From an uncultured Gemmatimonadales bacterium (GTDB lineage Bacteria > Gemmatimonadota > Gemmatimonadetes > Gemmatimonadales > GWC2-71-9), in contig CAVSQW010000011.1 of NCBI GenBank assembly GCA_963730185.1, positions 22,184 to 86,183 of the forward strand: 64,000 bases of DNA. The letters are read 5' to 3'. The notes under the pieces were generated by a model. The model was not told where the DNA came from and did no database searches. It was given only the letters and a program-made list of their open reading frames with translations. How positions within the stretch are numbered: position 1 is the first letter of the stretch; every line of letters begins with the position of its first letter. The position numbers and the translations under genes were made by a program. Of the stretch, positions 1 through 64,000 are shown one piece after another.

Positions 1-193
1 GCGCGATCGTGGCTCCGCTTCGGGTCTCCAGGGTCACGCTGGCGCCCCGGAGCGTGGTCCCGTCGGCGGTTTGCACGGTGCCTCGGAGCGCCCCGGAGGT
101 CAGGCTCTGGGCCCCGGCGGGCACGGCGATCGTCACGGCAAGGAGGACGGCCGCGACCCACCCGGCCCACCCATCCTTATGAGGAGTACGCAT
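1..193 (-). CDS. N-terminal fragment (gene runs off the window) of a secreted CarboxypepD_reg-like / TonB-dependent-receptor-type outer membrane protein
   Basis: Own reverse-strand translation from ATG at 193: MRTPHKDGWAGWVAAVLLAVTIAVPAGAQSLTSGALRGTVQTADGTTLRGASVTLETRSGATIA. This is a signal peptide followed by the G-x-RGTV-x-D-x-x-G-x-x-L-x-GA-x-V pattern typical of carboxypeptidase-regulatory-like domains. It is absent from the ORF track because it has no in-window stop. Confidence 0.5.
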   Translation of the reverse strand, partial: MRTPHKDGWAGWVAAVLLAVTIAVPAGAQSLTSGALRGTVQTADGTTLRGASVTLETRSGATIA

Positions 194-514
194 AGGATCC
201 TTTGGAAAGGCGCTCGGAGCGGGCCTCTGAACGGCCCGGCGAAGCGATGGCCGTACTGCAGAATAAATGCCACACATCAAGCATCCTCTGGTGGACCGGG
301 TGGGGACCCCGATGCCGCAATCTCCTCATGATCGATGCGACTTCGCAACGGTGTTGCGGCGACGCATTGAGGCTCGCCGTTGAGACTCAGGGGCTCGGTC
401 GCCGGACGAGGCCGGCCACCTCAAAGCAGCGACGGGGTCGATATGTCACATTGCCGCAACGCTCCGTTGTGGCGATAATCCCTTTGTGAACCTTCTTGCA
501 GACCGAGTCACCTA

Positions 515-538
515 GTACTAGTACATTGCCCTGCAATG
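515..538. promoter_or_regulatory. Adjacent perfect palindromes, candidate enhancer-binding (UAS) sites
   Basis: GTACTAGTAC (515-524) abuts CATTGC-cct-GCAATG (524-538). They lie in a roughly 48% GC island (hand count of 481-540), about 55-75 bp upstream of the sigma-54-like -24 element. Confidence 0.3.
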
Positions 539-589
539 ACTTATCGACTATGGCGTCGAATATCTTGGCGTTCAGGACTTTCATGAAAG

Positions 590-604
590 CGGCACCAAGA
601 TTGC
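590..604 (+). promoter_or_regulatory. Sigma-54 (-24/-12) type promoter upstream of the PEP-CTERM gene
   Basis: cGGCAC-caaga-TTGCc, with GGCAC at 591-595 and TTGC at 601-604. This matches TGGCAC-N5-TTGC(A/T) with correct GG/GC spacing, 57 nt upstream of the ATG at 662. Confidence 0.5.
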
Positions 605-661
605 CTGTTACGACGGCCGGGTCGCCGCATCCACCGACCGTCAACTCAGGATCCGTCAGCC

Positions 662-1360
662 ATGCGTCTCTCCAGAGCAGTCGCCCTGATCGCCTTGTTG
701 GCGGCCACCGCCACGCCGGCCGCCGCGCAGGTCGGCACGTTCAAGTTCCTGGCGGGCAGCAGCACCAGCGCGTTCGGAGTGTCGGTCGGGACGTACAAGG
801 CGCAACTCGATGGGAAAGCGATCGACATTTGGTGCGTCGACTTTCTCAATCACGTCTCAGTCGGCAACCAGTATCAAGTGAACATCACCAGCCTGGGCGG
901 GTCACCGGATCTGTCAAAGACGAGGTTCGGCAGCCTGAACAGTCAGCCGGACATTTACCGTCAGGCCGCCTGGTTGTCGGCGCAATTCTATGCTCAGCCA
1001 ACCGCCAACTGGGGCTTCATTCACGCGGCGATCTGGAGTCTTACCTCTCCCGGTTCACCGAATGTGACGGGCGCCTCGAACATCGCCGCCGTCAACTACT
1101 GGCTCGGGCAGGCAGCGGCCAACTATCAGAACTTCTACTACGACAACGTTTACGTCCTCTCGGACGTCGCGATCGAAGGGTGCGTCGTCGCGACCCCGAC
1201 GGGTGGGCCCTGGAATGGCTGCGGCCACCAGGAGCACATCTACATCGACGGCCAGCTCACGGTGACGCCGGAGCCGGCTTCGCTGATGCTGATGGCGACG
1301 GGTCTCGTGGGTCTGGGTGGGGCCGGCTGGGTCCGTCGTCGCCGCAAGGTCGGGCGCTGA
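662..1360 (+). CDS. PEP-CTERM sorting-domain secreted protein
   Basis: N-terminal signal peptide MRLSRAVALIALLAATATPAAAQ. The C-terminus VTPEPASLMLMATGLVGLGGAGWVRRRRK has the PEP motif, a TM helix and an Arg-rich tail. Confidence 0.9.
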   Translation: MRLSRAVALIALLAATATPAAAQVGTFKFLAGSSTSAFGVSVGTYKAQLDGKAIDIWCVDFLNHVSVGNQYQVNITSLGGSPDLSKTRFGSLNSQPDIYRQAAWLSAQFYAQPTANWGFIHAAIWSLTSPGSPNVTGASNIAAVNYWLGQAAANYQNFYYDNVYVLSDVAIEGCVVATPTGGPWNGCGHQEHIYIDGQLTVTPEPASLMLMATGLVGLGGAGWVRRRRKVGR

Positions 1361-1388
1361 TCGCCAGCGGGCAGACCGCATCTATTCG

Positions 1389-1420
1389 GAGCGGGCGGGG
1401 TCACCGGACTCCGCCCGCTC
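1389..1420 (+). terminator. GC-rich hairpin after the PEP-CTERM gene (no U-tract)
   Basis: GAGCGGGCGG (1389-1398), a 12-nt loop, then CCGCCCGCTC (1411-1420). This is a perfect 10-bp stem 29 nt after the stop codon. Confidence 0.4.
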
Positions 1421-1451
1421 GTCGTCCCGCCGCTTCGCTCACAAAGGCCGC

Positions 1452-1958
1452 ATGACCCCCTCCTCCCCCGAGGCCCACCTGGGGCCGCTCAAGGGCGCCT
1501 TCTATTGCGTCGGCGCCCTGTTGATCCTGATTTCGCTAATGGACTACGCGGGCTCGGTCCTGCCAGCCCAGCTCGGCAACGTGGGATGGCGCTACGGAGC
1601 CGTCGGGCTGATCTCGAGCTTTGCCCTGACCCCGCTGCTGGGGGGGGTGATCCTCCTGGGCACGGCGGCACTGTCTCGCCAGCGCGCCGTGCTCCGGGCG
1701 GTGGGCCTGCTCCACCTGGTCGTCGCGGTCCTACTCCTGGTGGCGATCGGAAGCTTTGCGCTCGACGCGCTCCAGGTGCGCCGGGGTAGCCCGCCAGAGA
1801 GCCAGCGGGTAACCGAAATCAGCGCCATCAAGGCCGGCGTCGAACTGGCCCTCACGGTGGTTGCGTCGGCCTGGCTGGGCCTCGCGGGCCTCCGGCTTTC
1901 GAGACCGCGAGGGCCGGCTCGTCCGGCGAAGGGCAACGTGGTCGTCGGGACGCCCTGA
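1452..1958 (+). CDS. Hypothetical integral membrane protein (about 4 TM)
   Basis: In-frame ATG at 1452 within track ORF 1317..1958. The hydrophobic segments include FYCVGALLILISLM, AVGLISSFALTPLLGGVILLG, LLHLVVAVLLLVAIGSFAL and ELALTVVASAWLGLAGL. No family recognised. Confidence 0.6.
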   Translation: MTPSSPEAHLGPLKGAFYCVGALLILISLMDYAGSVLPAQLGNVGWRYGAVGLISSFALTPLLGGVILLGTAALSRQRAVLRAVGLLHLVVAVLLLVAIGSFALDALQVRRGSPPESQRVTEISAIKAGVELALTVVASAWLGLAGLRLSRPRGPARPAKGNVVVGTP

Positions 1959-2065
1959 GCCCAATCGCTACCTCGGGTTCGGAGCCGGCCCTGGGCACGG
2001 CCAGGACCGGCAGGCCGACTCGTCGGGCCGCCAAGGCCGCCCGCTCGCGTTAGAATTCCCCCAAC

Positions 2066-3331
2066 ATGCGCTCGCTTTCCTTCCGGAGCCGGATCTCTCT
2101 GGCGTTGCTCCTGCTCGGCGTCCCCTCCTCGGTGGCGGTGCTGGGGTGGGCCTATTCGGCGCTGACCACCAACCCGGCCAAGACGATCCAGGCCGCGATG
2201 GCGCCGGTCCGGGGGACGGCCTTGGACCTTTTCTCATCGATCGACACCACGGTGCTCGCCCCACCGGCGCGCCGGGCGTTGGAGCGGCACCGGGCCGTGC
2301 TGGGCCAGCAGATCCGGCTGGCCCAGACCGCGGTGACCTACCGGCGGCTCCTGACCTATGGGACGGCGATCGCCTTGGGGGTGCTCGGGACCCTGCTCTT
2401 CGCGCTCTCGATCGGGTTGGGTCGGGTGCTCGCCTGGCAGCTCAGCCGGCCGATCGACGAGCTGATCGGCTGGACGGGACACATCCGACGGAACGAGCCC
2501 CTCCCCGACGAGGACGGCCGCGACACCGGCGCGCCGGAGTTCGCGGCGCTCAAGGTGGCCCTCCGGGACATGGCGACCGAGATCACCCAGGCCCGGCGGA
2601 CCGAGCTGGAGTCGGAGCGGCTCAGGGCGTTTCGCGAGGTGGCGCGGCGGGTTGCCCACGAGATGAAGAACCCGCTCACTCCGATCCGTTTCGCGGTCTC
2701 CTCGCTGGGGCAGTCGGCGCAGCCGAGCCAGGAGGAGGCGCTCGACGTGCTGCGGGCGGAGTCGAGCCGGCTCGAGCAGCTGGCCCGGGAGTTCGCGAAT
2801 CTGGGCCGCCTGCCGGAGGGACCGCCGGCCGAGGTGGACCTGGCGGAGCTGCTGGGGGAGCTGCTGCGGACGTCGCTGCCGCAGACCATCGACGGCCATC
2901 TGACGGTGACCCCCGATGCCCCGCACGTCGAAGGCCATTACGATCCCCTGCGCCGCGCCTTCGGCAACCTGCTCCGGAACGCCAGCGAGGCGATGGCCGG
3001 GGAGGGACGGATCGAGGTGACGGTCCGGGCCTGGGACGGCGGCGTCCGGGTGGCGATCGCCGACGAGGGTCCTGGAATTCCGGAAGCGAAACGCGGCCAG
3101 GTGTTCGAGCCGTATTTCACTGAGAAGGCCGACGGCACCGGACTCGGCCTCGCGATCGTCAAGCAGGCGATCGACCTCCATCACGGCTCGATCGAGGTCG
3201 TCGAGACCCCAGGCGGGGGGGCCACCTTCGTGATCTGGCTTCCCCTGGTTCCGGACAATGCCCGCACGCGGCCCCCCGATCGACCGTTCGTCGAGCGGCG
3301 GGTCGCCGAGCGGCGGAGACACTGGCGATGA
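2066..3331 (+). CDS. Sensor histidine kinase (2 TM + HAMP + HisKA + HATPase_c; NtrY/AtoS-like)
   Basis: H-box RRVAHEMKNPLTPI, N-box LLRNASEAM, and G-boxes DEGPGIP and GTGLGLAIV. An ATGA overlap joins it to the downstream regulator. Confidence 0.9.
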   Translation: MRSLSFRSRISLALLLLGVPSSVAVLGWAYSALTTNPAKTIQAAMAPVRGTALDLFSSIDTTVLAPPARRALERHRAVLGQQIRLAQTAVTYRRLLTYGTAIALGVLGTLLFALSIGLGRVLAWQLSRPIDELIGWTGHIRRNEPLPDEDGRDTGAPEFAALKVALRDMATEITQARRTELESERLRAFREVARRVAHEMKNPLTPIRFAVSSLGQSAQPSQEEALDVLRAESSRLEQLAREFANLGRLPEGPPAEVDLAELLGELLRTSLPQTIDGHLTVTPDAPHVEGHYDPLRRAFGNLLRNASEAMAGEGRIEVTVRAWDGGVRVAIADEGPGIPEAKRGQVFEPYFTEKADGTGLGLAIVKQAIDLHHGSIEVVETPGGGATFVIWLPLVPDNARTRPPDRPFVERRVAERRRHWR

Positions 3332-4695
3332 ATCGGATTCTGATCGTAGACGACGAAGCGAACATCCGCCGGATGCTCGGCGCCCTGCTTCGGTCGGAGG
3401 GCTTCGAGGTCTCGGAGGCGGGGAGCGGCAACGCCGCCCTCCTGGCGATGGACGAGTCGCCGCCCGACGCGGTCCTGATCGACGTGATGATGCCGCCGGG
3501 GCCCGACGGGATCGCGACGCTGGGGAAGATGCGGGAGCGCGACGCGTCGACGCCGGTCATCATGATGAGCGGCAAGGCCCATCTGGCCGACGCGGTCCGG
3601 GCGATCAAGCTGGGGGCGTTCCAGTTTCTCGAGAAGCCGTTGACCCCGGAGGCGGTGCTGGTGACCCTCCGCTCGGCACTCGAGCTGACCCGGGCGCAGG
3701 CGGAGAACCGGGCCCTCCGCTCGCAGCTGGGCAAGCCGAAGACGGAGCTGGTTGGCACCACGCCGGAGATCGAGCGGGTTCGAGACGCGATCGCCCAGGT
3801 GGCGCCGACCGAGGCCCGGGTCCTGATCTACGGCGAGTCGGGGACGGGCAAGGAGCTGGTCGCGAACGCCATCCACCAGGCCAGCGGGCGGTCCCACCGG
3901 CCGATCGTTTCGGTCAACTGCGCGGCGATTCCCCGCGACCTGGTGGAGTCGGAGATGTTCGGCCACGAGCGGGGAGCCTTCACCGGGGCGACGGAGCGCC
4001 GGCTGGGGCGCTTCGAGCTGGCCGACACCGGCACTCTGTTCCTGGACGAGGTGGGCGACCTCAACCTCGAGGCCCAGGCCAAGCTGCTCAGGGTCCTCGA
4101 GAGCGGGGAGATCCAGCGACTGGGCGCGGAGCGGGTGCAGCGGGCCGACGTCCGGGTCGTCGCGGCCACCAACCAGCGGCTGGACCTGGCCGTGGGCGCC
4201 GGGACCTTCCGGGAGGATCTCTACTTCCGGCTGAACGTCTTTCCGATCGAGGTGCCGCCGCTCCGCTCCCGGCTCCAGGACCTGCCGGCGCTGGTGAGCC
4301 ACCTGGTCTCGCGGATCCGGCCCCAGCGGCCACCCCAGTTCACCGGCGAGGCGCTGGCGCTCCTCGGCTCGTACGACTGGCCCGGGAACGTCCGCGAGCT
4401 GGCCAACATCGTGGAGCGGCTCGCGATCATCGGCGGCCCGGAGATCGACGCCGCCCTGGTCCGGCGGGTGCTGCCTCGCTCCGCGCCCCGGGCCGACGGG
4501 CCGATTGGGACAACGACGCCCAGTCTCGACGACCTGCAGGGGCGGTCGCTCTCCAACTTGCTGGACGACTTCGAGCGGAGCCTGGTCCGGGAGGCGCTGG
4601 GCCGGGCCGGCGGCAACGTGGCCGAGGCCGCTCGAGCTCTCCAGACCGACCGGGCCAATCTCTACCGCCGGATGAAGCGGCTGGGCCTGTCGTGA
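3328..4695 (+). CDS. Sigma-54-dependent response regulator (REC + AAA+ + Fis-type HTH; NtrC/AtoC family)
   Basis: REC domain ILIVDDE...DVMMP. Walker A GESGTGKE and the GAFTGA loop are present. C-terminal [27 protein letters not shown]. Confidence 0.95.
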
Positions 4696-6476
4696 GCGAG
4701 CCGATCCAACGCGCCGCCGGGCCACCCGGTCTCCGGGTCGGGTGGAGCACCCTGGTGCTGGCCGCCTTGGCACTGGCCGGGCTCGGCCGGCCGGCTCGGG
4801 CGCAGGATTCGCTGGTCGTGATCCGCCCGATCGTGACCGGGGCCGACACGATGGCGGCGGGCGCTCCGTCGCCGGAGGTGGTGCGGCGGGTCATCCGGGC
4901 GTTCAACGACAGCCTGGCCAGCCGCTTCGTCGGGAGCTTCCTGCTGCCGGCCGGGTCGCGACACATCGGCCAGATGGCCGTGTATCGAGGCAACCTCCGG
5001 GTGTACGGCCGGATCGACGGCGACGTGACGGTGATCAACGGCGACCTGATCGTCGCCTCGGGCGGCCTGGTCTCGGGGGACGTGCTGGTGGTGGGTGGCC
5101 GGATCGAGGTCCGGCCCGGAGGGATCATCGTCGGGCGCCGGGAGGAGCACGAAGGGCTGGCGCCGGTGGTGCGGGGGGTGAACGGGCTCCTCGCGGAACG
5201 CGAAGCCCGCAAGCCGCTCGGTGAGCTGGCCGCGGCGCGGACCACCTTCCAGGCCGCCGGGATCAAGACCACGCTGAACCTGGAGACGGGCAAGACCTAC
5301 AACCGGGTCGAGGGCCTGCCGATCGTCTTTGGCCCCACGTTCACCACCCAGGCCACGGTGGACGCCAAGGTCGACGTGCGGGGCATCTTCCGGCCGGCCA
5401 CCGACCGGACCAAGCTCCGGGACGACATCGGCTTTGTGGTGTCGACCGAGTTCTCCGGGGGCGGCCGGGCCCGCTGGCTGACCTTCGGCGGGCGCGGCTA
5501 TCGCCAGATCGTGCCGATCGAGGACCAGCCGTTGGCCCGGGGTGAGGCGGGATGGTCGGCGTTCCTGCTGCAGCGCGACTACCGCGACCACTACGAAGCT
5601 CGGGGGATCGAGGGCTTCGCCTCGGCTCGACCGGCCAAGGGTGTCGCACTCGGCTTCTCGTTCCGGGGTGACCTGGAGCGATCGGTCCCGGCCAGCGACC
5701 CGATCTCGATCTTCCGGAACAGCGACACCTGGCGCCCCAACCCGCTGATCGACGACGGGCACTACCGAACGGCCCGGTTCACCCTGGACCTCGACTCGCG
5801 GAACGACCAGCGGCGGCCGGCGGCCGGGTGGCTGATCCACGCCCAGCTGGAGCACTCGACCAGCAGCGACGCCTCGCCGGTGGCACTGCCGCCGGAGGTC
5901 CGGTCGCCGCTGCCGCCGGGCGGGTTGGCCTTCTCGAAGCTCTGGTTCGACGCCCGGCGTTACGCCCGGTTCAATCCGACCAGCCTGGCGAGTCTTCGGG
6001 TCGTGGGCGGTGGCTGGATCGGCGGCGACCCGCTGCCGGTCCAACGCCGGGTGTCTCTGGGCGGCCCCGACATTCTGCCGGGCTTCGGGTTCCGAGACCT
6101 GAACTGCGGCCCGGCCGGCTTCGTGGATCAGGCCCGCGCCTCACTGTGCGACCGGATGCTGGCGGTGCAACTGGAGGTGCGGACCAACTTCCCCGTCAAG
6201 CTCCCGTTCCGCCTGGTCCCGCCCGACGTGGCGGTGCTCCAGCAGGTGCTGGGCATCGAACAGGCGGAGCTGGTGATCTTCGGCGACGCCGGGAAGGCCT
6301 GGCTCACCGGCGCCGGGCCGGGCCGGGTTCCCAACAACCGGATCCCGGTGTTGGGGGAGTGGGACGCCGACGCCGGGTTCGGGATCGACACCGGCGGGCT
6401 CGGCCTCTACGTGGCCAAGGCACTCACGGCCGACCAGCCGATCCGGTTCATCATCCGGCTGCAGCAGCGATTCTGA
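4692..6476 (+). CDS. Secreted protein with a bactofilin-like beta-helix segment and an Omp85/surface-antigen-like beta-barrel
   Basis: GTG at 4692 overlaps the regulator stop (GTGA), which makes the upstream 478 codons of track ORF 3258..6476 spurious. Signal-like WSTLVLAALALAGLGRPARAQ. Repetitive GDVTVINGDLIVASGGLVSGDVLVVGGRIEV. The barrel-like C-terminal half ends IIRLQQRF, an aromatic terminus typical of OMPs. Confidence 0.65.
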   Translation: MSEPIQRAAGPPGLRVGWSTLVLAALALAGLGRPARAQDSLVVIRPIVTGADTMAAGAPSPEVVRRVIRAFNDSLASRFVGSFLLPAGSRHIGQMAVYRGNLRVYGRIDGDVTVINGDLIVASGGLVSGDVLVVGGRIEVRPGGIIVGRREEHEGLAPVVRGVNGLLAEREARKPLGELAAARTTFQAAGIKTTLNLETGKTYNRVEGLPIVFGPTFTTQATVDAKVDVRGIFRPATDRTKLRDDIGFVVSTEFSGGGRARWLTFGGRGYRQIVPIEDQPLARGEAGWSAFLLQRDYRDHYEARGIEGFASARPAKGVALGFSFRGDLERSVPASDPISIFRNSDTWRPNPLIDDGHYRTARFTLDLDSRNDQRRPAAGWLIHAQLEHSTSSDASPVALPPEVRSPLPPGGLAFSKLWFDARRYARFNPTSLASLRVVGGGWIGGDPLPVQRRVSLGGPDILPGFGFRDLNCGPAGFVDQARASLCDRMLAVQLEVRTNFPVKLPFRLVPPDVAVLQQVLGIEQAELVIFGDAGKAWLTGAGPGRVPNNRIPVLGEWDADAGFGIDTGGLGLYVAKALTADQPIRFIIRLQQRF

Positions 6477-7150
6477 TGCGCCGCCTCCTCCTCGCCGCGC
6501 TGGGGCTGGTGGGCCTGACCGGTCGGGCCCTGGCCCAGTCGTCGGACGATCGTCCGTCGGTCAGCATCTCGTTGGCCGCACCCGACGAGCGGACGGGCGC
6601 GAGGAAGCCGATCATCTACCTCCGCCACCTGATCGCCGACGCCCGGTGGGGCCAGGCGCTCGACAACTCGCTTCCCATCGTCCTCCACAACACGCTCGAG
6701 GTGTGGCGGTCGCGGGACGGCTGGATCGACGAGCTCCTGTTCGGGACCGAGTGGCAGGTGTACGTCACCAAGGAGCCGCTGGCGGACGAGTACGACGTGA
6801 CGGTGGTGACCGGGAATCGGCCCCAACGACCCCAGCGCTTCGTGCAGCGCGACTCGGCCATCGCGTATCTGGAGCGCCCCAACCTAGTCGAGGTCGTGCC
6901 CAACCGGCCGGGCCGGTTCTACTACGTGCTCACCACCCGGATCACGGCGCTCACCGACGCAGACATGGATCAGCTGGAACGGTTCCTGGCGGGCGATCCC
7001 GACCTCGACGTGTCGGGCCGGAGCGGGACGGTGCTGGGACGCGGGATCCGGCGTCTCCTCCTCAAGATCGCCGGGTTGCCGAGCGAGGTGCTGACGGCGC
7101 GCTCGGAGCGGTTCACCGTGACGGCGCCGCCCCAGAACGACGAGCGTTAG
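6476..7150 (+). CDS. Secreted hypothetical protein (possibly DUF4390-like; not verifiable here)
   Basis: The ATG at 6476 overlaps the upstream TGA (TGATG). Signal peptide MRRLLLAALGLVGLTGRALAQ. High GC3. Confidence 0.65.
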   Translation: MRRLLLAALGLVGLTGRALAQSSDDRPSVSISLAAPDERTGARKPIIYLRHLIADARWGQALDNSLPIVLHNTLEVWRSRDGWIDELLFGTEWQVYVTKEPLADEYDVTVVTGNRPQRPQRFVQRDSAIAYLERPNLVEVVPNRPGRFYYVLTTRITALTDADMDQLERFLAGDPDLDVSGRSGTVLGRGIRRLLLKIAGLPSEVLTARSERFTVTAPPQNDER

Positions 7151-7728
7151 CCGCCGATCGCGCGGAGCGCCGCCTCCCCGTAGAACAGACGGATGTACTT
7201 GGCCTGGATCGTGGTGAGCCGCCGGACGGCCCACGCGAGGTGCACGAAGTGCGGCTCCAGCGGCAGGGTCGCGGGGTGCATCCCGCACTCGTCAGGCAGG
7301 TGGTTACCCTTTCGAGTGTTACAGGTGCTGCAGGCGGTGACGACGTTGTTCCATTCGTTGCCCCCGCCCCGGGAGATCGGGACCAGGTGATCGCGGGTCA
7401 GGCATTCCCGGTGGCGGAGCTCGAATTGGCGGCGGAGGCAATACTGGCAGGTGTATTCGTCGCGGGCGAACAGGAACGTGTTCGTTACCTGTCGTCTGAA
7501 TTTTCGAGGCACGTGGACGAACCGGACCAGCCGGATGATGGCCGGTTTGGGAAGCGCGACCCGGGCGCTCCGGACCTGCTCACTGCCATCGGCTTCGACG
7601 ATCTCGGCCTTACCGTCGATCACCAGCCGAAGGGCCCGACGGAGCGGGACCATCGTGAGCGGTTCGAACGAAGCATTGAGCGCGAGGCACCGCACGGCCC
7701 GTCTCCCGAGTCGAAAGGGACTCATCAT
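7147..7728 (-). CDS. HNH endonuclease
   Basis: CQYC...DHLVPISRGGGNEWNNVVTACSTCNTRKGNH, i.e. the HNH/zinc-finger motif. Confidence 0.85.
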   Translation of the reverse strand: MMSPFRLGRRAVRCLALNASFEPLTMVPLRRALRLVIDGKAEIVEADGSEQVRSARVALPKPAIIRLVRFVHVPRKFRRQVTNTFLFARDEYTCQYCLRRQFELRHRECLTRDHLVPISRGGGNEWNNVVTACSTCNTRKGNHLPDECGMHPATLPLEPHFVHLAWAVRRLTTIQAKYIRLFYGEAALRAIGG

Positions 7729-7752
7729 TCTAGAGGCGGCCCGGGATCGGAA

Positions 7753-8983
7753 TCAAGCCGGGCGACCCCGCCGGTACACGACCCGGCCCGAGGCGACGGT
7801 GAGCAGGACCCGGTCGGGGGAGGCCCCGAGGGCCGCTTCCTCCGGGTCGCCGTCTCCGCGCGGAACGTCCAAGCCGATCAGATCGGCGTGGAACCCCGAC
7901 GCCAGCCGGCCGACCTCGCCCCGGAGATCGAGCGCGGCGGCGGCCTCGTTGGTGGCCAGCGCCAGGGTGGTGCGGGCATCGAGCCCGGCCAGCTCCCGGG
8001 CCGCCCGGAGCTCGCCGAAGAGGTCGAGCGAGCCCACGCTGAGCACCGAATCGGTCCCGACCCCAAGCCGGACCCCGGCATCGAGCAGCTCCCGGAGGGG
8101 GGCCTGCCGGTGGCCGTGGCGCCGATTGGAGAGCGGGCAGTGGGCCACGGCCACCCGCCGGTCGGCCAGGACCCTGATGTCCGTCTGGTCCAGCTCGACG
8201 GTGTGGATGCAGAGGGTCCGGGGCCCGAGGATCCCATGGCGCGTCGAGCCAGGCCACGGGCGAGCGGAGGGCATTCGGGCCGACGCCGGGGCCACGCTGC
8301 TGGGCCAGGGGCGGGATACCCCGCGCCTCCCAGGCCGCCGCGAAGGGGCCCGCATTCCGGGTTACGAATTCCCACTCCGCGGTCGATTCGGCCAAGTGGA
8401 CCGCCAGCGGGCGGTCGATCAGATCGGAGAGCTCGCGGACCACCCGGTAGAGCGGTCCGCTCACGGTGTAGGGCGCGTGGGGCGAGAGTCCGAGCCGGAC
8501 CCGAGGGGTCTCGAGCGGGAGCAGCTCGTCGATCCGCTTTCGGAGCGCCACCAGGCTCTCCTGGCGCTGGGACGGGTGAGGACCGAACACCTCCTGATAG
8601 ACGATTCCCGACCCACCCGCCTCGACCAGGGCCCCGAGGACGGCCCCCGAATCGCCGGTGTCGGCGACGGTCGTGATCCCGGCCGCGAAGGCGTCCCGCA
8701 CCCCTCGGCGGGCCGCCTCCCTGAACCAGTCCGGGGCCTGATCGGCCTTGGCCGCCCGGAGGGTCCGGATCCACCGGGGGAAATCGTCGGGGGGGGCGTC
8801 GCTCGCCAGGCCGGTCAGCTCGAGATGGGTGTGGAGGTTGACCAGCCCGGGCATCAAGAGACCCGGAACCGCCTCCCGGGCCACCCCCTCGAGGGACGCG
8901 AAGTCGGCCACCGGCCCCACGCCTTCGATCCGTCCCTCCGCGCCCACCAGCACGGCGCCATCGGTCAACGGTGGGCCCGCCAT
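7753..8983 (-). pseudogene. Amidohydrolase (chlorohydrolase/aminohydrolase family) interrupted by a +1 frameshift near 8239
   Basis: The N-terminal half lies in the frame of track ORF 7730..9247 (MAGPP...GLVNLHTHLELT...AVHLAES...SPVAWLDA). The C-terminal half lies in the frame of ORF 7753..8355 (HGILGPRTLCIHTVELD...GVGTDS...GFHADLI). The junction reads gac gcg C cat ggg on the minus strand. Confidence 0.75.
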
Positions 8984-9069
8984 GGTAACGACCACGGGGG
9001 CGGTATAGAGGGTGGGACGAGCGGACGATCGGTCGGGCGGGTGGACGGGGGTTCGGGAACGGGTCTCCG

Positions 9070-11208
9070 TCAGGGGGTCGCTCCGGTCGCGGGTTGAGGC
9101 CGGGTATGGAACGGGCAGCGCCGGGTCGGTTCCGTTCCGGGATAGTAGTACTCGATCCCGAGCTTGTCCTTGGGACAGAACGGCGTGGGCAGATAGCCGG
9201 TCGACTGGTCGATCTCGTAGGCGAGGATGCCGTCGGGCATCGCCCATGGGGCGGGTGCCTTTCGGCGCTCGTAGATCTCGTTCATCATCGTGGCCCAGGC
9301 CGGGGCGGCCAGGAGCCCGCCCTGGGCGTTGCTCTTGATCACCTGCTTCTTGTCGAACCCCATCCAGACCCCGGCCACCAGGTCGGGGGTGAAGCCCACG
9401 AACCAGACGTCCATGCCGTCGTTGGTCGTCCCGGTCTTGCCCGCGGCCGGGAGACCGAATCCCCCACGCGACACAATCGATCCATGCGCGGTTCCCCGCC
9501 GGACCACGTCGCGCAGCCCGTCGAGGAGGAGCCAGGCATGTTCGGGGTCGATCACCCGTGACGACCGGATCTCGGGCTGCCAGACGATGTTGCCGTCCCG
9601 ATCCTCGACCCGGACGATCGCGTTGGGGCGCACCCGGACGCCGAGATTGGCGAACGTCCCGAAGGCGCTGGTCAGCTCCAGCGGGGTGACCTCGGCCGCG
9701 CCGATGAAGATCGATGGTACCCTGGGAATCTTGGTCGCGATGCCGTCGGCCGCCGCTTCACTGATCACGGCGTCGACCCCGACGTCGAGGCCGACCCGGA
9801 CCGCGACGGTATTCCGCGAGTCGTAGAGCCCTTCTCGCATGCTGAGCGGGCCCCGGTACTTGTTGTCGTAGTTCTTGGGGCTCCAGTCGGGCTGATCCTC
9901 CACCGGCACGAAGACCGGGGCGTCATCGTACATCTGGCTCAGCGGGATCCCGGCCCGGATGGCGGCGGAGTAGACGAAGGGCTTGAAGGTGGAGCCGGCC
10001 TGCCGGAACGCCTGGGTGGCCCGGTTGAACTTCGAATCCTCGAAATCGCGGCCCCCGACCAGGGCTCGGACGTAGCCGGTCTCGGGTTCGATCACCACCA
10101 CCGCCCCCTGGAGGTAAGGGGAGAAGGGTCCGGTGTCGTCATCGGTCTCGTCACCGCCGTGGGCGTCGAGGTACTGCTGATACGTCTGGCGGTGGTAGGG
10201 ACCGAACTTGCCGTCCTCGATCGCGTCGAGCTGGGTTTGGAGGGCGCGCTCGGCCGCCTGCTGCATGTCGAGGTCGAGCGCGGTGTAGATCCGGAGGCCG
10301 GCCGTGTAGAGCTCCATCCCGAACCGGGCTTCGAGGATCTGCCGGACGTTCTCGACGTAGTAGTCCGCCATCCCAGCGTAGTCGGAGCGGGACGACAGGG
10401 CCAACGGGTAGGCCTTCCACGCCTCGGAGGACTCGCGGGAGAGCTTGCCGGTCTCCCGGAGCAGGCCGATCACCAGGTTCCGCCGCATCACGGCGAGATC
10501 CGGGTTACGGCGGGGGTTGTAGCGGCTGGGCGCTTTGGGAAGCGCCGCCAGCATGGCCGCCTCGGCCACGTTCAGCTGACGGGCCGACTTGCCGAAATAG
10601 CGTTGGGCGGCCGCCTCCACCCCGAAGGCCCGGTTCCCGAGGTCGATCTGGTTGAGGTAGAGCTCGAGGATCTTGTCTTTGGGGTAGTTCCGCTCGATCT
10701 CCACGGCCATCCGCGCTTCGCGGAGCTTCCGGGTGATCCCGGCAAAGCCCCGCCGCTGACGGCGGTCGATCTGCTCGGGCCAGAGGTTGCCGGCCAGCTG
10801 CATGGTGACAGTGGAGAAGCCGGTGACCCGGTGGCCGGTGAGGATGGCCTTGACCGAGCCGAAGAAGCGGATCCAGTCGATCCCATGATGCTCGTAGAAC
10901 CGTCGGTCTTCCGTGCTCAAGAAGGCGGCGATCACCGCGGGGGACATCTGTTTCAGGGGGACCACGGTCCGCCGCTCGAGCCCCAGGTCGGTGACCAGTC
11001 GCCCGTCCGCCGCGTACACCTTGGAGGCCTGGTCGGGATCGTAGGAATCGAGACTCGCGATCGAGGGACAGGCGCCGACCGGCCGGCAGACGTTGAACCA
11101 GGCCCCGACCAGGAGCGCGGCGCCGAACACCCCAAGGGCGCCGATCGTGAGGAGGACCCGAAAACGGATGGTGGGGGACCGCCACCACTTGAAGAGCGAA
11201 ACGGCCAT
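9070..11208 (-). CDS. mrcA: Penicillin-binding protein 1A (bifunctional transglycosylase/transpeptidase)
   Basis: GT51 motifs EDRRFYEHHGID and RKLREA, transpeptidase motifs STFKP and KTGTT, and an N-terminal TM anchor. Confidence 0.95.
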   Translation of the reverse strand: MAVSLFKWWRSPTIRFRVLLTIGALGVFGAALLVGAWFNVCRPVGACPSIASLDSYDPDQASKVYAADGRLVTDLGLERRTVVPLKQMSPAVIAAFLSTEDRRFYEHHGIDWIRFFGSVKAILTGHRVTGFSTVTMQLAGNLWPEQIDRRQRRGFAGITRKLREARMAVEIERNYPKDKILELYLNQIDLGNRAFGVEAAAQRYFGKSARQLNVAEAAMLAALPKAPSRYNPRRNPDLAVMRRNLVIGLLRETGKLSRESSEAWKAYPLALSSRSDYAGMADYYVENVRQILEARFGMELYTAGLRIYTALDLDMQQAAERALQTQLDAIEDGKFGPYHRQTYQQYLDAHGGDETDDDTGPFSPYLQGAVVVIEPETGYVRALVGGRDFEDSKFNRATQAFRQAGSTFKPFVYSAAIRAGIPLSQMYDDAPVFVPVEDQPDWSPKNYDNKYRGPLSMREGLYDSRNTVAVRVGLDVGVDAVISEAAADGIATKIPRVPSIFIGAAEVTPLELTSAFGTFANLGVRVRPNAIVRVEDRDGNIVWQPEIRSSRVIDPEHAWLLLDGLRDVVRRGTAHGSIVSRGGFGLPAAGKTGTTNDGMDVWFVGFTPDLVAGVWMGFDKKQVIKSNAQGGLLAAPAWATMMNEIYERRKAPAPWAMPDGILAYEIDQSTGYLPTPFCPKDKLGIEYYYPGTEPTRRCPFHTRPQPATGATP

Positions 11209-11214
11209 GACGTA

Positions 11215-11400
11215 AACATAAGGGATTCGGGAGTTGTGAGTAGGGAATAGGGAGGGAGTAGAGAGTGGGCACTAGGGCGGGAGGAAAGGGGGATTGGGAT
11301 GGGGCGGATCGACGAGCGCCCTAGTGGCCCCGACTCACAACCACCTATTCCCTCCCCAGTCACTACTGACGACCCCCTCGTCCCTACTGTCGGCTCCCTC
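11215..11400. repeat. Copy A of a strand-asymmetric (purine-rich arm then pyrimidine-rich arm) imperfect palindromic repeat element
   Basis: The C-poor arm (11215-11305) contains GGGAGTTGTGA (11229-11239), AGGGAATAGG and CACTAGGGCG. The G-poor arm (11306-11400) contains CGCCCTAGTG, GACTCACAAC and CCTATTCCCT. It shares 11-mers with the element at 12670-12825. Confidence 0.6.
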
Positions 11401-11419
11401 GTGACGATATTCTTTCCTC

Positions 11420-12730
11420 ATGTCGACACTCCTGACTGAACTCGGTGCCCGGGGGCTCCTCCACGACGCCACGCCCGGCCTGGCCGACCGGCTCGCGCAG
11501 GGGCCGATCACGGGATACGTCGGATTCGACCCGACGGCGGACTCGTTGCACGTCGGCAGCCTGGTGCCGGTCATGGCGCTGGTCTGGCTTCAGCGGACCG
11601 GCGGCCGTCCGATCGCGCTGGTCGGGGGCGGCACTGGGCTGGTCGGCGATCCGAGCGGCAAGCGGAGCGAGCGGCCGATGCTCACCCCGGAGCAGGTGGA
11701 GGCGAACGTCGCCGGCATCCGGATGCAGCTGGAGCGCTTCCTCGACTTCGACGGCCCCCGGGGCGCCCGGCTCCTCAACAACCTGGCGTGGCTGGGCGAG
11801 CTCCGGCTGCTCGACTTCCTCCGCGACGTCGGGAAGCACTTCACCGTGAACTACATGCTGCAGAAGGACTCGGTGAAGAGCCGGCTCGAGGCCGGGATCT
11901 CCTTCACCGAGTTCTCCTACATGCTGGTCCAGGCGTACGACTTCGCCCACCTGCACCGGACCGCCGGCTGCGAGATCCAGATGGGTGGGAGCGACCAGTG
12001 GGGCAACATCACGGCCGGAATCGAGCTGATCGGCCGGCGGACCGGTGCCGTGGCGCACGGCCTGGTAATGCCCCTCCTGACCCAGGCCAGCGGCGCCAAG
12101 TTCGGAAAGAGCGAGGAGGGCAACGTCTGGCTCGACCCGGCCCGGACCTCGCCCTACAAGTTCTATCAATTCTGGCTGAACTCGGCCGATGCCGACGTGG
12201 ACCGGCTCCTCAAGACCTTCACCGTCCGCCCGGTCGACGAGCTCGCCGCGCTGATGGCCGAGCAGACCAAGAACCCGGCGCTCCGAACGGCGCAGCGCGA
12301 GCTGGCCCGGGACGTGACGGTCCGGGTCCACGGCGAGGACACCACGGCCAGGGTCATCGCCGCCAGCCAGGTGCTCTTCGGCGGCGCCGACCTCCGGGCC
12401 GTCGACCCCGAGACGTTCGCCCTGGTGGCGGGCGAGGTGACGACGGTCGCGGTCGCCGCGGACCGGCTCGACGCCGGGGTCAACGTGGTGGACGCGCTGC
12501 TGGAGACCGGGCTCGTCTCGTCCAAGGCCGACGCTCGTCGAGGCATTCAAGGTGGCGGATTCTCGGTCAACGGTCAGAAAGTGACCGGGACCGACATCAC
12601 GGTGACGAGGTCGGACCTGCTCGCAGGCCGCTACGTCGCGCTCCAGAAGGGGCGGAGAAACTTCGCCATGATGGTGGTGAGTGGTGAGTCGGGAGTCGTG
12701 ACTAGGGAGGGAGTTGTGACTCGGGAGTAG
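11420..12730 (+). CDS. tyrS: Tyrosine--tRNA ligase
   Basis: HIGH-type motif [18 protein letters not shown]-type motif KFGKSE, and a C-terminal S4 domain. The last ~18 codons ([18 protein letters not shown]) run into the repeat element. Confidence 0.95.
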
Positions 12731-12825
12731 GGCGGGAGTTGTGATCAGGGACTAGCTGCGACTCACGAGCCACCACTCACTCCCTGCTCACAACTCCCAA
12801 GTCACAACTCACAACCTCACCATCG
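12670..12825. repeat. Copy B of the same repeat family, between convergent tyrS and the DUF853 ATPase gene
   Basis: GGGAGTTGTGA occurs at 12709-12719 and 12734-12744, and its complement TCACAACTCCC at 12788-12798. The purine-rich arm is 12673-12756 and the pyrimidine-rich arm 12757-12821. Both flanking genes terminate inside it. Confidence 0.6.
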
Positions 12826-14388
12826 GCTCCGTCGGGTCCCGCGCGAGGCCTTGCCGGTCAGGGCGCCCATCGCGGTCCGGGCCAACTGGCTGCCGAGCGT
12901 TCGCACGACGGTCGTGGCGAAGGCGCCGAGGAGGCCGCCGAGGGCGAGCTTGCCGGCGGTTCCGGACCCGCGCTTGGCCGCCGGGGCCCGCTCCGTGAAC
13001 GGCCCCCGCGGCTGAGGGGCCGGTGCCGGCGGGGCGGGCGCGCTCGCTGCCAGCCGACGGGCCAGCATCTCGAAGGCGCTGTCCCGGTTCACCGCAGTGC
13101 CGTATTCCCTGACCAGATCCGACTCGGCCAGCTCCTTCTGCATCTCGTCCGGCGTGAGCGGCGCCATCCGCGAGGTCGGCGGCACCAGGCGGGCGGCCAC
13201 CACCGGCGTCGGAACGCCGCGCGGGTCGAGCCCTGTCACCACGGCTTCGCCGATGCCTAGCGACGTGAGCGTCTCCTCCAGATCGTAGTACTCGGTCTTC
13301 GGGAAGGTCCGGACGGTGGCTTTGAGGGCGGCATCGTCGTCGGGGGTGTGGGCCCGGAGGGCGTGCTGGACCCGGTTCCCGAGCTGGGCCAGGACCGCGT
13401 CGGGAACGTCCTTCGGGGTCTGGGTCACGAAGAACACCCCCACGCCCTTGGAGCGGATCAGGCGGACCACCAGCTCCACCTGTTCCAGGAAGGCCTTGGA
13501 CGCGCCCCGAAAGAGCAGGTGGGCCTCGTCGAAGAAGAACACCAGCTTCGGCTTCGCCAGGTCGCCCGCCTCGGGCAGGTTGGCGTAGAGCTCCGCCAGC
13601 ATCCACATCATGAAGGTGGAGAACAGGGCGGGCTTGTTCTGGCAGTCGGCCAGCTCGAGACAGGTGACCACCCCGCGCCCGTCGGGCGTCACGTGGAGCA
13701 GGTCGCGGATGTCGAACTCCGGCTCGCCGAAGAACTGCTTGGCGCCCTGGGTTTCGAGCTCGACCATCTCCCGGAGAAGGACGCCGACGGTGGCCGGCGA
13801 CATTCCGCCGTACTCCTTGAGGAGCGCCTTGCCGTCGTCGCCGGCGAGGTACTTGAGCACGGCCCGGAGATCGTCGAAGTCGAGCAGCGGCAGCCCTTGG
13901 TCGTCGCAGATCTTGAAGACCATGGTCAGGACGCTGGCCTGGGTCTCGTTGAGATCGAGCACCTTGCCGAGGAGGAGCGGCCCGAACGACGTCACGGTGG
14001 CCCGGAGCTGCACCCCGTTCGTTCCGGTCAGACTCACGAACTCGACCGGGGCGGCCCGGGGCTCCCAGGGCGTCCCGACATCGGCCAGCCGCTGGTCGAG
14101 CTTGGGGCTCCGGACGCCCGCGGCGGCCAGCCCGGAGAGGTCGCCCTTCATGTCGGCGACGAAGACCGGCACGCCTTGAGCGGAGAGCTGGTCGGTCAAG
14201 AGCTGGAGGGTCTTGGTCTTGCCGGTCCCGGTGGCCCCGGCGATCAGGCCGTGCCGGTTCAGCATGGCCAGGGGCCACACGATCTTGGGCTCGGGGACCA
14301 CGCGGGCCTGATCCAGGGCGGCACCGAGGGTCACCACCGGAGGCGCGAAGCCGTATCCCGCCTTCACCGCGTCGTCGAGCGTCGTCAT
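12817..14388 (-). CDS. HerA-like helicase domain / DUF853 (YjgR-type) P-loop ATPase
   Basis: LAMLNRHGLIAGATGTGKTKTLQLL...GVPVFVADMKGDLSG closely parallels the E. coli YjgR N-terminus as I remember it. Walker B is LVFFFDEAH. Confidence 0.85.
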   Translation of the reverse strand: MTTLDDAVKAGYGFAPPVVTLGAALDQARVVPEPKIVWPLAMLNRHGLIAGATGTGKTKTLQLLTDQLSAQGVPVFVADMKGDLSGLAAAGVRSPKLDQRLADVGTPWEPRAAPVEFVSLTGTNGVQLRATVTSFGPLLLGKVLDLNETQASVLTMVFKICDDQGLPLLDFDDLRAVLKYLAGDDGKALLKEYGGMSPATVGVLLREMVELETQGAKQFFGEPEFDIRDLLHVTPDGRGVVTCLELADCQNKPALFSTFMMWMLAELYANLPEAGDLAKPKLVFFFDEAHLLFRGASKAFLEQVELVVRLIRSKGVGVFFVTQTPKDVPDAVLAQLGNRVQHALRAHTPDDDAALKATVRTFPKTEYYDLEETLTSLGIGEAVVTGLDPRGVPTPVVAARLVPPTSRMAPLTPDEMQKELAESDLVREYGTAVNRDSAFEMLARRLAASAPAPPAPAPQPRGPFTERAPAAKRGSGTAGKLALGGLLGAFATTVVRTLGSQLARTAMGALTGKASRGTRRSRW

Positions 14389-15557
14389 CTGATCCTCTGG
14401 GACGCCGGGCCGGCCAGCACCCGGTCGATGATATCGGTCACCCGCTGCATCTCGTCCGCGGTATTATAGCAATGCGGCGAGAGCCGGATGCCGCCCTCCC
14501 GGAGACTCGCCACCACGCCAGCCTCGGCCAACGCGTGGTGCACCCGGGCCGCATCCGGCGGCACCAGGCAGACCATCCCGGGCGCCCGTGACGAGGCCGG
14601 CGCGGCCAGGGCGATGCCCCGGCGGTCGGCCCACGAGAGGACGGGCTCGGTGATCGTCACCAGGTGGCGCTCGATCTCGGCGGGCCCCAGCTCGAGCAGG
14701 AGCCCCGCGGCCTCGTTGAAGCCCACGAAGTCCTGGACCGGCAGGGTGATCATCTCGAACCGGCGGGCGTCCTCGTGCCAGGCGCGGGGATAATCGGTGA
14801 GCCGAGAGAAGTCCTCGGTGCCGGCGAAGGCCATCCACCCGGCGAAGGGCGGCTCCAGGGAGCGCACCAGATCGGGCCGCACCCAGGCGAAGCCGGTTCC
14901 CCAGGGCGAGAGCAGCCACTTCTGCGCCCCGGCCGACACGACCGCGGCCGGGGTCCGCCGCACGTCGAACGGCCGCTGGCCGAGGCTCTGGATGGCGTCC
15001 ACCACCAGGAAGGTCCCGGTCGCGTCAGCCCGGCCGGCGAGCCGTTCGAGGTCCACCGCGTAGCCCGACTGGAACTGGACCGAGGAGACGGTCACCACCC
15101 GGACCCGCGGGTCGCCCATCCGCTCCAGCAGGCGAGGCTCGTCGGGCCAGCCCTCGGGCGTGCGGGGAAGCAGCTCGAATCGAATTCCCCGGCGCTCCAG
15201 GGCCCGCCAGGGCACCACGTTGGCCGGGAACTCCCCGTGGCTCGCGACCACGACGTCCCCGGGGTCGAGCGGGAGCATCAGCGCCGCGAGGTTCAAGCCG
15301 TAGCTGGTATTGGTGGCCAGGGCGATCTCGGACGGCTGGCCGCCGACCAGGCGGGCGGCCGTCTCCCGGGCCCGGGCCAGGATCGCCTGGAGCCGGGCGT
15401 CGGAGATGGCACACCCCTCGGCCCGCTCCCGGTTGAAGGCCTCGACCGCCCGGCGGGCCCGTTCGGGCAGGGGGCCTGTGCTGGCGTGGTTGAGAAAGAT
15501 CCGGCGATCGGCCCAGGGGAACTCGTCCCGGCGGAGGGCGGCGACATCGTAGCTCAT
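14385..15557 (-). CDS. Class V aminotransferase (cysteine desulfurase / epimerase-like PLP enzyme)
   Basis: The ATG at 15557 (MSYDVAALRRDEFPW...IFLNHASTGPLP) lies inside long track ORF 14385..16445. It contains SAGAQKWLLSPWGTGF. An ATGA overlap joins it to the downstream ATPase gene. Confidence 0.85.
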   Translation of the reverse strand: MSYDVAALRRDEFPWADRRIFLNHASTGPLPERARRAVEAFNRERAEGCAISDARLQAILARARETAARLVGGQPSEIALATNTSYGLNLAALMLPLDPGDVVVASHGEFPANVVPWRALERRGIRFELLPRTPEGWPDEPRLLERMGDPRVRVVTVSSVQFQSGYAVDLERLAGRADATGTFLVVDAIQSLGQRPFDVRRTPAAVVSAGAQKWLLSPWGTGFAWVRPDLVRSLEPPFAGWMAFAGTEDFSRLTDYPRAWHEDARRFEMITLPVQDFVGFNEAAGLLLELGPAEIERHLVTITEPVLSWADRRGIALAAPASSRAPGMVCLVPPDAARVHHALAEAGVVASLREGGIRLSPHCYNTADEMQRVTDIIDRVLAGPASQRIR

Positions 15558-15596
15558 GCTGGTGACCTTCTCCCCGCCTGCCGATAACTTTCGATC

Positions 15597-16664
15597 ATGA
15601 CCCTCGCTCCTCGGTTCAGCCTGGTCCTCGGCGGTGGCGGCCTCAAGGGGCTGGCCCACATCGGTGTGCTCCACGCCCTGGAGGAGCGGGGGATGATCCC
15701 GGATGCCGTGATCGGGACGAGCATCGGGTCCCTGATCGCGGCGGCCTGGGCAACCGGGATGCCGCTCCGGGAGATGGAGGATCGCGCCCTGGCGCTCAAG
15801 CGCAAGGACGTGTTCCGGGTGGCCCATCTCGACATGGCGCTCAAGCGGATGCTCTCCCCCGCCGTGTACCGTCGCGATCCCCTGGAGCAGGTCCTGGCGG
15901 CGCTGGTGGGCGACCGGACCTTCGACGATCTGCCCCGAAAGCTGGTCATCAACACGATCGACCTCAACACCGGCCAACAGATCCTTTGGGGCCTCCCGGG
16001 ACTGACCAAGGTCCGGGTCGCGGACGCGGTGTTCGCCGCCTGCGCCCTCCCCGGAATTCTGGCGCCCCGGCCGATCGACGGCCACGTCTGCGTCGACGGC
16101 GCCGTGGTCGAGAATCTGCCGGTCCGGGCCGCGATGGCCGTCGGCCGGGGACCGATCATCGCGGTGGACGTCGGCGGGACCGAGGGCGAGCGCCGGGGAA
16201 TCGAGCGGCAGGGCTTCGCGGCGACCTACGCGCGGGGCCTCGAGATCGTGATGCAGACCCTGGCCGAGGAGATGCTCCGGGAGTGGACCGACCCGCCGAT
16301 CGTGCTGGTCCGCCCCCGGGTCGAGAAGATCTCGATGTTCGCCTTCAACCGGACCCCCTATCTCATCGCCGAAGGCTTCCGGGCCCTGAACGCCACCCTC
16401 GACCGACTCCCGGGCGACCTGACCCGGCTTCCCGCGGGGATCCACCCCCAGCGCGAGGTGGAGGTGAAGATCGACCCCGAGCGATGCACGGGCTGCGGCG
16501 TCTGCTACGCCCGCGACCCCCAGCTCTTCGGCCGGGGCCAGGACGGCAAGGCGGTGGTCCGCCGGCCGCGCCAGTGGTGGTCGCCGCTGGGGCAGCGGGT
16601 CATGCGGTGGTGTCCGGTCCGGGCGATCGGCTACGAACAGGTGTGGCCAGCGCTCGACGACTGA
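15597..16664 (+). CDS. Patatin-like phospholipase fused to a C-terminal 4Fe-4S ferredoxin-like domain
   Basis: Patatin motifs GGGGLKGLAHIGV (oxyanion), GTSIGS (nucleophile elbow) and DGAVVEN (Asp). The C-terminal ~65 aa, KIDPERCTGCGVCYARDPQLF...GKAVV...WCPVRAI, match the CxxCxxC...CP single-cluster ferredoxin pattern. Confidence 0.85.
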   Translation: MTLAPRFSLVLGGGGLKGLAHIGVLHALEERGMIPDAVIGTSIGSLIAAAWATGMPLREMEDRALALKRKDVFRVAHLDMALKRMLSPAVYRRDPLEQVLAALVGDRTFDDLPRKLVINTIDLNTGQQILWGLPGLTKVRVADAVFAACALPGILAPRPIDGHVCVDGAVVENLPVRAAMAVGRGPIIAVDVGGTEGERRGIERQGFAATYARGLEIVMQTLAEEMLREWTDPPIVLVRPRVEKISMFAFNRTPYLIAEGFRALNATLDRLPGDLTRLPAGIHPQREVEVKIDPERCTGCGVCYARDPQLFGRGQDGKAVVRRPRQWWSPLGQRVMRWCPVRAIGYEQVWPALDD

Positions 16665-17823
16665 GCGCCTGCAGGTCGCGGATCACCCGCTCCCAATTGA
16701 GCTCGGTTTCGACCCGCCGGCGGCCGGCCGTGCCGAGCGCCCGGCGGCGGGCCGGATCGCGGAGAAGGCCGCCTAACGCCTGGGCCACCTCGTCGCTCCG
16801 TTCCGGATCCACGAGCAGGCCGGTAACCCCCTCCTCGACGGCGTCCGCCGTGCCGCCGCCCCGACCCGCGACCACCGCCACGCCGCTCGCCGCGGCGTCC
16901 GCGAGCGAGATGCCGAAGCCCTCGATCTCGACTCCGCTCGACCGGGAGAGCCCCAGATACAGGTCGGCCGCGGCGTGGAGGGCGGGCAGGTCGGCGTCCG
17001 GCACCCGCCCCAAGAACCTCACCCGCCCCGCCACGCCGAGCTCGGCCGCCAGCCCTTCGAGACGGGCCCGGTCGGGACCGGTGCCCGCGACCAGGTAGTG
17101 GAGGTCCGGCCAGTCGGTGGCCAGGCGGGCCAGGGCCCGGATCCCGGTGTCGACGCCCTTGTAGGCGACCAGCCGGGCCACGGTCAACAGCCGGGGTCCG
17201 GCCGGCAGGTCGTACCGGCCGAGCCCGGCGTCGGTGGCGGCATCGGGACGGAAGCGACTCGGATCGCTGCCCAACGGAACCCGGTGCACTCGGTCCCGGG
17301 CCGCCTCGAGCCCGAGGGCGCCGAGCACCGCGCGGGCCCGGTCGGCCGTCCAGCCGCTGTTGGCGGCGATGACCGACGCCCCGCCGAGGAGCCGCCGGGC
17401 GGCCCGCCGCTTCCAGGCCGAGCGCGACGCCTTGGCCGCCAGGGCGACGAGATCGTCGCCGTGCGCCAGAATCCCATAGGGAATGCCCGGTCGCTCCGCC
17501 AGCGCCCGTCCCACATACCCGGCCGGCCGCACCGTGTCGCACCAGGTGAACGCCACGCCGTGAGCGGCGGCCAGTCGGCGCGCCGCCCAGGTCCAGCGGA
17601 GCACGCCGGGCCAGGTGCGGAGCCGGGTGGCGCGAATCGCCAGCCGCTCGACCGTCAGGCCCAAGGCGGCGTCGCTCGCCTCGGCGCCGGGTACCGACCC
17701 GGTCGAGACCACGATCCGATCGGCCGGGTAGCGCCGGGCCAACTGGCCGGTCCAGTGCGCGACGCCGCCGCCGCGAGGCGGAAAGTCCCAGGTGAGGAGC
17801 AGGGTGACCGGGATGTCGCTCAT
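16600..17823 (-). CDS. Glycosyltransferase family 4 (GT-B, Glycos_transf_1)
   Basis: The C-terminal half reads RFLGRVPDADLPALHAAADLYLGLSRSSGVEIEGFGISLADAAASGVAVVAGRGGG...E. It overlaps the convergent patatin gene by 65 nt. Confidence 0.85.
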   Translation of the reverse strand: MSDIPVTLLLTWDFPPRGGGVAHWTGQLARRYPADRIVVSTGSVPGAEASDAALGLTVERLAIRATRLRTWPGVLRWTWAARRLAAAHGVAFTWCDTVRPAGYVGRALAERPGIPYGILAHGDDLVALAAKASRSAWKRRAARRLLGGASVIAANSGWTADRARAVLGALGLEAARDRVHRVPLGSDPSRFRPDAATDAGLGRYDLPAGPRLLTVARLVAYKGVDTGIRALARLATDWPDLHYLVAGTGPDRARLEGLAAELGVAGRVRFLGRVPDADLPALHAAADLYLGLSRSSGVEIEGFGISLADAAASGVAVVAGRGGGTADAVEEGVTGLLVDPERSDEVAQALGGLLRDPARRRALGTAGRRRVETELNWERVIRDLQALSRRALATPVRSRSPGPDTTA

Positions 17824-18767
17824 GCCAGCGTCCGGGTCAACAGCTCCTCGAGCCGGTGCCGCCAGGTGTGCTCCCGGAGCACCCGTTCCCGGGACCGCTC
17901 GCCAATGGCCTTGGCCCCGGCCGGGTCGGCCAGCAAGGCCCGGGCTCGCTCGACCAGCTCACCGGCCGTCCGGACCGTGACCAGCTCGCGGCCCTCCTCG
18001 AAGACGCGCGCCAGGTCCGCCTTGGCATCGACCAGCTGGCAGCAGCCGAGGGCCGCCAGCTCGAAAACCCGCTGGTTGGCGCCGGTGCCATACCGCCCCC
18101 GCTCGGGAGGGTCGCCAAAGAACTGATGGAGGTTGAGCCCGATCTCCGCCCGCGAGAGCGTCCGCACCAGCTCGGTCCCGTACAGCGGGCCGGCCGGCTG
18201 GCCCGGGCCCCAGATCCGGAGGCCGAGGGGCGCCAGGCGGGCGGCCGCCGCGTCGCGGAGCGGCTCGGTCGACCCCACGAAGACGATCGGGAGGCGGTCG
18301 CCCTGGACCGGCAGCGGCCGCCAGACCGTCGGATCCACGCCGAGCGGCAGGAGCTCGGCCGCCCGGCCCAAGGCCCGGTGCCGCGCCACCATGGAGCTGT
18401 CGAACAGGAAGACCCGGTCGTAGCCCACGCCGATCCGGAGCGACAGATCGAGGAAATGGGGACCGTCGGGAAACCAGTTGGCCCATCGGGCGCGGGTCCG
18501 TTCGCGGGCGGCCGCGACGATCGCCGGCTCGAGCTCGGCGCCCTTGAACGAGAGAACGAGGTCGGTCGGCCGGTTGAGCGCGCGGGTCAGCCGCGCGGCG
18601 AGCGAGCGCCCCAGGACCGCGTCGAGCCCGCGGGGCCGGACGTCGAGGGTGACCACCTCGGCGCCGAGGGCCCGGAGGGCCGCGGCGATCGCGGGACCGG
18701 TATGGTGATACCGGCGGTTGAAGCGGGCCACGAGCAGCACTCGGAGCCCCTGGAAGGTGGTTGCCAC
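17820..18767 (-). CDS. CgeB-like glycosyltransferase (DUF3880/Glyco_trans_1_2-type)
   Basis: IVFVGS...NQRVFELAALGCCQLVD...FEEGRELVTVRTAGELVERARALLADP...HTWRHRLEELL. Paralogous to 21682..22683. ATGA overlap with the upstream GT4. Confidence 0.7.
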   Translation of the reverse strand: MATTFQGLRVLLVARFNRRYHHTGPAIAAALRALGAEVVTLDVRPRGLDAVLGRSLAARLTRALNRPTDLVLSFKGAELEPAIVAAARERTRARWANWFPDGPHFLDLSLRIGVGYDRVFLFDSSMVARHRALGRAAELLPLGVDPTVWRPLPVQGDRLPIVFVGSTEPLRDAAAARLAPLGLRIWGPGQPAGPLYGTELVRTLSRAEIGLNLHQFFGDPPERGRYGTGANQRVFELAALGCCQLVDAKADLARVFEEGRELVTVRTAGELVERARALLADPAGAKAIGERSRERVLREHTWRHRLEELLTRTLA

Positions 18768-18857
18768 GGGACGGGAAGGCGGCCGCGAGGCTAACTCGCC
18801 CGGGGCCGAACGGTCGACCCGAACAGCCCGGCGTCGGGCCGGGCCCGCCGGAGCGGA

Positions 18858-19697
18858 TCAGTCGCGCTCACGGGAGTCGACGGGGACACACCACGCATCG
18901 TAGAGGTTCCAATCATCCATGTTCTGGCTGGTGAGCGGTTCGGCAAGAAACCGCCCCTCTCCCTCGTCGATTCGGTGGGCCTGATACCCCAAACGCTCGA
19001 GGAAGGCCAGGAGACTGCCTCGGTAGCCGGGCGGAGATTTTCTCAGATTGTGGAACTCCACCTGGAGGTAGGGGCGGACCTGGCGGATCAGACCCTCCAG
19101 CGACTGGAGCACCGCGAGGTCATGGCCCTCGGTATCGATCTTGATGAACCGGATCCTAGGCACGAGCTCCGGATACCGGGTCGCCAGCAACGAGTTCAGG
19201 TTGCGGCCCTTGGCCGTGACCTCGAAGGCACTGCCGTGCACCCACTTGCTGACCCCTTCGTGGATCCCGCCGTTGCAAAAGCCGTGATCGCCGTATTGCA
19301 GCTTGACCGGCCCGTCCGCCATGGTGGCAGCGACGGCCAGCGGGATGATCCGGGCCTTGTCCTGGTTGAGCAGAGCGAGCTGCTCCAACACCGGGAAGAC
19401 GAAGGGATTCGGCTCCACCGCGATCACCACCCCGGCTGGGCCGACCGCCAGCGCCGTTGGCAGGACGCTGTCACCCGCATGGGCGCCGATGTCGACCGCC
19501 ACGTCACCCGGCCGGAGGTACCGCCGCAGGTTCGCGATCTGCCAGGCGGATGGCGTCGGGTCGTACGCGCCGGGATGCAGCCACCGGACGAAGTCAACCG
19601 TTCCGTCGCCCGGTAGGTCGATCGATTCCCGGACCGTGCCGTATTGGACCGGTTTGGGCTTCATCCCCATCAGATAGAGGAACTCACGAACCTTCAC
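18858..19697 (-). CDS. FkbM-family methyltransferase
   Basis: SAM-binding VAVDIGAHAGDS and IKIDTEGHDLAVLQS. Visibly lower GC than its neighbours. Confidence 0.85.
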   Translation of the reverse strand: MKVREFLYLMGMKPKPVQYGTVRESIDLPGDGTVDFVRWLHPGAYDPTPSAWQIANLRRYLRPGDVAVDIGAHAGDSVLPTALAVGPAGVVIAVEPNPFVFPVLEQLALLNQDKARIIPLAVAATMADGPVKLQYGDHGFCNGGIHEGVSKWVHGSAFEVTAKGRNLNSLLATRYPELVPRIRFIKIDTEGHDLAVLQSLEGLIRQVRPYLQVEFHNLRKSPPGYRGSLLAFLERLGYQAHRIDEGEGRFLAEPLTSQNMDDWNLYDAWCVPVDSRERD

Positions 19698-19774
19698 GGT
19701 CTCCGGCCTCCGCCCTGGGGCTGGGGATACTTCGGAGTCGTCGGGCCGCCCGACCGGTTCGGCGCTGGTCTGGC

Positions 19775-20695
19775 TCAGGTCCGAGTGTAGTTACGGTACT
19801 CGAACAAGCGCTGCCCGGTGAGCCGTTCCCACCAGTCGGAGGCTCGATACCGGAGGTGGCGCCACTCGAAGCGAGGCGCGCCGACCACCCGATCCGGATC
19901 CGAACGTTGCCGAGCGAGCCACTCGGAGGCAACCGCCGGGTGCGAGCCCCGAAAGGGGCGCAGTCCCGGGAACCAGGGAAGATGGGCGCCGTCCCTCGGG
20001 ACCCCCACGCGGCCGTAGAGCAGGCGGTCGTCGGCGCGGCGGGCGCGCAGCGCCCTCCCCGACCGGACCCATCCGTAGTGGTACACCTCAGCGTCGACTA
20101 AGCGGGCCCGAATGCGACGGTGGCGCTCACCAATCCGAAAGCCTTGGGCATCGCGGAACGGGCGGACGCCGAACGCGGCGCCCAGTTTCACGACCCGTAC
20201 TTCGCGCCGATACCAGTGTCGCTGCACGGCCTCCAAGTCCGGGTTCCCGTAGAAATGACGGTATGGGAGGAGCAGGCCTTCGATCCGGCTCGAGTCGCGA
20301 TGCTCGGCCATGGCCGCTCGCAGGGCCGGGAGACCGTTCTCGTGCAGCACCTCGTCGGCCTGGATGTACACCCCCCAGATCCCGCCACAGGCACGCATGG
20401 CCGCGGCGGTCTCCACTGCCAACAACGAGTGGCCCCGGGTCAGGTCCCACACGGACTCCATGATCCGAATCCGCGGATCGTCGATACTCCGCACCAGATC
20501 GAGGGTGCCGTCCGTTGACCGACCGACGTTGACGATCACTTCATCGCAGAGCGGCAGAATGGAGCGAATACTTTCGACCACGGGAAAGTCGAGACGCACC
20601 GCGTCCTTCACGATCGTGAAGCCCGAGACTCCACCGCGACTCGAATCGACTCTCGCTGGGGCATCGCTCACGCCGCAAAATACTCCCGTGTACAT
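19775..20695 (-). CDS. Glycosyltransferase family 2-like protein
   Basis: SGFTIVKDAVRLDFPVVESIRSILPLCDEVIVNVGRSTDGT resembles the N-terminus of a widespread GT2-like family. The start is uncertain (ATG 20695, or an internal GTG about 20 nt downstream). The longer track ORF to 21163 is antisense to the next gene. Confidence 0.7.
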   Translation of the reverse strand: MYTGVFCGVSDAPARVDSSRGGVSGFTIVKDAVRLDFPVVESIRSILPLCDEVIVNVGRSTDGTLDLVRSIDDPRIRIMESVWDLTRGHSLLAVETAAAMRACGGIWGVYIQADEVLHENGLPALRAAMAEHRDSSRIEGLLLPYRHFYGNPDLEAVQRHWYRREVRVVKLGAAFGVRPFRDAQGFRIGERHRRIRARLVDAEVYHYGWVRSGRALRARRADDRLLYGRVGVPRDGAHLPWFPGLRPFRGSHPAVASEWLARQRSDPDRVVGAPRFEWRHLRYRASDWWERLTGQRLFEYRNYTRT

Positions 20696-20704
20696 TTGAC
20701 CGCC

Positions 20705-21685
20705 ATGCACATTGCAATGCTCTACCATGGTGTGGTTCCAGTGCGCGGCTACGGCGGCATCCCCAGGGTTGTCGTCTGGTTGGTCCGGGGGTTGGTGCAG
20801 CTGGGACACCGAGTCACCCTCATTGCCGGACCCAACTCCAAGATTCCGGAAGCGACCCTCGTTCCGGTCCGGCCCCGCACAATGGAGCGGAGCGAGTTCG
20901 ACGTCCGACCGTACCTGCCCGACGGGGCCGACGTCCTGCATTCCCACCGCCCGCTCGGGCCCATCGCGGGTCTCCCTACGCTCTGGACCCTCCACGGCAA
21001 CCGCCGGCCCGGCGAGACGTCGCCACCCAACATGCTCTGTCTCAGCGCCGACCACGCCCGGCGCCACGGGACCGACGCCTTCGTCTACAACGGCCTCGAT
21101 CCGGCCGAGTATCGATTCGAACCCCGCAAGCACGACTTCGATCTGTTCCTCGGCCGCCTCCACACGGTCAAGGGCTGGCGGTGGGCGATCGAGGGCGCCC
21201 GCCGGGCCGGCCGATCCCTGGTGATCGCGGGCGGCTGGCGGCCAACGCTCCGCCCCGGCCTCCGCTTCGCCGGCGAGGTGGGCGGCGAGAAGAAGCGTGA
21301 CCTCCTGGCCGAGGCCGCCTGCCTCTGGATGCCGGCGCTCTGGGACGAGCCCTTCGGGCTCACCTTGATCGAGGCGCTGGCGAGCGGCACCCCGGTGCTG
21401 GGCACCCGGCAGGGGGCGCTGCCCGAGGTGATCAGCGACGAGGTGGGAGCGTTAGGCGACTCGCTGGACGAGCTGGTGACGCTCCGGGAACGCATCGCGA
21501 CCCTCGACCCCGAGGACTGCCGGAGCCGGGTGACGCGGCACTTCTCGCACCTGGCGATGGCGGAGGAACACCTCCGGGTGTACCAGGAGTTGATCGCGAC
21601 GGGCAGGCTGGTGGCCGGGCGACGGGTGGATGGGGGGACGGCGGGAGACGGGGGGGGACGGGGTGAGGGGGGCGGCGGGGGTTAG
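20705..21685 (+). CDS. Glycosyltransferase family 4
   Basis: MHIAMLYHGVVPVRGYGGIPRVVVWLVRGLVQLGHRVTLI...EPFGLTLIEALASGTPVLGT. It has an odd Gly-rich tail, GGTAGDGGGRGEGGGGG. Confidence 0.8.
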   Translation: MHIAMLYHGVVPVRGYGGIPRVVVWLVRGLVQLGHRVTLIAGPNSKIPEATLVPVRPRTMERSEFDVRPYLPDGADVLHSHRPLGPIAGLPTLWTLHGNRRPGETSPPNMLCLSADHARRHGTDAFVYNGLDPAEYRFEPRKHDFDLFLGRLHTVKGWRWAIEGARRAGRSLVIAGGWRPTLRPGLRFAGEVGGEKKRDLLAEAACLWMPALWDEPFGLTLIEALASGTPVLGTRQGALPEVISDEVGALGDSLDELVTLRERIATLDPEDCRSRVTRHFSHLAMAEEHLRVYQELIATGRLVAGRRVDGGTAGDGGGRGEGGGGG

Positions 21686-22683
21686 TCGGGGGGGCTCGGC
21701 GTCGCGGGCTGGGCGAAGCCGGTCGCCTCGAGGATTCGGCGGGCGCGGTGCATGTAGGTGTGGCGGGCCAGCGCATGGAGCCGGCCCTCGGTGGCCAGCT
21801 CTTCCGCCCGGGGTGGATCGTGGAGCAGGGCCTCGACCCCGACCTTGAGCTCGGCCGGGCTCGAGAAGGCGAGCAGGTGCCGGCCGGGCTCGAAGTAGCG
21901 GCGCAGATCGGCGCGGTCGTCCACCACCTGGGGCACTCCCATGAGTGCCAGCTCGAAGACCCGCTGATTGCAGGAGGCCCGATCCTGGGGCGCCACCGCG
22001 GCCAGGTCGCGGTGGAGGTTCACCGCCACCGAGGCCCCGCCGTAGGCTCGGATGTACTCGCCGGTGTCCTTGATCTCGCCGCGGCAATAGTCGCGGAGGG
22101 TGGTCCGCCGCCAACCCGGACCCCATAGCGCCAGCCCGAACTCCAGCAGCTCGGTCAGATAGGCTTCGCGGGCGGGCGTCGCCCCGCCGGCGAACACCAC
22201 GTTGGCGCGGTACTGGTCCTTCGATCGCATCGGACGGTAGACCGAGGGATCGGCCGCGAGCGGCAACACCTCGACCGGACGGCCGAGCTCGCCTTCCAGC
22301 CGGGCGGCCAGGTCGGAGCCGGCGACGAAGACCTGGTCGCAGGCCCGGGCGACACGCACCGCCTCGTCGACCTGGGTCAGATCGTCCGGAATCCAATTGA
22401 CCCAGCGCACGCCGGGGCCGTTCCGCAAGCCGGCCACGGTCTCCTGATCCAGCTCGTACCCTCCGATCACCAGCACGAGGTTGGCTTCGGCCTCGCCGAT
22501 GGCCTTCGCCAATCGGGACCGGAGGTCGGCACCGGTGAGCCGGCCGAGCAGCCCCGGCTTCTTGCCCAGGTCGAACGAGGTCACGTCGCAGCCGAGCCGC
22601 TCGAAGGCCCGCACCCGCTGGGCCGAATGGGCGTGCTCCGCATCGTCGAAGTGAGCCACCAACAGGACCGAGGGGACCGTCAC
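21682..22683 (-). CDS. CgeB-like glycosyltransferase (second paralog)
   Basis: VVFAGG...CNQRVFELALMGVPQVVDDRADLRRYFEPGRHLLAFSSPAELKVGVEALLHDP...HTYMHRARRILE. Confidence 0.7.
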   Translation of the reverse strand: MTVPSVLLVAHFDDAEHAHSAQRVRAFERLGCDVTSFDLGKKPGLLGRLTGADLRSRLAKAIGEAEANLVLVIGGYELDQETVAGLRNGPGVRWVNWIPDDLTQVDEAVRVARACDQVFVAGSDLAARLEGELGRPVEVLPLAADPSVYRPMRSKDQYRANVVFAGGATPAREAYLTELLEFGLALWGPGWRRTTLRDYCRGEIKDTGEYIRAYGGASVAVNLHRDLAAVAPQDRASCNQRVFELALMGVPQVVDDRADLRRYFEPGRHLLAFSSPAELKVGVEALLHDPPRAEELATEGRLHALARHTYMHRARRILEATGFAQPATPSPPD

Positions 22684-24503
22684 GCCACTTCCTCCGTGGG
22701 GCGGAATTGAAGATCGTGAAGCCGGCGATAAAGACCGCGGTCGGCCACGAGCACCGCGTGGGGGCCGCGCTCCACGATCCGACCCCGGTCGATCACCAGA
22801 ATTTCATCGGCATGGCGCACCGTCGCCAGTCGGTGCGCGACCACCAGCACGGTCCGATCCCGCATCAGCCGGTCGATCGCCTCCTGCACCTGACGTTCCG
22901 ACTCGGGATCGAGCGCGCTGGTGGCCTCGTCGAGAATCAGGATCGGCGGGTCGCGCAGCAGCGCCCGCGCGATGGCGATCCGTTGGCGCTGACCGCCCGA
23001 GAGCCGGGTCCCGCGCTCGCCCAGCAAAGTGTCGAACCCGAGCGGCAGGCCGCGGATGAATTCGTCCGCGTTGGCGGCCCGCGCCGCCTGCTCCACCTGG
23101 GCCGCCGTCGCCTCGGGCCGAGCGTACGCGATGTTGGCGAAGACGGTGTCGTTCAGGATCACCGTGTCCTGGCTCACGAGCCCCATCAGGTGGCGCACCG
23201 AGGCCCGGGAGACCTCTGGGAGCGGCGTGCCGTCGAGCCGGATCTGGCCGGAGGTGGGGTCGTAAAAGCGGGGGACCAGGTCGAGGAGCGTGGTCTTGCC
23301 CGCCCCGGACGGCCCAACGATCGCGACGATCTTGCCCTTGGGCACCGTAAACGAGAGTTCCTCGACCACCGGGCGCCCGGGCTCGTACTCGAACGACACG
23401 TCGTCGAACACCAGGTCGCGCTCGAACCGGGCGGCCGGGAGCCGCTCGTCGTCGCCCTCGACCGACGGCCGGTCGAGCCAGTGGAACACCCGCTCGGCGC
23501 TGCCCAGCGCGATCGCCATGGAGGCCGGGAACTGGGAGAGCGACTTGATGGGCGACATCATCTTGAGCGCCACCGCCAGGAAGACGATCGTCACCTCGGG
23601 ACCGAGCACGACACCGCTGATGGTCGGATTGGCGGCCGCCCAGATGAGCAGGATCACCACCAACCCGCCGAACACCTCGCTCACCGGACTGGTGAGCGAG
23701 GCGAACCGCTGGGTTCGGATCGCCCATTTCCGGTAGAGGTCGGCCTGATTGGTGAACTTGGCGACCTCCTGCGCCTCGCCGCCGTAGCCTCGGATCAGCT
23801 TGATCGCCCCGAGCCGCTCGGTGGCGGTGGCGGTGAGGCGGCCGCGCTCGTCGGCCCATTCCCGGGCATGCCCGCGGAGGCGCTTCAGGAGCTGCCGGAT
23901 CCCGAGCACCAGCACGGGGGCCGAGGCCAGGGTGATCAGGGTGAGCCGCCCGGAGATGCTGGCCAGGATCACCAGCGAGCTCAGGATCAGGATCAGATTC
24001 TCGAAAAAGGCCGCCAGCGCCGCGGAGACCGCCTGCTTGCTCTGGTCGGCATCGGCGATGATCCCGGCGATCAGGTCTCCCTGGCGGGTGCTTTGAAAGA
24101 AGGCCAGGTCGATCGTGAGCAGATGGCGGTAGAGCGCGATCCGGAGATCGCGGACCAGCCCCTCCTGCACCGCGACGGTCAGCTGGTTCTTGGCGTAAAC
24201 GAAGATGTTCTTGAGCACCAGGCCGATCAGCAGCACCACCACCAGCCGGGCCGCGGCCGCCCCCGCCGACCGGCCGGCCACCAGCGGCGACAGCACCGTG
24301 TGGATCACCGCCTCGAGCTTGGTGCCGCCGGTGCCCGCCAGGGCCCCGGCCGTTCCGAAGAGGGTCTTGAGCAGCGGGACCAGCACCACCACCGTCACGC
24401 CGTCGAGAATCGACGCGAAGAACGCCGAGACCAGGCCGAGCACGAAGAGTCCGGTGTAGGGGCGGGCCGTCGCGAGGAGACGGCGCCCGACGGAGCGGGG
24501 CAT
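22680..24503 (-). CDS. ABC transporter permease/ATP-binding protein (MsbA-like lipid/glycolipid exporter)
   Basis: Six-TM N-terminal half. Walker A GPSGAGKTT, signature LSGGQRQRIAIARA, Walker B ILILDEATSALD. I prefer the ATG at 24503 over 24545. Confidence 0.9.
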   Translation of the reverse strand: MPRSVGRRLLATARPYTGLFVLGLVSAFFASILDGVTVVVLVPLLKTLFGTAGALAGTGGTKLEAVIHTVLSPLVAGRSAGAAAARLVVVLLIGLVLKNIFVYAKNQLTVAVQEGLVRDLRIALYRHLLTIDLAFFQSTRQGDLIAGIIADADQSKQAVSAALAAFFENLILILSSLVILASISGRLTLITLASAPVLVLGIRQLLKRLRGHAREWADERGRLTATATERLGAIKLIRGYGGEAQEVAKFTNQADLYRKWAIRTQRFASLTSPVSEVFGGLVVILLIWAAANPTISGVVLGPEVTIVFLAVALKMMSPIKSLSQFPASMAIALGSAERVFHWLDRPSVEGDDERLPAARFERDLVFDDVSFEYEPGRPVVEELSFTVPKGKIVAIVGPSGAGKTTLLDLVPRFYDPTSGQIRLDGTPLPEVSRASVRHLMGLVSQDTVILNDTVFANIAYARPEATAAQVEQAARAANADEFIRGLPLGFDTLLGERGTRLSGGQRQRIAIARALLRDPPILILDEATSALDPESERQVQEAIDRLMRDRTVLVVAHRLATVRHADEILVIDRGRIVERGPHAVLVADRGLYRRLHDLQFRPTEEVA

Positions 24504-24535
24504 GGTGCCAAAGGTAATGGCATTACATTCCCGCG

Positions 24536-25555
24536 GTGCCCGCATCGGCCCCTCCCCGGATCGCGATCGTCCGCTTCAGCTCGATGGGGGACGTCATCCT
24601 CACCACGCCGCTGGTCCGCGCCCTGCGCCAGGCCCACCCAGAGGCCTGGATCAGCTACGTCACCAAGCGCCTCTACGCCCCGCTCCTGGCCCACAATCCG
24701 AGGGTGAACGAGGTGATCGAGCTTCCGCCGGACGGCGGGCTCGGCGACCTCACCCGGACGCTGCGGGAGCGCCGCTTCACCCACGGGCTCGACCTGCACG
24801 GTAGCCTCCGGAGCCGGGCGCTCCGGTGGATGGTGGGGGGAAGGTGGCGAGGCTACCCGAAGCGGCGGCTGGCTCGCTCGATCTTGATCCGAACCAAGCG
24901 CGACGTCTTTCGCGACCACCGCCACGTGGTGGAGCGCTACTTCGACGCGGCGCGGGGCTTGGGCGTGGTGCCCGACGGGGCGCCGGCCGACCTTTTTCTT
25001 CCCCGCGTCAAGCAGGACGGCGCCCGGCGATTCCTGGTCTCGCAGTCGCTCGGAACGTCGCGGTCCCTGGTCGCCCTGGCACCCGGGGCGGCCCACTGGA
25101 CCAAGCGCTGGCCGGTCCGCCACTGGCAGCGTCTGGCGACCCAGCTCACCCTGTCCGGCTACGACGTGGTCGTGCTGGGCGGACCGGCGGAACAGAACGT
25201 GGGCGAGGAGATCGCCGCCGCAGGCGACCAGCAGGCGGCCAGCGCGGCGGGACGGTTCGATCTGCTCGGCACCGCGGCGCTGCTCAAGGAGGCCCGCTGC
25301 GTGGTGGTGGGAGACACCGGCGTCATGCACATGGCGACCGCCATGGGCGTGCCGGTGGTGACCCTCTTCGGGCCGACGGTCCAAGCCTTCGGATTCACGC
25401 CCTACCGGGCCCGGGCCACCATTCTGGAAGAGGATCTTCCCTGCCGGCCGTGCAGCGCAATGGGCGGGCCCCGCTGCCCGCTCGGCCACCATCATTGCCT
25501 CGAGCACCTCCTGCCCGACCGGGTGTTCCAGGCCGTCAGGCACCTGCCCCGATGA
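24536..25555 (+). CDS. Glycosyltransferase family 9 (LPS heptosyltransferase-like)
   Basis: RIAIVRFSSMGDVILTTPLVRAL...LAPGAAHWTKRWP...VVGDTGVMHMATAMGVPVVTLFGPT. GTG start. Confidence 0.85.
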   Translation: MPASAPPRIAIVRFSSMGDVILTTPLVRALRQAHPEAWISYVTKRLYAPLLAHNPRVNEVIELPPDGGLGDLTRTLRERRFTHGLDLHGSLRSRALRWMVGGRWRGYPKRRLARSILIRTKRDVFRDHRHVVERYFDAARGLGVVPDGAPADLFLPRVKQDGARRFLVSQSLGTSRSLVALAPGAAHWTKRWPVRHWQRLATQLTLSGYDVVVLGGPAEQNVGEEIAAAGDQQAASAAGRFDLLGTAALLKEARCVVVGDTGVMHMATAMGVPVVTLFGPTVQAFGFTPYRARATILEEDLPCRPCSAMGGPRCPLGHHHCLEHLLPDRVFQAVRHLPR

Positions 25556-25935
25556 CGCCCGAGAGCCCAACCGCCCGCGTCCTGGTCGACCTGATGGCCG
25601 ATGCCCCCAGGGGCCCGAAGCGGGACGGCCTGTTCGCGGTGTGGCTGACGCTTCGGGTGGTGGAGGACCTGGCCGTGGAGCCCCCGCACGCCGACCGGGC
25701 CGTCAAACGGCGAGTGAGCCTGCTGACGAGACGCCTCGGCAGCCTCACGCTGCCGGGCGGCCTGCGACGCGGTTTGAACGGGGTGCTCGCCGCCCTGCCG
25801 GAGGCGGGAGCGGGAGAGGCGCCCCACCTGCTCGCCCAGCTCGCGATCGCCACCCGCGACGGGTTGGGGGCCGAGATCGCCGAGACCGTGTCACGCGGCC
25901 CACGGGGCGCCGCGCCGGAGAAACGGGCGGACTAG
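25552..25935 (+). CDS. Hypothetical protein
   Basis: The ATG at 25552 overlaps the GT9 stop (ATGA). High GC3. No family recognised. Confidence 0.5.
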   Translation: MTPESPTARVLVDLMADAPRGPKRDGLFAVWLTLRVVEDLAVEPPHADRAVKRRVSLLTRRLGSLTLPGGLRRGLNGVLAALPEAGAGEAPHLLAQLAIATRDGLGAEIAETVSRGPRGAAPEKRAD

Positions 25936-26224
25936 GGAACGGATGCGGGTCGTCCGGCCCCCGGGCCCGTGCCTCGTCCTGGCGGCCCTCCCGGCCGGGT
26001 CAGGATGCGCACCTCCGGCCCCGAGGCTGCGGCCGGACCTGGAGCTCGACGGCTGGTGCCACGCCTCGCTCCTCAACGAATCGATCGAAACGGTGTTCGA
26101 GGCCGACAGGGCATCCCCGGCGGTCGGTCGGAGCCTGTTGACTGGTCCGGTGGAGCCGCTGGCCCCCCCCGCCTACCCTCCTCCCCGCCGACCCAATAGT
26201 TTCTCCGGCAGGGGAGGTGCCACC

Positions 26225-26974
26225 ATGGCCGGTCACAGCAAGTGGAAGCAGATCAAGCGGAAGAAAGCGGTGACCGACTCGCGGCGGTCGTCCGTCTGGG
26301 CCAAGTGTATCCGCGAGATCATGGTGGCCGCCAAGGCCGGGGGCGGTGACCCCGGCGGCAATCCCCGGCTCCGGACCGCGATCGACGCAGCCCGGGCCGT
26401 GAACATGCCCAACGACAACATCGAACGGGCCATCCAGAAGGGCACCGGCAACCTCGAAGGGGCGGCGTACGAGGAGATCACCTACGAAGGCTACGGCCCG
26501 GGGGGGGCCGCGATCTTCATCGAGGCCACGACCGACAACGCCAACCGCACGGTGGCCGAAGTCCGCCATGCCCTCAGCCGGGCCGGCGGCAACCTCGGCG
26601 CCACGAACTCGGTGGCGTGGATGTTCGATCGCAAGGGCCAGATCTTTCTCGACGCCACCAAGTCCAAGGAAGACCAGACCCTCGAGGCCGCGCTCGAGGC
26701 GGGGGCCGAGGATTTCGTCCGCGAGGGCGATCAGTACCTGATCAGCACGGCGCCGACCGATTTCCACGCGGTCCAGGACGGCCTCACGGCCGCCGGGTAC
26801 ACGATCGAATCGGCCGAGCTGGCGATGGTGCCCAAGAACACGGTGAAGGTGGAGGGTGCCGAGGCCGAGAAGCTGATCAAATTGGTGGAGACCCTCGACG
26901 AGCTGGACGACGTCTCCAAGGTCTTTTCGAACTTCGACATCGACGCGGACTCGCTGGCCGAGACCGAGGCCTGA
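26225..26974 (+). CDS. yebC: YebC/PmpR-family transcriptional regulator
   Basis: MAGHSKWKQIKRKKA...NPRLRTAIDAARAVNMPNDNIERAIQKG. GGAGGTG Shine-Dalgarno upstream. Confidence 0.95.
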   Translation: MAGHSKWKQIKRKKAVTDSRRSSVWAKCIREIMVAAKAGGGDPGGNPRLRTAIDAARAVNMPNDNIERAIQKGTGNLEGAAYEEITYEGYGPGGAAIFIEATTDNANRTVAEVRHALSRAGGNLGATNSVAWMFDRKGQIFLDATKSKEDQTLEAALEAGAEDFVREGDQYLISTAPTDFHAVQDGLTAAGYTIESAELAMVPKNTVKVEGAEAEKLIKLVETLDELDDVSKVFSNFDIDADSLAETEA

Positions 26975-26985
26975 CCACTCCCCCT

Positions 26986-27489
26986 ATGAAGGTGCTGGGG
27001 ATCGATCCGGGCACCGCCACGGTGGGATTCGGCGTGCTAGCGACCGAGCCAGGACGACCGCCCCGACTGATCGAGTGCGGAGTGATCAGGACCCAAGCGC
27101 GGGCACCCCTTCCCCTCCGCCTCCAGGCCATCCACGAGGGGCTGAACGAGCTGTTCCAGCGCCACCATCCCGACGTGCTGGCCGTGGAGGACATCTTCTA
27201 CGCCACCAATGCCCGGACCACGGCCGTACTGGGACACGCCCGCGGCGTGATCCTGCTCTCCGGCGCCCTGGCCGGCATCCCGGTCGCGGAGTACCCACCC
27301 GCCCGGATCAAGAAGGCCATCGTCGGGCGGGGGGCCGCCCTCAAGCCGCAGGTCGGCTACATGGTCGCCAAGCTGCTGGGGCTCTCGGCCCCGCCCCGTC
27401 CCGCCGACGCCGCCGACGGCGTGGCCGTCGCCCTGACCCACGTGATGATCGGCGGCCCCGTTCGGATCCGGACCGGGAGCGTCCGGTGA
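26986..27489 (+). CDS. ruvC: Holliday junction resolvase RuvC
   Basis: MKVLGIDPGTATVGFGVL...LAVEDIFY...DAADGVAVALTH. Confidence 0.95.
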   Translation: MKVLGIDPGTATVGFGVLATEPGRPPRLIECGVIRTQARAPLPLRLQAIHEGLNELFQRHHPDVLAVEDIFYATNARTTAVLGHARGVILLSGALAGIPVAEYPPARIKKAIVGRGAALKPQVGYMVAKLLGLSAPPRPADAADGVAVALTHVMIGGPVRIRTGSVR

Positions 27490-28088
27490 TCGCGACGGTT
27501 TCGGGAACGCTGGCCCACCGGGACGGCGACACCGTGCTGATCCAGACCGACGGTGGCGTCGGCTACGCGGTGACGGTGACCCTCGGCACGCTCGAGCGGC
27601 TTCCGGCCGTGGGCCAGCGGTGCTCGCTCTACACCGAGCTGGTGGTCCGGGAAGACGCCTGGACCCTCTTCGGCTTCGACCGGGCCGGCGACCGTGCCAT
27701 CTTTGAGCGGCTCCTCGGCGCGAGCGGCTTCGGCCCCAAGCTGGCCATGGCCCTCCTCAGCACCCTGGGGCCGGCCCGGGCGGTCCGCTCGATTCAGAAC
27801 AAGGACATCGCGGCTCTGGCCACGGTGCCGGGGATCGGGAAGAAGAAGGCCGAGCGACTCGCGGTGGAGCTCCAGGACCGGTTCGGCGACGTCAAGCCCG
27901 AAGCCGGGGTCGCCACCAAGGGAACTACCGGCGAGGAAGCGGCCCGGGCGCTGGTGACACTGGGCTATCAACCGGCCCAGGCCGACGAGGCGGTCCGATC
28001 GGCGCTGGCCGGCGGGCCGACCGACGACGTGGCGGCGCTCATTCGCCGGGCGCTGCAGCAGCTGACCACCCCACGAGGAGGACGCTGA
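27486..28088 (+). CDS. ruvA: Holliday junction branch-migration complex subunit RuvA
   Basis: The GTG at 27486 overlaps the ruvC stop. VGYAVTV...LFGF...ERAIFERLLGASGFGPKLAMALLS...VPGIGKKKAERL. Confidence 0.95.
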   Translation: MIATVSGTLAHRDGDTVLIQTDGGVGYAVTVTLGTLERLPAVGQRCSLYTELVVREDAWTLFGFDRAGDRAIFERLLGASGFGPKLAMALLSTLGPARAVRSIQNKDIAALATVPGIGKKKAERLAVELQDRFGDVKPEAGVATKGTTGEEAARALVTLGYQPAQADEAVRSALAGGPTDDVAALIRRALQQLTTPRGGR

Positions 28089-28277
28089 ATGACCGCGCCG
28101 ACCGCGTCGCCGCGCTCCGTAACAGCGGAGTGGCAGTGCACCAAGTGCAACAGCACCAACCGGAAGCTGGTCCCCGCCGGCACCCCGGCCGCGCACGACC
28201 GGTGCGTCACCTGTCACACCAAGCACGTCGTCTGGCCGGGTGAGCGCCCGGTCCGGTGGCACGCCAAGGCGGCGTGA
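28089..28277 (+). CDS. Small zinc-ribbon protein (62 aa) inserted between ruvA and ruvB
   Basis: ATG immediately after the ruvA TGA, and its stop overlaps the ruvB GTG (GTGA). Motif CTKC-x18-CVTC. High GC3 throughout. Confidence 0.6.
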
Positions 28278-29299
28278 GCCGGGTCGAGATCACCACGCCC
28301 GACCAGCTGCCCGACGAGGGCGGCTCCGACGCGGCGCTCCGTCCGTCGCGGCTGGACGAGTTCGTGGGACAGGACGCCGTCAAGGGATCGCTGCAGATCG
28401 CGATCGACGCCGCCCGCGGCCGGGGCGAGCCGGTCGACCACATCCTGTTCTTCGGCCCGCCCGGACTCGGGAAGACCACCCTCGCGATGCTGATGGCCCG
28501 GGAGATGGGGGCCCAGATCCGGACCACCTCGGGCCCGGTGCTCGAGCGCCCCGGCGACCTGGTCGGCCTCCTGACCGGCCTGGCCCGGGGCGATATCCTC
28601 TTCATCGACGAGATTCACCGGCTCCGGCCGGTGCTCGAAGAGTTCCTCTATCCCGCGATGGAGGACTACCGGGTCGACGTTCGGATTGCCGAAGGGCCGA
28701 ACGCCCAGACCATCCCGATGGCCATCGAGCCGTTTACCCTGGTGGGCGCGACCACCCGGTTCGGTCAGCTCACCCCGCCGATGCGGGCCCGGTTCGGGAT
28801 CGTGGAGCGGCTCAACTTCTACGACCCGGCCGAGCTGACCAAGATCGTCACCCGCTCGGCCGCGATCCTCGGGGTCGAGACCGCCCCGGACGGCGCCCTC
28901 GAGATCGCCCGGCGGAGCCGGGGCACTCCCCGGATCGCCAACCGACTGCTCCGCCGGGTCCGGGACTACGCCCAGGTCCGTGCCGACGGGGTGATCACGG
29001 CCCCGGTGGCCGCCGAAGCGCTGGCCCGGCTGAACGTCGACGAGTTCGGGCTCGACGACATGGATGCCCGGATCCTCACCACCATCATCGAGAAGTTCGG
29101 GGGCGGGCCGGTCGGGCTGGCTACCGTGGCAGCCGCGGTCGGCGAGGACAGCGGGACGCTCGAAGAGGTCTACGAGCCCTATCTCCTCCAACAGGGATTC
29201 CTGGAGCGCACTCCGCGCGGCCGGGTGGCCACCCCGAACGCTTACCGACGGTTCGGCTTCACCCCGCCGAGCGGCCAGGCCACCTTCTTCGACCGCTGA
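28274..29299 (+). CDS. ruvB: Holliday junction DNA helicase RuvB
   Basis: [12 protein letters not shown]..., Walker [10 protein letters not shown], Walker [10 protein letters not shown]. The start is GTG 28274 (coupled) or the upstream alternative at 28256. Confidence 0.95.
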
Positions 29300-29410
29300 C
29301 CGGGCCGCGTCGGCCGGTGGCGGAGCGCCAGCCGCGGCCGTCCAGTGTGATGGTGGACGAAGGCTACCGTTGCATCATGGTGCCGATCCCGGACCGGATC
29401 GACTTCCAGG

Positions 29411-31150
29411 TCAATCCCCAGAAACTGTCTCCGCTGGCGATGACATAGCTGATCGGCACCGAGGGCCGATAGCCCTTTTCCCCGGCAGGTTCTCGCCCCG
29501 GAGCAGCATCCTGTTGGCGACGAAGCCCTTGAGTTTCTGCATCAGGCTCTGGGTGCGAGTGCCCTTGTCGATCGGTTCCACGTGCAGACTGTCGTACCTC
29601 GCCTGCAATCGCCCGGTGGAGCGCCCATTGGCGGTGTGGAACTCGAAGGTGACCTCGGTCGCCCGGCCACTGGAAAGCCGAATCCCATCCGCGGTCATGA
29701 CGAACTGGTTGACCTCCGGCATCGGAAAGTCCCTCAATTCCCCCTGCACGCTCATCGCGAAACCCCGGGGCCGGATCGGGACGACCATCCGGGCCCTAAT
29801 CCTTCCGGCACCCATCAATCGGGCCGAGGCGTCCAGGACCGTCGGCTCGGGCGCCACGCCGGACGAGTCGCCGTTGGAGACGCCCGTCACCAGCGCCGCG
29901 ATGTCGGAAAACCAGATGACGGCAGGCGTGGAGCGGGCGGGATGGATCTCCCCGTAGCGCACCAGGCCCTTCTTCACCCGGATCGAATCGATCCGCACCT
30001 TCCAGTCGAGCCGGGCCAGCGACTGGGGCCACAGGGTTCGCGTCCGCGGCGGAGTGAGCCCTCCCCGCTGATCGGTCAGCACATCCAGCCGGAAGTCCCT
30101 GATCTCGACCCGGCCGATCTCAACCTCCTGGCGCAGGACCGAGGCAGGAGAGATCCGCGAGGCCACGATGCCACCGGCGTTGATCCGGAGCCGACTCCGC
30201 CGGCCTGGGCTCCGCCTGAGCCAGTCGTCGTCGCTCAACAGCGGCTCGAAGGCCAGCGTGTCCACTTGAAGCACGTGTTCCCGGTTCGACCGGCGCAGCC
30301 CACCGAGGTATAGCACCGCCCCACTGTCGACTGGGGTGCTGCGCATCTGGCGCACGGTGACGACCGTATCCGCCTGGTCCACCCGCACCGCGACGTCGTC
30401 GAACCGGAGGGAGTCAGGCCGGCCGTGCGCCACGTGCAGCCAGGTGCCCGCCAGGATCGCGGCGGACTCGAACACCCGCCGTTTCAGGCTGTCGAGAGCG
30501 AGGCCGCGGATCTCGAGGGACAGGTCTCCGATCGAATCCGTGGCGGTCTTGCCGCTCCGAATGGTGCTGGAGAGGACCGTGGCGCGCTCGAAGCCGATGA
30601 GATCCACCCGCGCGTCCCGGAAGTCGTCTGGCAGCCACGCCGCCACCAGGTTGTAGACCAGGGAAGCGAGCGGGGGCGCGTCGAATTGCAGGGAGTCGGC
30701 GTCGCCGATCGCCACCAGCGCCGCTACCGATGCCACGGTGTCCGGCAGTTCGCGCACCTGGCTCACCACCGGGGCTTCCAGGTGCACCGTGCTGAGCCGG
30801 AGGTTGCGATGCCACAGGATGTCGCTCAGGTCCAGGCCCTCGAGCGTGACCTTGGGTGTAGCAGCGTCGAACCGGACGGCGCGAGAGGAGTCACGGTGGT
30901 CGTAGCGGATCCTGAGGTCGTGGATGACCAGCTGGCGGTGAAACAGGCGCAGGTCCAGGGCGGGGAACGTGATGGTGAGGCCCTCCGTCTCCGTCTCGCT
31001 GAGCAGGGCGAGGGTCCGGTCGCGCAGGTAATCGTTGATCGGCGTACGCAACGCCTCCTCCAGGCCGCGCAGGAACACGGCGGTCCCTGCCACCGCAATC
31101 ACCGCGGCGACGACCACGGCAACGCGCCACCGGCGACGGGGAAGTTTCAT
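29411..31150 (-). CDS. Hypothetical membrane-anchored protein (AsmA/DUF748-like, tentative)
   Basis: N-terminal anchor RRRWRVAVVVAAVIAVAGTAVFL followed by a long soluble beta-rich region. High GC3. The family assignment is a guess. Confidence 0.6.
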   Translation of the reverse strand: MKLPRRRWRVAVVVAAVIAVAGTAVFLRGLEEALRTPINDYLRDRTLALLSETETEGLTITFPALDLRLFHRQLVIHDLRIRYDHRDSSRAVRFDAATPKVTLEGLDLSDILWHRNLRLSTVHLEAPVVSQVRELPDTVASVAALVAIGDADSLQFDAPPLASLVYNLVAAWLPDDFRDARVDLIGFERATVLSSTIRSGKTATDSIGDLSLEIRGLALDSLKRRVFESAAILAGTWLHVAHGRPDSLRFDDVAVRVDQADTVVTVRQMRSTPVDSGAVLYLGGLRRSNREHVLQVDTLAFEPLLSDDDWLRRSPGRRSRLRINAGGIVASRISPASVLRQEVEIGRVEIRDFRLDVLTDQRGGLTPPRTRTLWPQSLARLDWKVRIDSIRVKKGLVRYGEIHPARSTPAVIWFSDIAALVTGVSNGDSSGVAPEPTVLDASARLMGAGRIRARMVVPIRPRGFAMSVQGELRDFPMPEVNQFVMTADGIRLSSGRATEVTFEFHTANGRSTGRLQARYDSLHVEPIDKGTRTQSLMQKLKGFVANRMLLRGENLPGKRAIGPRCRSAMSSPAETVSGD

Positions 31151-31428
31151 CTGGAGAGGTGCCAGGCCGCGAGGATGGCCGGGGCTCCCGCTGTCCGCCG
31201 CTCAGGCTGCGGGCCGCATGCGGCCTCCGCGTCGCGTCGCGGCCCCGCGCCGGGCTCACCGGCCGAGAGGTCCAGCAGAACGCGGTGCAGCGGACTGGTC
31301 AAGGTTCGGTCATGCCCGCACGGGGATAACGCTGTGGGCTTCACGCGACTGATCGACACGGTCACGCTGGGCTCGCCGCATCCGAGGCGTGCCTGGAACA
31401 GATCGATCATCCGCTTGAACAACCGCAC
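31147..31428 (-). CDS. Possible small hypothetical protein (93 aa)
   Basis: High GC3 by hand inspection, and an ATGA overlap with the downstream 29411..31150 gene. No recognisable family. Confidence 0.35.
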   Translation of the reverse strand: MRLFKRMIDLFQARLGCGEPSVTVSISRVKPTALSPCGHDRTLTSPLHRVLLDLSAGEPGAGPRRDAEAACGPQPERRTAGAPAILAAWHLSR

Positions 31429-31644
31429 CCATCCGCCGCTTTCGTGGCTCGGTCCCGATAGGCCGGGGGACGAGGTTGGCTTCCCCGGAGATCCTTATCG
31501 TCCGTGAATAGAAAGGAACACCCGACCGCGACCTTCCGACATTCGTCGTACGATGGGCTCTCAGGTCGCTCGGAAGAGCGATGGCGGCCGCAGCCGCCCG
31601 CCCCGCACTCCGTCCTTCGAACGAGGGTGTCAGCCCTCCGATCG

Positions 31645-31881
31645 ATGGTGACGCCGGCCCCGGCGGCCTATGGTTCGGAGGACGTCTACCCGCCGGGCTC
31701 CGATGCCCCGCGCGACGAGCGCGACGCCAGCGTGGCACCGACCTTGGAGGCACCAATGCAACACTCGATGAACGGCGTCAACGGCTACATGGGGGGGTAC
31801 GGCCTCTGGACGATCCTCGGTGTCCTGGCAGCTATGTTTATCATTGTCGCCATCGTCAAGATGGTGCAGAAGAAGGCCTAG
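31645..31881 (+). CDS. Possible small membrane protein with a C-terminal TM helix
   Basis: C-terminus GGYGLWTILGVLAAMFIIVAIVKMVQKKA. The start is uncertain (ATG 31645 or ATG 31756). Confidence 0.4.
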   Translation: MVTPAPAAYGSEDVYPPGSDAPRDERDASVAPTLEAPMQHSMNGVNGYMGGYGLWTILGVLAAMFIIVAIVKMVQKKA

Positions 31882-31898
31882 TCCGAGCAACCCGACCG

Positions 31899-34580
31899 TC
31901 AGTCCGACCGCAACGCCTCCAACGGGTCGACCGCGCTCGCCCGACGGGCGGGTCCGAAGCTCCCGAGCCAGGCCACGACCAGAAAGATCAGGGCGGCGCC
32001 GCCGAAGCTCAGGGCGTCCGTCGAGCCCACTCCGTAGAGCAAGGTTCTGAGCGTCCGACTGGCAAGAACCGCGAGGCCGGTCCCGAGCGCGATCCCGAGC
32101 AGCGCCAATCGAAGGCCGGCCCACGCCATCGCGCGGCGGATCCGGGCGGGCCGCTCCCCCAGGGCGAGCCGCACTCCGATCTCGTGGGTTCGCTGCGCCA
32201 CCAGGAACGACGTCATCGCATAGATCCCGCCGCTGGCGAGGAGCAGGGCCACCAGCGCGAACGCGCCCAGCAGGAAGGCGCTGAACCGGGGTGAGCCCAC
32301 CGCCGTCGCGACGACGTCCTCCAACGTCCTCGTGCCTTGCACGGCGAGCAACGGATCGAGCCCGGCGACTTCACGGCGGAGCGGTTCGACCAACCCGTTC
32401 GGGTCGCCGACCGCGCGGACCACCACCCGCATCGTGCTCCAGGCCAGCTGATCGACCGGCTGGTAGTAGGCCGGGGCCGGCGGGGTCGACAAGTTCCGCT
32501 GCCGAATGTCCCCGACCACGCCCACGATCAGGCGCCCCGCCTCACCGTCCCCGGAATCGATGTGGATCTCCTGTCCGATCGGATCGCGGTCGGCGAAGAA
32601 CTGGCGCGCCAGCGTCTCGTTGATGATCGCCACCGGCGGCGAGCCCTGCCGGTCCTCGGTGCCGAAGGCCCGTCCCCGGAGGATCGGGATCCCCATCGTC
32701 GCGAAGTAGCCGCGCGAGACCAGGCGGAAGTCACCATTCGGGCGCTCCGAACGCGGCGGGGCCTCGTTCCCCACCCAGAAGCCGAAGCTGATGCCATACC
32801 CTTCGAGCGGGACCTGCAGGGCCACCGCTGCCGCCACCACGCCGGGCATCCGATCGAGACGGTCGATCAGCTCCCCCAGGAACCGGCTTCGAGCGGCTTG
32901 ATCCGGATAGCGGGTCTTCGGCAACGACAGCGAGGTCACCAGACCGTGCTCGGCCCGGAAGCCGGGATCAACGGCCACCAGCTTGGCGAGACTTCGCACC
33001 AGAAGGCCCGCCCCGACGGTGAGCACGAGGGCCAGCGTTACCTGGGCCACGACCAGCCCCTGCTGGAGGCGGTAGCGACCCGGCGTCGCGTCGGCCCCGA
33101 GACCGTCGCCTCGGAGCGAGGTCGAGGCGGGGGTCCGGGTCAAGCGGAGCGCCGACACCAGGCCAAGCCCGGCGCCAAGCAGCAGGGAAAGTCCGGCGGC
33201 AAAGCCCATCGCGGTCCAGTCGAGCCGTACCGCGTCGAGCTGAGGCAGGGCGGCGGGGGCCAGCGCCATCACCGCCCGCAGCACGGCCCACCCCAGCGCG
33301 ATGCCGCCCGCGCCCGCGGCCGCTGCGATCACCACGCCTTCGGTGACCAGCAGCCGGGTCAGGCGCCACCGATCGGCGCCGATCGCCGCCCGGACTGCCA
33401 GCTCGCGGCCGTGGGCCGACGCCCGCGCCGTGAGCAAGTTCGCGACGTTGACCCAGGCCACGACCAGCAGCAGACCAACGGCCGCCAGGAACAGCCAGAG
33501 CCGCGGGCCGAGGTCACCGAGCATCGCGTCCTTGAGCGGCTCGAGTCGCGCACCCCATCCGCGCATCTGATCGGGATAGGCCTCGCCGAGCCGGCCCATG
33601 AGGACGTCCATCCGGGACCCGGCGGAGGCCAGGGTCGCCTCAGGCGACAGCCGGCCGATGACGGACAGAAAGTGCGCCCCCCGACTGGTGCTCACGTCGA
33701 AGTGAAAGGACAGCGGCAGCCAGAGCGTCGTTTCGGCGCTCGGGAACCCGAAGTCCCGGGGCATCACCCCGACGATCGTGTAGGCCTCACCGTCGAGCGG
33801 GAGGGTCTGACCGACCACCCCCGAATCGCCGCCCAGCCGCTGGGTCCAGAAGGCATGACTCAGCACGACCACCCGGTCCCGGCCAGGCGTCTCGTCGTCT
33901 CGGCGAAAGCCGCGTCCCATCGCGGGCTTCACGCCCAACGTCGCGAGCCACCCGGCCGAGACCTGGGCCACCGGGATCGACTCCGCCGGGTCGGCCCCGG
34001 ACCACGTCGCCCGGTCCTGCTGAAAAGCCGCCACTCCCGAGAACGCGTCGCGAAGCTGCTCCCGCCAATCGAGAAAGGTGGCCGGCGACGAGGGCCACAG
34101 GCCGGGGTGGTGCTCCGGGTCGGTGTCGTAGATCCGCACCAGGCGGCCCGGCTCCGGGAAGGGAAGCGACCGCAGGGCCACCTGATTCACCAAGCTGAAC
34201 ATCGCGCTGCTCGCCCCGATCCCGATGGCCAGGATGGCCACGGCAACCAGGGTGAACCCGGGGCGCCGGCGGAGCAGTCGGAGCCCGTAGCGAAGATCCA
34301 TCAGCAGCTCGTCCATGGTAATCCTCTTCCCGGAGACCGACGACCCCTTCGCCGTAGACCGGCGGAAACGCTCGGCGAGGCCACTCACGATGACGTTGGC
34401 CACGACCCCGGCCAGATGACGCCGAGCGGCCGCCCGGCCCCGCTCCCGGGCGATCGTCGCGTAACGCTCGGAGGCGATGCCCAGCATCTCGCTCCCGTAC
34501 CGCCGCCGGAACTCGCGCGGGAAGGCCCGGACCGCAGCCCGCACCACCGCCGGGACGCGGCTCCGAGGATCCGCCCTCAC
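31899..34580 (-). CDS. ADOP-family duplicated FtsX/MacB-type permease
   Basis: Two FtsX-like 4-TM modules with large periplasmic domains. It has the N-terminal cytoplasmic extension typical of PadR-coupled permeases. A GTGA overlap joins it to padR. Confidence 0.9.
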
Positions 34581-34930
34581 CGCGGCGTCTCCGTCCCCAG
34601 CAGCCGCCGCGATCGCGCCTGGCGGACCACGGCCGCCAGGCGCCGGGCCTCCGCCCGGGCGACCTCGCGGCCCAGCGCCGTGATCCGGTAGTTCCTCCGC
34701 CGGGACTCGTCCCCGATCGTCGCCGACCCCGAGTCCGCGATCAGGCCCTGCTCGGTCAGCCGGCCGATCAGCCGGTAGAGCGACCCGACCTCGAGGACCA
34801 CCGCCCCGCCGGAGTCGGCCTCGACCCGCTGCATGATCCCATACCCGTGGAGGTCGCCTTCGAGCAGCACCATGAGGATCTGGAAATCGGCCGGCTTGAG
34901 CGGGAGGAACCGATCGGCGGAGGGTGGCAT
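34577..34930 (-). CDS. PadR-family transcriptional regulator
   Basis: [27 protein letters not shown]...[16 protein letters not shown]...[11 protein letters not shown]. Confidence 0.9.
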
Positions 34931-34985
34931 GAAGACCGTCTCTGCGAATAGAAGTATTTTACTTATACCAACCGATCGGTCCCCT
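34931..34985 (-). promoter_or_regulatory. AT-rich promoter/operator region of the padR-permease operon
   Basis: The only AT-rich stretch locally (ctgcgaatagaagtattttacttatacca). It contains the inverted repeat AAGTA-TTT-TACTT (34952-34964). Confidence 0.35.
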
Positions 34986-35121
34986 CGCAAGGGGCAGCCG
35001 GGACGCCAGTGAGACACCCGGCCCGCCGCGATCGTTGGCCGGGTCCCGGAGCGAGCGCGCGGTCTTGCCCCCGGGGACGGGCTCCCGGTTTCTTCCGGGC
35101 GATGACCGGTACCCGTCTCGC

Positions 35122-36169
35122 GTGAGCGACCCACCGTCCCCCGCCCTTCGCACGGCGGACTTCGACTACGCCCTGCCGCCGGAGCTCATCGCCCAGACGC
35201 CGAGCCCGATCCGGGGCGAGAGCCGCCTGCTGGTGGTCCGCCGGGAGGGCGCCCCGGCGCTGGAGGACCGTCGCTTCGGCGAGCTGGCCGACCTGATTCC
35301 ATCAGGGGACCTGCGTGATCCTGAACCGGACCCGCGTCCGCCACGCTCGGCTGCTCGGCACCCGGCCGTCGGGCGCGCCGGCCGAGGTCCTGCTGCTCCA
35401 CCCGGCAACCGACGGGACCTGGGTCGCGATGGGCAAGCCCGGGAGCGCCCTCCGTCCCGGCCGGCGGATCAGGTTGGGTGCGAACGTCGAGGTGGAGACG
35501 CTCGAGGTGCTCGACGGCCCCAACCGCCGGGTCCGGTTCGTCGGGGCCACGGCGGAGGAGGCCATGGCGCGCTTCGGCCGACTCCCGCTCCCACCCTACA
35601 TCGACCACGATCCCACGGCGGTCGACGAAGACCGCTACCAGACCGTCTTCGCCGATCGGGAGTCGAGCGTGGCGGCGCCGACGGCGGGGCTCCACTTCAC
35701 CGAGGCGCTTCTCACCGGCCTCGAGACCCGCGGCGTGGAGCTGGCCCGGCTGGAGCTCGAGGTCGGGCCGGGCACCTTTCGCCCGGTGGAGACCGACGAC
35801 CCTCGCCACCATCCGATGCATCGCGAGGGGTACGAGATCCCGCCCGAGCTGCCGGACGCGATCGCGCGGACCCGCGAGCGGGGCGGCCGGATCTGGGCGA
35901 TCGGCACGACGGTGGTGCGGGCCCTCGAGGCCGCGGCCGAGTCCGGCGAGGTCCGGGCGGGCCGGGCCGAAACGTCGCTCCTGATCCTCCCGGGATCCCG
36001 CTTTCGGGTCGTGGACCGGCTGGTCACCAACTTCCACCTGCCCCGGTCCACGCTCCTGATGCTGGTGAGCGCCCTGGGCGGCACCGAGCGGATCCGGGCC
36101 GCCTACCGCCACGCCGTCGAGGCGCGGTACCGGTTCTACAGCTACGGCGACGCGATGGCGATCCTCTAG
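35122..36169 (+). pseudogene. queA: S-adenosylmethionine:tRNA ribosyltransferase-isomerase (QueA) with a +1 frameshift at 35314
   Basis: The N-terminus (frame of ORF 35035) reads FDYALPPELIAQTPSPIRGESRLLVV...LIPSGDL. It continues in ORF 35315 as VILNRTRVRHARL...PLPPYI...AAPTAGLHFT...GTTVVRALE. The junction is gac ctg C gtg atc. Confidence 0.8.
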
Positions 36170-37368
36170 CCCCCGCCGCCGAACTCCACCCCGTGGCGCT
36201 CCCGCCCGAGCCACGCGGCGATCGCCGCCAGGACGAATACGGTCCCGGCGGTGAGCGCCATGGCGTTGGCGTACGAGGTTCGCTCGGCGAACACCGCCTC
36301 GAGGTACGCCACGGTCCCCGCCAGGGCCACCCCGCACTGATAGGCGAAGCCGGGAAGGAAGCCCCGGACCGCATCGGGTGACATCTCGGTGATGTGGGCC
36401 GGGATCACCCCCCAGGCGCCCTGGACCAGCATCTGAATCAGGAACGCGCCGGGCCAGAGCCAGATCAGCGACGGCGGATAGGCCCAGAGCGGGATCACCA
36501 CCAAGGCGAGCACCAAGGCCAGCACGATCGTCTTCCGACGGCCCAACCGGTCCGACAGATGACCGAAGACCACCCCGCCGATCAGGGCGCCGACCATCGA
36601 GACGATGGTGATCAACATCCGCTCCCGCCCCGCGATCCCGAAGGAGCGCTGCAGGAAGGTCGGGTACATGTCCTGAGTGCTGTGGGCCACGAAGTTCATC
36701 GTCATCAGGAACACGACCAGGTACAGATAGAGCTTCCAGTTCGAGACGATCGCCCGGCCGAGCTGCCCCCAGTCGTGATGCCGGGTCTTCTGCCAGACCT
36801 CCGACTCGCTCACCCGGAAACGGACGAACACCGCCAGGAGCGCCGGCAGCCCGCCGATGAAGAAGAGCGGCCGCCAGCCGAACTTGGGGAACACGAAGAG
36901 GTAGCAGAGGGCCGCCAGGAGATAGCCGCAGGCGTATCCCTCCTGGAGGAGCCCGGAGAGAATCCCCCGGCGGGCGTGGGGTGCCTTTTCCATCGCCAGC
37001 GAGGCGCCGACCCCCCACTCGCCGCCCATCCCGATGCCGAAGAGCGCGCGGAGCACCAGGAAGGTCTCGTAGTTCGGCGCCAGCCCGGAGGCCACCTCGA
37101 TGATGGAGAAGAACACCAGGTTCAGCATCAAGGGGAGGCGCCGCCCGTACCGGTCGGCCATCAGCCCGAAGATGAAGGCGCCGACCGGACGGAACGCCAA
37201 GGTGATCGTGATGGTGAGCGCGATGTCCCGGTCGGGGCGGCCGAATTCCTGCGCGATGGCGGTCAGCGAGACCACCACCAGGAAGTAGTCGAAGGCGTCG
37301 AGGGTCCAGCCCAGGAAGCTGGCCAGCACGGCGGCCCCGGCGGAGTCGTGACGGCGTGGTTTGCTCAT
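36166..37368 (-). CDS. MFS transporter
   Basis: The ATG at 37368 (MSKPRRHDSAGAAVLASFLGWTLDAFDYF...). Twelve TM-like segments and the MFS loop motif GLMADRYGRR. Confidence 0.85.
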   Translation of the reverse strand: MSKPRRHDSAGAAVLASFLGWTLDAFDYFLVVVSLTAIAQEFGRPDRDIALTITITLAFRPVGAFIFGLMADRYGRRLPLMLNLVFFSIIEVASGLAPNYETFLVLRALFGIGMGGEWGVGASLAMEKAPHARRGILSGLLQEGYACGYLLAALCYLFVFPKFGWRPLFFIGGLPALLAVFVRFRVSESEVWQKTRHHDWGQLGRAIVSNWKLYLYLVVFLMTMNFVAHSTQDMYPTFLQRSFGIAGRERMLITIVSMVGALIGGVVFGHLSDRLGRRKTIVLALVLALVVIPLWAYPPSLIWLWPGAFLIQMLVQGAWGVIPAHITEMSPDAVRGFLPGFAYQCGVALAGTVAYLEAVFAERTSYANAMALTAGTVFVLAAIAAWLGRERHGVEFGGGG

Positions 37369-37564
37369 GCGACCAAGTCGCCGGCGGGGGACGCCGGGTC
37401 GGGCGAGGTTGGCTGTGCGAGCGTGAGGCACCGCGAGCGGGCGCGCCGGGCCCAATCTGGGCTCTCCCGGACCGGACCGCCAGGGCGGCTGGCCGCGACG
37501 CTCCGCGGCGGAGATATTCCCAACCTTCCCGATCGACCCCACCCAAGCGAGGTCCTCGATCCCG

Positions 37565-38335
37565 ATGCTTCAGGCAAGCACCACGGGACCTGCGAACCGG
37601 TCCAGCGTCGTCTTCTTGCACGGCGCCGGCGTTGCCGGGTGGATGTGGCGTGACCAGGTTGCCGGTCTCGACCAATTCCGCTGCATCGTGCCCGACCTGC
37701 CGGGACACGGGATGAGCCGCTCGACACCGTGGCAGGGGATCGACCGAGCCGCCGGCGAGGTCGCCGAGCTGATTCGGGCCCGGGCTCGAGAGGGACGCGC
37801 CCACGTGGTGGGGTTGAGCCTCGGGGGGCACGTCGCGCTCCAGTTGGTCGCCCACTACCCTGACCTGGTGGATCGGGTGCTGGTGAGCGGCACCTTGGTC
37901 ACCGGGCTCACTGGAGCGCGAATCCTCGCCGGCCTGGCGGCGCTCACCCTCCCGTTGGGCCGGATCGGCTGGATGACGACCCTGAGCGCCCGGGCCCTGC
38001 ACGTGCCGGCGCTCGATCGGGAGGCTCACCGCCAAGCAGCTCTGTCGCTCACCCCAGAGCTGCTTCGTCGGACGGTCCTGGACGTCGCCGAGTATCGTCC
38101 GCCACCGATCCTCGCGAGCCGCCTCCACTCGGTCTTGGTGCTGGCCGGCACCCGAGAGCACCGTCGAATCCGCGCCAGCGTCGCGGTCCTCACGTCGCTC
38201 CTTCCCAACGCCGTCGGCGGGCTCGTCCCCGGCGCGGCCCACACCTGGAACTGGCAGCGACCCGAGGCCTTCACCGGAACCGTCCGCGATTGGCTCGCGT
38301 CCGGCCAGACTCCCGCCGGCCTCAGGCCGGCGTGA
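37565..38335 (+). CDS. Alpha/beta hydrolase
   Basis: VVFLHGAGVAGWMW and the nucleophile elbow GLSLGG. Confidence 0.8.
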   Translation: MLQASTTGPANRSSVVFLHGAGVAGWMWRDQVAGLDQFRCIVPDLPGHGMSRSTPWQGIDRAAGEVAELIRARAREGRAHVVGLSLGGHVALQLVAHYPDLVDRVLVSGTLVTGLTGARILAGLAALTLPLGRIGWMTTLSARALHVPALDREAHRQAALSLTPELLRRTVLDVAEYRPPPILASRLHSVLVLAGTREHRRIRASVAVLTSLLPNAVGGLVPGAAHTWNWQRPEAFTGTVRDWLASGQTPAGLRPA

Positions 38336-38402
38336 CCCGCCCCTGGCCGGGAGCGTCCCCGGCCGACTAGGTTCGCGAGCGTCTCGACCGGGAGCGTCCT
38401 TC

Positions 38403-39131
38403 ATGTCCGAACGGCTCGCCATCGTCACGGGAACCAGTGCCGGCATCGGCCGGGCCCTCGCGGAGCTGCTCCTGAGTCGGCAGTGGTCGGTCGTCGGCAT
38501 CAGCCGGAGCGGCGTCGACTTTCCCCGGCCAGGCTACCGACACCTGACTCATGACTTGAGCGACACGGCCGGGCTCGAATCGGCCCTTGGCCCCGCCCTG
38601 CTCGCCGAGCTGGCGGCGGCCCCGTGGCAACGAATCGGCTTGGTGAACAACGCGGCCGCGATCGGCCAGCTCCGGCCGATCGACCATTGGGAGCCGGCCA
38701 AGCAGCTCCGGGCCTACGCCACCAACGTGGTTGCCCCGACCTGGCTGATGGGGTGGCTGGGCCGGACCGTGCCGGCCGATCGGAGCCTCCGGATCGTCAA
38801 CGTGTCGTCCGGCGCGTCCGGCCTCCCGATTCCCGGGCTGGGCGACTACGGCAGCAGCAAGGCGGCGCTCCGCCACGTGGGCGCGACCTTCGCGGCCGAG
38901 CACGAGGGCCGCGACCTGGCGGTGCTGAGCTACGAGCCCGGAGTGGTCGAGACGGCGATGCAGGAGACGGCCCGGGCCCAGTCGCCGGCCGACTTCCCGT
39001 CCCAGCCCCTGTTCATCGAGTTCGCCCGGTCGGGGCAGAGTGCCACCCCGGCCCAGGTGGTTCCGACGATCGCCGATTTCCTCGAAAAGGTGGAGACCCG
39101 GGGCTTCTCGGAGGCCCGCTTCGGCGGGTAG
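38403..39131 (+). CDS. Short-chain dehydrogenase/reductase (SDR)
   Basis: IVTGTSAGIGRALA (TGxxxGxG), NNAA, and YGSSK (YxxxK). Confidence 0.85.
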   Translation: MSERLAIVTGTSAGIGRALAELLLSRQWSVVGISRSGVDFPRPGYRHLTHDLSDTAGLESALGPALLAELAAAPWQRIGLVNNAAAIGQLRPIDHWEPAKQLRAYATNVVAPTWLMGWLGRTVPADRSLRIVNVSSGASGLPIPGLGDYGSSKAALRHVGATFAAEHEGRDLAVLSYEPGVVETAMQETARAQSPADFPSQPLFIEFARSGQSATPAQVVPTIADFLEKVETRGFSEARFGG

Positions 39132-39221
39132 CTCGGGGCGCGGGCGTCGGGGACCGGGCCGCATTACTTTCCGGGATCGTTTCCCGACTCTTTCGACCTC
39201 GACACGCATCGGTCCGGTCCC

Positions 39222-39809
39222 ATGAGCCCTCAGTCCACCGCCCTGCCGCCTCTCGCGTCCCTCGACCCGCTCGCCGAGCGGCTCTATCAGGCCCGCACCA
39301 TCCTGATCAGCGGGGAGATCAACCAGGCCCTCGCCGCCGACGTCACGGCCCAGCTGCTGGCCATGAGCGCCGAGAGCGACGCCCCGATCACTCTCTACAT
39401 CAACTCGCAGGGCGGCCACGTCGAGGCCGGTGACACCATCCACGACATGATCCGGTTCATTCGGCCGGAAGTGCGCGCCGTCGGGACGGGATGGGTCGCG
39501 AGCGCGGGCGCCTTGATCTACGTGGCGACGCCCCGCGAGCGTCGCTACTGCCTCCCCAACACCCGCTTCCTGTTGCACCAGCCGGCCGGCGGGGCGGGCG
39601 GCGCGGCGGCCGACATCGACATCGAGGCCCGGGAGATCATCCGGATGCGGGAGCGGTTGAACCGGATCTTTGCCGCGGCCACCGGACAGTCGGTGGAGCG
39701 GATCCAGGAGGACACCCACCGCAACTTCTGGCTCGACGCCGAGGCCGCGAAGAGCTACGGACTCGTGGGCCAGATCATCCAGACGTCGGCCGAGCTCCCC
39801 GCCGGCTGA
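39222..39809 (+). CDS. clpP: ClpP-family protease subunit with a Ser-His-Asn triad variant
   Basis: An ungapped alignment from memory to B. subtilis ClpP runs from LYINS to YGL. Ser (VASAG) and His (LLHQP) are conserved, and Asp172 aligns to Asn (DTHRNFW versus DTDRDNF). Confidence 0.85.
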
Positions 39810-39853
39810 GCGCCATGGGCCCGGGCCCGGACCGGCGACGGGGGGCGCGGAGC

Positions 39854-41224
39854 ATGCACCGGCGGAGCTTCGTTCAGGCCGGGGTCCTGGCCGCTGGGGT
39901 GCCGGCACTCCGGCTCTTCCCCAGACTCGTTCCCCCGGCCCCACGCGCCCTCCCCAGCCCCGCCCAGCTCCGGTGGCAGCGCGACGAGCTGGCCCTCTTC
40001 TGCCACGTCGGCGTCAACACCTTCACCGATCGCGAGTGGGGGGACGGCACCGAAAGCCCCGCGCTCTTTGATCCGCCGGCCCTCGACACCCGGCAATGGG
40101 CCCGCGCCGCAAGCCGCGGCGGCTTCCGCGCCATGATCCTCACCGCCAAGCACCACGACGGCTTTTGCCTCTGGCCCACCAGCACCACCGGGCATTCGGT
40201 CGCGGCCAGCCCGTGGCGCGGCGGGCAGGGCGACCTGGTCCGTGAATTCGTGGACGCCTGCCGGGCCGAAGGCCTTCGCGCGGGACTCTACCTCTCGCCC
40301 TGGGACCGGAACCATCCGGCCTACGGCGACTCGCCCCGCTACAACGACGTCTACGCCGAGCAGCTGACCGAGCTTCTGACCCGGTACGGCCCGATCGCCG
40401 AGATGTGGTTCGACGGCGCCAACGGCGAGGGTCCGAACGGGAAGCGGCAGGAGTACGACTGGCCCCGCTTCTTCGGCCTGGTCCGCCGCCACCAGCCGGA
40501 GGCCGTGATCTTCTCCGACGCGGGGCCGGACGTGCGGTGGTGCGGGAACGAGCGGGGCGAGGCCGGTGACCCAAATTGGTCGCCGGTCGATCCGGCCGCC
40601 GTTCCAGCTCCCGGCGCCACCGGGGACGGCGTCGACGCCGCGCTCCAGCACGGCGACCCATCGGGGTCGGTCTGGCGCCCCGCCGAGTGCGATGTGTCGA
40701 TCCGCCCGGGCTGGTTCCACCATCCGGCGGAGGACGACCAGGTCCGGCCGGTGGACGACCTGGTCCGGCTCTACCTCACCTCGGTCGGCCGGAACGCCAA
40801 GCTCCTCCTCAACGTGCCGCCGACCCGTCGGGGCCTCCTGGCCGACCCGGACGTCGCTCGCCTGGCGGCGTTTCACGACCGGCTGGCCGACCGCTTCGCG
40901 ACCGACCTCGCGGGCGCAGGCCAGCTCCGCTGGCACCGGACCAGCGCCCGGACCGGGATCGCGGAGCTAACCCTGCCGAAGGCGGTGGCGGTCGATACCC
41001 TGCGGCTGGAAGAGCGAATCGAGCGGGGGCAGGCGGTCGCCCGATTCGTCGTGCAGGTGTCGACTGGGAGCGGCTGGACCACCCTGACCGGCGGCACGAC
41101 CATCGGATCCGCCCGATTGCTCGAGGTGCCCGCCACCCCGATCCGGCGGCTCCGGCTGGCCGTGATCGACGCCGCCTGGCCGCCGCTCGAGCCCCGGATC
41201 CGCCTCTACGGTCCCGCCGCGTAG
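39854..41224 (+). CDS. Alpha-L-fucosidase (GH29) with a C-terminal F5/8-type-C-like domain
   Basis: The ATG at 39854 gives a Tat-like signal, MHRRSFVQAGVLAAG. The catalytic region reads AKHHDGFCLWPT...YLSPWD...MWFDGANGEG. Confidence 0.85.
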   Translation: MHRRSFVQAGVLAAGVPALRLFPRLVPPAPRALPSPAQLRWQRDELALFCHVGVNTFTDREWGDGTESPALFDPPALDTRQWARAASRGGFRAMILTAKHHDGFCLWPTSTTGHSVAASPWRGGQGDLVREFVDACRAEGLRAGLYLSPWDRNHPAYGDSPRYNDVYAEQLTELLTRYGPIAEMWFDGANGEGPNGKRQEYDWPRFFGLVRRHQPEAVIFSDAGPDVRWCGNERGEAGDPNWSPVDPAAVPAPGATGDGVDAALQHGDPSGSVWRPAECDVSIRPGWFHHPAEDDQVRPVDDLVRLYLTSVGRNAKLLLNVPPTRRGLLADPDVARLAAFHDRLADRFATDLAGAGQLRWHRTSARTGIAELTLPKAVAVDTLRLEERIERGQAVARFVVQVSTGSGWTTLTGGTTIGSARLLEVPATPIRRLRLAVIDAAWPPLEPRIRLYGPAA

Positions 41225-41304
41225 TTGGTCCTGCTTGACCCAGCCCCGGCCCTCCCGCCATCCTCAACCATGATCATTCGTCCCGCCGAGGGCCCGGCCC
41301 GCCG

Positions 41305-41958
41305 ATGAGCGCCGTCTTCCTGATCGACGCCGTGCTGTTCGACATGGACGGGGTGTTGGTGGACTCACGGGCGGTGATCGAGCGCACCTGGCGCCGCTGG
41401 GCCGAGCGCCATGACCTCGACGCCGACCGGCTCTTCCGAGCCGTCCACGGCCGGCGGACCAGCGAGGCGCTGGCCGACATCGCGCCGGCGATGGACATCA
41501 AGGCCGAAACGGCCTGGCTCGACGCCGCCGAAGTCGACGATCTGGAAGGGATCACGGCGATTCCCGGTGCGCTCGACCTGGTCCGGGCGCTACCCGAGGA
41601 CCGGTGGGGCGTGGTGACCTCGGCCGGGCTGGAGCTGGCCCGCCGACGGCTTCGGGCGGCCGGCCTCCCGACCGAGCCCGCGGTACTGATCACCAGTGCC
41701 GACGTCGAGCGCGGCAAGCCGGCGCCCGACGGCTACCTCCAGGCCGCCGGCGATCTCGGGGTTCGACCCGGCGACTGCCTCGTGTTCGAGGACGCCCGGC
41801 CGGGGATTGCCGCCGCCAAGGCGGCCGGCGCGCAGGTCGTCGCGATCACCACCACGGCCCCCAGCGCCGAGCTCCGGGCCGCGGATGTGGTGATCGACGA
41901 CCTCCGGCGGGTGAGGGTCGACCGCGAGGCCGACCAAATCGTGATCCGGATCAGGTAG
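41305..41958 (+). CDS. HAD-superfamily hydrolase (beta-phosphoglucomutase-like)
   Basis: DAVLFDMDGVLVDS (DxDG), VTSA, and KPAPDGY...FEDARPGIAAAKAAG. Confidence 0.85.
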   Translation: MSAVFLIDAVLFDMDGVLVDSRAVIERTWRRWAERHDLDADRLFRAVHGRRTSEALADIAPAMDIKAETAWLDAAEVDDLEGITAIPGALDLVRALPEDRWGVVTSAGLELARRRLRAAGLPTEPAVLITSADVERGKPAPDGYLQAAGDLGVRPGDCLVFEDARPGIAAAKAAGAQVVAITTTAPSAELRAADVVIDDLRRVRVDREADQIVIRIR

Positions 41959-42118
41959 CCGAGGCCTACTCCACCACCGATCACCACCGCGACGACCCGA
42001 CCGGGCTGATCCGCCTCTCCCGGCACGGGCGGGCCGAGTTGGCCGAGCTGCTGGAAGGTGCCTGGCGGCGGATCGCCTCGAAGCGACTCGTGGCTCGGCC
42101 AGATCGCCCCGACCCGGC

Positions 42119-42922
42119 CTAACGACCGGCCGGCACCGGCGGACGGCGCCCCGGACGGGCGGCGAATCTCTCCGGCTGCCGGCGGAGGCTGGGCGGCAAG
42201 GCGACCAGCGTCGGCTCGACCCGCTCGACCGGCGCCACCAGCCCGGCGTGCCGGAGCGCAGCCTCCATCACCCACTCCCAGCCGAGCCGCGCCCGGAACC
42301 GGCGGACGCTCACCCCCAGATACCGACGGGTCCACGATCGGAAGGTGCGGACGCCCACCCCGGCCCGCCAGGCGAGGACGTCGACCGATGCGTCGTCGAT
42401 CGTCGCCGCCACCCGGGCCAGAGTCCCCACCGCCCGCCAGCAGTGCGCCGTGAGCGGTCCGAAACGACGGAGCCGATCCCGGATGGTCCGCCCGGGGATC
42501 GCCTCGCTGATCGGCACGTCGACCGGGCGGGCCATCAGCAACGCAAGCTCCGCGCGGATCTCGGCTCGCCCCGTTCGGCGAACCACGTAATCGGCCAGGT
42601 AGCCGCTCCCGGGGACCACCCGGGACCGGACCGCCGTCGTGACCCGATCGGTAAGCTGCCGGACCGCAATCGGGCCCGGGGTAAAGCACAGCTGCCCGGG
42701 AAGCGAATGAATGGCGCTCAGAACGGCCGGGTCCGCGGTGCCGGCCGTGGCGACCAAGCAGAGCGTGCACCAGGGAGCCCGCCTGAGGAGCTGCGCCGAC
42801 TCCCCCCCGATCGCCTCGACCGACTCGGCCTCGACCACCGCGATCGTTCCCAAGGGCGGAAGATCGTGGATGAGGCCATCGACCACGTGGTAGGGCGGGG
42901 TCAGCAATCGGATCCGAGGCAT
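42119..42922 (-). CDS. Hypothetical regulator with a C-terminal AraC-like helix-turn-helix
   Basis: The C-terminal VDVLAWRAGVGVRTFRSWTRRYLGVSVRRFRARLGWEWVMEAAL resembles the second HTH of AraC-type regulators. It is divergent from the lasso cluster. Confidence 0.5.
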   Translation of the reverse strand: MPRIRLLTPPYHVVDGLIHDLPPLGTIAVVEAESVEAIGGESAQLLRRAPWCTLCLVATAGTADPAVLSAIHSLPGQLCFTPGPIAVRQLTDRVTTAVRSRVVPGSGYLADYVVRRTGRAEIRAELALLMARPVDVPISEAIPGRTIRDRLRRFGPLTAHCWRAVGTLARVAATIDDASVDVLAWRAGVGVRTFRSWTRRYLGVSVRRFRARLGWEWVMEAALRHAGLVAPVERVEPTLVALPPSLRRQPERFAARPGRRPPVPAGR

Positions 42923-43231
42923 CGATTTGAGCGGGGTCCCGTGGATCGCAAGGCTCAGGCGTTTGGCGAGGATTGGCGTCGGATCCTGCGTCCCAGCCAG
43001 CGAGCGGAGAGGGTACGACTCGAGGGCCCTGCCGTCAAGGCGTAAGTCACGACAGCATCACACGATAGGGCCATTCGGCCCTGGTCGAAAAACGACCGGC
43101 GACAAAGGGAAGGAAACGGCAGGAACTCGCCCGAACGTGTCCTTTCGGCCGGGTCGTGCGTTTCGCAGGTTCAACCCACTCGAAGGGCGTCGGATCTTCG
43201 ACCCAGTGGGGACTGAGGGGGGACAGCCGCG

Positions 43232-43543
43232 ATGCGATTTCCTTGGAGCAACACCCGAACCACGACGGTCCCGGACGCCCGCACCCGCTGGCAGCCCACC
43301 ACCGACGTGACCAGCGCGGTCCACGGCGATCGGACCGTGCTGATGGATCTCCGGTCGGAACAGTTCTTCACCCTCGACGACGTCGGCGCGCGGATTTGGG
43401 AGAGCCTCGGTCGCACGGCGACGGTGGACGAGATCACCGCGTCCCTGGTCCAGATCTACGACGCCCCGGCCGCGGAGGTCCGCCGCGACGTCGAAGCCTT
43501 CGTCGCGGACCTGAGCCGCGACGGCCTGATCTGCGAGGCCTGA
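43232..43543 (+). CDS. Lasso peptide biosynthesis PqqD-family chaperone (B1 / RiPP recognition element)
   Basis: GDRTVLMDLRSEQFFTLDDVGARIWESLGRTATVDEITASLVQIYDAPAAEVRRDVEAFVADLSRDGLI, a PqqD-like winged-helix pattern. Confidence 0.85.
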   Translation: MRFPWSNTRTTTVPDARTRWQPTTDVTSAVHGDRTVLMDLRSEQFFTLDDVGARIWESLGRTATVDEITASLVQIYDAPAAEVRRDVEAFVADLSRDGLICEA

Positions 43544-43544
43544 G

Positions 43545-43934
43545 GTGAGTTCACGCGGTCCCGGTCCGGTGGTCGCCGTCGCGACCCTCGCCCTGACTCG
43601 GTCGAGCCTCCGCTTCCTCGGGTTCCGGCGGACCCTCCGTCTGGTGCGTTGGGCCGCCGGCCCGGCGACGAGGCCCCGGCGCGGCACGGTCGAGCGCGGC
43701 GCCCGCTCGGTCGCGGTGGCGGCGGCGTTCTTTCCCGGCCGAGCCGTCTGCCTGGAACAGTCCCTGGCGCTGTATCTCCTCCTCCGCCGCCGCGGGCATC
43801 CAGCCGTGCTCAAGATCGGGGTCCAGCCGTATCCCTTCGAGGCCCATGCCTGGGTGGAGATCGACGGCCGCCCCGTATTCGAGAACGAGGATGCGCTGAG
43901 CAAGTACGTGCCCTTCCCGGGAGCGTTCGCGTGA
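43545..43934 (+). CDS. Lasso peptide leader peptidase (B2, transglutaminase-like cysteine protease)
   Basis: CLEQSLALYLLLRRRGHPAVLKIGV...EAHAWVEIDGRPV supplies the Cys/His/Asp triad context. The GTG start lies 1 nt after the B1 stop. Confidence 0.85.
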   Translation: MSSRGPGPVVAVATLALTRSSLRFLGFRRTLRLVRWAAGPATRPRRGTVERGARSVAVAAAFFPGRAVCLEQSLALYLLLRRRGHPAVLKIGVQPYPFEAHAWVEIDGRPVFENEDALSKYVPFPGAFA

Positions 43935-45817
43935 ACCCGTTCGTCTGCGCCATCGACCTCCGGGGCGCCCCGATCGGCCTCTCGGCTCTGGATCCGGCGC
44001 TCCCCGGCCTGACCCGGGGCGACGGACGCCCCGAGCTCGTCCTGAACGGCTGCTGGGGAGGCGCCTGGGCGCCGTCGCCCCTTGGCCGTCCGCTGGCCAC
44101 CCGACGGCAGGGCACCATCGCGATCGGTACCGCCCGGCTCTCCAATCGCGAGGCGCTGGCCGGTCTGCCGGCCGACCGGCTGGCCCCGCTCACCGACCTC
44201 GACCTGGTCGTCGAACGGTATCTCCGCCGTGGTCCCGAGGCCGTCGCGGATCTGGTCGGCGACTTCGCGTTCGTCCTCTGGGACGAGCAACAGGCCCTGC
44301 TCCTCGCGGCCCGCGACGCCCTCGGCGTCAAGCCGCTCTACTGGCAGCAGCGGGGCAGCACGCTGCTGGTGGCCTCCCACGTCGAGTGCCTGGATCAGGG
44401 CAGCTACGACCGGAGCTACATAACCCGGTTCGCCATGGCCCAGGTCGGGCCCGCCGACGCGACGGTGTACACCAACGTCAAGCGGGTCGCCCCCGGCTCC
44501 TACCTCCTGGCACGGGGTCCCAAGGTGTCGACCGAGCAGTACTGGTCGCCCTGGACCTTCCGGGCGGGATCGGCCGGCGACGATGTCGAGGCCACGGTGG
44601 CCGAGTTCCGGGGCCGGTTCGACGAGGCAGTTCAGGCCCAGCTCGACGATCGACGCGACACCTGGGTGCTCCTCTCGGGCGGGCTCGATTCGTCAGCGGT
44701 GGTGGGCGCCGCGAGCCGGCTGGCCGAGCGGGACTTGGTTCGGCCGCTGGCGGGCACGGTGACCGTGGTCGACTCGCTCGCCGACGGTGACGAGACCCGT
44801 TACTCCGACGCGGTGGCCCGGCGGTGGGACCTCCGGAACGAGCGGATCCACGACTTCTGGGCCTGGCAGCCCGACCCGGACGCCACCGTGGCACTGGCCG
44901 AGCCGCGCCACTTCCTCCCGTTCTTCGCCCGGGACCGCGCCCTTTGCGGTGCGGTGCGGAGCCAGGGCGGCCGCGTGCTCCTCAGCGGCTACGGCTCAGA
45001 CCAGTATCTGAGTGGCAGCTTCGACTATCTCGCCGACCTGGTCCGGACCCGGCGGACCCGGGAAGCCATGGCCGAACTGACCCGGCTGGCCGTTGCGACT
45101 CGACGCTCATTCTGGGGGCTGGGAATGACCCACGCGATCGCGCCGATTGCCCCGGGGTGGCTGGCCCGGCGGATCCAGGGCCCGGCCCAGCGGCCCGCCT
45201 GGGTGCTGGGCGACGTGCCTCCGGTGGTGTCCCCCGAGGACCTCCGCCGGCTCCGCGAGGAGCACGGGGTCTACGGGAGCCAGGTAGCGGCCGAGGTGGC
45301 CTGCACCGACCTGCTGCTCGAGCGAGGCGTATTCGAGCAGGGGCTCGAGATGCGCTACCCGTTCCTGCACCGGCCGCTGGTGGAGCTGGCACTCCAGCTC
45401 CCCGTGAACCTCCGGATGCGCCCCGGCGCCAAGAAGTGGATTCTGCGGGAATCGTTGCGAGATGTCCTACCCGAGGCGATCCGCACCCGGCCGGGCAAAG
45501 GCGGGATCGACGGCCGAGTCCTCTGGTCGCTCCACCACGAGCGCCGGCTGCTCCGCCGGCTGATCCTCGACTCCCATCTCGCCGACCTGGGCTGCGTCGA
45601 CCGACAGGCGCTGGCCGAAGCCTTCGATCGGGCCGCCGCGGGACAGACGGGTGACGTCACCCGGCTCTTCTTCACCCTTTCTCTCGAAACCTGGCTGGCC
45701 GTCCGTTCCGGGTGGTGGGCGGCCAACGCTTCACGATTGCAGTCCCGGAGTACTCCGTCCTTCTCGTCGCAGTCAACTCAAAAGGAGCAGCACTATGTCG
45801 AAGCTTCAGTACACTAA
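43931..45817 (+). CDS. Lasso peptide cyclase (C, asparagine synthetase B-like)
   Basis: The GTG at 43931 overlaps the B2 stop (GTGA). GDFAFVLWDEQQALLLAARDALGVKPLYW, the PP-loop LLSGGLDSSAVV, and RMRPGAKKWILRE. Confidence 0.9.
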   Translation: MNPFVCAIDLRGAPIGLSALDPALPGLTRGDGRPELVLNGCWGGAWAPSPLGRPLATRRQGTIAIGTARLSNREALAGLPADRLAPLTDLDLVVERYLRRGPEAVADLVGDFAFVLWDEQQALLLAARDALGVKPLYWQQRGSTLLVASHVECLDQGSYDRSYITRFAMAQVGPADATVYTNVKRVAPGSYLLARGPKVSTEQYWSPWTFRAGSAGDDVEATVAEFRGRFDEAVQAQLDDRRDTWVLLSGGLDSSAVVGAASRLAERDLVRPLAGTVTVVDSLADGDETRYSDAVARRWDLRNERIHDFWAWQPDPDATVALAEPRHFLPFFARDRALCGAVRSQGGRVLLSGYGSDQYLSGSFDYLADLVRTRRTREAMAELTRLAVATRRSFWGLGMTHAIAPIAPGWLARRIQGPAQRPAWVLGDVPPVVSPEDLRRLREEHGVYGSQVAAEVACTDLLLERGVFEQGLEMRYPFLHRPLVELALQLPVNLRMRPGAKKWILRESLRDVLPEAIRTRPGKGGIDGRVLWSLHHERRLLRRLILDSHLADLGCVDRQALAEAFDRAAAGQTGDVTRLFFTLSLETWLAVRSGWWAANASRLQSRSTPSFSSQSTQKEQHYVEASVH

Positions 45818-45908
45818 GCCGAGCGTCACCAAGGTCGGCCCCGTGGTCGTCAAGACCGAGGGCTACTGGACCGGGTTCAACATGGAGCTCATGAGCCTCC
45901 GTCCGTAA
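45795..45908 (+). CDS. Lasso peptide precursor (A), 37 aa: MSKLQYTKPSVTKVGPVVVKTE / GYWTGFNMELMSLRP
   Basis: AAGGAG (45782-45787) lies 7 nt before the ATG. The leader fits YxxPxLxxxGxxxxxTx exactly in spacing (Y6, P9, V11, G15, T21). The core starts with Gly and has its only acidic residue at position 9. It sits inside the longer track ORF 45651..45908. Confidence 0.8.
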   Translation: MSKLQYTKPSVTKVGPVVVKTEGYWTGFNMELMSLRP

Positions 45909-45948
45909 GCTGACCAAGGTTCGGGGGCGCACCAGCGCCCGCGGCCAC

Positions 45949-45985
45949 GACCCCCGTCCGCCTCCCAAAATGGCGGCCGGGGGTC
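45949..45985 (+). terminator. GC-rich hairpin after the precursor gene
   Basis: GACCCCCGTCCGCC (45949-45962), a 9-nt loop, then GGCGGCCGGGGGTC (45972-45985). Thirteen of 14 positions pair. Followed by cgtcgTTTG. Confidence 0.5.
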
Positions 45986-46051
45986 CGTCGTTTGCATACC
46001 CGGTTGGCTCAGGAGATACCCTGAACCGATCGATTGTCCTAAATTCGAACA

Positions 46052-48652
46052 GTGGAATCCACCTCCCCACCCGACGCGGGGCCCGGGCCCCCTCCCGCCC
46101 TGGCTATTCCTGAGGCGCCAACCGGCCGTTCCTGGCTGACCTACTGGTGGCGCCACGACGGCTGGGTCGCGGCGCTGGCCGTCGTGGTCGTGGCGATCGT
46201 CGAGTTGGTCCCGCGTCCTCTTGGTCGGCCGGGGCAGCGTCCCGGCCTGTTGGTGTACCTCGCGCCCGTCCTGACCGCGTTCGCCATCCTGATTTGCTGG
46301 TTGCGGGCCGCCCGCGCCGCCAAGGGCGATCGGGCCATCCGGCTGGTGACCCGCACCGGCGTGGTGACCACGGCGGCCGCCGCGGTCGGGGTGCTGCTGC
46401 TTCAGTCGCAGAACGTCGCGCTCGGCCTCGGTCGGCAGCCGGTCGGTGTGCTGATCCTGATCAGTTCGATCCTGATCCTCCTCGAAGGTCCGCTCTGGGT
46501 CGTCGCCATCCTAGTGTGGCCTCCCCGCGAGCGGCAGCGTGAAACCGGCTGGTACGTCGCGTTGGACGTGGCGATCATGATCCTCGCGACCAGTGCCGTA
46601 TTCTGGTATGCCCAGGTCCGGATTACCCCAGACCCGACCAACGCACCGCCCAACATCCATGCCGTCGTCGTGATCTGGGCGATCATGCTGCTGGGCCTCA
46701 GCGTGGCCGTCCTCCGAGGCTCGATTGCCCGATACGAACTGGCATTCCGCCTCTTGGTCGGCGCGCTGGTGGCCACCTTTTTCGTCAACTTCGCCCTGAC
46801 CGTCTTCAACGCTGCCACGGCACTGGAACTCGTCAATACGCCCGTCCTGGTAGCCGGCGTCGCCCTCCGCATCGCCGGCGCCGAGGCCATCCGGCTCCGC
46901 CTTCCACTCCCGGGCGCCCCCGGCGAGGGCACCCACCGGAGCCCGCTCCCGTGGGTCGCCGTGCTGGCCATCGGCGTGCTCGCCTTCCGCCTGGCCATGA
47001 CGGAGCACGACAGCGGCCTCGGCCCGGTGGTGCTGATCACCCTCTGCATCACCGTCCTGCTCCTCCTTCGCCAGTCGGTGGTGATGCGCCAGAACGCCCG
47101 GCTCCTGGCCGAGCGGGCCCAGCACGAGGCCGACGCCCGGATCGCGGCCCTGGTCCGGCACACGTCCGACGTGATCCTGATCGCCGATCAGTCGCTCCGG
47201 GTCCGCTTCGCGTCACCGTCGGCGGAGGGACTCTGGGCCGGTGATCCGGCCCGGATCCTCGGGCTCGAGGTCGGCGAGCTGGTGGATCCCCTGCAGCGGG
47301 TCGAGGTCGAGCGAGCGCTCGCCGAGCGGCTGACCCGGCCCGGGCAGAGTGCCACCACCCGCTGGCGGATGCTCGGCGTCGAAGGCGACTGGCGGAAGAT
47401 CGAAGCCGTCATCACCAACCTGTTGCATGAGCCGTCGGTCGGCGGGGTGGTGTTGACGCTCCGCGACCAGACCGAGCGCGCCGACCTCGAGGAACAGCTT
47501 CAGCAGGCCCAGAAGATGGAGGCGATCGGCCAGCTGGCCGGCGGGATCGCCCATGACTTCAACAACCTGCTCACGACCGTGTTGGGGCACAGCGAGCTCG
47601 GGCTCGACTCCCTCGAAGCCGGTCATCCGGTCCGGGCTGATTTCGAGCAGATCAAGCGGGCGGCCGAGCTGGCCGCGGCGCTCACCAAGCAGCTGCTCGC
47701 CTTCAGCCGGAAGCAGCTGATCGAGCCCACCGCCATCGACGTGGCCGAGTCCATCCCCAAGATCGCCGGGTTGCTCAAGCGGCTGATCGAGGAGCGGATC
47801 CGGACGGTCATCGAGGTCGCGCCCGACGTGGGGATGGTCCAGATGGACCCGTCCCAGCTCGAGCAGGTCATCATCAACCTGGCCATCAACGCCCGCGACG
47901 CGATGCCGCACGGCGGCTCGCTCACCATCCGAGCCCGCCGCGAACAGGTGACGAGCGAGCTCACCGGCGTCGTGCCGGTCGCGCCGGGCGACTATCTGGT
48001 CATCGACGTCGCCGATACCGGCGTCGGGATCGACGCCGCCACCCAGGCCCGGATCTTCGAGCCCTTCTTCACGACCAAGCCCCCCGGCCGGGGCACCGGC
48101 CTCGGGTTGGCGAGCGTCTATGGCGTGGTGAACCAGAACAAGGGCGGCCTCCGGCTGAAGAGCGCACTCGGCCAGGGCAGCACCTTCTCGGTGTACCTCC
48201 CGGCCCTCAAGGAAGGCGCCGATCTCCCGGCCGTCCCGACCGAGCCGCGACGCCCCGGCATGGCCGATGCGCTGGTGCTCCTGGTCGAGGACGAACCCTG
48301 GCTCCGCGACATCGCCTACAAGGTCCTGACCCGCGAAGGGTACCGGGTCATGGTGGCGGGCGACGCCGCAGAGGCCCTGGTCCAGGCCGCCCGCTCCACT
48401 GAGGCCATCGACCTCCTGCTCACCGACGTGATCATGCCCGGGATGAGCGGCCCCAGCCTGGCCGCCCGGCTCCGAAGCGACCAGCCCAGCCTCCGAGTGC
48501 TCTTCATGTCGGGCTACGTCGCCGCCGACCTCGGGGGCGAGCTGGGGCCCGCCGACCAGCTGCTCCGGAAGCCGTTTACACCTTACGTGATGCTCGAGGC
48601 CGTCCGGGCCACCCTCGACGCACCGACTCTGCCGGCCCCGCCCACGCCTTGA
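46052..48652 (+). CDS. Hybrid sensor histidine kinase / response regulator with a large polytopic N-terminal membrane domain
   Basis: About 8-10 TM helices in the first ~330 aa, then a PAS-like region. H-box [10 protein letters not shown], HATPase GTGLGLASV, and a C-terminal [16 protein letters not shown]...[12 protein letters not shown] start. Confidence 0.9.
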
Positions 48653-48736
48653 TCCTCCAGCAGGCCGAGCGGCGGCCTTGCCACTCGGAATTGGGCAAGG
48701 TGGCTCGGGTCGGCGCGGCCCTCGGCTCGGCCTGGC

Positions 48737-51205
48737 TCAGGAGGTCCGGAGCGCCTCCATCGGATCGACCCGGCTGGCCCGGCGGGCCGGGATCGCGCTC
48801 GCCACCAACGACACGGCCAGCACCACGACCGCCACCGCCCCGAACACCAGCGGGTCGGTCGGGCTGGTTCCATGGAGCAGGTCTCGGATCAGCCCGGTCG
48901 CGAACCGGGCCCCGACGATCCCGAGCCCGAGGCCGATCGCCGTGAGGCGGACCGCGTCGCGGAGCACCATCCGACGGATCTCGGCCTGGCTCGCCCCTAA
49001 CGCGCCGCGAATCCCGATCTCCCGGGTCCGCCGCCCGACGGCATACGCCAGCACGCCATGCACGCCAATCAGCGCCAGCAGGAACCCAACGACGGCGAAG
49101 CCCACGATCTGCAACGTGGTCACCCGGACCCCGCCCAGCTGCTCCGCCACCCGGTCGGCCACCAGGCTGGCGAATACCGGTCGGTCGGGCACCGACCGGA
49201 CCAGGAGGTCGCGCATCGGCTTGACCAATCCGCTCGGCGACCCCGCCGCGCGCACGAAGAAACTCGGAAAGGCCGACGGCGCCTGCTCGTAGGGCCGGTA
49301 CACCTCGGGGCCGTCGTCCGCCAGAAGGAGGCTCCCCTGCGCCCCCTTGTGATCGTGGACCACCCCCACGACGGCGATCTCGGCCGGCCGGCCGGGCGCG
49401 GTGTCCACCCGGAAGGTCTGGCCCACGGCGTCCTGACCCGGCCACCACCGCCGGGCCGCCCATTGGTTCACGATCGCGACCGGCGGGGTCCGCTCCAGGT
49501 CTCGGTCGGTGAACTCGCGGCCCTGGAGCACGGTGACGCCCAGGGTGGCGAAGAAACCCGGACTGACCGAAAACTCGACCGGCGGCACCAATGGGGGCGG
49601 CAACGGTCCCGCCCTCCCGGTCGGGGTAACTTCGGGCGATTTGCCTCGGGGGCCGAGCGGCACCGGCGCCTCGAGCGCCACGGACCGGGCGCCCGGCAAC
49701 TCGCCCAGGTCGGCCAGGATCTGGCGGGTGACCGGGACATAAGTCTCCCTGACCCGCCAGGGATGAGGATAGCTCGGCGTCCCTTCGAGCAGCGTTGCCG
49801 GGCGGAAGCCCAGGTCGAGCTCCGACAGCCGGAGTGCGGTCCGGGTCATGAGCCCGGCCCCCACCAGCAGCACCACCGCCGAGGCGATCTGGGCGACCAC
49901 GAAGGCCTGCTGCATCCGGTTCCCGAGTCGGCCACCACCCGACGAGGGCGCCCCCTCGCGCAGCACCAAGGCCACCTCGGCCCGGGCCGCCATCCGTCCC
50001 GGCAGCAGGCTCAACCCCACTCCGACGATCACCGCCAACACCGCCGTGAAGGCCACCACCGGCCCGTCGAGCCGGTATTCCATCCCGGCCGGCCGGATCG
50101 AGTCGAGCACGGTGAGCGACTGCAGCACGTTGAGGAACCATGACGCGAAGAGAAGACCGCCGACGAACGCCAAGGCCACCACGAAGGCGTACTGAACCAG
50201 CAGGTCGCCCGCCAAGCGGAGGGGCCGGGCGCCGAGCGCCGCGCGCACCCCGAACTCGCGTTGCTGATCGAGCGCCCGGACCAGAACCAGGTTGGCGAGA
50301 TTGGCGCAGGCGATCAGCAGAATGCAGGCGACGATCGCGGCCAGGATCAGGTCGTGGGCCCGGGTCGAGGTGGTGTACCGGTCGCGAAGCGGCGCGGCCT
50401 CGAGGCGGAACCGGGGCGCGTTCGGCCCCGCGCTGGCCGGCACCGGCACCTCGATCGTGGCGAGCTCGGCCCGGAGCTGCTCGACGGTCCGCCCCGGCGC
50501 CAAGCGGCCGATCGCGGTGATCGACCGGATCGACGGCCGGGTGCTGGGATCGAGGGTCGGGACCGCCGGAAGCCAGAAGCGGTTCCCCACCTCGTGATGG
50601 AACCCGGGCGGCATCACCCCCACCACGACGTAGTGGCTGTCGCTCAGCTTGATGGTCTGACCGATGATGGCCGGATCACCGCCGAGCTCGTCCTTCCAGA
50701 GGTCGTGACTGATCAGCACTACCAGCGGCACGTTGAGCCGATCGTCTTCCGCGGTGAAGAGCCGACCGAGCTCCGGTGTGACACCAAGCATCGAGAAGAG
50801 GCTCGGGGTGGCCACCCCGCCGAAGACGACGATCGGCTCGCCGCCCTTGTTCAGGGCTTTACCGCCCGAGGTATAGGCGGCCACCTGGTCCATGGTTTGG
50901 AAGTGATGGACCGCGATCAGATCGGCGTAGGCCTCGTAGGCGACGTCGCAGGCGGAGCGGCACCCGGAGGGCGGCACCGCACCCGCGCCGTCGTCGATCG
51001 GAACCTCGCTCAAGAGCACCAACCGGTCGCCGTCCTTGAACGGGAGGGCCCGGAAGCGGACCGCGTCGACCACCGCGAACGCCGCCGCCGCGGCGCCCAG
51101 GGCAAGGGCCAGCGAGAGGACGGCGGTGACCAGGAAGCCGGGACTCCGGACCAGCGTTCGGATCCCGATCCGGGCATCACGGATGAACGAGGAGAACGAT
51201 GCCAT
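48737..51205 (-). CDS. ADOP-family duplicated FtsX/MacB-type permease (second copy, no adjacent PadR or ATPase)
   Basis: MASFSSFIRDARIGIRTLVRSPGFLVTAVLSLALALGA..., with two FtsX modules. Paralogous to 31899..34580. Confidence 0.9.
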   Translation of the reverse strand: MASFSSFIRDARIGIRTLVRSPGFLVTAVLSLALALGAAAAAFAVVDAVRFRALPFKDGDRLVLLSEVPIDDGAGAVPPSGCRSACDVAYEAYADLIAVHHFQTMDQVAAYTSGGKALNKGGEPIVVFGGVATPSLFSMLGVTPELGRLFTAEDDRLNVPLVVLISHDLWKDELGGDPAIIGQTIKLSDSHYVVVGVMPPGFHHEVGNRFWLPAVPTLDPSTRPSIRSITAIGRLAPGRTVEQLRAELATIEVPVPASAGPNAPRFRLEAAPLRDRYTTSTRAHDLILAAIVACILLIACANLANLVLVRALDQQREFGVRAALGARPLRLAGDLLVQYAFVVALAFVGGLLFASWFLNVLQSLTVLDSIRPAGMEYRLDGPVVAFTAVLAVIVGVGLSLLPGRMAARAEVALVLREGAPSSGGGRLGNRMQQAFVVAQIASAVVLLVGAGLMTRTALRLSELDLGFRPATLLEGTPSYPHPWRVRETYVPVTRQILADLGELPGARSVALEAPVPLGPRGKSPEVTPTGRAGPLPPPLVPPVEFSVSPGFFATLGVTVLQGREFTDRDLERTPPVAIVNQWAARRWWPGQDAVGQTFRVDTAPGRPAEIAVVGVVHDHKGAQGSLLLADDGPEVYRPYEQAPSAFPSFFVRAAGSPSGLVKPMRDLLVRSVPDRPVFASLVADRVAEQLGGVRVTTLQIVGFAVVGFLLALIGVHGVLAYAVGRRTREIGIRGALGASQAEIRRMVLRDAVRLTAIGLGLGIVGARFATGLIRDLLHGTSPTDPLVFGAVAVVVLAVSLVASAIPARRASRVDPMEALRTS

Positions 51206-51233
51206 GCGCGGACCTTCGGAAGCGAGTGGGAGG

Positions 51234-52706
51234 CTACCGCACGAACACGAGACCTCCGGCCTGGGTACGGGCCATCACCACAGGCACGGCGCTCTGATCC
51301 AGGGCCAGGGCGGCGTCGACGATGTCGGTCCCACCGGAGAAGGTACCCGCCACCCACTGAGTCGGCGACACGTCGCACGATACCGTGCATGACAGATAGC
51401 GCACCGCCCCCCCGCCGGTGGCGTACACGCCGTGGATCCGGCCGTTGGCGTCGACCGCCACCGAGGGCCGGGCGTCGTTCGCGATGTCGCTCAGCAGGGG
51501 GCCGAGCAGCGACCAGCTCGCGTCGGTGTTGCAGTTGGTCGAGACGCAGATCCCGATCGCGAGGAAGCTCGGCAGCCCGAACATCACGACCGGCCGGTCG
51601 GTCGGGGTCACGGCCAGCGCCACCCGGTCTGCCGCGCCCGCCGTAGAGACGAGGGCGGTGACGGTCCAGGACGCGAAGGTGGCGCAGCTGGCCGGGCAGA
51701 AGCCGTACACCAGGAGCCCGTCCTGGTCGGAGACCCAGACGGCGTGGAGCCCCCCGGTCGACGTCACCCCCAGATCGCTGGCCCGCCCCCGTCCTACGCC
51801 GGCGTCGAGCGTGATCGCCGGGCTCCAGGACGCGGCGCTGCCACATCCCGTCGTGCAGGTGAGGTACCGGAGGTCCTCCACCCCGCGCTGCTGGTAGATC
51901 ACGTGGAGCGTGCCGTCCGTCGCCCGGGCGATCGACGGCGCGTAGCCGGCGTCGCCGACCGCGTCGTCGAGCACGGCCGTCTGCCAACTCGCCGGGGTGG
52001 CGCAGCCCTGGGCGCAGGTGCTGACGCCGAGGGCCCCGATCCCGCCGATGTAGTAGGCCAGGGCCGCGCCACCGTCTGGCGCGATCGCGAGGTCGAGCCG
52101 GCTGTCGGTCCCGGCGTCGGTGGCGACGGTGACGACCGTCCAACCCGCCGTCTGATCGCACCCCGACCCGCACTCGGCGTACTTGACGGCGCCCGCCAAG
52201 CTATCGAGGTAGGCGACATGGATCACGCCGCCCGCATCCACCGCCACGACCGCACCCGACCCCGAGGCGTTGGCTGGGTCGACCACCTGGCGGGCCGTGT
52301 TCTTGGCGTGGAAGTCCCAGGTATAGTTGGAATCGAGGCCCTCGCCGTCGACGCTGCGCACGCTGATGGTCGCGATCCCCTGGTAGTCGACCCCCGGCGC
52401 GAGGGCGAGGTCGAGCACCGCCGCATGCCGGCTGTCGTCGTAAATCACCCGCCCCGGAATCGCGACCGAACCGACCACGACCCCCAGCGTCTGCTCGGTG
52501 ACGGTGGTCGGATCGAGCGCCTTGTCGAAGTAGACGTACACCGGCCCGACGTAGGGCGCGTCGAGCGTGCCTGGGCTCGGAGTCACGGAATCCACCGCCA
52601 AGCCGCCGACGCCCGTCGGCGGCGGCGCCACCGGGTTCTGCTTGCAGCCTCCCGCCACCGCCGCCAGCGCCAAGGCGAGCGGTCCGACCCTCACGAGCGT
52701 GCCCAT
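51234..52706 (-). CDS. Lipoprotein with an N-terminal Ig-like domain and six-plus tandem Cys-pair repeats (propeller-like)
   Basis: Lipobox LAAVAGGC. The SbsA-Ig-like segment reads VTPSPGTLDAP...YFDKALDPTTV. Roughly 52-aa repeats each carry Y-x2-C-x3-C-x4-6-(S/A/G/Q)W. Confidence 0.75.
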   Translation of the reverse strand: MGTLVRVGPLALALAAVAGGCKQNPVAPPPTGVGGLAVDSVTPSPGTLDAPYVGPVYVYFDKALDPTTVTEQTLGVVVGSVAIPGRVIYDDSRHAAVLDLALAPGVDYQGIATISVRSVDGEGLDSNYTWDFHAKNTARQVVDPANASGSGAVVAVDAGGVIHVAYLDSLAGAVKYAECGSGCDQTAGWTVVTVATDAGTDSRLDLAIAPDGGAALAYYIGGIGALGVSTCAQGCATPASWQTAVLDDAVGDAGYAPSIARATDGTLHVIYQQRGVEDLRYLTCTTGCGSAASWSPAITLDAGVGRGRASDLGVTSTGGLHAVWVSDQDGLLVYGFCPASCATFASWTVTALVSTAGAADRVALAVTPTDRPVVMFGLPSFLAIGICVSTNCNTDASWSLLGPLLSDIANDARPSVAVDANGRIHGVYATGGGAVRYLSCTVSCDVSPTQWVAGTFSGGTDIVDAALALDQSAVPVVMARTQAGGLVFVR

Positions 52707-52717
52707 GGTATGCCCCC

Positions 52718-53329
52718 TTACCGCGACGACGCCGGGAGGTCCCGCCGCGCAAACTGGTATGGCCGCCCCGCCCGGGCGAGCAGATCGATCACGAGGCGGA
52801 CCGGCAACCCCATGACGCTGAAGAAATCGCCCTCGATCCGCTCCACCAACGCGGCACCGAAGCCCTGAATCCCGTACGCGCCGGCTTTGTCCATGGGTTC
52901 ACCCGTCGCCACGTAGGCCGCGAGCCAGGCGTCGTCCGCCGGCCGGAAGGACACCACGGTGGTATCGGCCGCCTCGTACTCGGCGCCGTGAGCGACGAGG
53001 CACACCGCCGTGATCACCTCGTGCCGGCGACCTTGGAGCCGCCGCAGCATGGCCACCGCCTCCGCGGCGTCGCCCGGCTTCTCGAGAATCTCGCCGTCGA
53101 CCACCACGATGGTGTCGGCCCCGAGCACCAGCTCGCCGGGCACCGCCCGCGCCTTGTCGCGAGCCAGTCGGCGAGCGTAGGCGAGCGGCGCCTCTCGCGG
53201 CAGGGGGATCTCCTGAACCGCACTAGGCTGGACCAGCACCGGGATCTCGAGCATCTCGAGCAGCTGGCGGCGCCGGGGCGAGCCCGAGGCGAGCACCAGC
53301 ACTGCGTCCTCCCGATCGGCCGCCGTCAC
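52718..53329 (-). CDS. maf: Maf-family nucleoside triphosphate pyrophosphatase
   Basis: [20 protein letters not shown]...[16 protein letters not shown]...KAGAYGIQG. Confidence 0.9.
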
Positions 53330-53790
53330 TCCTTGCCGCCTTCCGGACGCCGCTCCCGCTCGAGCATCAGGGTCACCGGTCCGTCGTTCAGGATCTCGAC
53401 CTCCATCATCGCGCCGAACTCGCCCGTGGCCACCGGCAAGCCGGTGCCCCGAAGCGCGGCGACGAACCGCTGGTAGAGCGGAATCGCGATCTCCGGGCGG
53501 GCTGCGTCGATGAACGACGGCCGCCGACCCTTCGCCGCGTCGCCGTAGAGCGTGAATTGCGACACCACCAGCAGGGACCCACCCACGTCGGCGAGCGCGA
53601 GGTTCATCTTGCCTTCCGGATCGGTGAAGAGGCGGAGCCCCGCCACCTTCTCCGCCATCCAGTCGACGTCAGCCGCGGTGTCGGCATGGGTGAACCCGAC
53701 CAGCAGGCAGAATCCGCGCTCGATCGCACCGGTGACCCGACCGTCGATCGTCACGGAGGCCCGGGAGACTCGCTGAAGCAATACGCGCAT
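53326..53790 (-). CDS. dtd: D-aminoacyl-tRNA deacylase
   Basis: [17 protein letters not shown]...GFCLLVGF...SQFTLYGD...GRRPSF...GEFGAMM. Confidence 0.95.
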
Positions 53791-53898
53791 TGTTGCCAGG
53801 GGGCACGGGGGATCCGTATTCTTCGTGTTCCGTCGGGGGAACCTAATTCCCTACCCGACCACCGACCACCGACCCGCCCCTCACCGGAACGACGTTCG

Positions 53899-54459
53899 TT
53901 GCGCCTCACCCTCGAAATCGACCGCTCGGCCAATCCGGCCTACGTCTTCGACGCCTCCTACCGGATTACCCACGTCAATCGGGGGTACGCCCGATTCGCA
54001 CGGGACAACGACGCCCCACCCGGATTTCTGGAGCGATGGGGGGCCGGCGCCAGCCTGTTCGACGCGGTGCCCGACTCGCTCGACAAGTTTTATCAGGCGC
54101 TCTTCGACCGGGCCTTGGGCGGACAGCCGGCCGAGCACGATTTCGAGTGCCACAGCCCGGCCCGCTACCGGCTGTTCCGGATGCAGCTCTTCCCGCTGGC
54201 GGACCTGGCCGGGGTGCTGGTCGAGAATTCGTTGGTGGTGGACCGAGCGCTGGATCCGGTCAGACACGCGGTCGACCAGAGCGCCCTGACAGCCTACCGC
54301 TCGTCGGCAGGGCTGATCCGCCAGTGCGCGCATTGCCGCCGAGCCGAGGATCCTGCCACCGGCGAGTGGCACTGGGTGGCCGAGCTCATCGCCCAGCCCG
54401 CCCGTGAGGTTTCCCACGGGCTCTGCGCGGTCTGCCTGGAGCGCTACTACCCGGAATAG
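53899..54459 (+). CDS. Hypothetical PAS-like protein with a C-terminal four-Cys motif
   Basis: A TTG at 53899 is the first plausible start after the divergent dtd. YVFDASYRITHVNRGYARFA...YRLFRMQLFPL is PAS-like. The C-terminus carries CAHC...CAVC. Start uncertain. Confidence 0.45.
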   Translation: MRLTLEIDRSANPAYVFDASYRITHVNRGYARFARDNDAPPGFLERWGAGASLFDAVPDSLDKFYQALFDRALGGQPAEHDFECHSPARYRLFRMQLFPLADLAGVLVENSLVVDRALDPVRHAVDQSALTAYRSSAGLIRQCAHCRRAEDPATGEWHWVAELIAQPAREVSHGLCAVCLERYYPE

Positions 54460-54636
54460 CGGCCCGGCCGTCGGCGGTGCAGGGCCAGCGGTGCGGGCCA
54501 CGTCGTCGGGCGGCGCCGCGGTCGTCGGAGCCGATCGACGCCGGCCCCGATCGGGCCGGGGACGGCCCAGGGCCTATTCCCAAGGGCAGACCCCGTCGAT
54601 ACCTTCCCGACCGTCCCTCAGGAACGATGACGCTCG

Positions 54637-55197
54637 ATGGTCTCGAAGAACCAACGCGGCACCCTGACACTCACCCTCCTGATCACCACCATCGGGGCCG
54701 TCTCGAGCAGCGCCCAGGCTCCCCATACCAAGGCCGACGTGGCCTTCATGCAAGGGATGATCGCTCATCACGCGCAAGCGATCTACATGAGCCAGATGGC
54801 CCGGGCCCACGGGGCCGGCCCCAAGCTGCTCACCTTCGCCCAGAAGATCGACCAGTCCCAGGCCGCCGAGATCCGCCTGATGCAGGGCTGGCTCCGCGCC
54901 AATGGGCAGTCGGCACCCGATACCTCGTCCTGGCGCACGATGATGATGCCCGGGATGCTCACGGCGGCCCAGCTCGACTCTCTCGACGCGGCGCGGGACG
55001 TCACCTTCGACCGCGAGTTCCTGACGATGATGATCCAGCACCACGAGGGCGCCCTCGCCATGGTGGACCACCTGTTCGCGTCACCGGGCGCCGGCCAGGA
55101 CGTCGACGTGAGCGTCTTCGCGAACGACGTCGTCACCGTCCAGACCGCCGAAATCGGCCTGATGCGCCGGATGCTGTCGCAGCTCCCCGGCAGCTGA
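54637..55197 (+). CDS. DUF305-family protein
   Basis: The motif is duplicated: DVAFMQGMIAHHAQAIYM and DREFLTMMIQHHEGALAM. Signal peptide present. Confidence 0.85.
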   Translation: MVSKNQRGTLTLTLLITTIGAVSSSAQAPHTKADVAFMQGMIAHHAQAIYMSQMARAHGAGPKLLTFAQKIDQSQAAEIRLMQGWLRANGQSAPDTSSWRTMMMPGMLTAAQLDSLDAARDVTFDREFLTMMIQHHEGALAMVDHLFASPGAGQDVDVSVFANDVVTVQTAEIGLMRRMLSQLPGS

Positions 55198-55226
55198 GCC
55201 ACACCTCTCACCGGAGTCTCCCACCG

Positions 55227-57038
55227 ATGCGTTTCGCCCGCACGCTGTTGATCCTGGTCGCGGCCGCGGCTCTCCCGTCGCTGGTAACGGCGCAGACATA
55301 TCCGGCCGGCAACGACCCCCGCGACGGCCTCAAGCCCGGCCGGTTCGATGCCGGCACCGCGGCCAGCCATATGCGCCTCGTGTCGTTCTCGCCCAAGCCC
55401 GCCGAGTTCGACAGTGCCCGCGGTCTCGTCTTCATCAACTCCGATCTGGCCTTCCGCGATCATTACGTGTACCAGGGCAACTTTGCCGGGTTCACGATCT
55501 GGGACGTCGCCGATCCAACCCATCCCACGGTCGTCTCGGCGGTCTCCTGCATCACCTCGCAGGGCGACCCGTCGATCGTCGGCAATCTGCTCTTCCTCTC
55601 GGCCGAGGGTGGCGGGAATCGGACCGACTGCGCCAAAGGCGGTGTCCAGGACCCCAAGGACCACATGGCCGGCGTCCGGATCTACGACGTCTCCAACCCG
55701 GCCAGCCCGCGGCTGGTGAAGAACGTGCAGACCTGCAAGGGCTCCCACACCCATACCGTGATCCCGGACCCCAAGGACAAGGGCACGATCTACATCTACG
55801 TGTCGGGGAATCAGTCGGCCCGGCCTGATTCGGAGCTGGCCGGCTGTCAGAACGGCACCGATCCCGCCGACCCGACGAACTCGCTCTACCGGCTCGACGT
55901 GATCAAGGTGCCGCTCGCCCATCCCGAGCAGGCCGCGGTGGTCACGGGCGCCCGCATCTTCACCGGCCTCGACGCCGCGCCCCACGCGGCCGGCCGACCG
56001 GCCCGCCGCCCGCGCGGCGCCGATCCCTCGGCTCCGCCCCCTCCACCGACCGGTCCACGCAACTGCCACGACGTCACGGCCTACCCGGCGATCAACCGGC
56101 TGGCCGGCGCCTGCGCCAGCTACGGCCTGCTGGTGGACATCTCGAATCCGGAGAAGCCGGTTCGGCTCGACGCGGTCGCCGACACCAACTTCTCGCTCTG
56201 GCACACGGCCGTGTTCAGCAACGACGGCAAGTCGGTCGTCTTCACCGACGAGTGGGGCGGCGGCACCGGGCCGATGTGCCAGGCCACCAGCATGATGGAG
56301 ATGGGCGGCGACGCGATCCTCACCATCGCCGACGGCAAGAAGTACACCCAGCACGCCTACTTCAAGATTCCCACCGCCCAGTCCGCGCAGGAGAACTGCG
56401 TGTCGCACAACGGCGGGCTCCTGCCGGTCCCCGGCCGGGACATCATGGTCCAGGGTTGGTACCAGGGCGGCGTGGACCTGATCGACTTCACCGATCCCGA
56501 CCATCCCAAGGAGCTGGCATTCTTCGATCGCGGGCCGATCGACCCGCCGACCAACGCCCAACCGGAGGCGCCGGCCGGTGAGGGACGGGGGCGGCGGCTC
56601 CGGGGCACCATCGGCGGGTCGTGGGGCGCCTACTGGTGGAACGGCTACATCTACTCCTCCGAGCTGGACCGGGGGTTCGACGTCTTCGAGCTCGAGCCGA
56701 GCGACCAGCTGTCAGCCAACGAGATCGAGGCCGCGAAGCTGGTCAGGCTGACGGAATACAACCCCCAGAGCCAGCCGCGGTACGAATGGCCGGCCGGGTT
56801 CCCGGTAATCCGCTCCTACCTCGACCAGCTGGTCCGGAACCAGGGTCTCGATGCCGCCCGCACCGCGGCGATCTCCAACGCCCTCGGTGCCGCGGAGCGG
56901 CAGTCCGGCGCGGCCCGCCGGACCGCCCTGACCGCGCTCGCGAAGCAGGTCGCCGCCGACGCGCGGGGCGCCCGCGACGGCACCCGGGTGAAAGCCATGG
57001 CGGAGGCGATCACCGCCCTGGCGAAGGCGACGAGCTAG
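55227..57038 (+). CDS. LVIVD-repeat beta-propeller protein
   Basis: The ATG at 55227 gives the signal peptide MRFARTLLILVAAAALPSLVTAQ. Recurrent h-h-h-D-h-(S/A)-(N/D)-P repeats: FTIWDVADP, VRIYDVSNP, GLLVDISNP and VDLIDFTDP. Confidence 0.75.
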   Translation: MRFARTLLILVAAAALPSLVTAQTYPAGNDPRDGLKPGRFDAGTAASHMRLVSFSPKPAEFDSARGLVFINSDLAFRDHYVYQGNFAGFTIWDVADPTHPTVVSAVSCITSQGDPSIVGNLLFLSAEGGGNRTDCAKGGVQDPKDHMAGVRIYDVSNPASPRLVKNVQTCKGSHTHTVIPDPKDKGTIYIYVSGNQSARPDSELAGCQNGTDPADPTNSLYRLDVIKVPLAHPEQAAVVTGARIFTGLDAAPHAAGRPARRPRGADPSAPPPPPTGPRNCHDVTAYPAINRLAGACASYGLLVDISNPEKPVRLDAVADTNFSLWHTAVFSNDGKSVVFTDEWGGGTGPMCQATSMMEMGGDAILTIADGKKYTQHAYFKIPTAQSAQENCVSHNGGLLPVPGRDIMVQGWYQGGVDLIDFTDPDHPKELAFFDRGPIDPPTNAQPEAPAGEGRGRRLRGTIGGSWGAYWWNGYIYSSELDRGFDVFELEPSDQLSANEIEAAKLVRLTEYNPQSQPRYEWPAGFPVIRSYLDQLVRNQGLDAARTAAISNALGAAERQSGAARRTALTALAKQVAADARGARDGTRVKAMAEAITALAKATS

Positions 57039-57052
57039 GGTTTCCGCTCCGG

Positions 57053-57079
57053 GGCCGAGCCTAACCGCGAGGCTCGGCC
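57053..57079. terminator. Hairpin between convergent genes (possible bidirectional terminator)
   Basis: GGCCGAGCC (57053-57061), a 9-nt loop, then GGCTCGGCC (57071-57079). This 9-bp perfect stem overlaps the last codons of the minus-strand gene. Confidence 0.35.
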
Positions 57080-58638
57080 AGGAGCCGGCGATGAATCGCT
57101 TCCAGCGCCGCGCGAGCGACCGCTGGAAGTGGTGGCGCCGTGTCGACCTCGATCCTGCATTTGCTCGGCACCTCGGCGGGCGGCTGGTATTCCGCCCGCT
57201 GAGCGTCGACCAGCTCCACCCGGCCGTCGCTCGGACCCCCGTGGCGCCCGGCCAGCCGTTCCCGCACCAGCACCTCGGGACACACCGTCTCGAGCAGCAG
57301 AAAGTCGGCCCCGGCGTCGCGGGCAACGGCGCGGGCCTCATGCCGCCAGGCGGCGTCCCGATAAGAAGCGTCGAGAATCACGCACCGCCCCTGGCGGAGC
57401 TCGTTCCCCGCGCGGCGGTGGAGCTCGTCGTAGGTGCGTCGAGTGGCCGCCTCCCCGTAGATCCCGGCCCCCCACTGCTCCGGGTGCGGGGTGTCGGGAT
57501 CGAGCCCCGCCACCTCCTTCCGGATCGGATCCGAATTGAAGGTCACGGCCGGGAGCCGCTCCGCCAGCGCCCGCGCGAGCGACGTCTTGCCGGTGCCCAT
57601 CAGCCCGGTGATCACCAGCAGCGCCGGCCGCTCCGGGTGGGCATACCGCCCCGCGAGTTCGAAGTACCGGGCCGCCTGATCGATCACCGCCCGCCGATCG
57701 GCGTCGGTCAGCCCGGCCTGGCGAAGCCGGAAGCTCCGGACCTTGCCCCGGGTGAAGGCCCGGTAGCACTGGTAGAACGGCATCACCCCGAGGGCCCCGG
57801 GATCGGCGGCGTCGCGGACGTAGGCCTCGATCAGCTCCCGCGCCAGGAGCGGCGCGCCGTGGTACTCCACGTCCATCGCGGTAAAGGCGATGTCCGCGGC
57901 CACGTCGCCAAAGCGGAAGCGCTCGTTGAACTCGATACAGTCGATGAAGGCGATCCCGTTGGTGATCGAGATCTGATCGGCGTGGAGGTCGCCGTGACAG
58001 TCGCGGATCCGGCCCTCGGCCTCCCGGCGCCGGAACACCGGCTCGCGCTCCGCCAGAAACGCCGCGGTCCAGGCGGCCACCCGGTCGTGGAGCGGCCGGG
58101 TCAGGGTCACCCCGATGTACGATTCCGCCTGGGCGAAGTTCTCGGCCGTGTTGCCCCGCACGGCGTCGAGGCCGCCGACCGCCGTGATCCGGTCGTCGGT
58201 GGCCGCGTCGCGATGAAACGCGGCCACCCGGGCGGCGATCCGGCGCATCAGTCCGGGGTCGGCCTCACCCCGGTCCAGAAGATCCGCGAGCCACCGGTCG
58301 GGCGGCAGGCGGCGCATCCGGACCGCGTACTCGACCGGCCGCCCCTCGCCCTCGACGCCGTACCGGCCGTCGCGCTCGCGGATCGTCACCACGCCGAGAT
58401 AGATGTCGGGGGAGAGTCGACGGTTCAAGCGGACTTCGTCGTCGCAGAAGCGGCGTCGAAGGGCCAGGGTGGTGAAGTCGAGGAAGCCGTAGTCGACCGG
58501 CTTCTTCACCTTGTAGACGAAGTCGCCCGCGAAGAACAGCCACGAGATGTGCGTCTCCGCCATCGTGACCGCGGTGGGCCGCTCGTCGGCCGGGTACGCG
58601 CCCGGGTCGAGCAGGGCGCCCACCAGATCGGTGGCCAT
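57061..58638 (-). CDS. Bifunctional aminoglycoside-phosphotransferase-like / P-loop (AAA_33) ATP-binding protein
   Basis: An N-terminal kinase-like fold (ETHISWLFFAGDFVYKVKKP...CHGDLHADQI) and a C-terminal P-loop (ITGLMGTGKTSLARALA). Confidence 0.8.
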   Translation of the reverse strand: MATDLVGALLDPGAYPADERPTAVTMAETHISWLFFAGDFVYKVKKPVDYGFLDFTTLALRRRFCDDEVRLNRRLSPDIYLGVVTIRERDGRYGVEGEGRPVEYAVRMRRLPPDRWLADLLDRGEADPGLMRRIAARVAAFHRDAATDDRITAVGGLDAVRGNTAENFAQAESYIGVTLTRPLHDRVAAWTAAFLAEREPVFRRREAEGRIRDCHGDLHADQISITNGIAFIDCIEFNERFRFGDVAADIAFTAMDVEYHGAPLLARELIEAYVRDAADPGALGVMPFYQCYRAFTRGKVRSFRLRQAGLTDADRRAVIDQAARYFELAGRYAHPERPALLVITGLMGTGKTSLARALAERLPAVTFNSDPIRKEVAGLDPDTPHPEQWGAGIYGEAATRRTYDELHRRAGNELRQGRCVILDASYRDAAWRHEARAVARDAGADFLLLETVCPEVLVRERLAGRHGGPSDGRVELVDAQRAEYQPPAEVPSKCRIEVDTAPPLPAVARAALEAIHRRLLAEPRG

Positions 58639-58731
58639 CGGTCCTCCTTCCCGGTGCGACGCATCGGAGGATACCCCAATCTATGTCTACCCGGGAAGGA
58701 TGAACCGGATGTGAGGCCGGCGTGAATCCCC

Positions 58732-60558
<1,827 letters not shown>

Positions 60559-60562
60559 ATGC

Positions 60563-61957
60563 TCAGACCAGACTCCGGCAAGTGTCGATCAGATTTCGGG
60601 CCATCGCCTCGGTCGGTGCCTCGGCGATGTACCGAACGATGGGCTCCGTCCCCGACGGCCGGACGTGGACCCAGCGATCCGGCCAGGCCAGCCTGAGGCC
60701 GTCGCGCGAGTCAGCCTCAGCAGCGTCGAAGTGGCGGCGGAGCGCCGCGTAAAGGGACTCTAAGTTCGCCCCCCGTGGTGACTTGGACTTCACGATCCGG
60801 TACCGGGGCGCTCCCGCGACCACCTCGCTCGGCCGCTGTCCTGTCCGGGCCAGGTGCTGCAAAATAAGCGCCACGCCGAGAGGCGCGTCTCGGCCGATGT
60901 GTAGCGCCGGAAGGATGACACCCCCATTGCCCTCCCCCCCGATCACCGCCCCTTCCGCCTGGATCGCCTGCGCCACGTTGGCCTCGCCAACCGGGGCCCG
61001 GACGAACCGAGCCCCCGACTGGCGGGCGGCATCTTCCACGACGAGGCTGGTCGAGAGGTTGGCGACGACGACGGGACGTCGGGCGGGACCAGGCGGGGCG
61101 GAACGAGATGGGGTGGCCGCCCCACCCTCACCCAGCACCGCCCTCACCGCGAACGCCAGGGTGTAGTCCTCGCCGATCGGCGTCCCCGTCTCATCCACGA
61201 TCGCCAGGCGATCTACGTCCGGATCCACGGCCAGGCCAACGTCCGCGCCCGATCCGCGAACCAGCTCGGCCAGCTGGCCCAGGTTCTCCGGGATCGGCTC
61301 CGGCTCGCGGGGAAACCGGCCGTCGGTCTCGAGGTTGATGCCGATCACCCGGGCGCCGAGCTGCTCCAGCAGGGTGGGAATCACGGTGCCCCCCGCCCCC
61401 CGCACGCAATCCAGCGCGACGGTGAAACGACGCTTCCGGATGAGGGGAACGTCGACCTCCGGCAGGGCCAGGATGGCGGCCAGGTGGCGGGCGATCGCTT
61501 CGCCGTCTTCCGTGACCGAGCCGATCTCGTCCCACCCGGTGCGAGCCGGGCCGGCCTCGGCCAGCTGCCGCACGTCGCCGCCCGCCTCGGCCCCGAGGAA
61601 GATGCCGTCCGGCCCCACGAACTTGAGGGCGTTCCACTCGATCGGGTTGTGGCTGGCGGTGAGGATCAGACCCGCGCCGGCGTGGTGGTGCTCTACCGCC
61701 AGCTGGACCGTCGGGGTCGGCACGATCCCGAGGTCGATCACGTCGGCCCCGACCGACATCAGTCCGGCCGTCGCGGCCCGGGCGAACATCGCTCCACTGG
61801 TCCGGGCGTCGCGCCCGAGCACCACGGTGTCGGCCCCCCGGGCCCGGGCCCAGGCGCCAAGCGCGGCCGCGTGGCGGGCTACCAGCTCGGGGGTCAGGTC
61901 CTTGCCGACGATGCCCCGCATGCCTGAGACGGAAATCATCAGGGTGGCGGAGCTCAT
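60563..61957 (-). CDS. glmM: Phosphoglucosamine mutase (FCB-type; PGM/PMM superfamily)
   Basis: The ATG at 61957 (MSSATLMISVSGMRGIVG) and the active-site loop TASHNPIEWNALKF. It ends 4 nt upstream of glmS. Confidence 0.8.
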   Translation of the reverse strand: MSSATLMISVSGMRGIVGKDLTPELVARHAAALGAWARARGADTVVLGRDARTSGAMFARAATAGLMSVGADVIDLGIVPTPTVQLAVEHHHAGAGLILTASHNPIEWNALKFVGPDGIFLGAEAGGDVRQLAEAGPARTGWDEIGSVTEDGEAIARHLAAILALPEVDVPLIRKRRFTVALDCVRGAGGTVIPTLLEQLGARVIGINLETDGRFPREPEPIPENLGQLAELVRGSGADVGLAVDPDVDRLAIVDETGTPIGEDYTLAFAVRAVLGEGGAATPSRSAPPGPARRPVVVANLSTSLVVEDAARQSGARFVRAPVGEANVAQAIQAEGAVIGGEGNGGVILPALHIGRDAPLGVALILQHLARTGQRPSEVVAGAPRYRIVKSKSPRGANLESLYAALRRHFDAAEADSRDGLRLAWPDRWVHVRPSGTEPIVRYIAEAPTEAMARNLIDTCRSLV

Positions 61958-63021
61958 TGGACCTCGATCGGGAGTCGGGAGACGTCGGGAAAGGCGCGGC
62001 GGAAGGCCATGACCACGTCGGGATCGAACTGGAGGCCGGCGCAACGCTGGAGCTCCTCCATGGCGTCGGCCGGATGACGCGAGGCCCGGTAAGCCCGGTT
62101 GGTCGTCATGGCGTCGAAGGCGTCGACCACGCTCACCACCCGGGCGTGCATCGGGATCAACTCGCCACGGAGCGCGTCCGGAAAGCCGGACCCGTCCATC
62201 CGCTCGTGGTGGTGGCGGACGATCTCGAGCACCACCGGATTGTCGCGGCGGAGCGGCTCGAGGATCTCCTCGCCCTCGACCACGTGCTTCTTGATCTCGT
62301 CGAACTCCGCTGGCGTGAGCGGGCCCGGCTTGTTCAGGACCGCATCGCGAGTGCCGATCTTGCCGATGTCGTGCAGGTCACCCCCCAGGCGGATCTGGTT
62401 CAGGAGCTCGCCCGTGAAGCCCAGCATCACCGCGGTGCGAACGGCGTATCGACTCACCCGCTGGGAATGGCCCCGGGTATACACGTCCTTCTTCTCCAGC
62501 ATCCGCACGGCCATCTGAACCTGGCCGACGAACTGCTCCTTGTTCTTCAGATCGAGCTCGCGCACTTGGGCTTCGAGGCGTTCCTGGTAGCTGTGTTGGA
62601 GATAGCGGTTCTCAAGAATAAGGCGACGTTTCTCGAGGGCATTTTCAACACGCGCCCGAAATTCCTCGATCAGCACCGGCTTGGCGAGATAGTCGAATGC
62701 GCCGTGTTGCAGGGCTTCGACGGCGGTCGTGACCTCGGCGACTCCGGTGAGCATCAGCACGGCCGTATCCGGATAGCGACGCTGCACCTCCCGGAGGAGT
62801 GTCAGCCCGTCCATCTCGGGCATGTAGATGTCACTGATCACGAGGGGGAGCTCGCCGACCTCGTCCAACAGCGCGAGTCCCTCTCGCCCGTCGGCCGCCT
62901 CGATCGCGCTCACCCCGATGGCTTGCAGCACCCTGGCGAGGGTCCGGCGCACCTGGGCGTCGTCGTCCACCACCAAGGCGCGCGGCGCCTCGGCACCGGC
63001 GCCCGTCCGACCGGGTTCCAT
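61954..63021 (-). CDS. Response regulator with an HD-GYP domain (c-di-GMP phosphodiesterase-type)
   Basis: REC LVVDDD...SDIYMPEMDG. HD-GYP features GGDLHDIGKIG and HHERMDGSGFPD (GFP variant of GYP). ATGA overlap with glmM. Confidence 0.9.
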   Translation of the reverse strand: MEPGRTGAGAEAPRALVVDDDAQVRRTLARVLQAIGVSAIEAADGREGLALLDEVGELPLVISDIYMPEMDGLTLLREVQRRYPDTAVLMLTGVAEVTTAVEALQHGAFDYLAKPVLIEEFRARVENALEKRRLILENRYLQHSYQERLEAQVRELDLKNKEQFVGQVQMAVRMLEKKDVYTRGHSQRVSRYAVRTAVMLGFTGELLNQIRLGGDLHDIGKIGTRDAVLNKPGPLTPAEFDEIKKHVVEGEEILEPLRRDNPVVLEIVRHHHERMDGSGFPDALRGELIPMHARVVSVVDAFDAMTTNRAYRASRHPADAMEELQRCAGLQFDPDVVMAFRRAFPDVSRLPIEVQ

Positions 63022-63128
63022 GACGGTGGAACGTATTGCAGGCGAACGACTTCTGCAACAGATGCTTGCCCGAAAAGCGGCCCGTCGCTTAGAGTTCTTC
63101 TCCCTCTTTCCGCCCGATCGGCGCCCCC

Positions 63129-64000
63129 ATGACCCAGATTCGTGACGAGGACCTCGTCCATCGCCCGGCCACTCGAGCCGTGCATGCCGGCCAGGTCGAC
63201 GACCCGTTGGCCGGCGCGATCATGCCGCCGATCTACCAGACCTCCACCTACCGGCAGGAGGCGCTGGGACGCCACAAAGGGTACGAATACGGGCGAACCC
63301 AGAACCCGACCCGGGAGGCGCTCGAGCGGAACGTGGCCAGCCTCGAGGGTGGCCGGATGGGCTTTGCCTTCGCCTCGGGCCTGGCCGCCCTCGACGCCAT
63401 CATGAAGCTCCTCAAACAGGGCGACCACGTGGTGTCGGGCGCCAACGTATACGGCGGGAGCCACCGCCTGATGGTTCGGATCTACGAGGCGATGGGCCTC
63501 TCCTTCTCCTTCGTCGACGCCCGCGATCCCGAGCAGATCGCCCGGGCCGTGACGCCGGCCACCCGGCTGGTCTACTGCGAGACCCCGACCAATCCGATGA
63601 TGTTCCTCACCGACCTCCGGGCGGTGGGAGACGTCTGCCAGTCGCGCGGGCTCCTCTTCGTGGTCGACAACACCTTCGCGAGCCCGATCCTCCAGAATCC
63701 GCTCTCGTTCGGCGCCGACCTGGTCCTCCATTCGACCACCAAGTACATCAACGGCCACAGCGACATGGTGGGCGGGATGCTGGTGACCAGCCGCGACGAC
63801 CTCGGCGAGCGGTTGGGCTTCATCCAGAACGCCAGCGGTGCCGTGCCCGGTCCAATGGACTGCTGGCTCGCGCTCCGGGGCGTCAAGACCCTGCCGCTCC
63901 GGATGAAACAGCACGACCAGAGCGGCCGCCGGATCGCGGCCTGGCTGGTCGAGCAGCCCCAGGTCAAGAAGGTCTACTACCCCGGGCTTCCGTCCCACCC
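63129..64000 (+). CDS. Cys/Met-metabolism PLP enzyme (cystathionine gamma-synthase / beta-lyase family), 3' end outside the window
   Basis: Own translation from ATG 63129: MTQIRDEDLVHRPATRAVHAGQ...IYQTSTY...GRTQNPTREALE...HSTTKYINGHSD (PLP-Lys motif)...VYYPGLPSH. It stays open to the window end, so it is absent from the ORF track. Confidence 0.9.
   Translation, partial: MTQIRDEDLVHRPATRAVHAGQVDDPLAGAIMPPIYQTSTYRQEALGRHKGYEYGRTQNPTREALERNVASLEGGRMGFAFASGLAALDAIMKLLKQGDHVVSGANVYGGSHRLMVRIYEAMGLSFSFVDARDPEQIARAVTPATRLVYCETPTNPMMFLTDLRAVGDVCQSRGLLFVVDNTFASPILQNPLSFGADLVLHSTTKYINGHSDMVGGMLVTSRDDLGERLGFIQNASGAVPGPMDCWLALRGVKTLPLRMKQHDQSGRRIAAWLVEQPQVKKVYYPGLPSH

Follow-up and report, generated by a model that had tools for sequence, protein, structure and literature searches.

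The locus at 43232-45985 of the window, the whole 64-kb stretch of DNA analysed here, is with high confidence predicted to be a minimal operon for a class II lasso peptide, in the order B1-B2-C-A, on a Gemmatimonadota chromosome. Reading of the open reading frames gives four intact plus-strand genes (Table 1) with tightly coupled junctions: the GTG start of B2 lies 1 nt past the B1 stop, B2 and C meet in a GTGA start/stop overlap, and A starts 23 nt within the 3' end of C. A first-pass annotation of this DNA had described a split-B lasso-peptide cluster with its precursor last. Its reading frames and junctions were reproduced, as were the motifs that it quoted (CLEQS and HAWVEID in B2, SGGLDSS in C), and the description itself is borne out by HMM matches, the leader motif and related loci. 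A Gemmatimonadota-like host, which it had also suggested, agrees with the nearest cyclase and kinase homologues, labelled Gemmatimonadales, Gemmatimonadota or Longimicrobiales. Searches of the 64-kb window for Rfam families and tRNAs returned none.

Table 1. Features of the predicted lasso-peptide locus and its surroundings (window coordinates)
Feature	Position	Strand	Remark
B1, stand-alone PqqD-like RiPP recognition element, 103 aa	43232-43543	+	predicted leader binding
B2, transglutaminase-like cysteine protease, 129 aa	43545-43934	+	predicted leader removal
C, asparagine-synthetase-like ATP-dependent lasso cyclase, 628 aa	43931-45817	+	matches Asn_synthase, GATase_7, NF033535
Shine-Dalgarno AAGGAG for A	45782-45787	+	within the 3' end of C, 7 nt upstream of ATG 45795
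Precursor A, 37 aa	45795-45908	+	leader motif present and conserved in relatives
A leader MSKLQYTKPSVTKVGPVVVKTE, 22 aa	45795-45860	+	Tyr-17, Pro-14, Gly-8 and Thr-2 fit YxxPxLxxxGxxxxxTx
A core GYWTGFNMELMSLRP, 15 aa, with stop codon	45861-45908	+	predicted Gly1-Glu9 macrolactam, 6-residue tail
Two GC-rich stem-loops	45925-45940 and 45949-45985	+	just past the precursor stop
Hybrid sensor histidine kinase	46052-48652	+	polytopic membrane domain of ~350 aa, then PAS, HisKA, HATPase, REC
MFS gene	36166-37542		nearby transport gene
ADOP/MacB-like orphan permease	48737-51205	minus	nearby transport gene
ADOP/MacB-like orphan permease	31899-34580		nearby transport gene

The lasso identity of the locus is supported by the matches of the three enzymes, which are either specific to lasso families or score highest against them. 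B2 reaches 100.8 bits against NCBIfam NF033537 lasso_biosyn_B2 (cutoff 33), a lasso-specific equivalog domain, and matches Pfam Transglut_core3 at E = 1.1e-27. Its Cys (CLEQS) and His (HAWVE) are at least 95% conserved among 93 homologues; a third catalytic residue was not assignable from the homologue alignment, and the PDB held no sequence relative at E <= 1. B1 matches Pfam PqqD PF05402 (E = 4.6e-19; 69 bits, cutoff 23.4), and NF033530 and NF033536, both models of lasso PqqD chaperones, lead its NCBIfam matches. C matches the lasso cyclase model NF033535 best in NCBIfam (210 bits, E = 5e-62, cutoff 525), beside Pfam Asn_synthase PF00733 (E = 8.8e-42) and GATase_7. All three enzymes thus hit lasso-associated HMMs, B1 and C below the NCBIfam cutoffs, which are very high in these 'exception' models (NF033530, NF033536 and NF033535). 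The nearest solved structures to B1 are lasso recognition elements: TbiB1 (5v1u, E = 3e-6), 9x90_B and TfuB1 (6jx3). In C, the PP-loop SGGLDSS is invariant across 32 homologues; the protein begins MNPF and lacks the Cys2 glutaminase nucleophile, and its homologues share an MN.F.CA start.

The precursor has the tabulated leader residues, together with the core Gly1 and Glu9, that mark a lasso substrate; lasso cores begin with Gly, Ala, Ser or Cys and have Asp or Glu at position 7-9. Within the 64 kb, this combination of leader motif and Gly1/Glu9 core is found a single time, at the end of C; 0.04 occurrences would be expected in 64 kb of Markov-random sequence. Residues 6-25 of A cover the full 20 positions of the NCBIfam model NF033521 lasso_leader_L3 and score 15.4 bits, below the cutoff of 19, which a relative in L091 (L numbers denote related loci) passes with 22.4 bits. 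Conservation of the leader extends to L161, L001 and L081-L086, and every motif position of the precursor is kept across relatives that are 47-76% identical. Against its counterpart in L161, the precursor gene differs by 10 synonymous and 9 non-synonymous codons.

What would this operon make? The predicted product is the 15-residue peptide GYWTGFNMELMSLRP, with a 9-membered Gly1-Glu9 ring and a tail of six residues; class II is assigned because the core has no Cys and hence no disulfides. Glu9 is the sole acidic residue of the core, and Gly1, Glu9 and Arg14 do not vary among 11 precursors of the subclade. Only these closest 11 share the conserved tail motif E-hydrophobic-[MFL]-[ST]-x-R. We infer the cleavage site, ring size and threading of the peptide, in which Arg14 is the likely lower plug. 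A tail this short makes threaded and branched-cyclic topologies unpredictable from sequence. The lasso form would have a calculated monoisotopic mass of 1782.822 Da, giving [M+H]+ at 1783.829 and [M+2H]2+ at 892.418; the linear core would have 1800.833 Da.

Homology suggests each step of a biosynthetic route. Translation of the precursor would start from a strong ribosome-binding site of its own, within the 3' end of C, and B1 would bind the leader through the YxxP...G...T(-2) motif. The Cys/His protease B2 would then cleave past Thr-Glu and free Gly1 of the core, after which C would adenylate the Glu9 side chain by means of its PP-loop and couple this side chain, around the pre-folded tail, to the amine of Gly1.

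The first-pass annotation considered the B1-B2-C-A order unusual, a view that comparison with 87 related loci, mostly from Gemmatimonadota, does not support. B2 lies directly upstream of C in all 58 testable loci, and motif-bearing precursors stand downstream of C in 53 of 73 cases and upstream in none of 46. Dozens of loci conserve the four-gene block and leader motif, and the order is also seen in loci of Acidobacteriota, Nitrospirota, Cyanobacteria, Methylomirabilota and Chloroflexota. It has also been published for Acidobacteriia, where BGC 44.1 is printed as D1-D2-B1-B2-C-A (2022; PMC9064862). The comparison shows B1-B2-C-A(n) to be the standard architecture of a large clade of Gemmatimonadota/Acidobacteriota type. 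The closest relative, L161, has a cyclase 76% identical to C and a syntenic 37-aa precursor with the motif conserved, and JGI metagenomes hold two further variants within 90% identity.

The GC hairpin that had been noticed downstream of A is real, and its two stems are probably an operon-end terminator or attenuator. The 106-nt region past A folds at -59.4 kcal/mol (z = -4.2), and none of 200 shuffles folds as well. A canonical terminator call at the hairpin was negative, and no T-run is present. In 10/10 loci of the subclade, the precursor stop is followed within ~60 nt by a strong hairpin, unrelated in sequence from locus to locus, and the one in L083 carries a T-run and resembles a canonical terminator.

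Beyond the hairpin lies the hybrid histidine kinase, whose N-terminal 360 aa match no Pfam family. Could it belong to the system? In the Gemmatimonadales subclade, the lasso peptide might be the cognate ligand of this kinase or be regulated through it, as a signal and not an antibiotic, with B1-B2-C-A-HK forming one module; we consider this improbable. If true, it would describe a self-contained module of peptide signal and sensor, with a lasso peptide as autoinducer rather than antibiotic. In all 13 loci of the subclade for which downstream sequence exists (the window, L001, L081-L086, L161 and L163-L165), the kinase stands directly 3' of the precursor, and the outer flanks of these loci vary. 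More distant Gemmatimonadota lasso loci have PAS hybrid kinases downstream, or a histidine kinase with an OmpR-type regulator upstream. The locus also has no exporter or immunity gene, so that an antibiotic role is not implied. Siamycin I and sviceucin are lasso peptides that bind membrane sensor histidine kinases, acting on FsrC and VanS (PMC11872507); they are, however, disulfide-bridged class I peptides of actinobacteria that inhibit the kinases of other species, whereas the core predicted here has no Cys and the kinase is the producer's own neighbour.

Against such a module stands a true ortholog of the kinase, P0139 in L166 (53% identity, 91% coverage), which occurs without any lasso genes in a backbone, Amidohydro_3-ECH-HK-Peptidase_S15, that is also that of L164. 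Because of this ortholog, the functional link between kinase and cluster is only suggestive. Homologues at 39-41% identity likewise do not adjoin lasso genes, and of the 35 clade loci whose downstream sequence reaches 2.5 kb or more, 24 have no such kinase there. The strong hairpins described above separate A from the kinase in all loci, that of L083 in terminator-like form, and shared ancestry could explain the synteny, since all of the genomes are related.

It is similarly improbable that the operon is cryptic or decaying and yields no mature peptide in its host. A sigma-70 scan detected no promoter-like site upstream of B1, but such a scan is blind to other promoter types. An Acidobacteriia cluster of the same order failed on expression (PMC9064862), and local decay is possible, as the neighbouring kinase is disrupted in relatives by frameshifts (L161) or an IS (L165). 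The cluster itself, however, has four intact frames with coupled junctions, conserved catalytic motifs and a precursor that retains its motif across divergent relatives, and its GC3 of 0.83-0.92 (0.92 for A) is typical of expressed genes in this genome. That the locus is not a lasso cluster at all, being an ordinary asparagine synthetase paralogue beside PqqD-like and transglutaminase-like genes with a spurious small frame, would fit the matches of C to the generic models TIGR01536 and PF00733 and its solved relatives, AsnB and beta-lactam synthetase, but is effectively refuted by the missing N-terminal Cys nucleophile, the B2 score above a curated lasso-specific cutoff, the block conserved with its leader motif and the low chance expectation of that motif.

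In agreement with the first-pass annotation, the genes beside the cluster include no McjD-type exporter and no tailoring enzyme: within ~10 kb there is no ABC_tran ATPase gene, isopeptidase, tailoring kinase or other tailoring gene. The only nearby genes for transport are the MFS gene and the two ADOP/MacB-like permeases of Table 1. The locus thus has neither an exporter/immunity gene of the antibacterial microcin J25/capistruin ABCD type nor a prolyl-oligopeptidase-like isopeptidase of the astexin type. No peptidase gene adjoins it in the window, and the Peptidase_S9 genes of L163 and L164 are several genes distant, in chromosomal backbone. The ADOP permease beyond the kinase was rejected as the missing exporter, as it is convergent, has no ATPase partner and belongs to a highly paralogous family with two copies in the window. 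A regulatory role was also considered and rejected for a divergent 267-aa gene (42119-42922), which shows no more than a 12.8-bit hint of HTH_18 and is conserved in L161 and L162 and not in other loci. Among the related loci, ADOP genes follow the precursors in L107, L142 and L150.

Split-B clusters of actinobacteria usually have the precursor gene first (A-C-B1-B2 or similar), often with an ABC exporter. To these belong TbiB1 (5V1U/5V1V), TfuB1 (6JX3) and the fusilassin/fuscanodin-type systems, which share with the window a stand-alone PqqD-like B1, a YxxP leader, a separate B2 cysteine protease and an ATP-dependent cyclase, although the sequence similarity of the B1 proteins is remote. Class II peptides of the proteobacterial caulosegnin/astexin type have a macrolactam from Gly1 to Glu9 or Asp9, no disulfides and no ABC exporter; in their clusters, which are ordered A-C-B, the B protein is fused and an isopeptidase is dedicated to the product, and their cores are about 19-23 aa long. 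The window resembles them in its predicted Gly1-Glu9 ring and in lacking disulfides and an ABC exporter, but differs in its split B, its precursor in last place, its 15-aa core and the absence of an isopeptidase gene. A close published counterpart is BGC 44.1, from an uncultured bacterium of a neighbouring phylum in a soil metagenome, for which neither E. coli nor Burkholderia yielded a detected peptide (Negri et al. 2022; PMC9064862). Like the window, which also comes from an uncultured bacterium, it has split B1 (PqqD) and B2 (PF13471), C (Asn_synthase) and a small A in the order B1-B2-C-A; the window differs in phylum and in lacking the two ABC transporter genes, D1 and D2, that lie directly upstream in BGC 44.1.

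The operon leaves the understanding of lasso biosynthesis unchanged, and it joins thousands of clusters already predicted (7,701 RODEO precursors are cited in PMC12480086). Lasso clusters detected by antiSMASH have been reported in 29 marine Gemmatimonadota MAGs (PMC11316326), and the lasso literature that we found for this phylum consists of such census-level reports. The statement in the first-pass annotation that no isolated lasso peptide is known from Gemmatimonadota or Acidobacteriota agrees with a limited literature search, which returned no report of one; such absence is not proof. To our knowledge, Gemmatimonadota is a phylum without a characterised RiPP. The locus is mildly new in that the search gave no report of an isolated Gemmatimonadota lasso peptide, in its lack of exporter and tailoring genes and in its recurrent downstream hybrid histidine kinase. 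It adds one predicted class II lasso peptide from Gemmatimonadota, with a short 15-residue core and a Gly1-Glu9 ring. With four genes in about 2.7 kb and no tailoring, the cluster is compact and might lend itself to production in a heterologous host or a cell-free system, and the B1-B2-C-A(n) architecture and the tail motif should be useful in genome mining.

The ORF list and the raw sequence place four plus-strand ORFs in series, B1 (PqqD-like recognition element), B2 (transglutaminase-like leader peptidase), C (asparagine-synthetase-like cyclase), and A (precursor), and the first-pass annotation described them accurately. GC3 in all four (0.83-0.92) resembles that of other genes in the window (70% GC). 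The 106-nt region 3' of A folds at -59.4 kcal/mol (z = -4.2 versus dinucleotide shuffles); its stem-loops have no T-run, and a consensus scan there called no terminator. The 37-aa ORF is already annotated by gene callers in public records.

Features of the lasso locus and its surroundings
Feature	Coordinates	Strand	Remarks
alpha-L-fucosidase-like	39491-41224
HAD hydrolase	41305-41958
267-aa protein, divergent from B1	42119-42922	-	no Pfam/NCBIfam family; 12.8-bit HTH_18 hint, residues 146-212
B1	43232-43543	+	103 aa
B2	43545-43934	+	129 aa; GTG start 1 base past B1 TGA
C	43931-45817	+	628 aa; GTG start overlapping B2 stop as GTGA
AAGGAG ahead of A	45782-45787	+	read from raw sequence
A	45795-45908	+	37 aa; ATG 23 nt within 3' end of C
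two GC-rich stem-loops past A stop	45925-45940, 45949-45985		folding
hybrid histidine kinase	46052-48652	+
ADOP-family duplicated permease	48737-51205	-
Big_5 protein, Maf, D-Tyr-tRNA deacylase	past 51205

B1 scores 69 bits against Pfam PqqD (cutoff 23.4), its top NCBIfam matches are two lasso PqqD chaperone models, and its nearest relatives among solved structures are three lasso recognition elements (TbiB1, 9x90_B, and TfuB1). B2 exceeds the curated cutoff of NF033537 lasso_biosyn_B2 (100.8 versus 33 bits) and also matches Transglut_core3; its Cys (CLEQS) and His (HAW) are at least 95% conserved among 93 homologues. C matches Asn_synthase and GATase_7; among NCBIfam models it scores best against NF033535, the lasso isopeptide-forming cyclase (E = 5e-62, under that model's very high cutoff). 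The SGGLDSS PP-loop of C is invariant, and its N-terminus, MNPF, is thus without the Cys2 that serves true glutamine-dependent asparagine synthetases as nucleophile. Given these matches, the PP-loop, and the absence of Cys2, the lasso reading stands against the refutation proposed for it, a failure of the three proteins to match lasso HMMs. The assignment is about as secure as sequence analysis permits.

The A product consists of the leader MSKLQYTKPSVTKVGPVVVKTE followed by the core GYWTGFNMELMSLRP (37 aa). Leader residues Tyr(-17), Pro(-14), Gly(-8), and Thr(-2) match the lasso pattern YxxPxLxxxGxxxxxTx, with Val replacing Leu at -12; PMC10368454 describes this YxxPxL motif and what Thr(-2) does in lasso leaders. 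Over residues 6-25 the precursor aligns to the full 20-position NCBIfam lasso_leader_L3 model; its score, 15.4 bits, falls just short of the cutoff of 19, which a related precursor in locus L091 exceeds (22.4 bits). A regular expression combining this leader with Gly/Ala/Ser/Cys-x(5-7)-Asp/Glu, scanned in six frames over 64 kb, found a single site, A, where chance gives a mean of 0.04 per 64 kb (100 Markov-random sequences). Because Glu9 is the sole acidic residue in the core, a nine-membered Gly1-Glu9 ring would be the only macrolactam possible, and since the core contains no Cys the peptide is predicted to be class II. For the dehydrated core we calculate a mass of 1782.822 Da.

How unusual is the precursor-last order? 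A search with C gave about 1,000 homologues at E <= 1e-20; of the best 120, every one that is named carries the label Gemmatimonadota, Gemmatimonadales, or Longimicrobiales. One-genome-per-species contigs and JGI metagenomes yielded 160 loci, to which context look-up added eight (L161-L168, the last three without lasso genes); gene order was counted in the 87 with a cyclase match at E < 1e-60. B2 lies immediately upstream of C in all 58 loci with enough upstream sequence, and B1 and B2 are both upstream in 49 of them. At least one motif-bearing precursor sits just downstream of C in 53/73 loci, an underestimate because the motif is strict, with several precursors in 13 loci; upstream precursors number 0/46. 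A conserved 3' small ORF, whose consistent absence from homologous loci was to count against the reading, therefore does occur in them. Among more distant loci, the precursor comes last in Acidobacteriota, Nitrospira, Methylomirabilota, Binatia, Chloroflexota, and Cyanobacteria, and first in six, four of them alphaproteobacterial (Sphingobium, Mesorhizobium, Sphingopyxis). An Acidobacteriia soil-metagenome cluster, BGC 44.1, is ordered D1, D2 (ABC transporter genes), B1, B2, C, A, its A gene called by antiSMASH (PMC9064862, Table 2); its expression failed in two hosts (PMC9064862). Lasso BGCs are also reported from 29 marine Gemmatimonadota MAGs (PMC11316326). The order thought unusual is thus standard in the 87-locus clade, and the novelty claim depends on an arrangement already published for Acidobacteriia. 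A limited literature search turned up no lasso peptide isolated from either Gemmatimonadota or Acidobacteriota.

The nearest relative, L161, has a cyclase 76% identical to C and is syntenic with the window across about 18 kb. Its precursor, leader MSKLQYTKPSIKRVGPVVAKTE and core GYWRGFNAEVFSLRD, differs from A by 10 synonymous and 9 non-synonymous codons and keeps every motif position; JGI data hold two more variants with core GYWTGLNMELMSLRP. The 11 nearest-subclade precursors all have Gly1, Glu9, and Arg14; their tail follows E-hydrophobic-[MFL]-[ST]-x-R, and ring positions 2-8 vary. We infer that Arg14 is a steric plug. Elsewhere, tandem arrays of three to six precursor genes follow the cyclase (L154, 1400-2721; L157, L159, L141, L125, L097), the six in L154 having in common a conserved C-terminal TTHAMLDL-like tail, and the precursors of L093 and L102 carry long Asp/Pro-rich C-terminal extensions.

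The cluster's surroundings contain no ABC ATPase, isopeptidase, HPr-type kinase, methyltransferase, or other tailoring gene, and the locus is, as predicted from sequence, a compact class II lasso operon, untailored and exporter-less, from an under-sampled phylum. The 267-aa protein could be a local regulator; L161 and L162 have a 270-aa gene at the matching position, and L001-L160 gave no match to it. Permeases of the ADOP family (duplicated MacB_PCD/FtsX orphans) turn up repeatedly near related lasso clusters, directly 3' of the precursor in L107 (4554-7004) and between two cyclase genes in L142/L150. The window has two, the second at 31899-34580 (-), and a PadR regulator (34577-35134) precedes one of them; the recurrence may be coincidence because the family is so paralogous. 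Zero tRNA genes and zero Rfam families at gathering score were found in window 1-64000.

Does the kinase belong to the system? Its first 350 aa or so (46052-47131) are polytopic and match no Pfam family, and PAS, HisKA, HATPase, and REC domains come next; a word-indexed protein search with the N-terminal fragment alone scored nothing, the kinase itself included. A peptide-kinase module is the only reading with real upside, and we consider it improbable. In this window, as in L001, L081-L086, L161, L163, L164, and L165, the hybrid kinase lies 3' of the precursor, and outer flanks vary among these loci; other Gemmatimonadota lasso loci are followed by PAS hybrid kinases or preceded by an HK and OmpR-type regulator pair, and many best kinase orthologs lie on contigs equally long as those with cyclase homologues. 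However, the ortholog P0139 sits in the same gene backbone as L164 with no lasso genes, homologues at 39-41% identity lie among unrelated genes, and in 10/10 loci a strong hairpin stands between A and the kinase (with a T-run in L083). Weighing both sides, we take the kinase to be a recurrent neighbour whose functional link to the cluster is possible but unproven. Siamycin I and sviceucin act on sensor kinases (PMC11872507), so the link merits a test, and no more.

L164 and L166, the locus of P0139, share one chromosomal backbone (Amidohydro_3, ECH, hybrid kinase, Peptidase_S15) and show a presence/absence polymorphism, with lasso genes between ECH and kinase in L164 (6369-12595) and only 72 bp there in L166 (5140-8499). 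The frameshifted L161 kinase is broken across several frames (10000-12800) and split into pieces by the gene caller, which could reflect long-read indel errors or a pseudogene. In L165 (4071-7932; 4.4-Mb Gemmatimonadales contig) a minus-strand IS (rve integrase and HTH_Tnp_1) splits the kinase 3' of the lasso precursor in its N-terminus, leaving a 196-aa N-terminal fragment and a 643-aa remainder.

Follow-up and report, generated by a model that had tools for sequence, protein, structure and literature searches.

A probable class II lasso peptide precursor overlapping the 3' end of a lasso cyclase gene in Gemmatimonadales

Lasso leader peptides are described by a YxxPxL-type RRE recognition motif together with a Thr at position -2 (PMC6784204), and among known lasso peptides loops go down to 3 residues and tails down to 2 (PMC12214591). 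Rings closed on Glu9 have a precedent in fusilassin and cellulassin, both with a Trp1-Glu9 linkage (10.1101/2020.11.25.399105), and huascopeptin, with its Gly1-Asp7 ring, has been described as the shortest lasso peptide (PMC7549694). In the literature we searched, lasso clusters of Gemmatimonadota are counted by automated mining only (PMC11316326), and no characterised lasso peptide from this phylum was found.

Here, we analyse a stretch of 64,000 nucleotides from an uncultured Gemmatimonadales bacterium, called the window, in which all features described below lie on the + strand. The gene at 45795-45908 (37 codons, stop codon 45906-45908) very probably encodes a class II lasso precursor (A) with a predicted Gly1-Glu9 product and stands last in a B1-B2-C-A operon. 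Its translation from the ATG at 45795 is MSKLQYTKPSVTKVGPVVVKTEGYWTGFNMELMSLRP, which would divide into the leader MSKLQYTKPSVTKVGPVVVKTE and the core GYWTGFNMELMSLRP. The precursor is an uncharacterised new member of a well-known peptide class rather than a new type of system, and the cluster is otherwise a standard lasso cluster. Four core sequences of the precursor family, GYWTGFNMELMSLRP included, were not found in the literature searched. From the analysis come a defined precursor, with its exact masses, and an alignment of 53 members that indicates the acceptor Glu and a likely Arg lock.

The B1-B2-C-A genes and the leader peptide

The first gene (43232-43543) encodes B1, a PqqD-like leader-recognition protein (RRE) of 103 aa. 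It matches Pfam PqqD (E 4.6e-19) and, among lasso RREs of solved structure, TbiB1 (5V1U, E 3e-6) and TfuB1 (6JX3_B), while its match to NCBIfam lasso_PqqD_Strm (E 3.8e-13) is below the cut-off. B2 (43545-43934) is a transglutaminase-like leader peptidase of 129 aa, with 100.8 bits for NCBIfam lasso_biosyn_B2 (cut-off 33) and E 1.1e-27 for Pfam Transglut_core3. A Cys in AVCLEQS, a His in AHAW and an Asp in EIDG presumably form its catalytic triad. The C gene (43931-45817), whose GTG start overlaps the B2 stop, encodes the lasso cyclase, an asparagine-synthetase-like macrolactam synthetase of 628 aa. It is recognised by Pfam Asn_synthase (E 1.2e-41) and GATase_7 and, below the cut-off, by NCBIfam lass_lactam_cya (E 9.4e-62). 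The PP-loop SGGLDSS is invariant in a 35-sequence alignment, and those of the approximately 990 cyclase relatives that are named belong to Gemmatimonadota. The pair that marks a lasso cluster, a leader peptidase adjacent to an Asn-synthetase-like C protein, is present here, with B2 above the NCBIfam equivalog cut-off and PqqD and Asn_synthase above the Pfam cut-offs. The enzymes are intact, their genes lie side by side with translational coupling, and the four genes form a tightly coupled operon with the precursor last. No exporter, immunity gene or isopeptidase adjoins the lasso genes, which we count against the lasso reading.

The order B1-B2-C-A was found again in 9 related loci, six related loci showing the same 23-nt overlap of cyclase and precursor. 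With distant Asn-synthetase-like loci as the control set for gene order, motif-bearing ORFs occur downstream of the cyclase in 33 of 43 cases, 13 of the 33 being the precursor family's own loci. A precursor after the cyclase is a common arrangement.

The leader comprises 22 aa (45795-45860) and carries Y-17, P-14, V-12, G-8 and T-2. The initial annotation had recognised the lasso leader motif in exact spacing, and Y6, P9, V11, G15 and T21 (-2) are all in place. NCBIfam lasso_leader_L3 matches residues 6-25 of the precursor and 42 of the 53 family members, with a best E of 7.3e-5. When the family profile was compared with the whole PDB, two chains were matched and no others: the TfuA leader (6JX3_A, E 8.7e-4), which aligns in register, and the TbiA-alpha leader (E 0.84). 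Both chains are experimentally validated lasso leaders. An alignment against known lasso leaders, which had been proposed as a check, is in register with curated as well as structurally solved representatives. We also count against the lasso reading that the B1, cyclase and leader scores of this locus all fall under the lasso-specific NCBIfam cut-offs.

The precursor family and its predicted product

The precursor's family comprises 53 short proteins, 51 of them collected by profile search and 2 via an exact-sequence cluster; those family contigs that have a name or were inspected are metagenome contigs of Gemmatimonadales or Longimicrobium. A scan of genome contigs with the single cyclase gave no matches, and a contig scan with the cyclase alignment (generic patterns) returned mainly distant Asn-synthetase-like loci, with L004 as the sole close relative. 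Of 183 pattern matches in a metagenome scan with a 5-sequence precursor alignment, 1 was confirmed, tblastn having little power at a length of 37 residues. Conservation of the reading frame at orthologous loci, on which the initial annotation had made its claim depend, is observed in L002, L003, L084, L004, L086, L088, L089, L090 and L091, among others, whose cyclases are 47-76% identical where measured.

All 53 members share M1, Y6, G15, T21, G23, E31 and R36, while ring positions 2-8 are highly variable. The acceptor is E9 in 38 members and E8 in 15, Glu at core position 8 marking the Longimicrobium branch. This ring-size indel leaves the Glu-to-Arg spacing unchanged at 5. The residue at acceptor+4 is bulky throughout (K, F, L, R, V, M or Y in 53/53; never G, A, S or P), and the Arg is followed by a tail of 1 to 14 residues, never by none. 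The invariant Arg (core R14; R36, codon 45900-45902) had been overlooked in the initial annotation. Four relatives carry one Cys in the tail. The family can be read as a natural experiment in tail shortening; it suggests what the minimal architecture looks like at the largest natural ring size, a point of use to lasso engineering and to structure predictors. To our knowledge, 29 atoms is the largest ring size of natural lasso peptides, and we know of no AlphaFold-type model that builds isopeptide-threaded topologies.

The core of 15 aa (45861-45905) starts with Gly (G23, 45861-45863), lacks Cys and has E31 (45885-45887, core E9) as its sole acidic residue, just as first annotated. The lack of Cys agrees with class II, which is free of disulfide bonds, and Gly1 together with Glu9 agrees with the core pattern of a small N-terminal residue and an Asp or Glu at position 7, 8 or 9. 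Six residues follow Glu9, where at least 5 are expected (a loop of at least 3 and a tail of at least 2); given the minima of 3 and 2 in known lasso peptides, they therefore fit. The initial annotation was right about these six residues, but its doubt whether so short a tail can be sterically locked is smaller than stated, as the lengths lie within known limits (PMC12214591). On recomputation, the linear core has a mass of 1800.833 Da and the dehydrated core one of 1782.822 Da ([M+H]+ 1783.829; [M+2H]2+ 892.418; [M+3H]3+ 595.281), which reproduces the earlier hand-calculated values of about 1782.82 Da and 892.42.

Modelled on the established lasso pathway, maturation would begin with the PqqD-like B1, binding the leader via Tyr-17, Pro-14 and Val-12. 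The cysteine protease B2 would then cleave after Glu22, with Thr-2 as guide, and free Gly1; the ATP-dependent cyclase would adenylate the Glu9 side chain and link it to the Gly1 amine, so that a 9-residue (29-atom) macrolactam closes around the pre-threaded tail. The product would have 15 residues and the dehydrated mass given above. In the topology that we consider most likely, Leu10-Leu13 would form the loop, with Arg14 as the putative lock beneath the ring and only Pro15 left as a stub of one residue. That the invariant Arg five residues past the acceptor is the bottom lock appears likely from the family alignment. Arg15 of capistruin is a precedent for an Arg lock, which we do not count as evidence; a literature search for it gave no result.

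The threading itself can be questioned. A true lasso-type precursor might be cleaved and cyclised and still give a branched-cyclic product or an easily unthreading pseudo-rotaxane, should loop plus tail be too short and the 29-atom ring too wide for Arg14 to lock. Only six residues follow the acceptor here, and one follows the sole bulky polar lock candidate. Aromatic residues are the usual steric locks, and a lihuanodin variant whose 9-residue ring is enlarged to 29 atoms unthreads spontaneously (PMC13352647); likewise, some fusilassin ring variants are sensitive to carboxypeptidase before any heating (10.1101/2020.11.25.399105). Against this stand the invariant Arg at acceptor+5 and the side chain at +4, bulky in each of the 53 members, which argue for a selected lock pair, the same minimal tail kept by eight independent members, and the agreement with the known loop and tail minima (PMC12214591). 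We regard a product that is not stably threaded as unlikely, but the candidate lock is an Arg with one residue below it where aromatic locks are usual, and so the product may be heat-labile or unthreaded branched-cyclic.

A ring closed on some residue besides Glu9, or a different start of the core, would yield another mass or topology. Some relatives have an additional acidic residue, at core position 6 or 7, or a further Gly in position 2, and in these other rings would be permitted. Here, in contrast, Glu9 is the only acidic residue of the core, no Gly but Gly23 comes after Thr21 in the precursor, and the only invariant columns in this part of the family alignment are Thr(-2), Gly1 and Glu9 (or Glu8), which makes such a deviation very improbable.

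The reading frame and its surroundings

The Shine-Dalgarno sequence AAGGAG (45782-45787) is followed by a 7-nt spacer and the ATG at 45795, 23 nt within the cyclase ORF, which stops at 45817. Read directly, these signals are as first annotated. AAGGAG or GAAAGGAG is also found upstream of the precursor homologs in L084 and L088. Less of the initial annotation holds where it expected gene callers to miss the precursor or to call an 85-aa ORF, and to term the gene hidden was an overstatement: gene calls for precisely this 37-aa product are present in four source collections (NCBI, ENA, JGI and Logan), either with no name or as 'hypothetical protein'. One homolog, L086, is indeed without a gene call. 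The precursor is unnamed in databases because its score for NCBIfam lasso_leader_L3 is 15.4 bits (E 0.014), below the cut-off of 19.

A six-frame search of the window finds the motif Y..P.[LIVM]...G.....T. a single time, while 0.025 occurrences are expected (mean per window over 200 first-order Markov sequences of matched composition). None of these 200 sequences combines the motif with a small first core residue and a D or E at core positions 7-9, and the precursor ORF is the sole candidate within 41000-47500. The frame is under purifying selection, with a pN/pS of 0.15-0.34 against three relatives, calculated from the precursor codons outside the cyclase overlap. An alternative precursor upstream of B1 was rejected. 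The 85-aa ORF at 45651-45908 was likewise rejected as the product: its upstream part covers the conserved cyclase C-terminus in another frame, and it is absent in L004, where the homolog starts past the cyclase stop, so that no longer ORF is possible. High-GC DNA is rich in spurious ORFs in all frames and the 37-aa protein alone scores below the NCBIfam cut-off, but a chance ORF in this 70% GC genome, or the 85-aa ORF as true product with the real precursor elsewhere or lost, is for practical purposes refuted by the single motif match, the purifying selection, the invariant Met1 and the Shine-Dalgarno sequences in those relatives whose upstream sequence was read.

Downstream of the precursor stop, a GC-rich hairpin is followed by the invariant CCGTCGTTTGCA (45949-45985). 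The segment 45905-46000 folds at -57.1 kcal/mol (z -5.0), and the hairpin is kept in L002, L003 and L084 with one compensatory pair. It is probably an operon terminator or a transcript-stabilising structure. It has no T-run and was left unflagged by a simple T-run terminator scan; a simple promoter scan detected no sigma-70 site, and an Rfam scan of 42800-46200 gave sub-threshold chance matches only.

The next gene (46052-48652, start uncertain) encodes a hybrid sensor histidine kinase with PAS, HisKA, HATPase_c and receiver domains (Pfam); the hydropathy profile shows approximately 10 hydrophobic segments within the first 340 aa, ahead of PAS. The kinase directly follows the precursor in L002, L004, L086, L088, L089, L090 and L091, with a tblastn identity of 50-84% across the five loci compared (L002, L004, L084, L086 and L088). 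It stands next to the precursor at every Gemmatimonadales-type locus with a readable flank, and exporter, immunity gene and isopeptidase are absent beside these loci. A neighbour this constant offers a lead to the function of such peptides in their producers. It is conceivable, though unlikely, that the peptide is the cognate signal of the multi-TM kinase and that B1-B2-C-A-kinase forms a lasso-peptide signalling module complete in itself; among peptides with a 9-residue Glu ring, this one would also be the smallest known, with a single Arg as its lock. If true, signalling, either between cells or autocrine, would be a native role of lasso peptides in an uncultured phylum.

Comparison with known lasso systems

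Predicted clusters of Acidobacteriota, Cyanobacteria, Nitrospira, Rokubacteria and haloarchaea (L005-L083) share the leader motif and the position of the precursor directly 3' of the cyclase on the same strand. Their acceptors, read from the cores, are Asp8, Asp9 or Glu8; no Glu9 acceptor, conserved Glu-x4-Arg or conserved kinase neighbour was seen in this sample. Huascopeptin and the 15-residue sungsanpin/chaxapeptin group from Streptomyces resemble the product in being very small, class II and started by Gly1. Huascopeptin has 13 residues and hence six after its acceptor, as in GYWTGFNMELMSLRP. The rings of these peptides, which come from another phylum, have 7 or 8 residues and close on Asp, whereas a 9-residue ring on Glu is predicted here. 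In case of TbiA-alpha/TbiB1 of Thermobaculum terrenum (leader-RRE complex 5V1V), TbiB1 is the nearest solved structure to B1 and the leader profile also matches TbiA-alpha, both matches being weak; the core peptides are unrelated.

Fusilassin/fuscanodin of Thermobifida fusca (TfuA/FusA, TfuB1, B2 and C) and cellulassin also rank among the known systems nearest to the locus; the sequence comparison covered the leader and B1, and both similarities are remote. B1 and B2 are split in either case. Tyr-17, Pro-14, a hydrophobic residue at -12 and Thr-2 recur in the fusilassin leader, in register with the family profile, and fusilassin is likewise class II, without Cys, with a hydrophobic pair after the acceptor. 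Its core has 18 residues and begins with Trp, whereas the core described here begins with Gly and has 15 residues, six of them post-ring, and an Arg as lock candidate with a one-residue stub. The predicted Glu acceptor at core position 9 and the resulting 29-atom ring would be shared with fusilassin (10.1101/2020.11.25.399105). The producers differ as well: fusilassin comes from Actinobacteria, the present precursor from an uncultured Gemmatimonadota-like organism in which a hybrid histidine kinase is co-conserved with the lasso genes.

The precursor gene and its operon

The 37-codon gene at 45795-45908 (+) encodes a bona fide, uncharacterised class II lasso precursor; the observation made in the initial annotation is confirmed and its interpretation supported. 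On direct reading, AAGGAG at 45782-45787 is followed after a 7-nt spacer by the ATG at 45795, the TAA stop lies at 45906-45908, and the 5' end shares 23 nt with the 3' end of the cyclase ORF (cyclase stop 45817), exactly as first described. The translated product is MSKLQYTKPSVTKVGPVVVKTEGYWTGFNMELMSLRP and the proposed core peptide GYWTGFNMELMSLRP. Recomputed masses are 1800.833 Da for the linear core and 1782.822 Da after loss of water ([M+H]+ 1783.829, [M+2H]2+ 892.418, [M+3H]3+ 595.281), and the earlier hand calculation was right. The leader pattern Y..P.[LIVM]...G.....T. matches only once in six frames of the 64-kb window (70% G+C), namely in the precursor itself, compared with 0.025 matches per window in first-order random sequences of equal composition. 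When the pattern also had to be followed by a small residue and by an acidic one at core position 7, 8 or 9, none of 200 random sequences gave a match. Between 41000 and 47500, the precursor is the sole ORF of this type.

Three closely spaced genes precede it on the same strand, in the order B1-B2-C. B1 (43232-43543) is a PqqD-family protein (Pfam PqqD, E 4.6e-19); among solved structures it stands closest to TbiB1 and TfuB1, which bind lasso leaders. B2 (43545-43934), transglutaminase-like, passes the NCBIfam model 'lasso peptide biosynthesis B2' with 100.8 bits at a cut-off of 33. C is an asparagine-synthetase-like cyclase (Pfam Asn_synthase, E 1.2e-41; NCBIfam lasso cyclase model, E 9.4e-62) with the PP-loop SGGLDSS; it starts at GTG 43931, which overlaps the B2 stop and is the sole in-frame start near it. 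Its named relatives come from metagenome-assembled genomes of Gemmatimonadota, Gemmatimonadales or Longimicrobium, which makes an uncultured bacterium of this phylum the most likely source of the window.

No ABC exporter, isopeptidase or other gene typical of lasso clusters adjoins the B1-B2-C-precursor locus, nor does a serine peptidase of the S9 or S15 kind adjoin it in the window. The S9 family is that of the known lasso isopeptidases. Near related clusters, S9 prolyl-oligopeptidase-type peptidases were seen in loci L091 (8787-11033, -) and L089 (1-1519, +) and an S15-type serine peptidase in L086 (9383-9848, +). A divergent 267-aa gene (42119-42922, -) lies 310 nt upstream of B1; it has no Pfam or NCBIfam match, and its C-terminus looks like a candidate helix-turn-helix. 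A 270-aa gene occupies this position in L084 and L085, and none does so in L004, L086, L090 and L091. A ClpP protease gene (39222-39809, +), probably housekeeping, is located 3.4 kb upstream of the cluster, with fucosidase and HAD hydrolase genes in between; the lasso peptide lassomycin acts on the Clp system.

A precursor downstream of the cyclase is a common arrangement. Among the loci compared, 33 of 43 leader-motif ORFs lie immediately 3' of the cyclase and share its strand; 13 of these are loci of this family, and the other 20 belong to phyla as far apart as Acidobacteriota, Cyanobacteria, Nitrospira and haloarchaea. Two motif-bearing precursor ORFs beside one cyclase were observed in L005 (2384/2550), L020 (6040/6369), L027 (5927/6087) and L050 (3138/5871). 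Among the sources of these distant loci are a MAG of Gemmatimonadaceae, a cyanobacterium and a haloarchaeon, Halosimplex salinum.

Leader identity and family conservation

The NCBIfam model lasso_leader_L3 matches precursor residues 6-25 with E 0.014 and 15.4 bits, below its cut-off of 19. Of the 53 family members it recognises 42 (best E 7.3e-5), and 14 of the 53 are matched by the cyanobacterial lasso model as well. Searched against every PDB chain, the family profile yields two matches only, the leaders of TfuA (6JX3 chain A, E 8.7e-4) and TbiA-alpha (5V1V chain C), each crystallised in complex with its own B1 protein. The TfuA alignment pairs residues one to one over the stretch Met1-Thr21. 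The proposed likeness to known lasso leaders is thereby borne out. Published hallmarks of split-B lasso leaders are the YxxPxL motif and a Thr at position -2 relative to the cleavage site (PMC6784204).

The gene had been thought hidden from gene callers, but NCBI/ENA and Logan data already record its exact product as a called gene that lacks only a name. Two near variants occur on JGI metagenome contigs, and all these copies overlap the cyclase end as in the window. Outside the overlap, pN/pS of the precursor codons is 0.15-0.34 against the related loci L002, L003 and L084; the frame is therefore under purifying selection. Homologs are found at the same place in L086 (cyclase 48% identical), L088 and the Longimicrobium locus L087 (45%), and in L004 (51%) the homologous gene begins 2 nt past the cyclase stop. 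The L086 homolog (5848-6000, MTYTKPTVTKIGNITQKTEGGWNWQDIEVLSKRGCGSGN) is uncalled in NCBI record GCA_046160105.1, and thus annotation pipelines miss some family members.

A profile search with the window, close and distant homologs collected 51 clusters of 35-49-residue proteins. Across the 53-sequence alignment Met1, Tyr6, Gly15, Thr21, Gly23, Glu31 and Arg36 are invariant and Pro9 and Thr12 almost so, while core positions 2-8 vary freely. Judged from the alignment, a conserved leader and conserved ring-forming residues around a variable ring interior are what one expects of a RiPP precursor. The reading frame, whose absence from orthologous loci would have spoken against the original interpretation, is conserved at distant loci and throughout the family.

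Codons 1-8 (45795-45818) are near-identical in DNA between the window, L001, L002, L003 and L084, with one base changed in L002 and one in L003, and L090 and L091 repeat the 23-nt overlap. This suggests a dual-coding or translational-coupling constraint.

Downstream elements and the kinase neighbour

Shortly past the precursor stop, a GC-rich hairpin (45949-45985; folding z -5.0 for 45905-46000) without a T-run is followed by CCGTCGTTTGCA at 45986-45997. The window, L002, L003 and L084 share this last sequence without a change, although synonymous sites show 30-65% divergence in the gene beside it. The hairpin is probably a terminator or processing signal. The intergenic block 46012-46058, GGAGATACCCTGAAC...GTCCTAAATTCGAACAGTGGA, is near-invariant in the same four loci and better conserved than neighbouring coding sequence. 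Located upstream of, or across, the uncertain kinase start, it has no match in Rfam and may act as a promoter, operator or 5' UTR element.

The next gene (46052-48652, +, start uncertain) encodes a hybrid sensor histidine kinase. About 10 hydrophobic segments lie within its N-terminal 340 residues, and PAS, HisKA, HATPase_c and receiver domains come after them. The kinase is the next gene in every Gemmatimonadales-type locus with sufficient flank, i.e., the window, L002 (915-3470), L004 (6136-8694), L086 (6697-8595), L088 (3754-6231), L089 (6964-8799), L090 (6411-8801) and L091 (6272-8785). In L084 it is broken into three frame-shifted pieces, and it is missing from the Longimicrobium-type locus L087. 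By tblastn, the copies in L002, L004, L084, L086 and L088 share 50-84% identity with the window kinase. Such a constant kinase neighbour is mildly unusual; possible roles are regulation of the operon and sensing of the peptide.

Predicted ring, loop and tail

Because Glu9 is the one acidic residue of the core, as the initial annotation had counted, a Gly1-Glu9 ring is the sole option, i.e., the predicted 9-membered macrolactam. The acceptor Glu stands at core position 9 in 38 of the 53 members and at position 8 in 15, the Longimicrobium-type ones. This one-residue difference falls within the ring, and the residues after the acceptor keep their register: L, V, I, F or M at +1, M, I, F, L, W or Y at +2, S, N, T or G at +3, K, F, L, R, V, M or Y at +4, and Arg at +5 in every member. 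Past this Arg, the tail has 14 to 1 residues and is absent in no member; exactly one residue follows in eight members including the window peptide. In the proposed topology residue 13 and Arg14 would sit on either side of the ring, Arg14 being the lock below it and Pro15 a minimal stub. The predictions of cleavage site, ring and lock are well founded. It is rather improbable that the mature product is labile or unthreaded, although the Glu9 ring, with 29 atoms, is of the largest natural size, steric locks are mostly aromatic, and a lihuanodin variant with a 29-atom ring unthreads (PMC13352647).

The precursor founds a recognisable family within the known lasso class. Automated mining has counted Gemmatimonadota lasso clusters (PMC11316326), and a literature search for four family core sequences, this core included, found none of them. 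Mildly unusual are the Glu-x4-Arg signature and the fact that a ring of the largest type is joined to a minimal post-ring segment. In known structures the shortest loop has 3 residues and the shortest tail 2 (PMC12214591). Natural lasso rings comprise 7-9 residues, and fusilassin and cellulassin have Trp1-Glu9 rings (10.1101/2020.11.25.399105).
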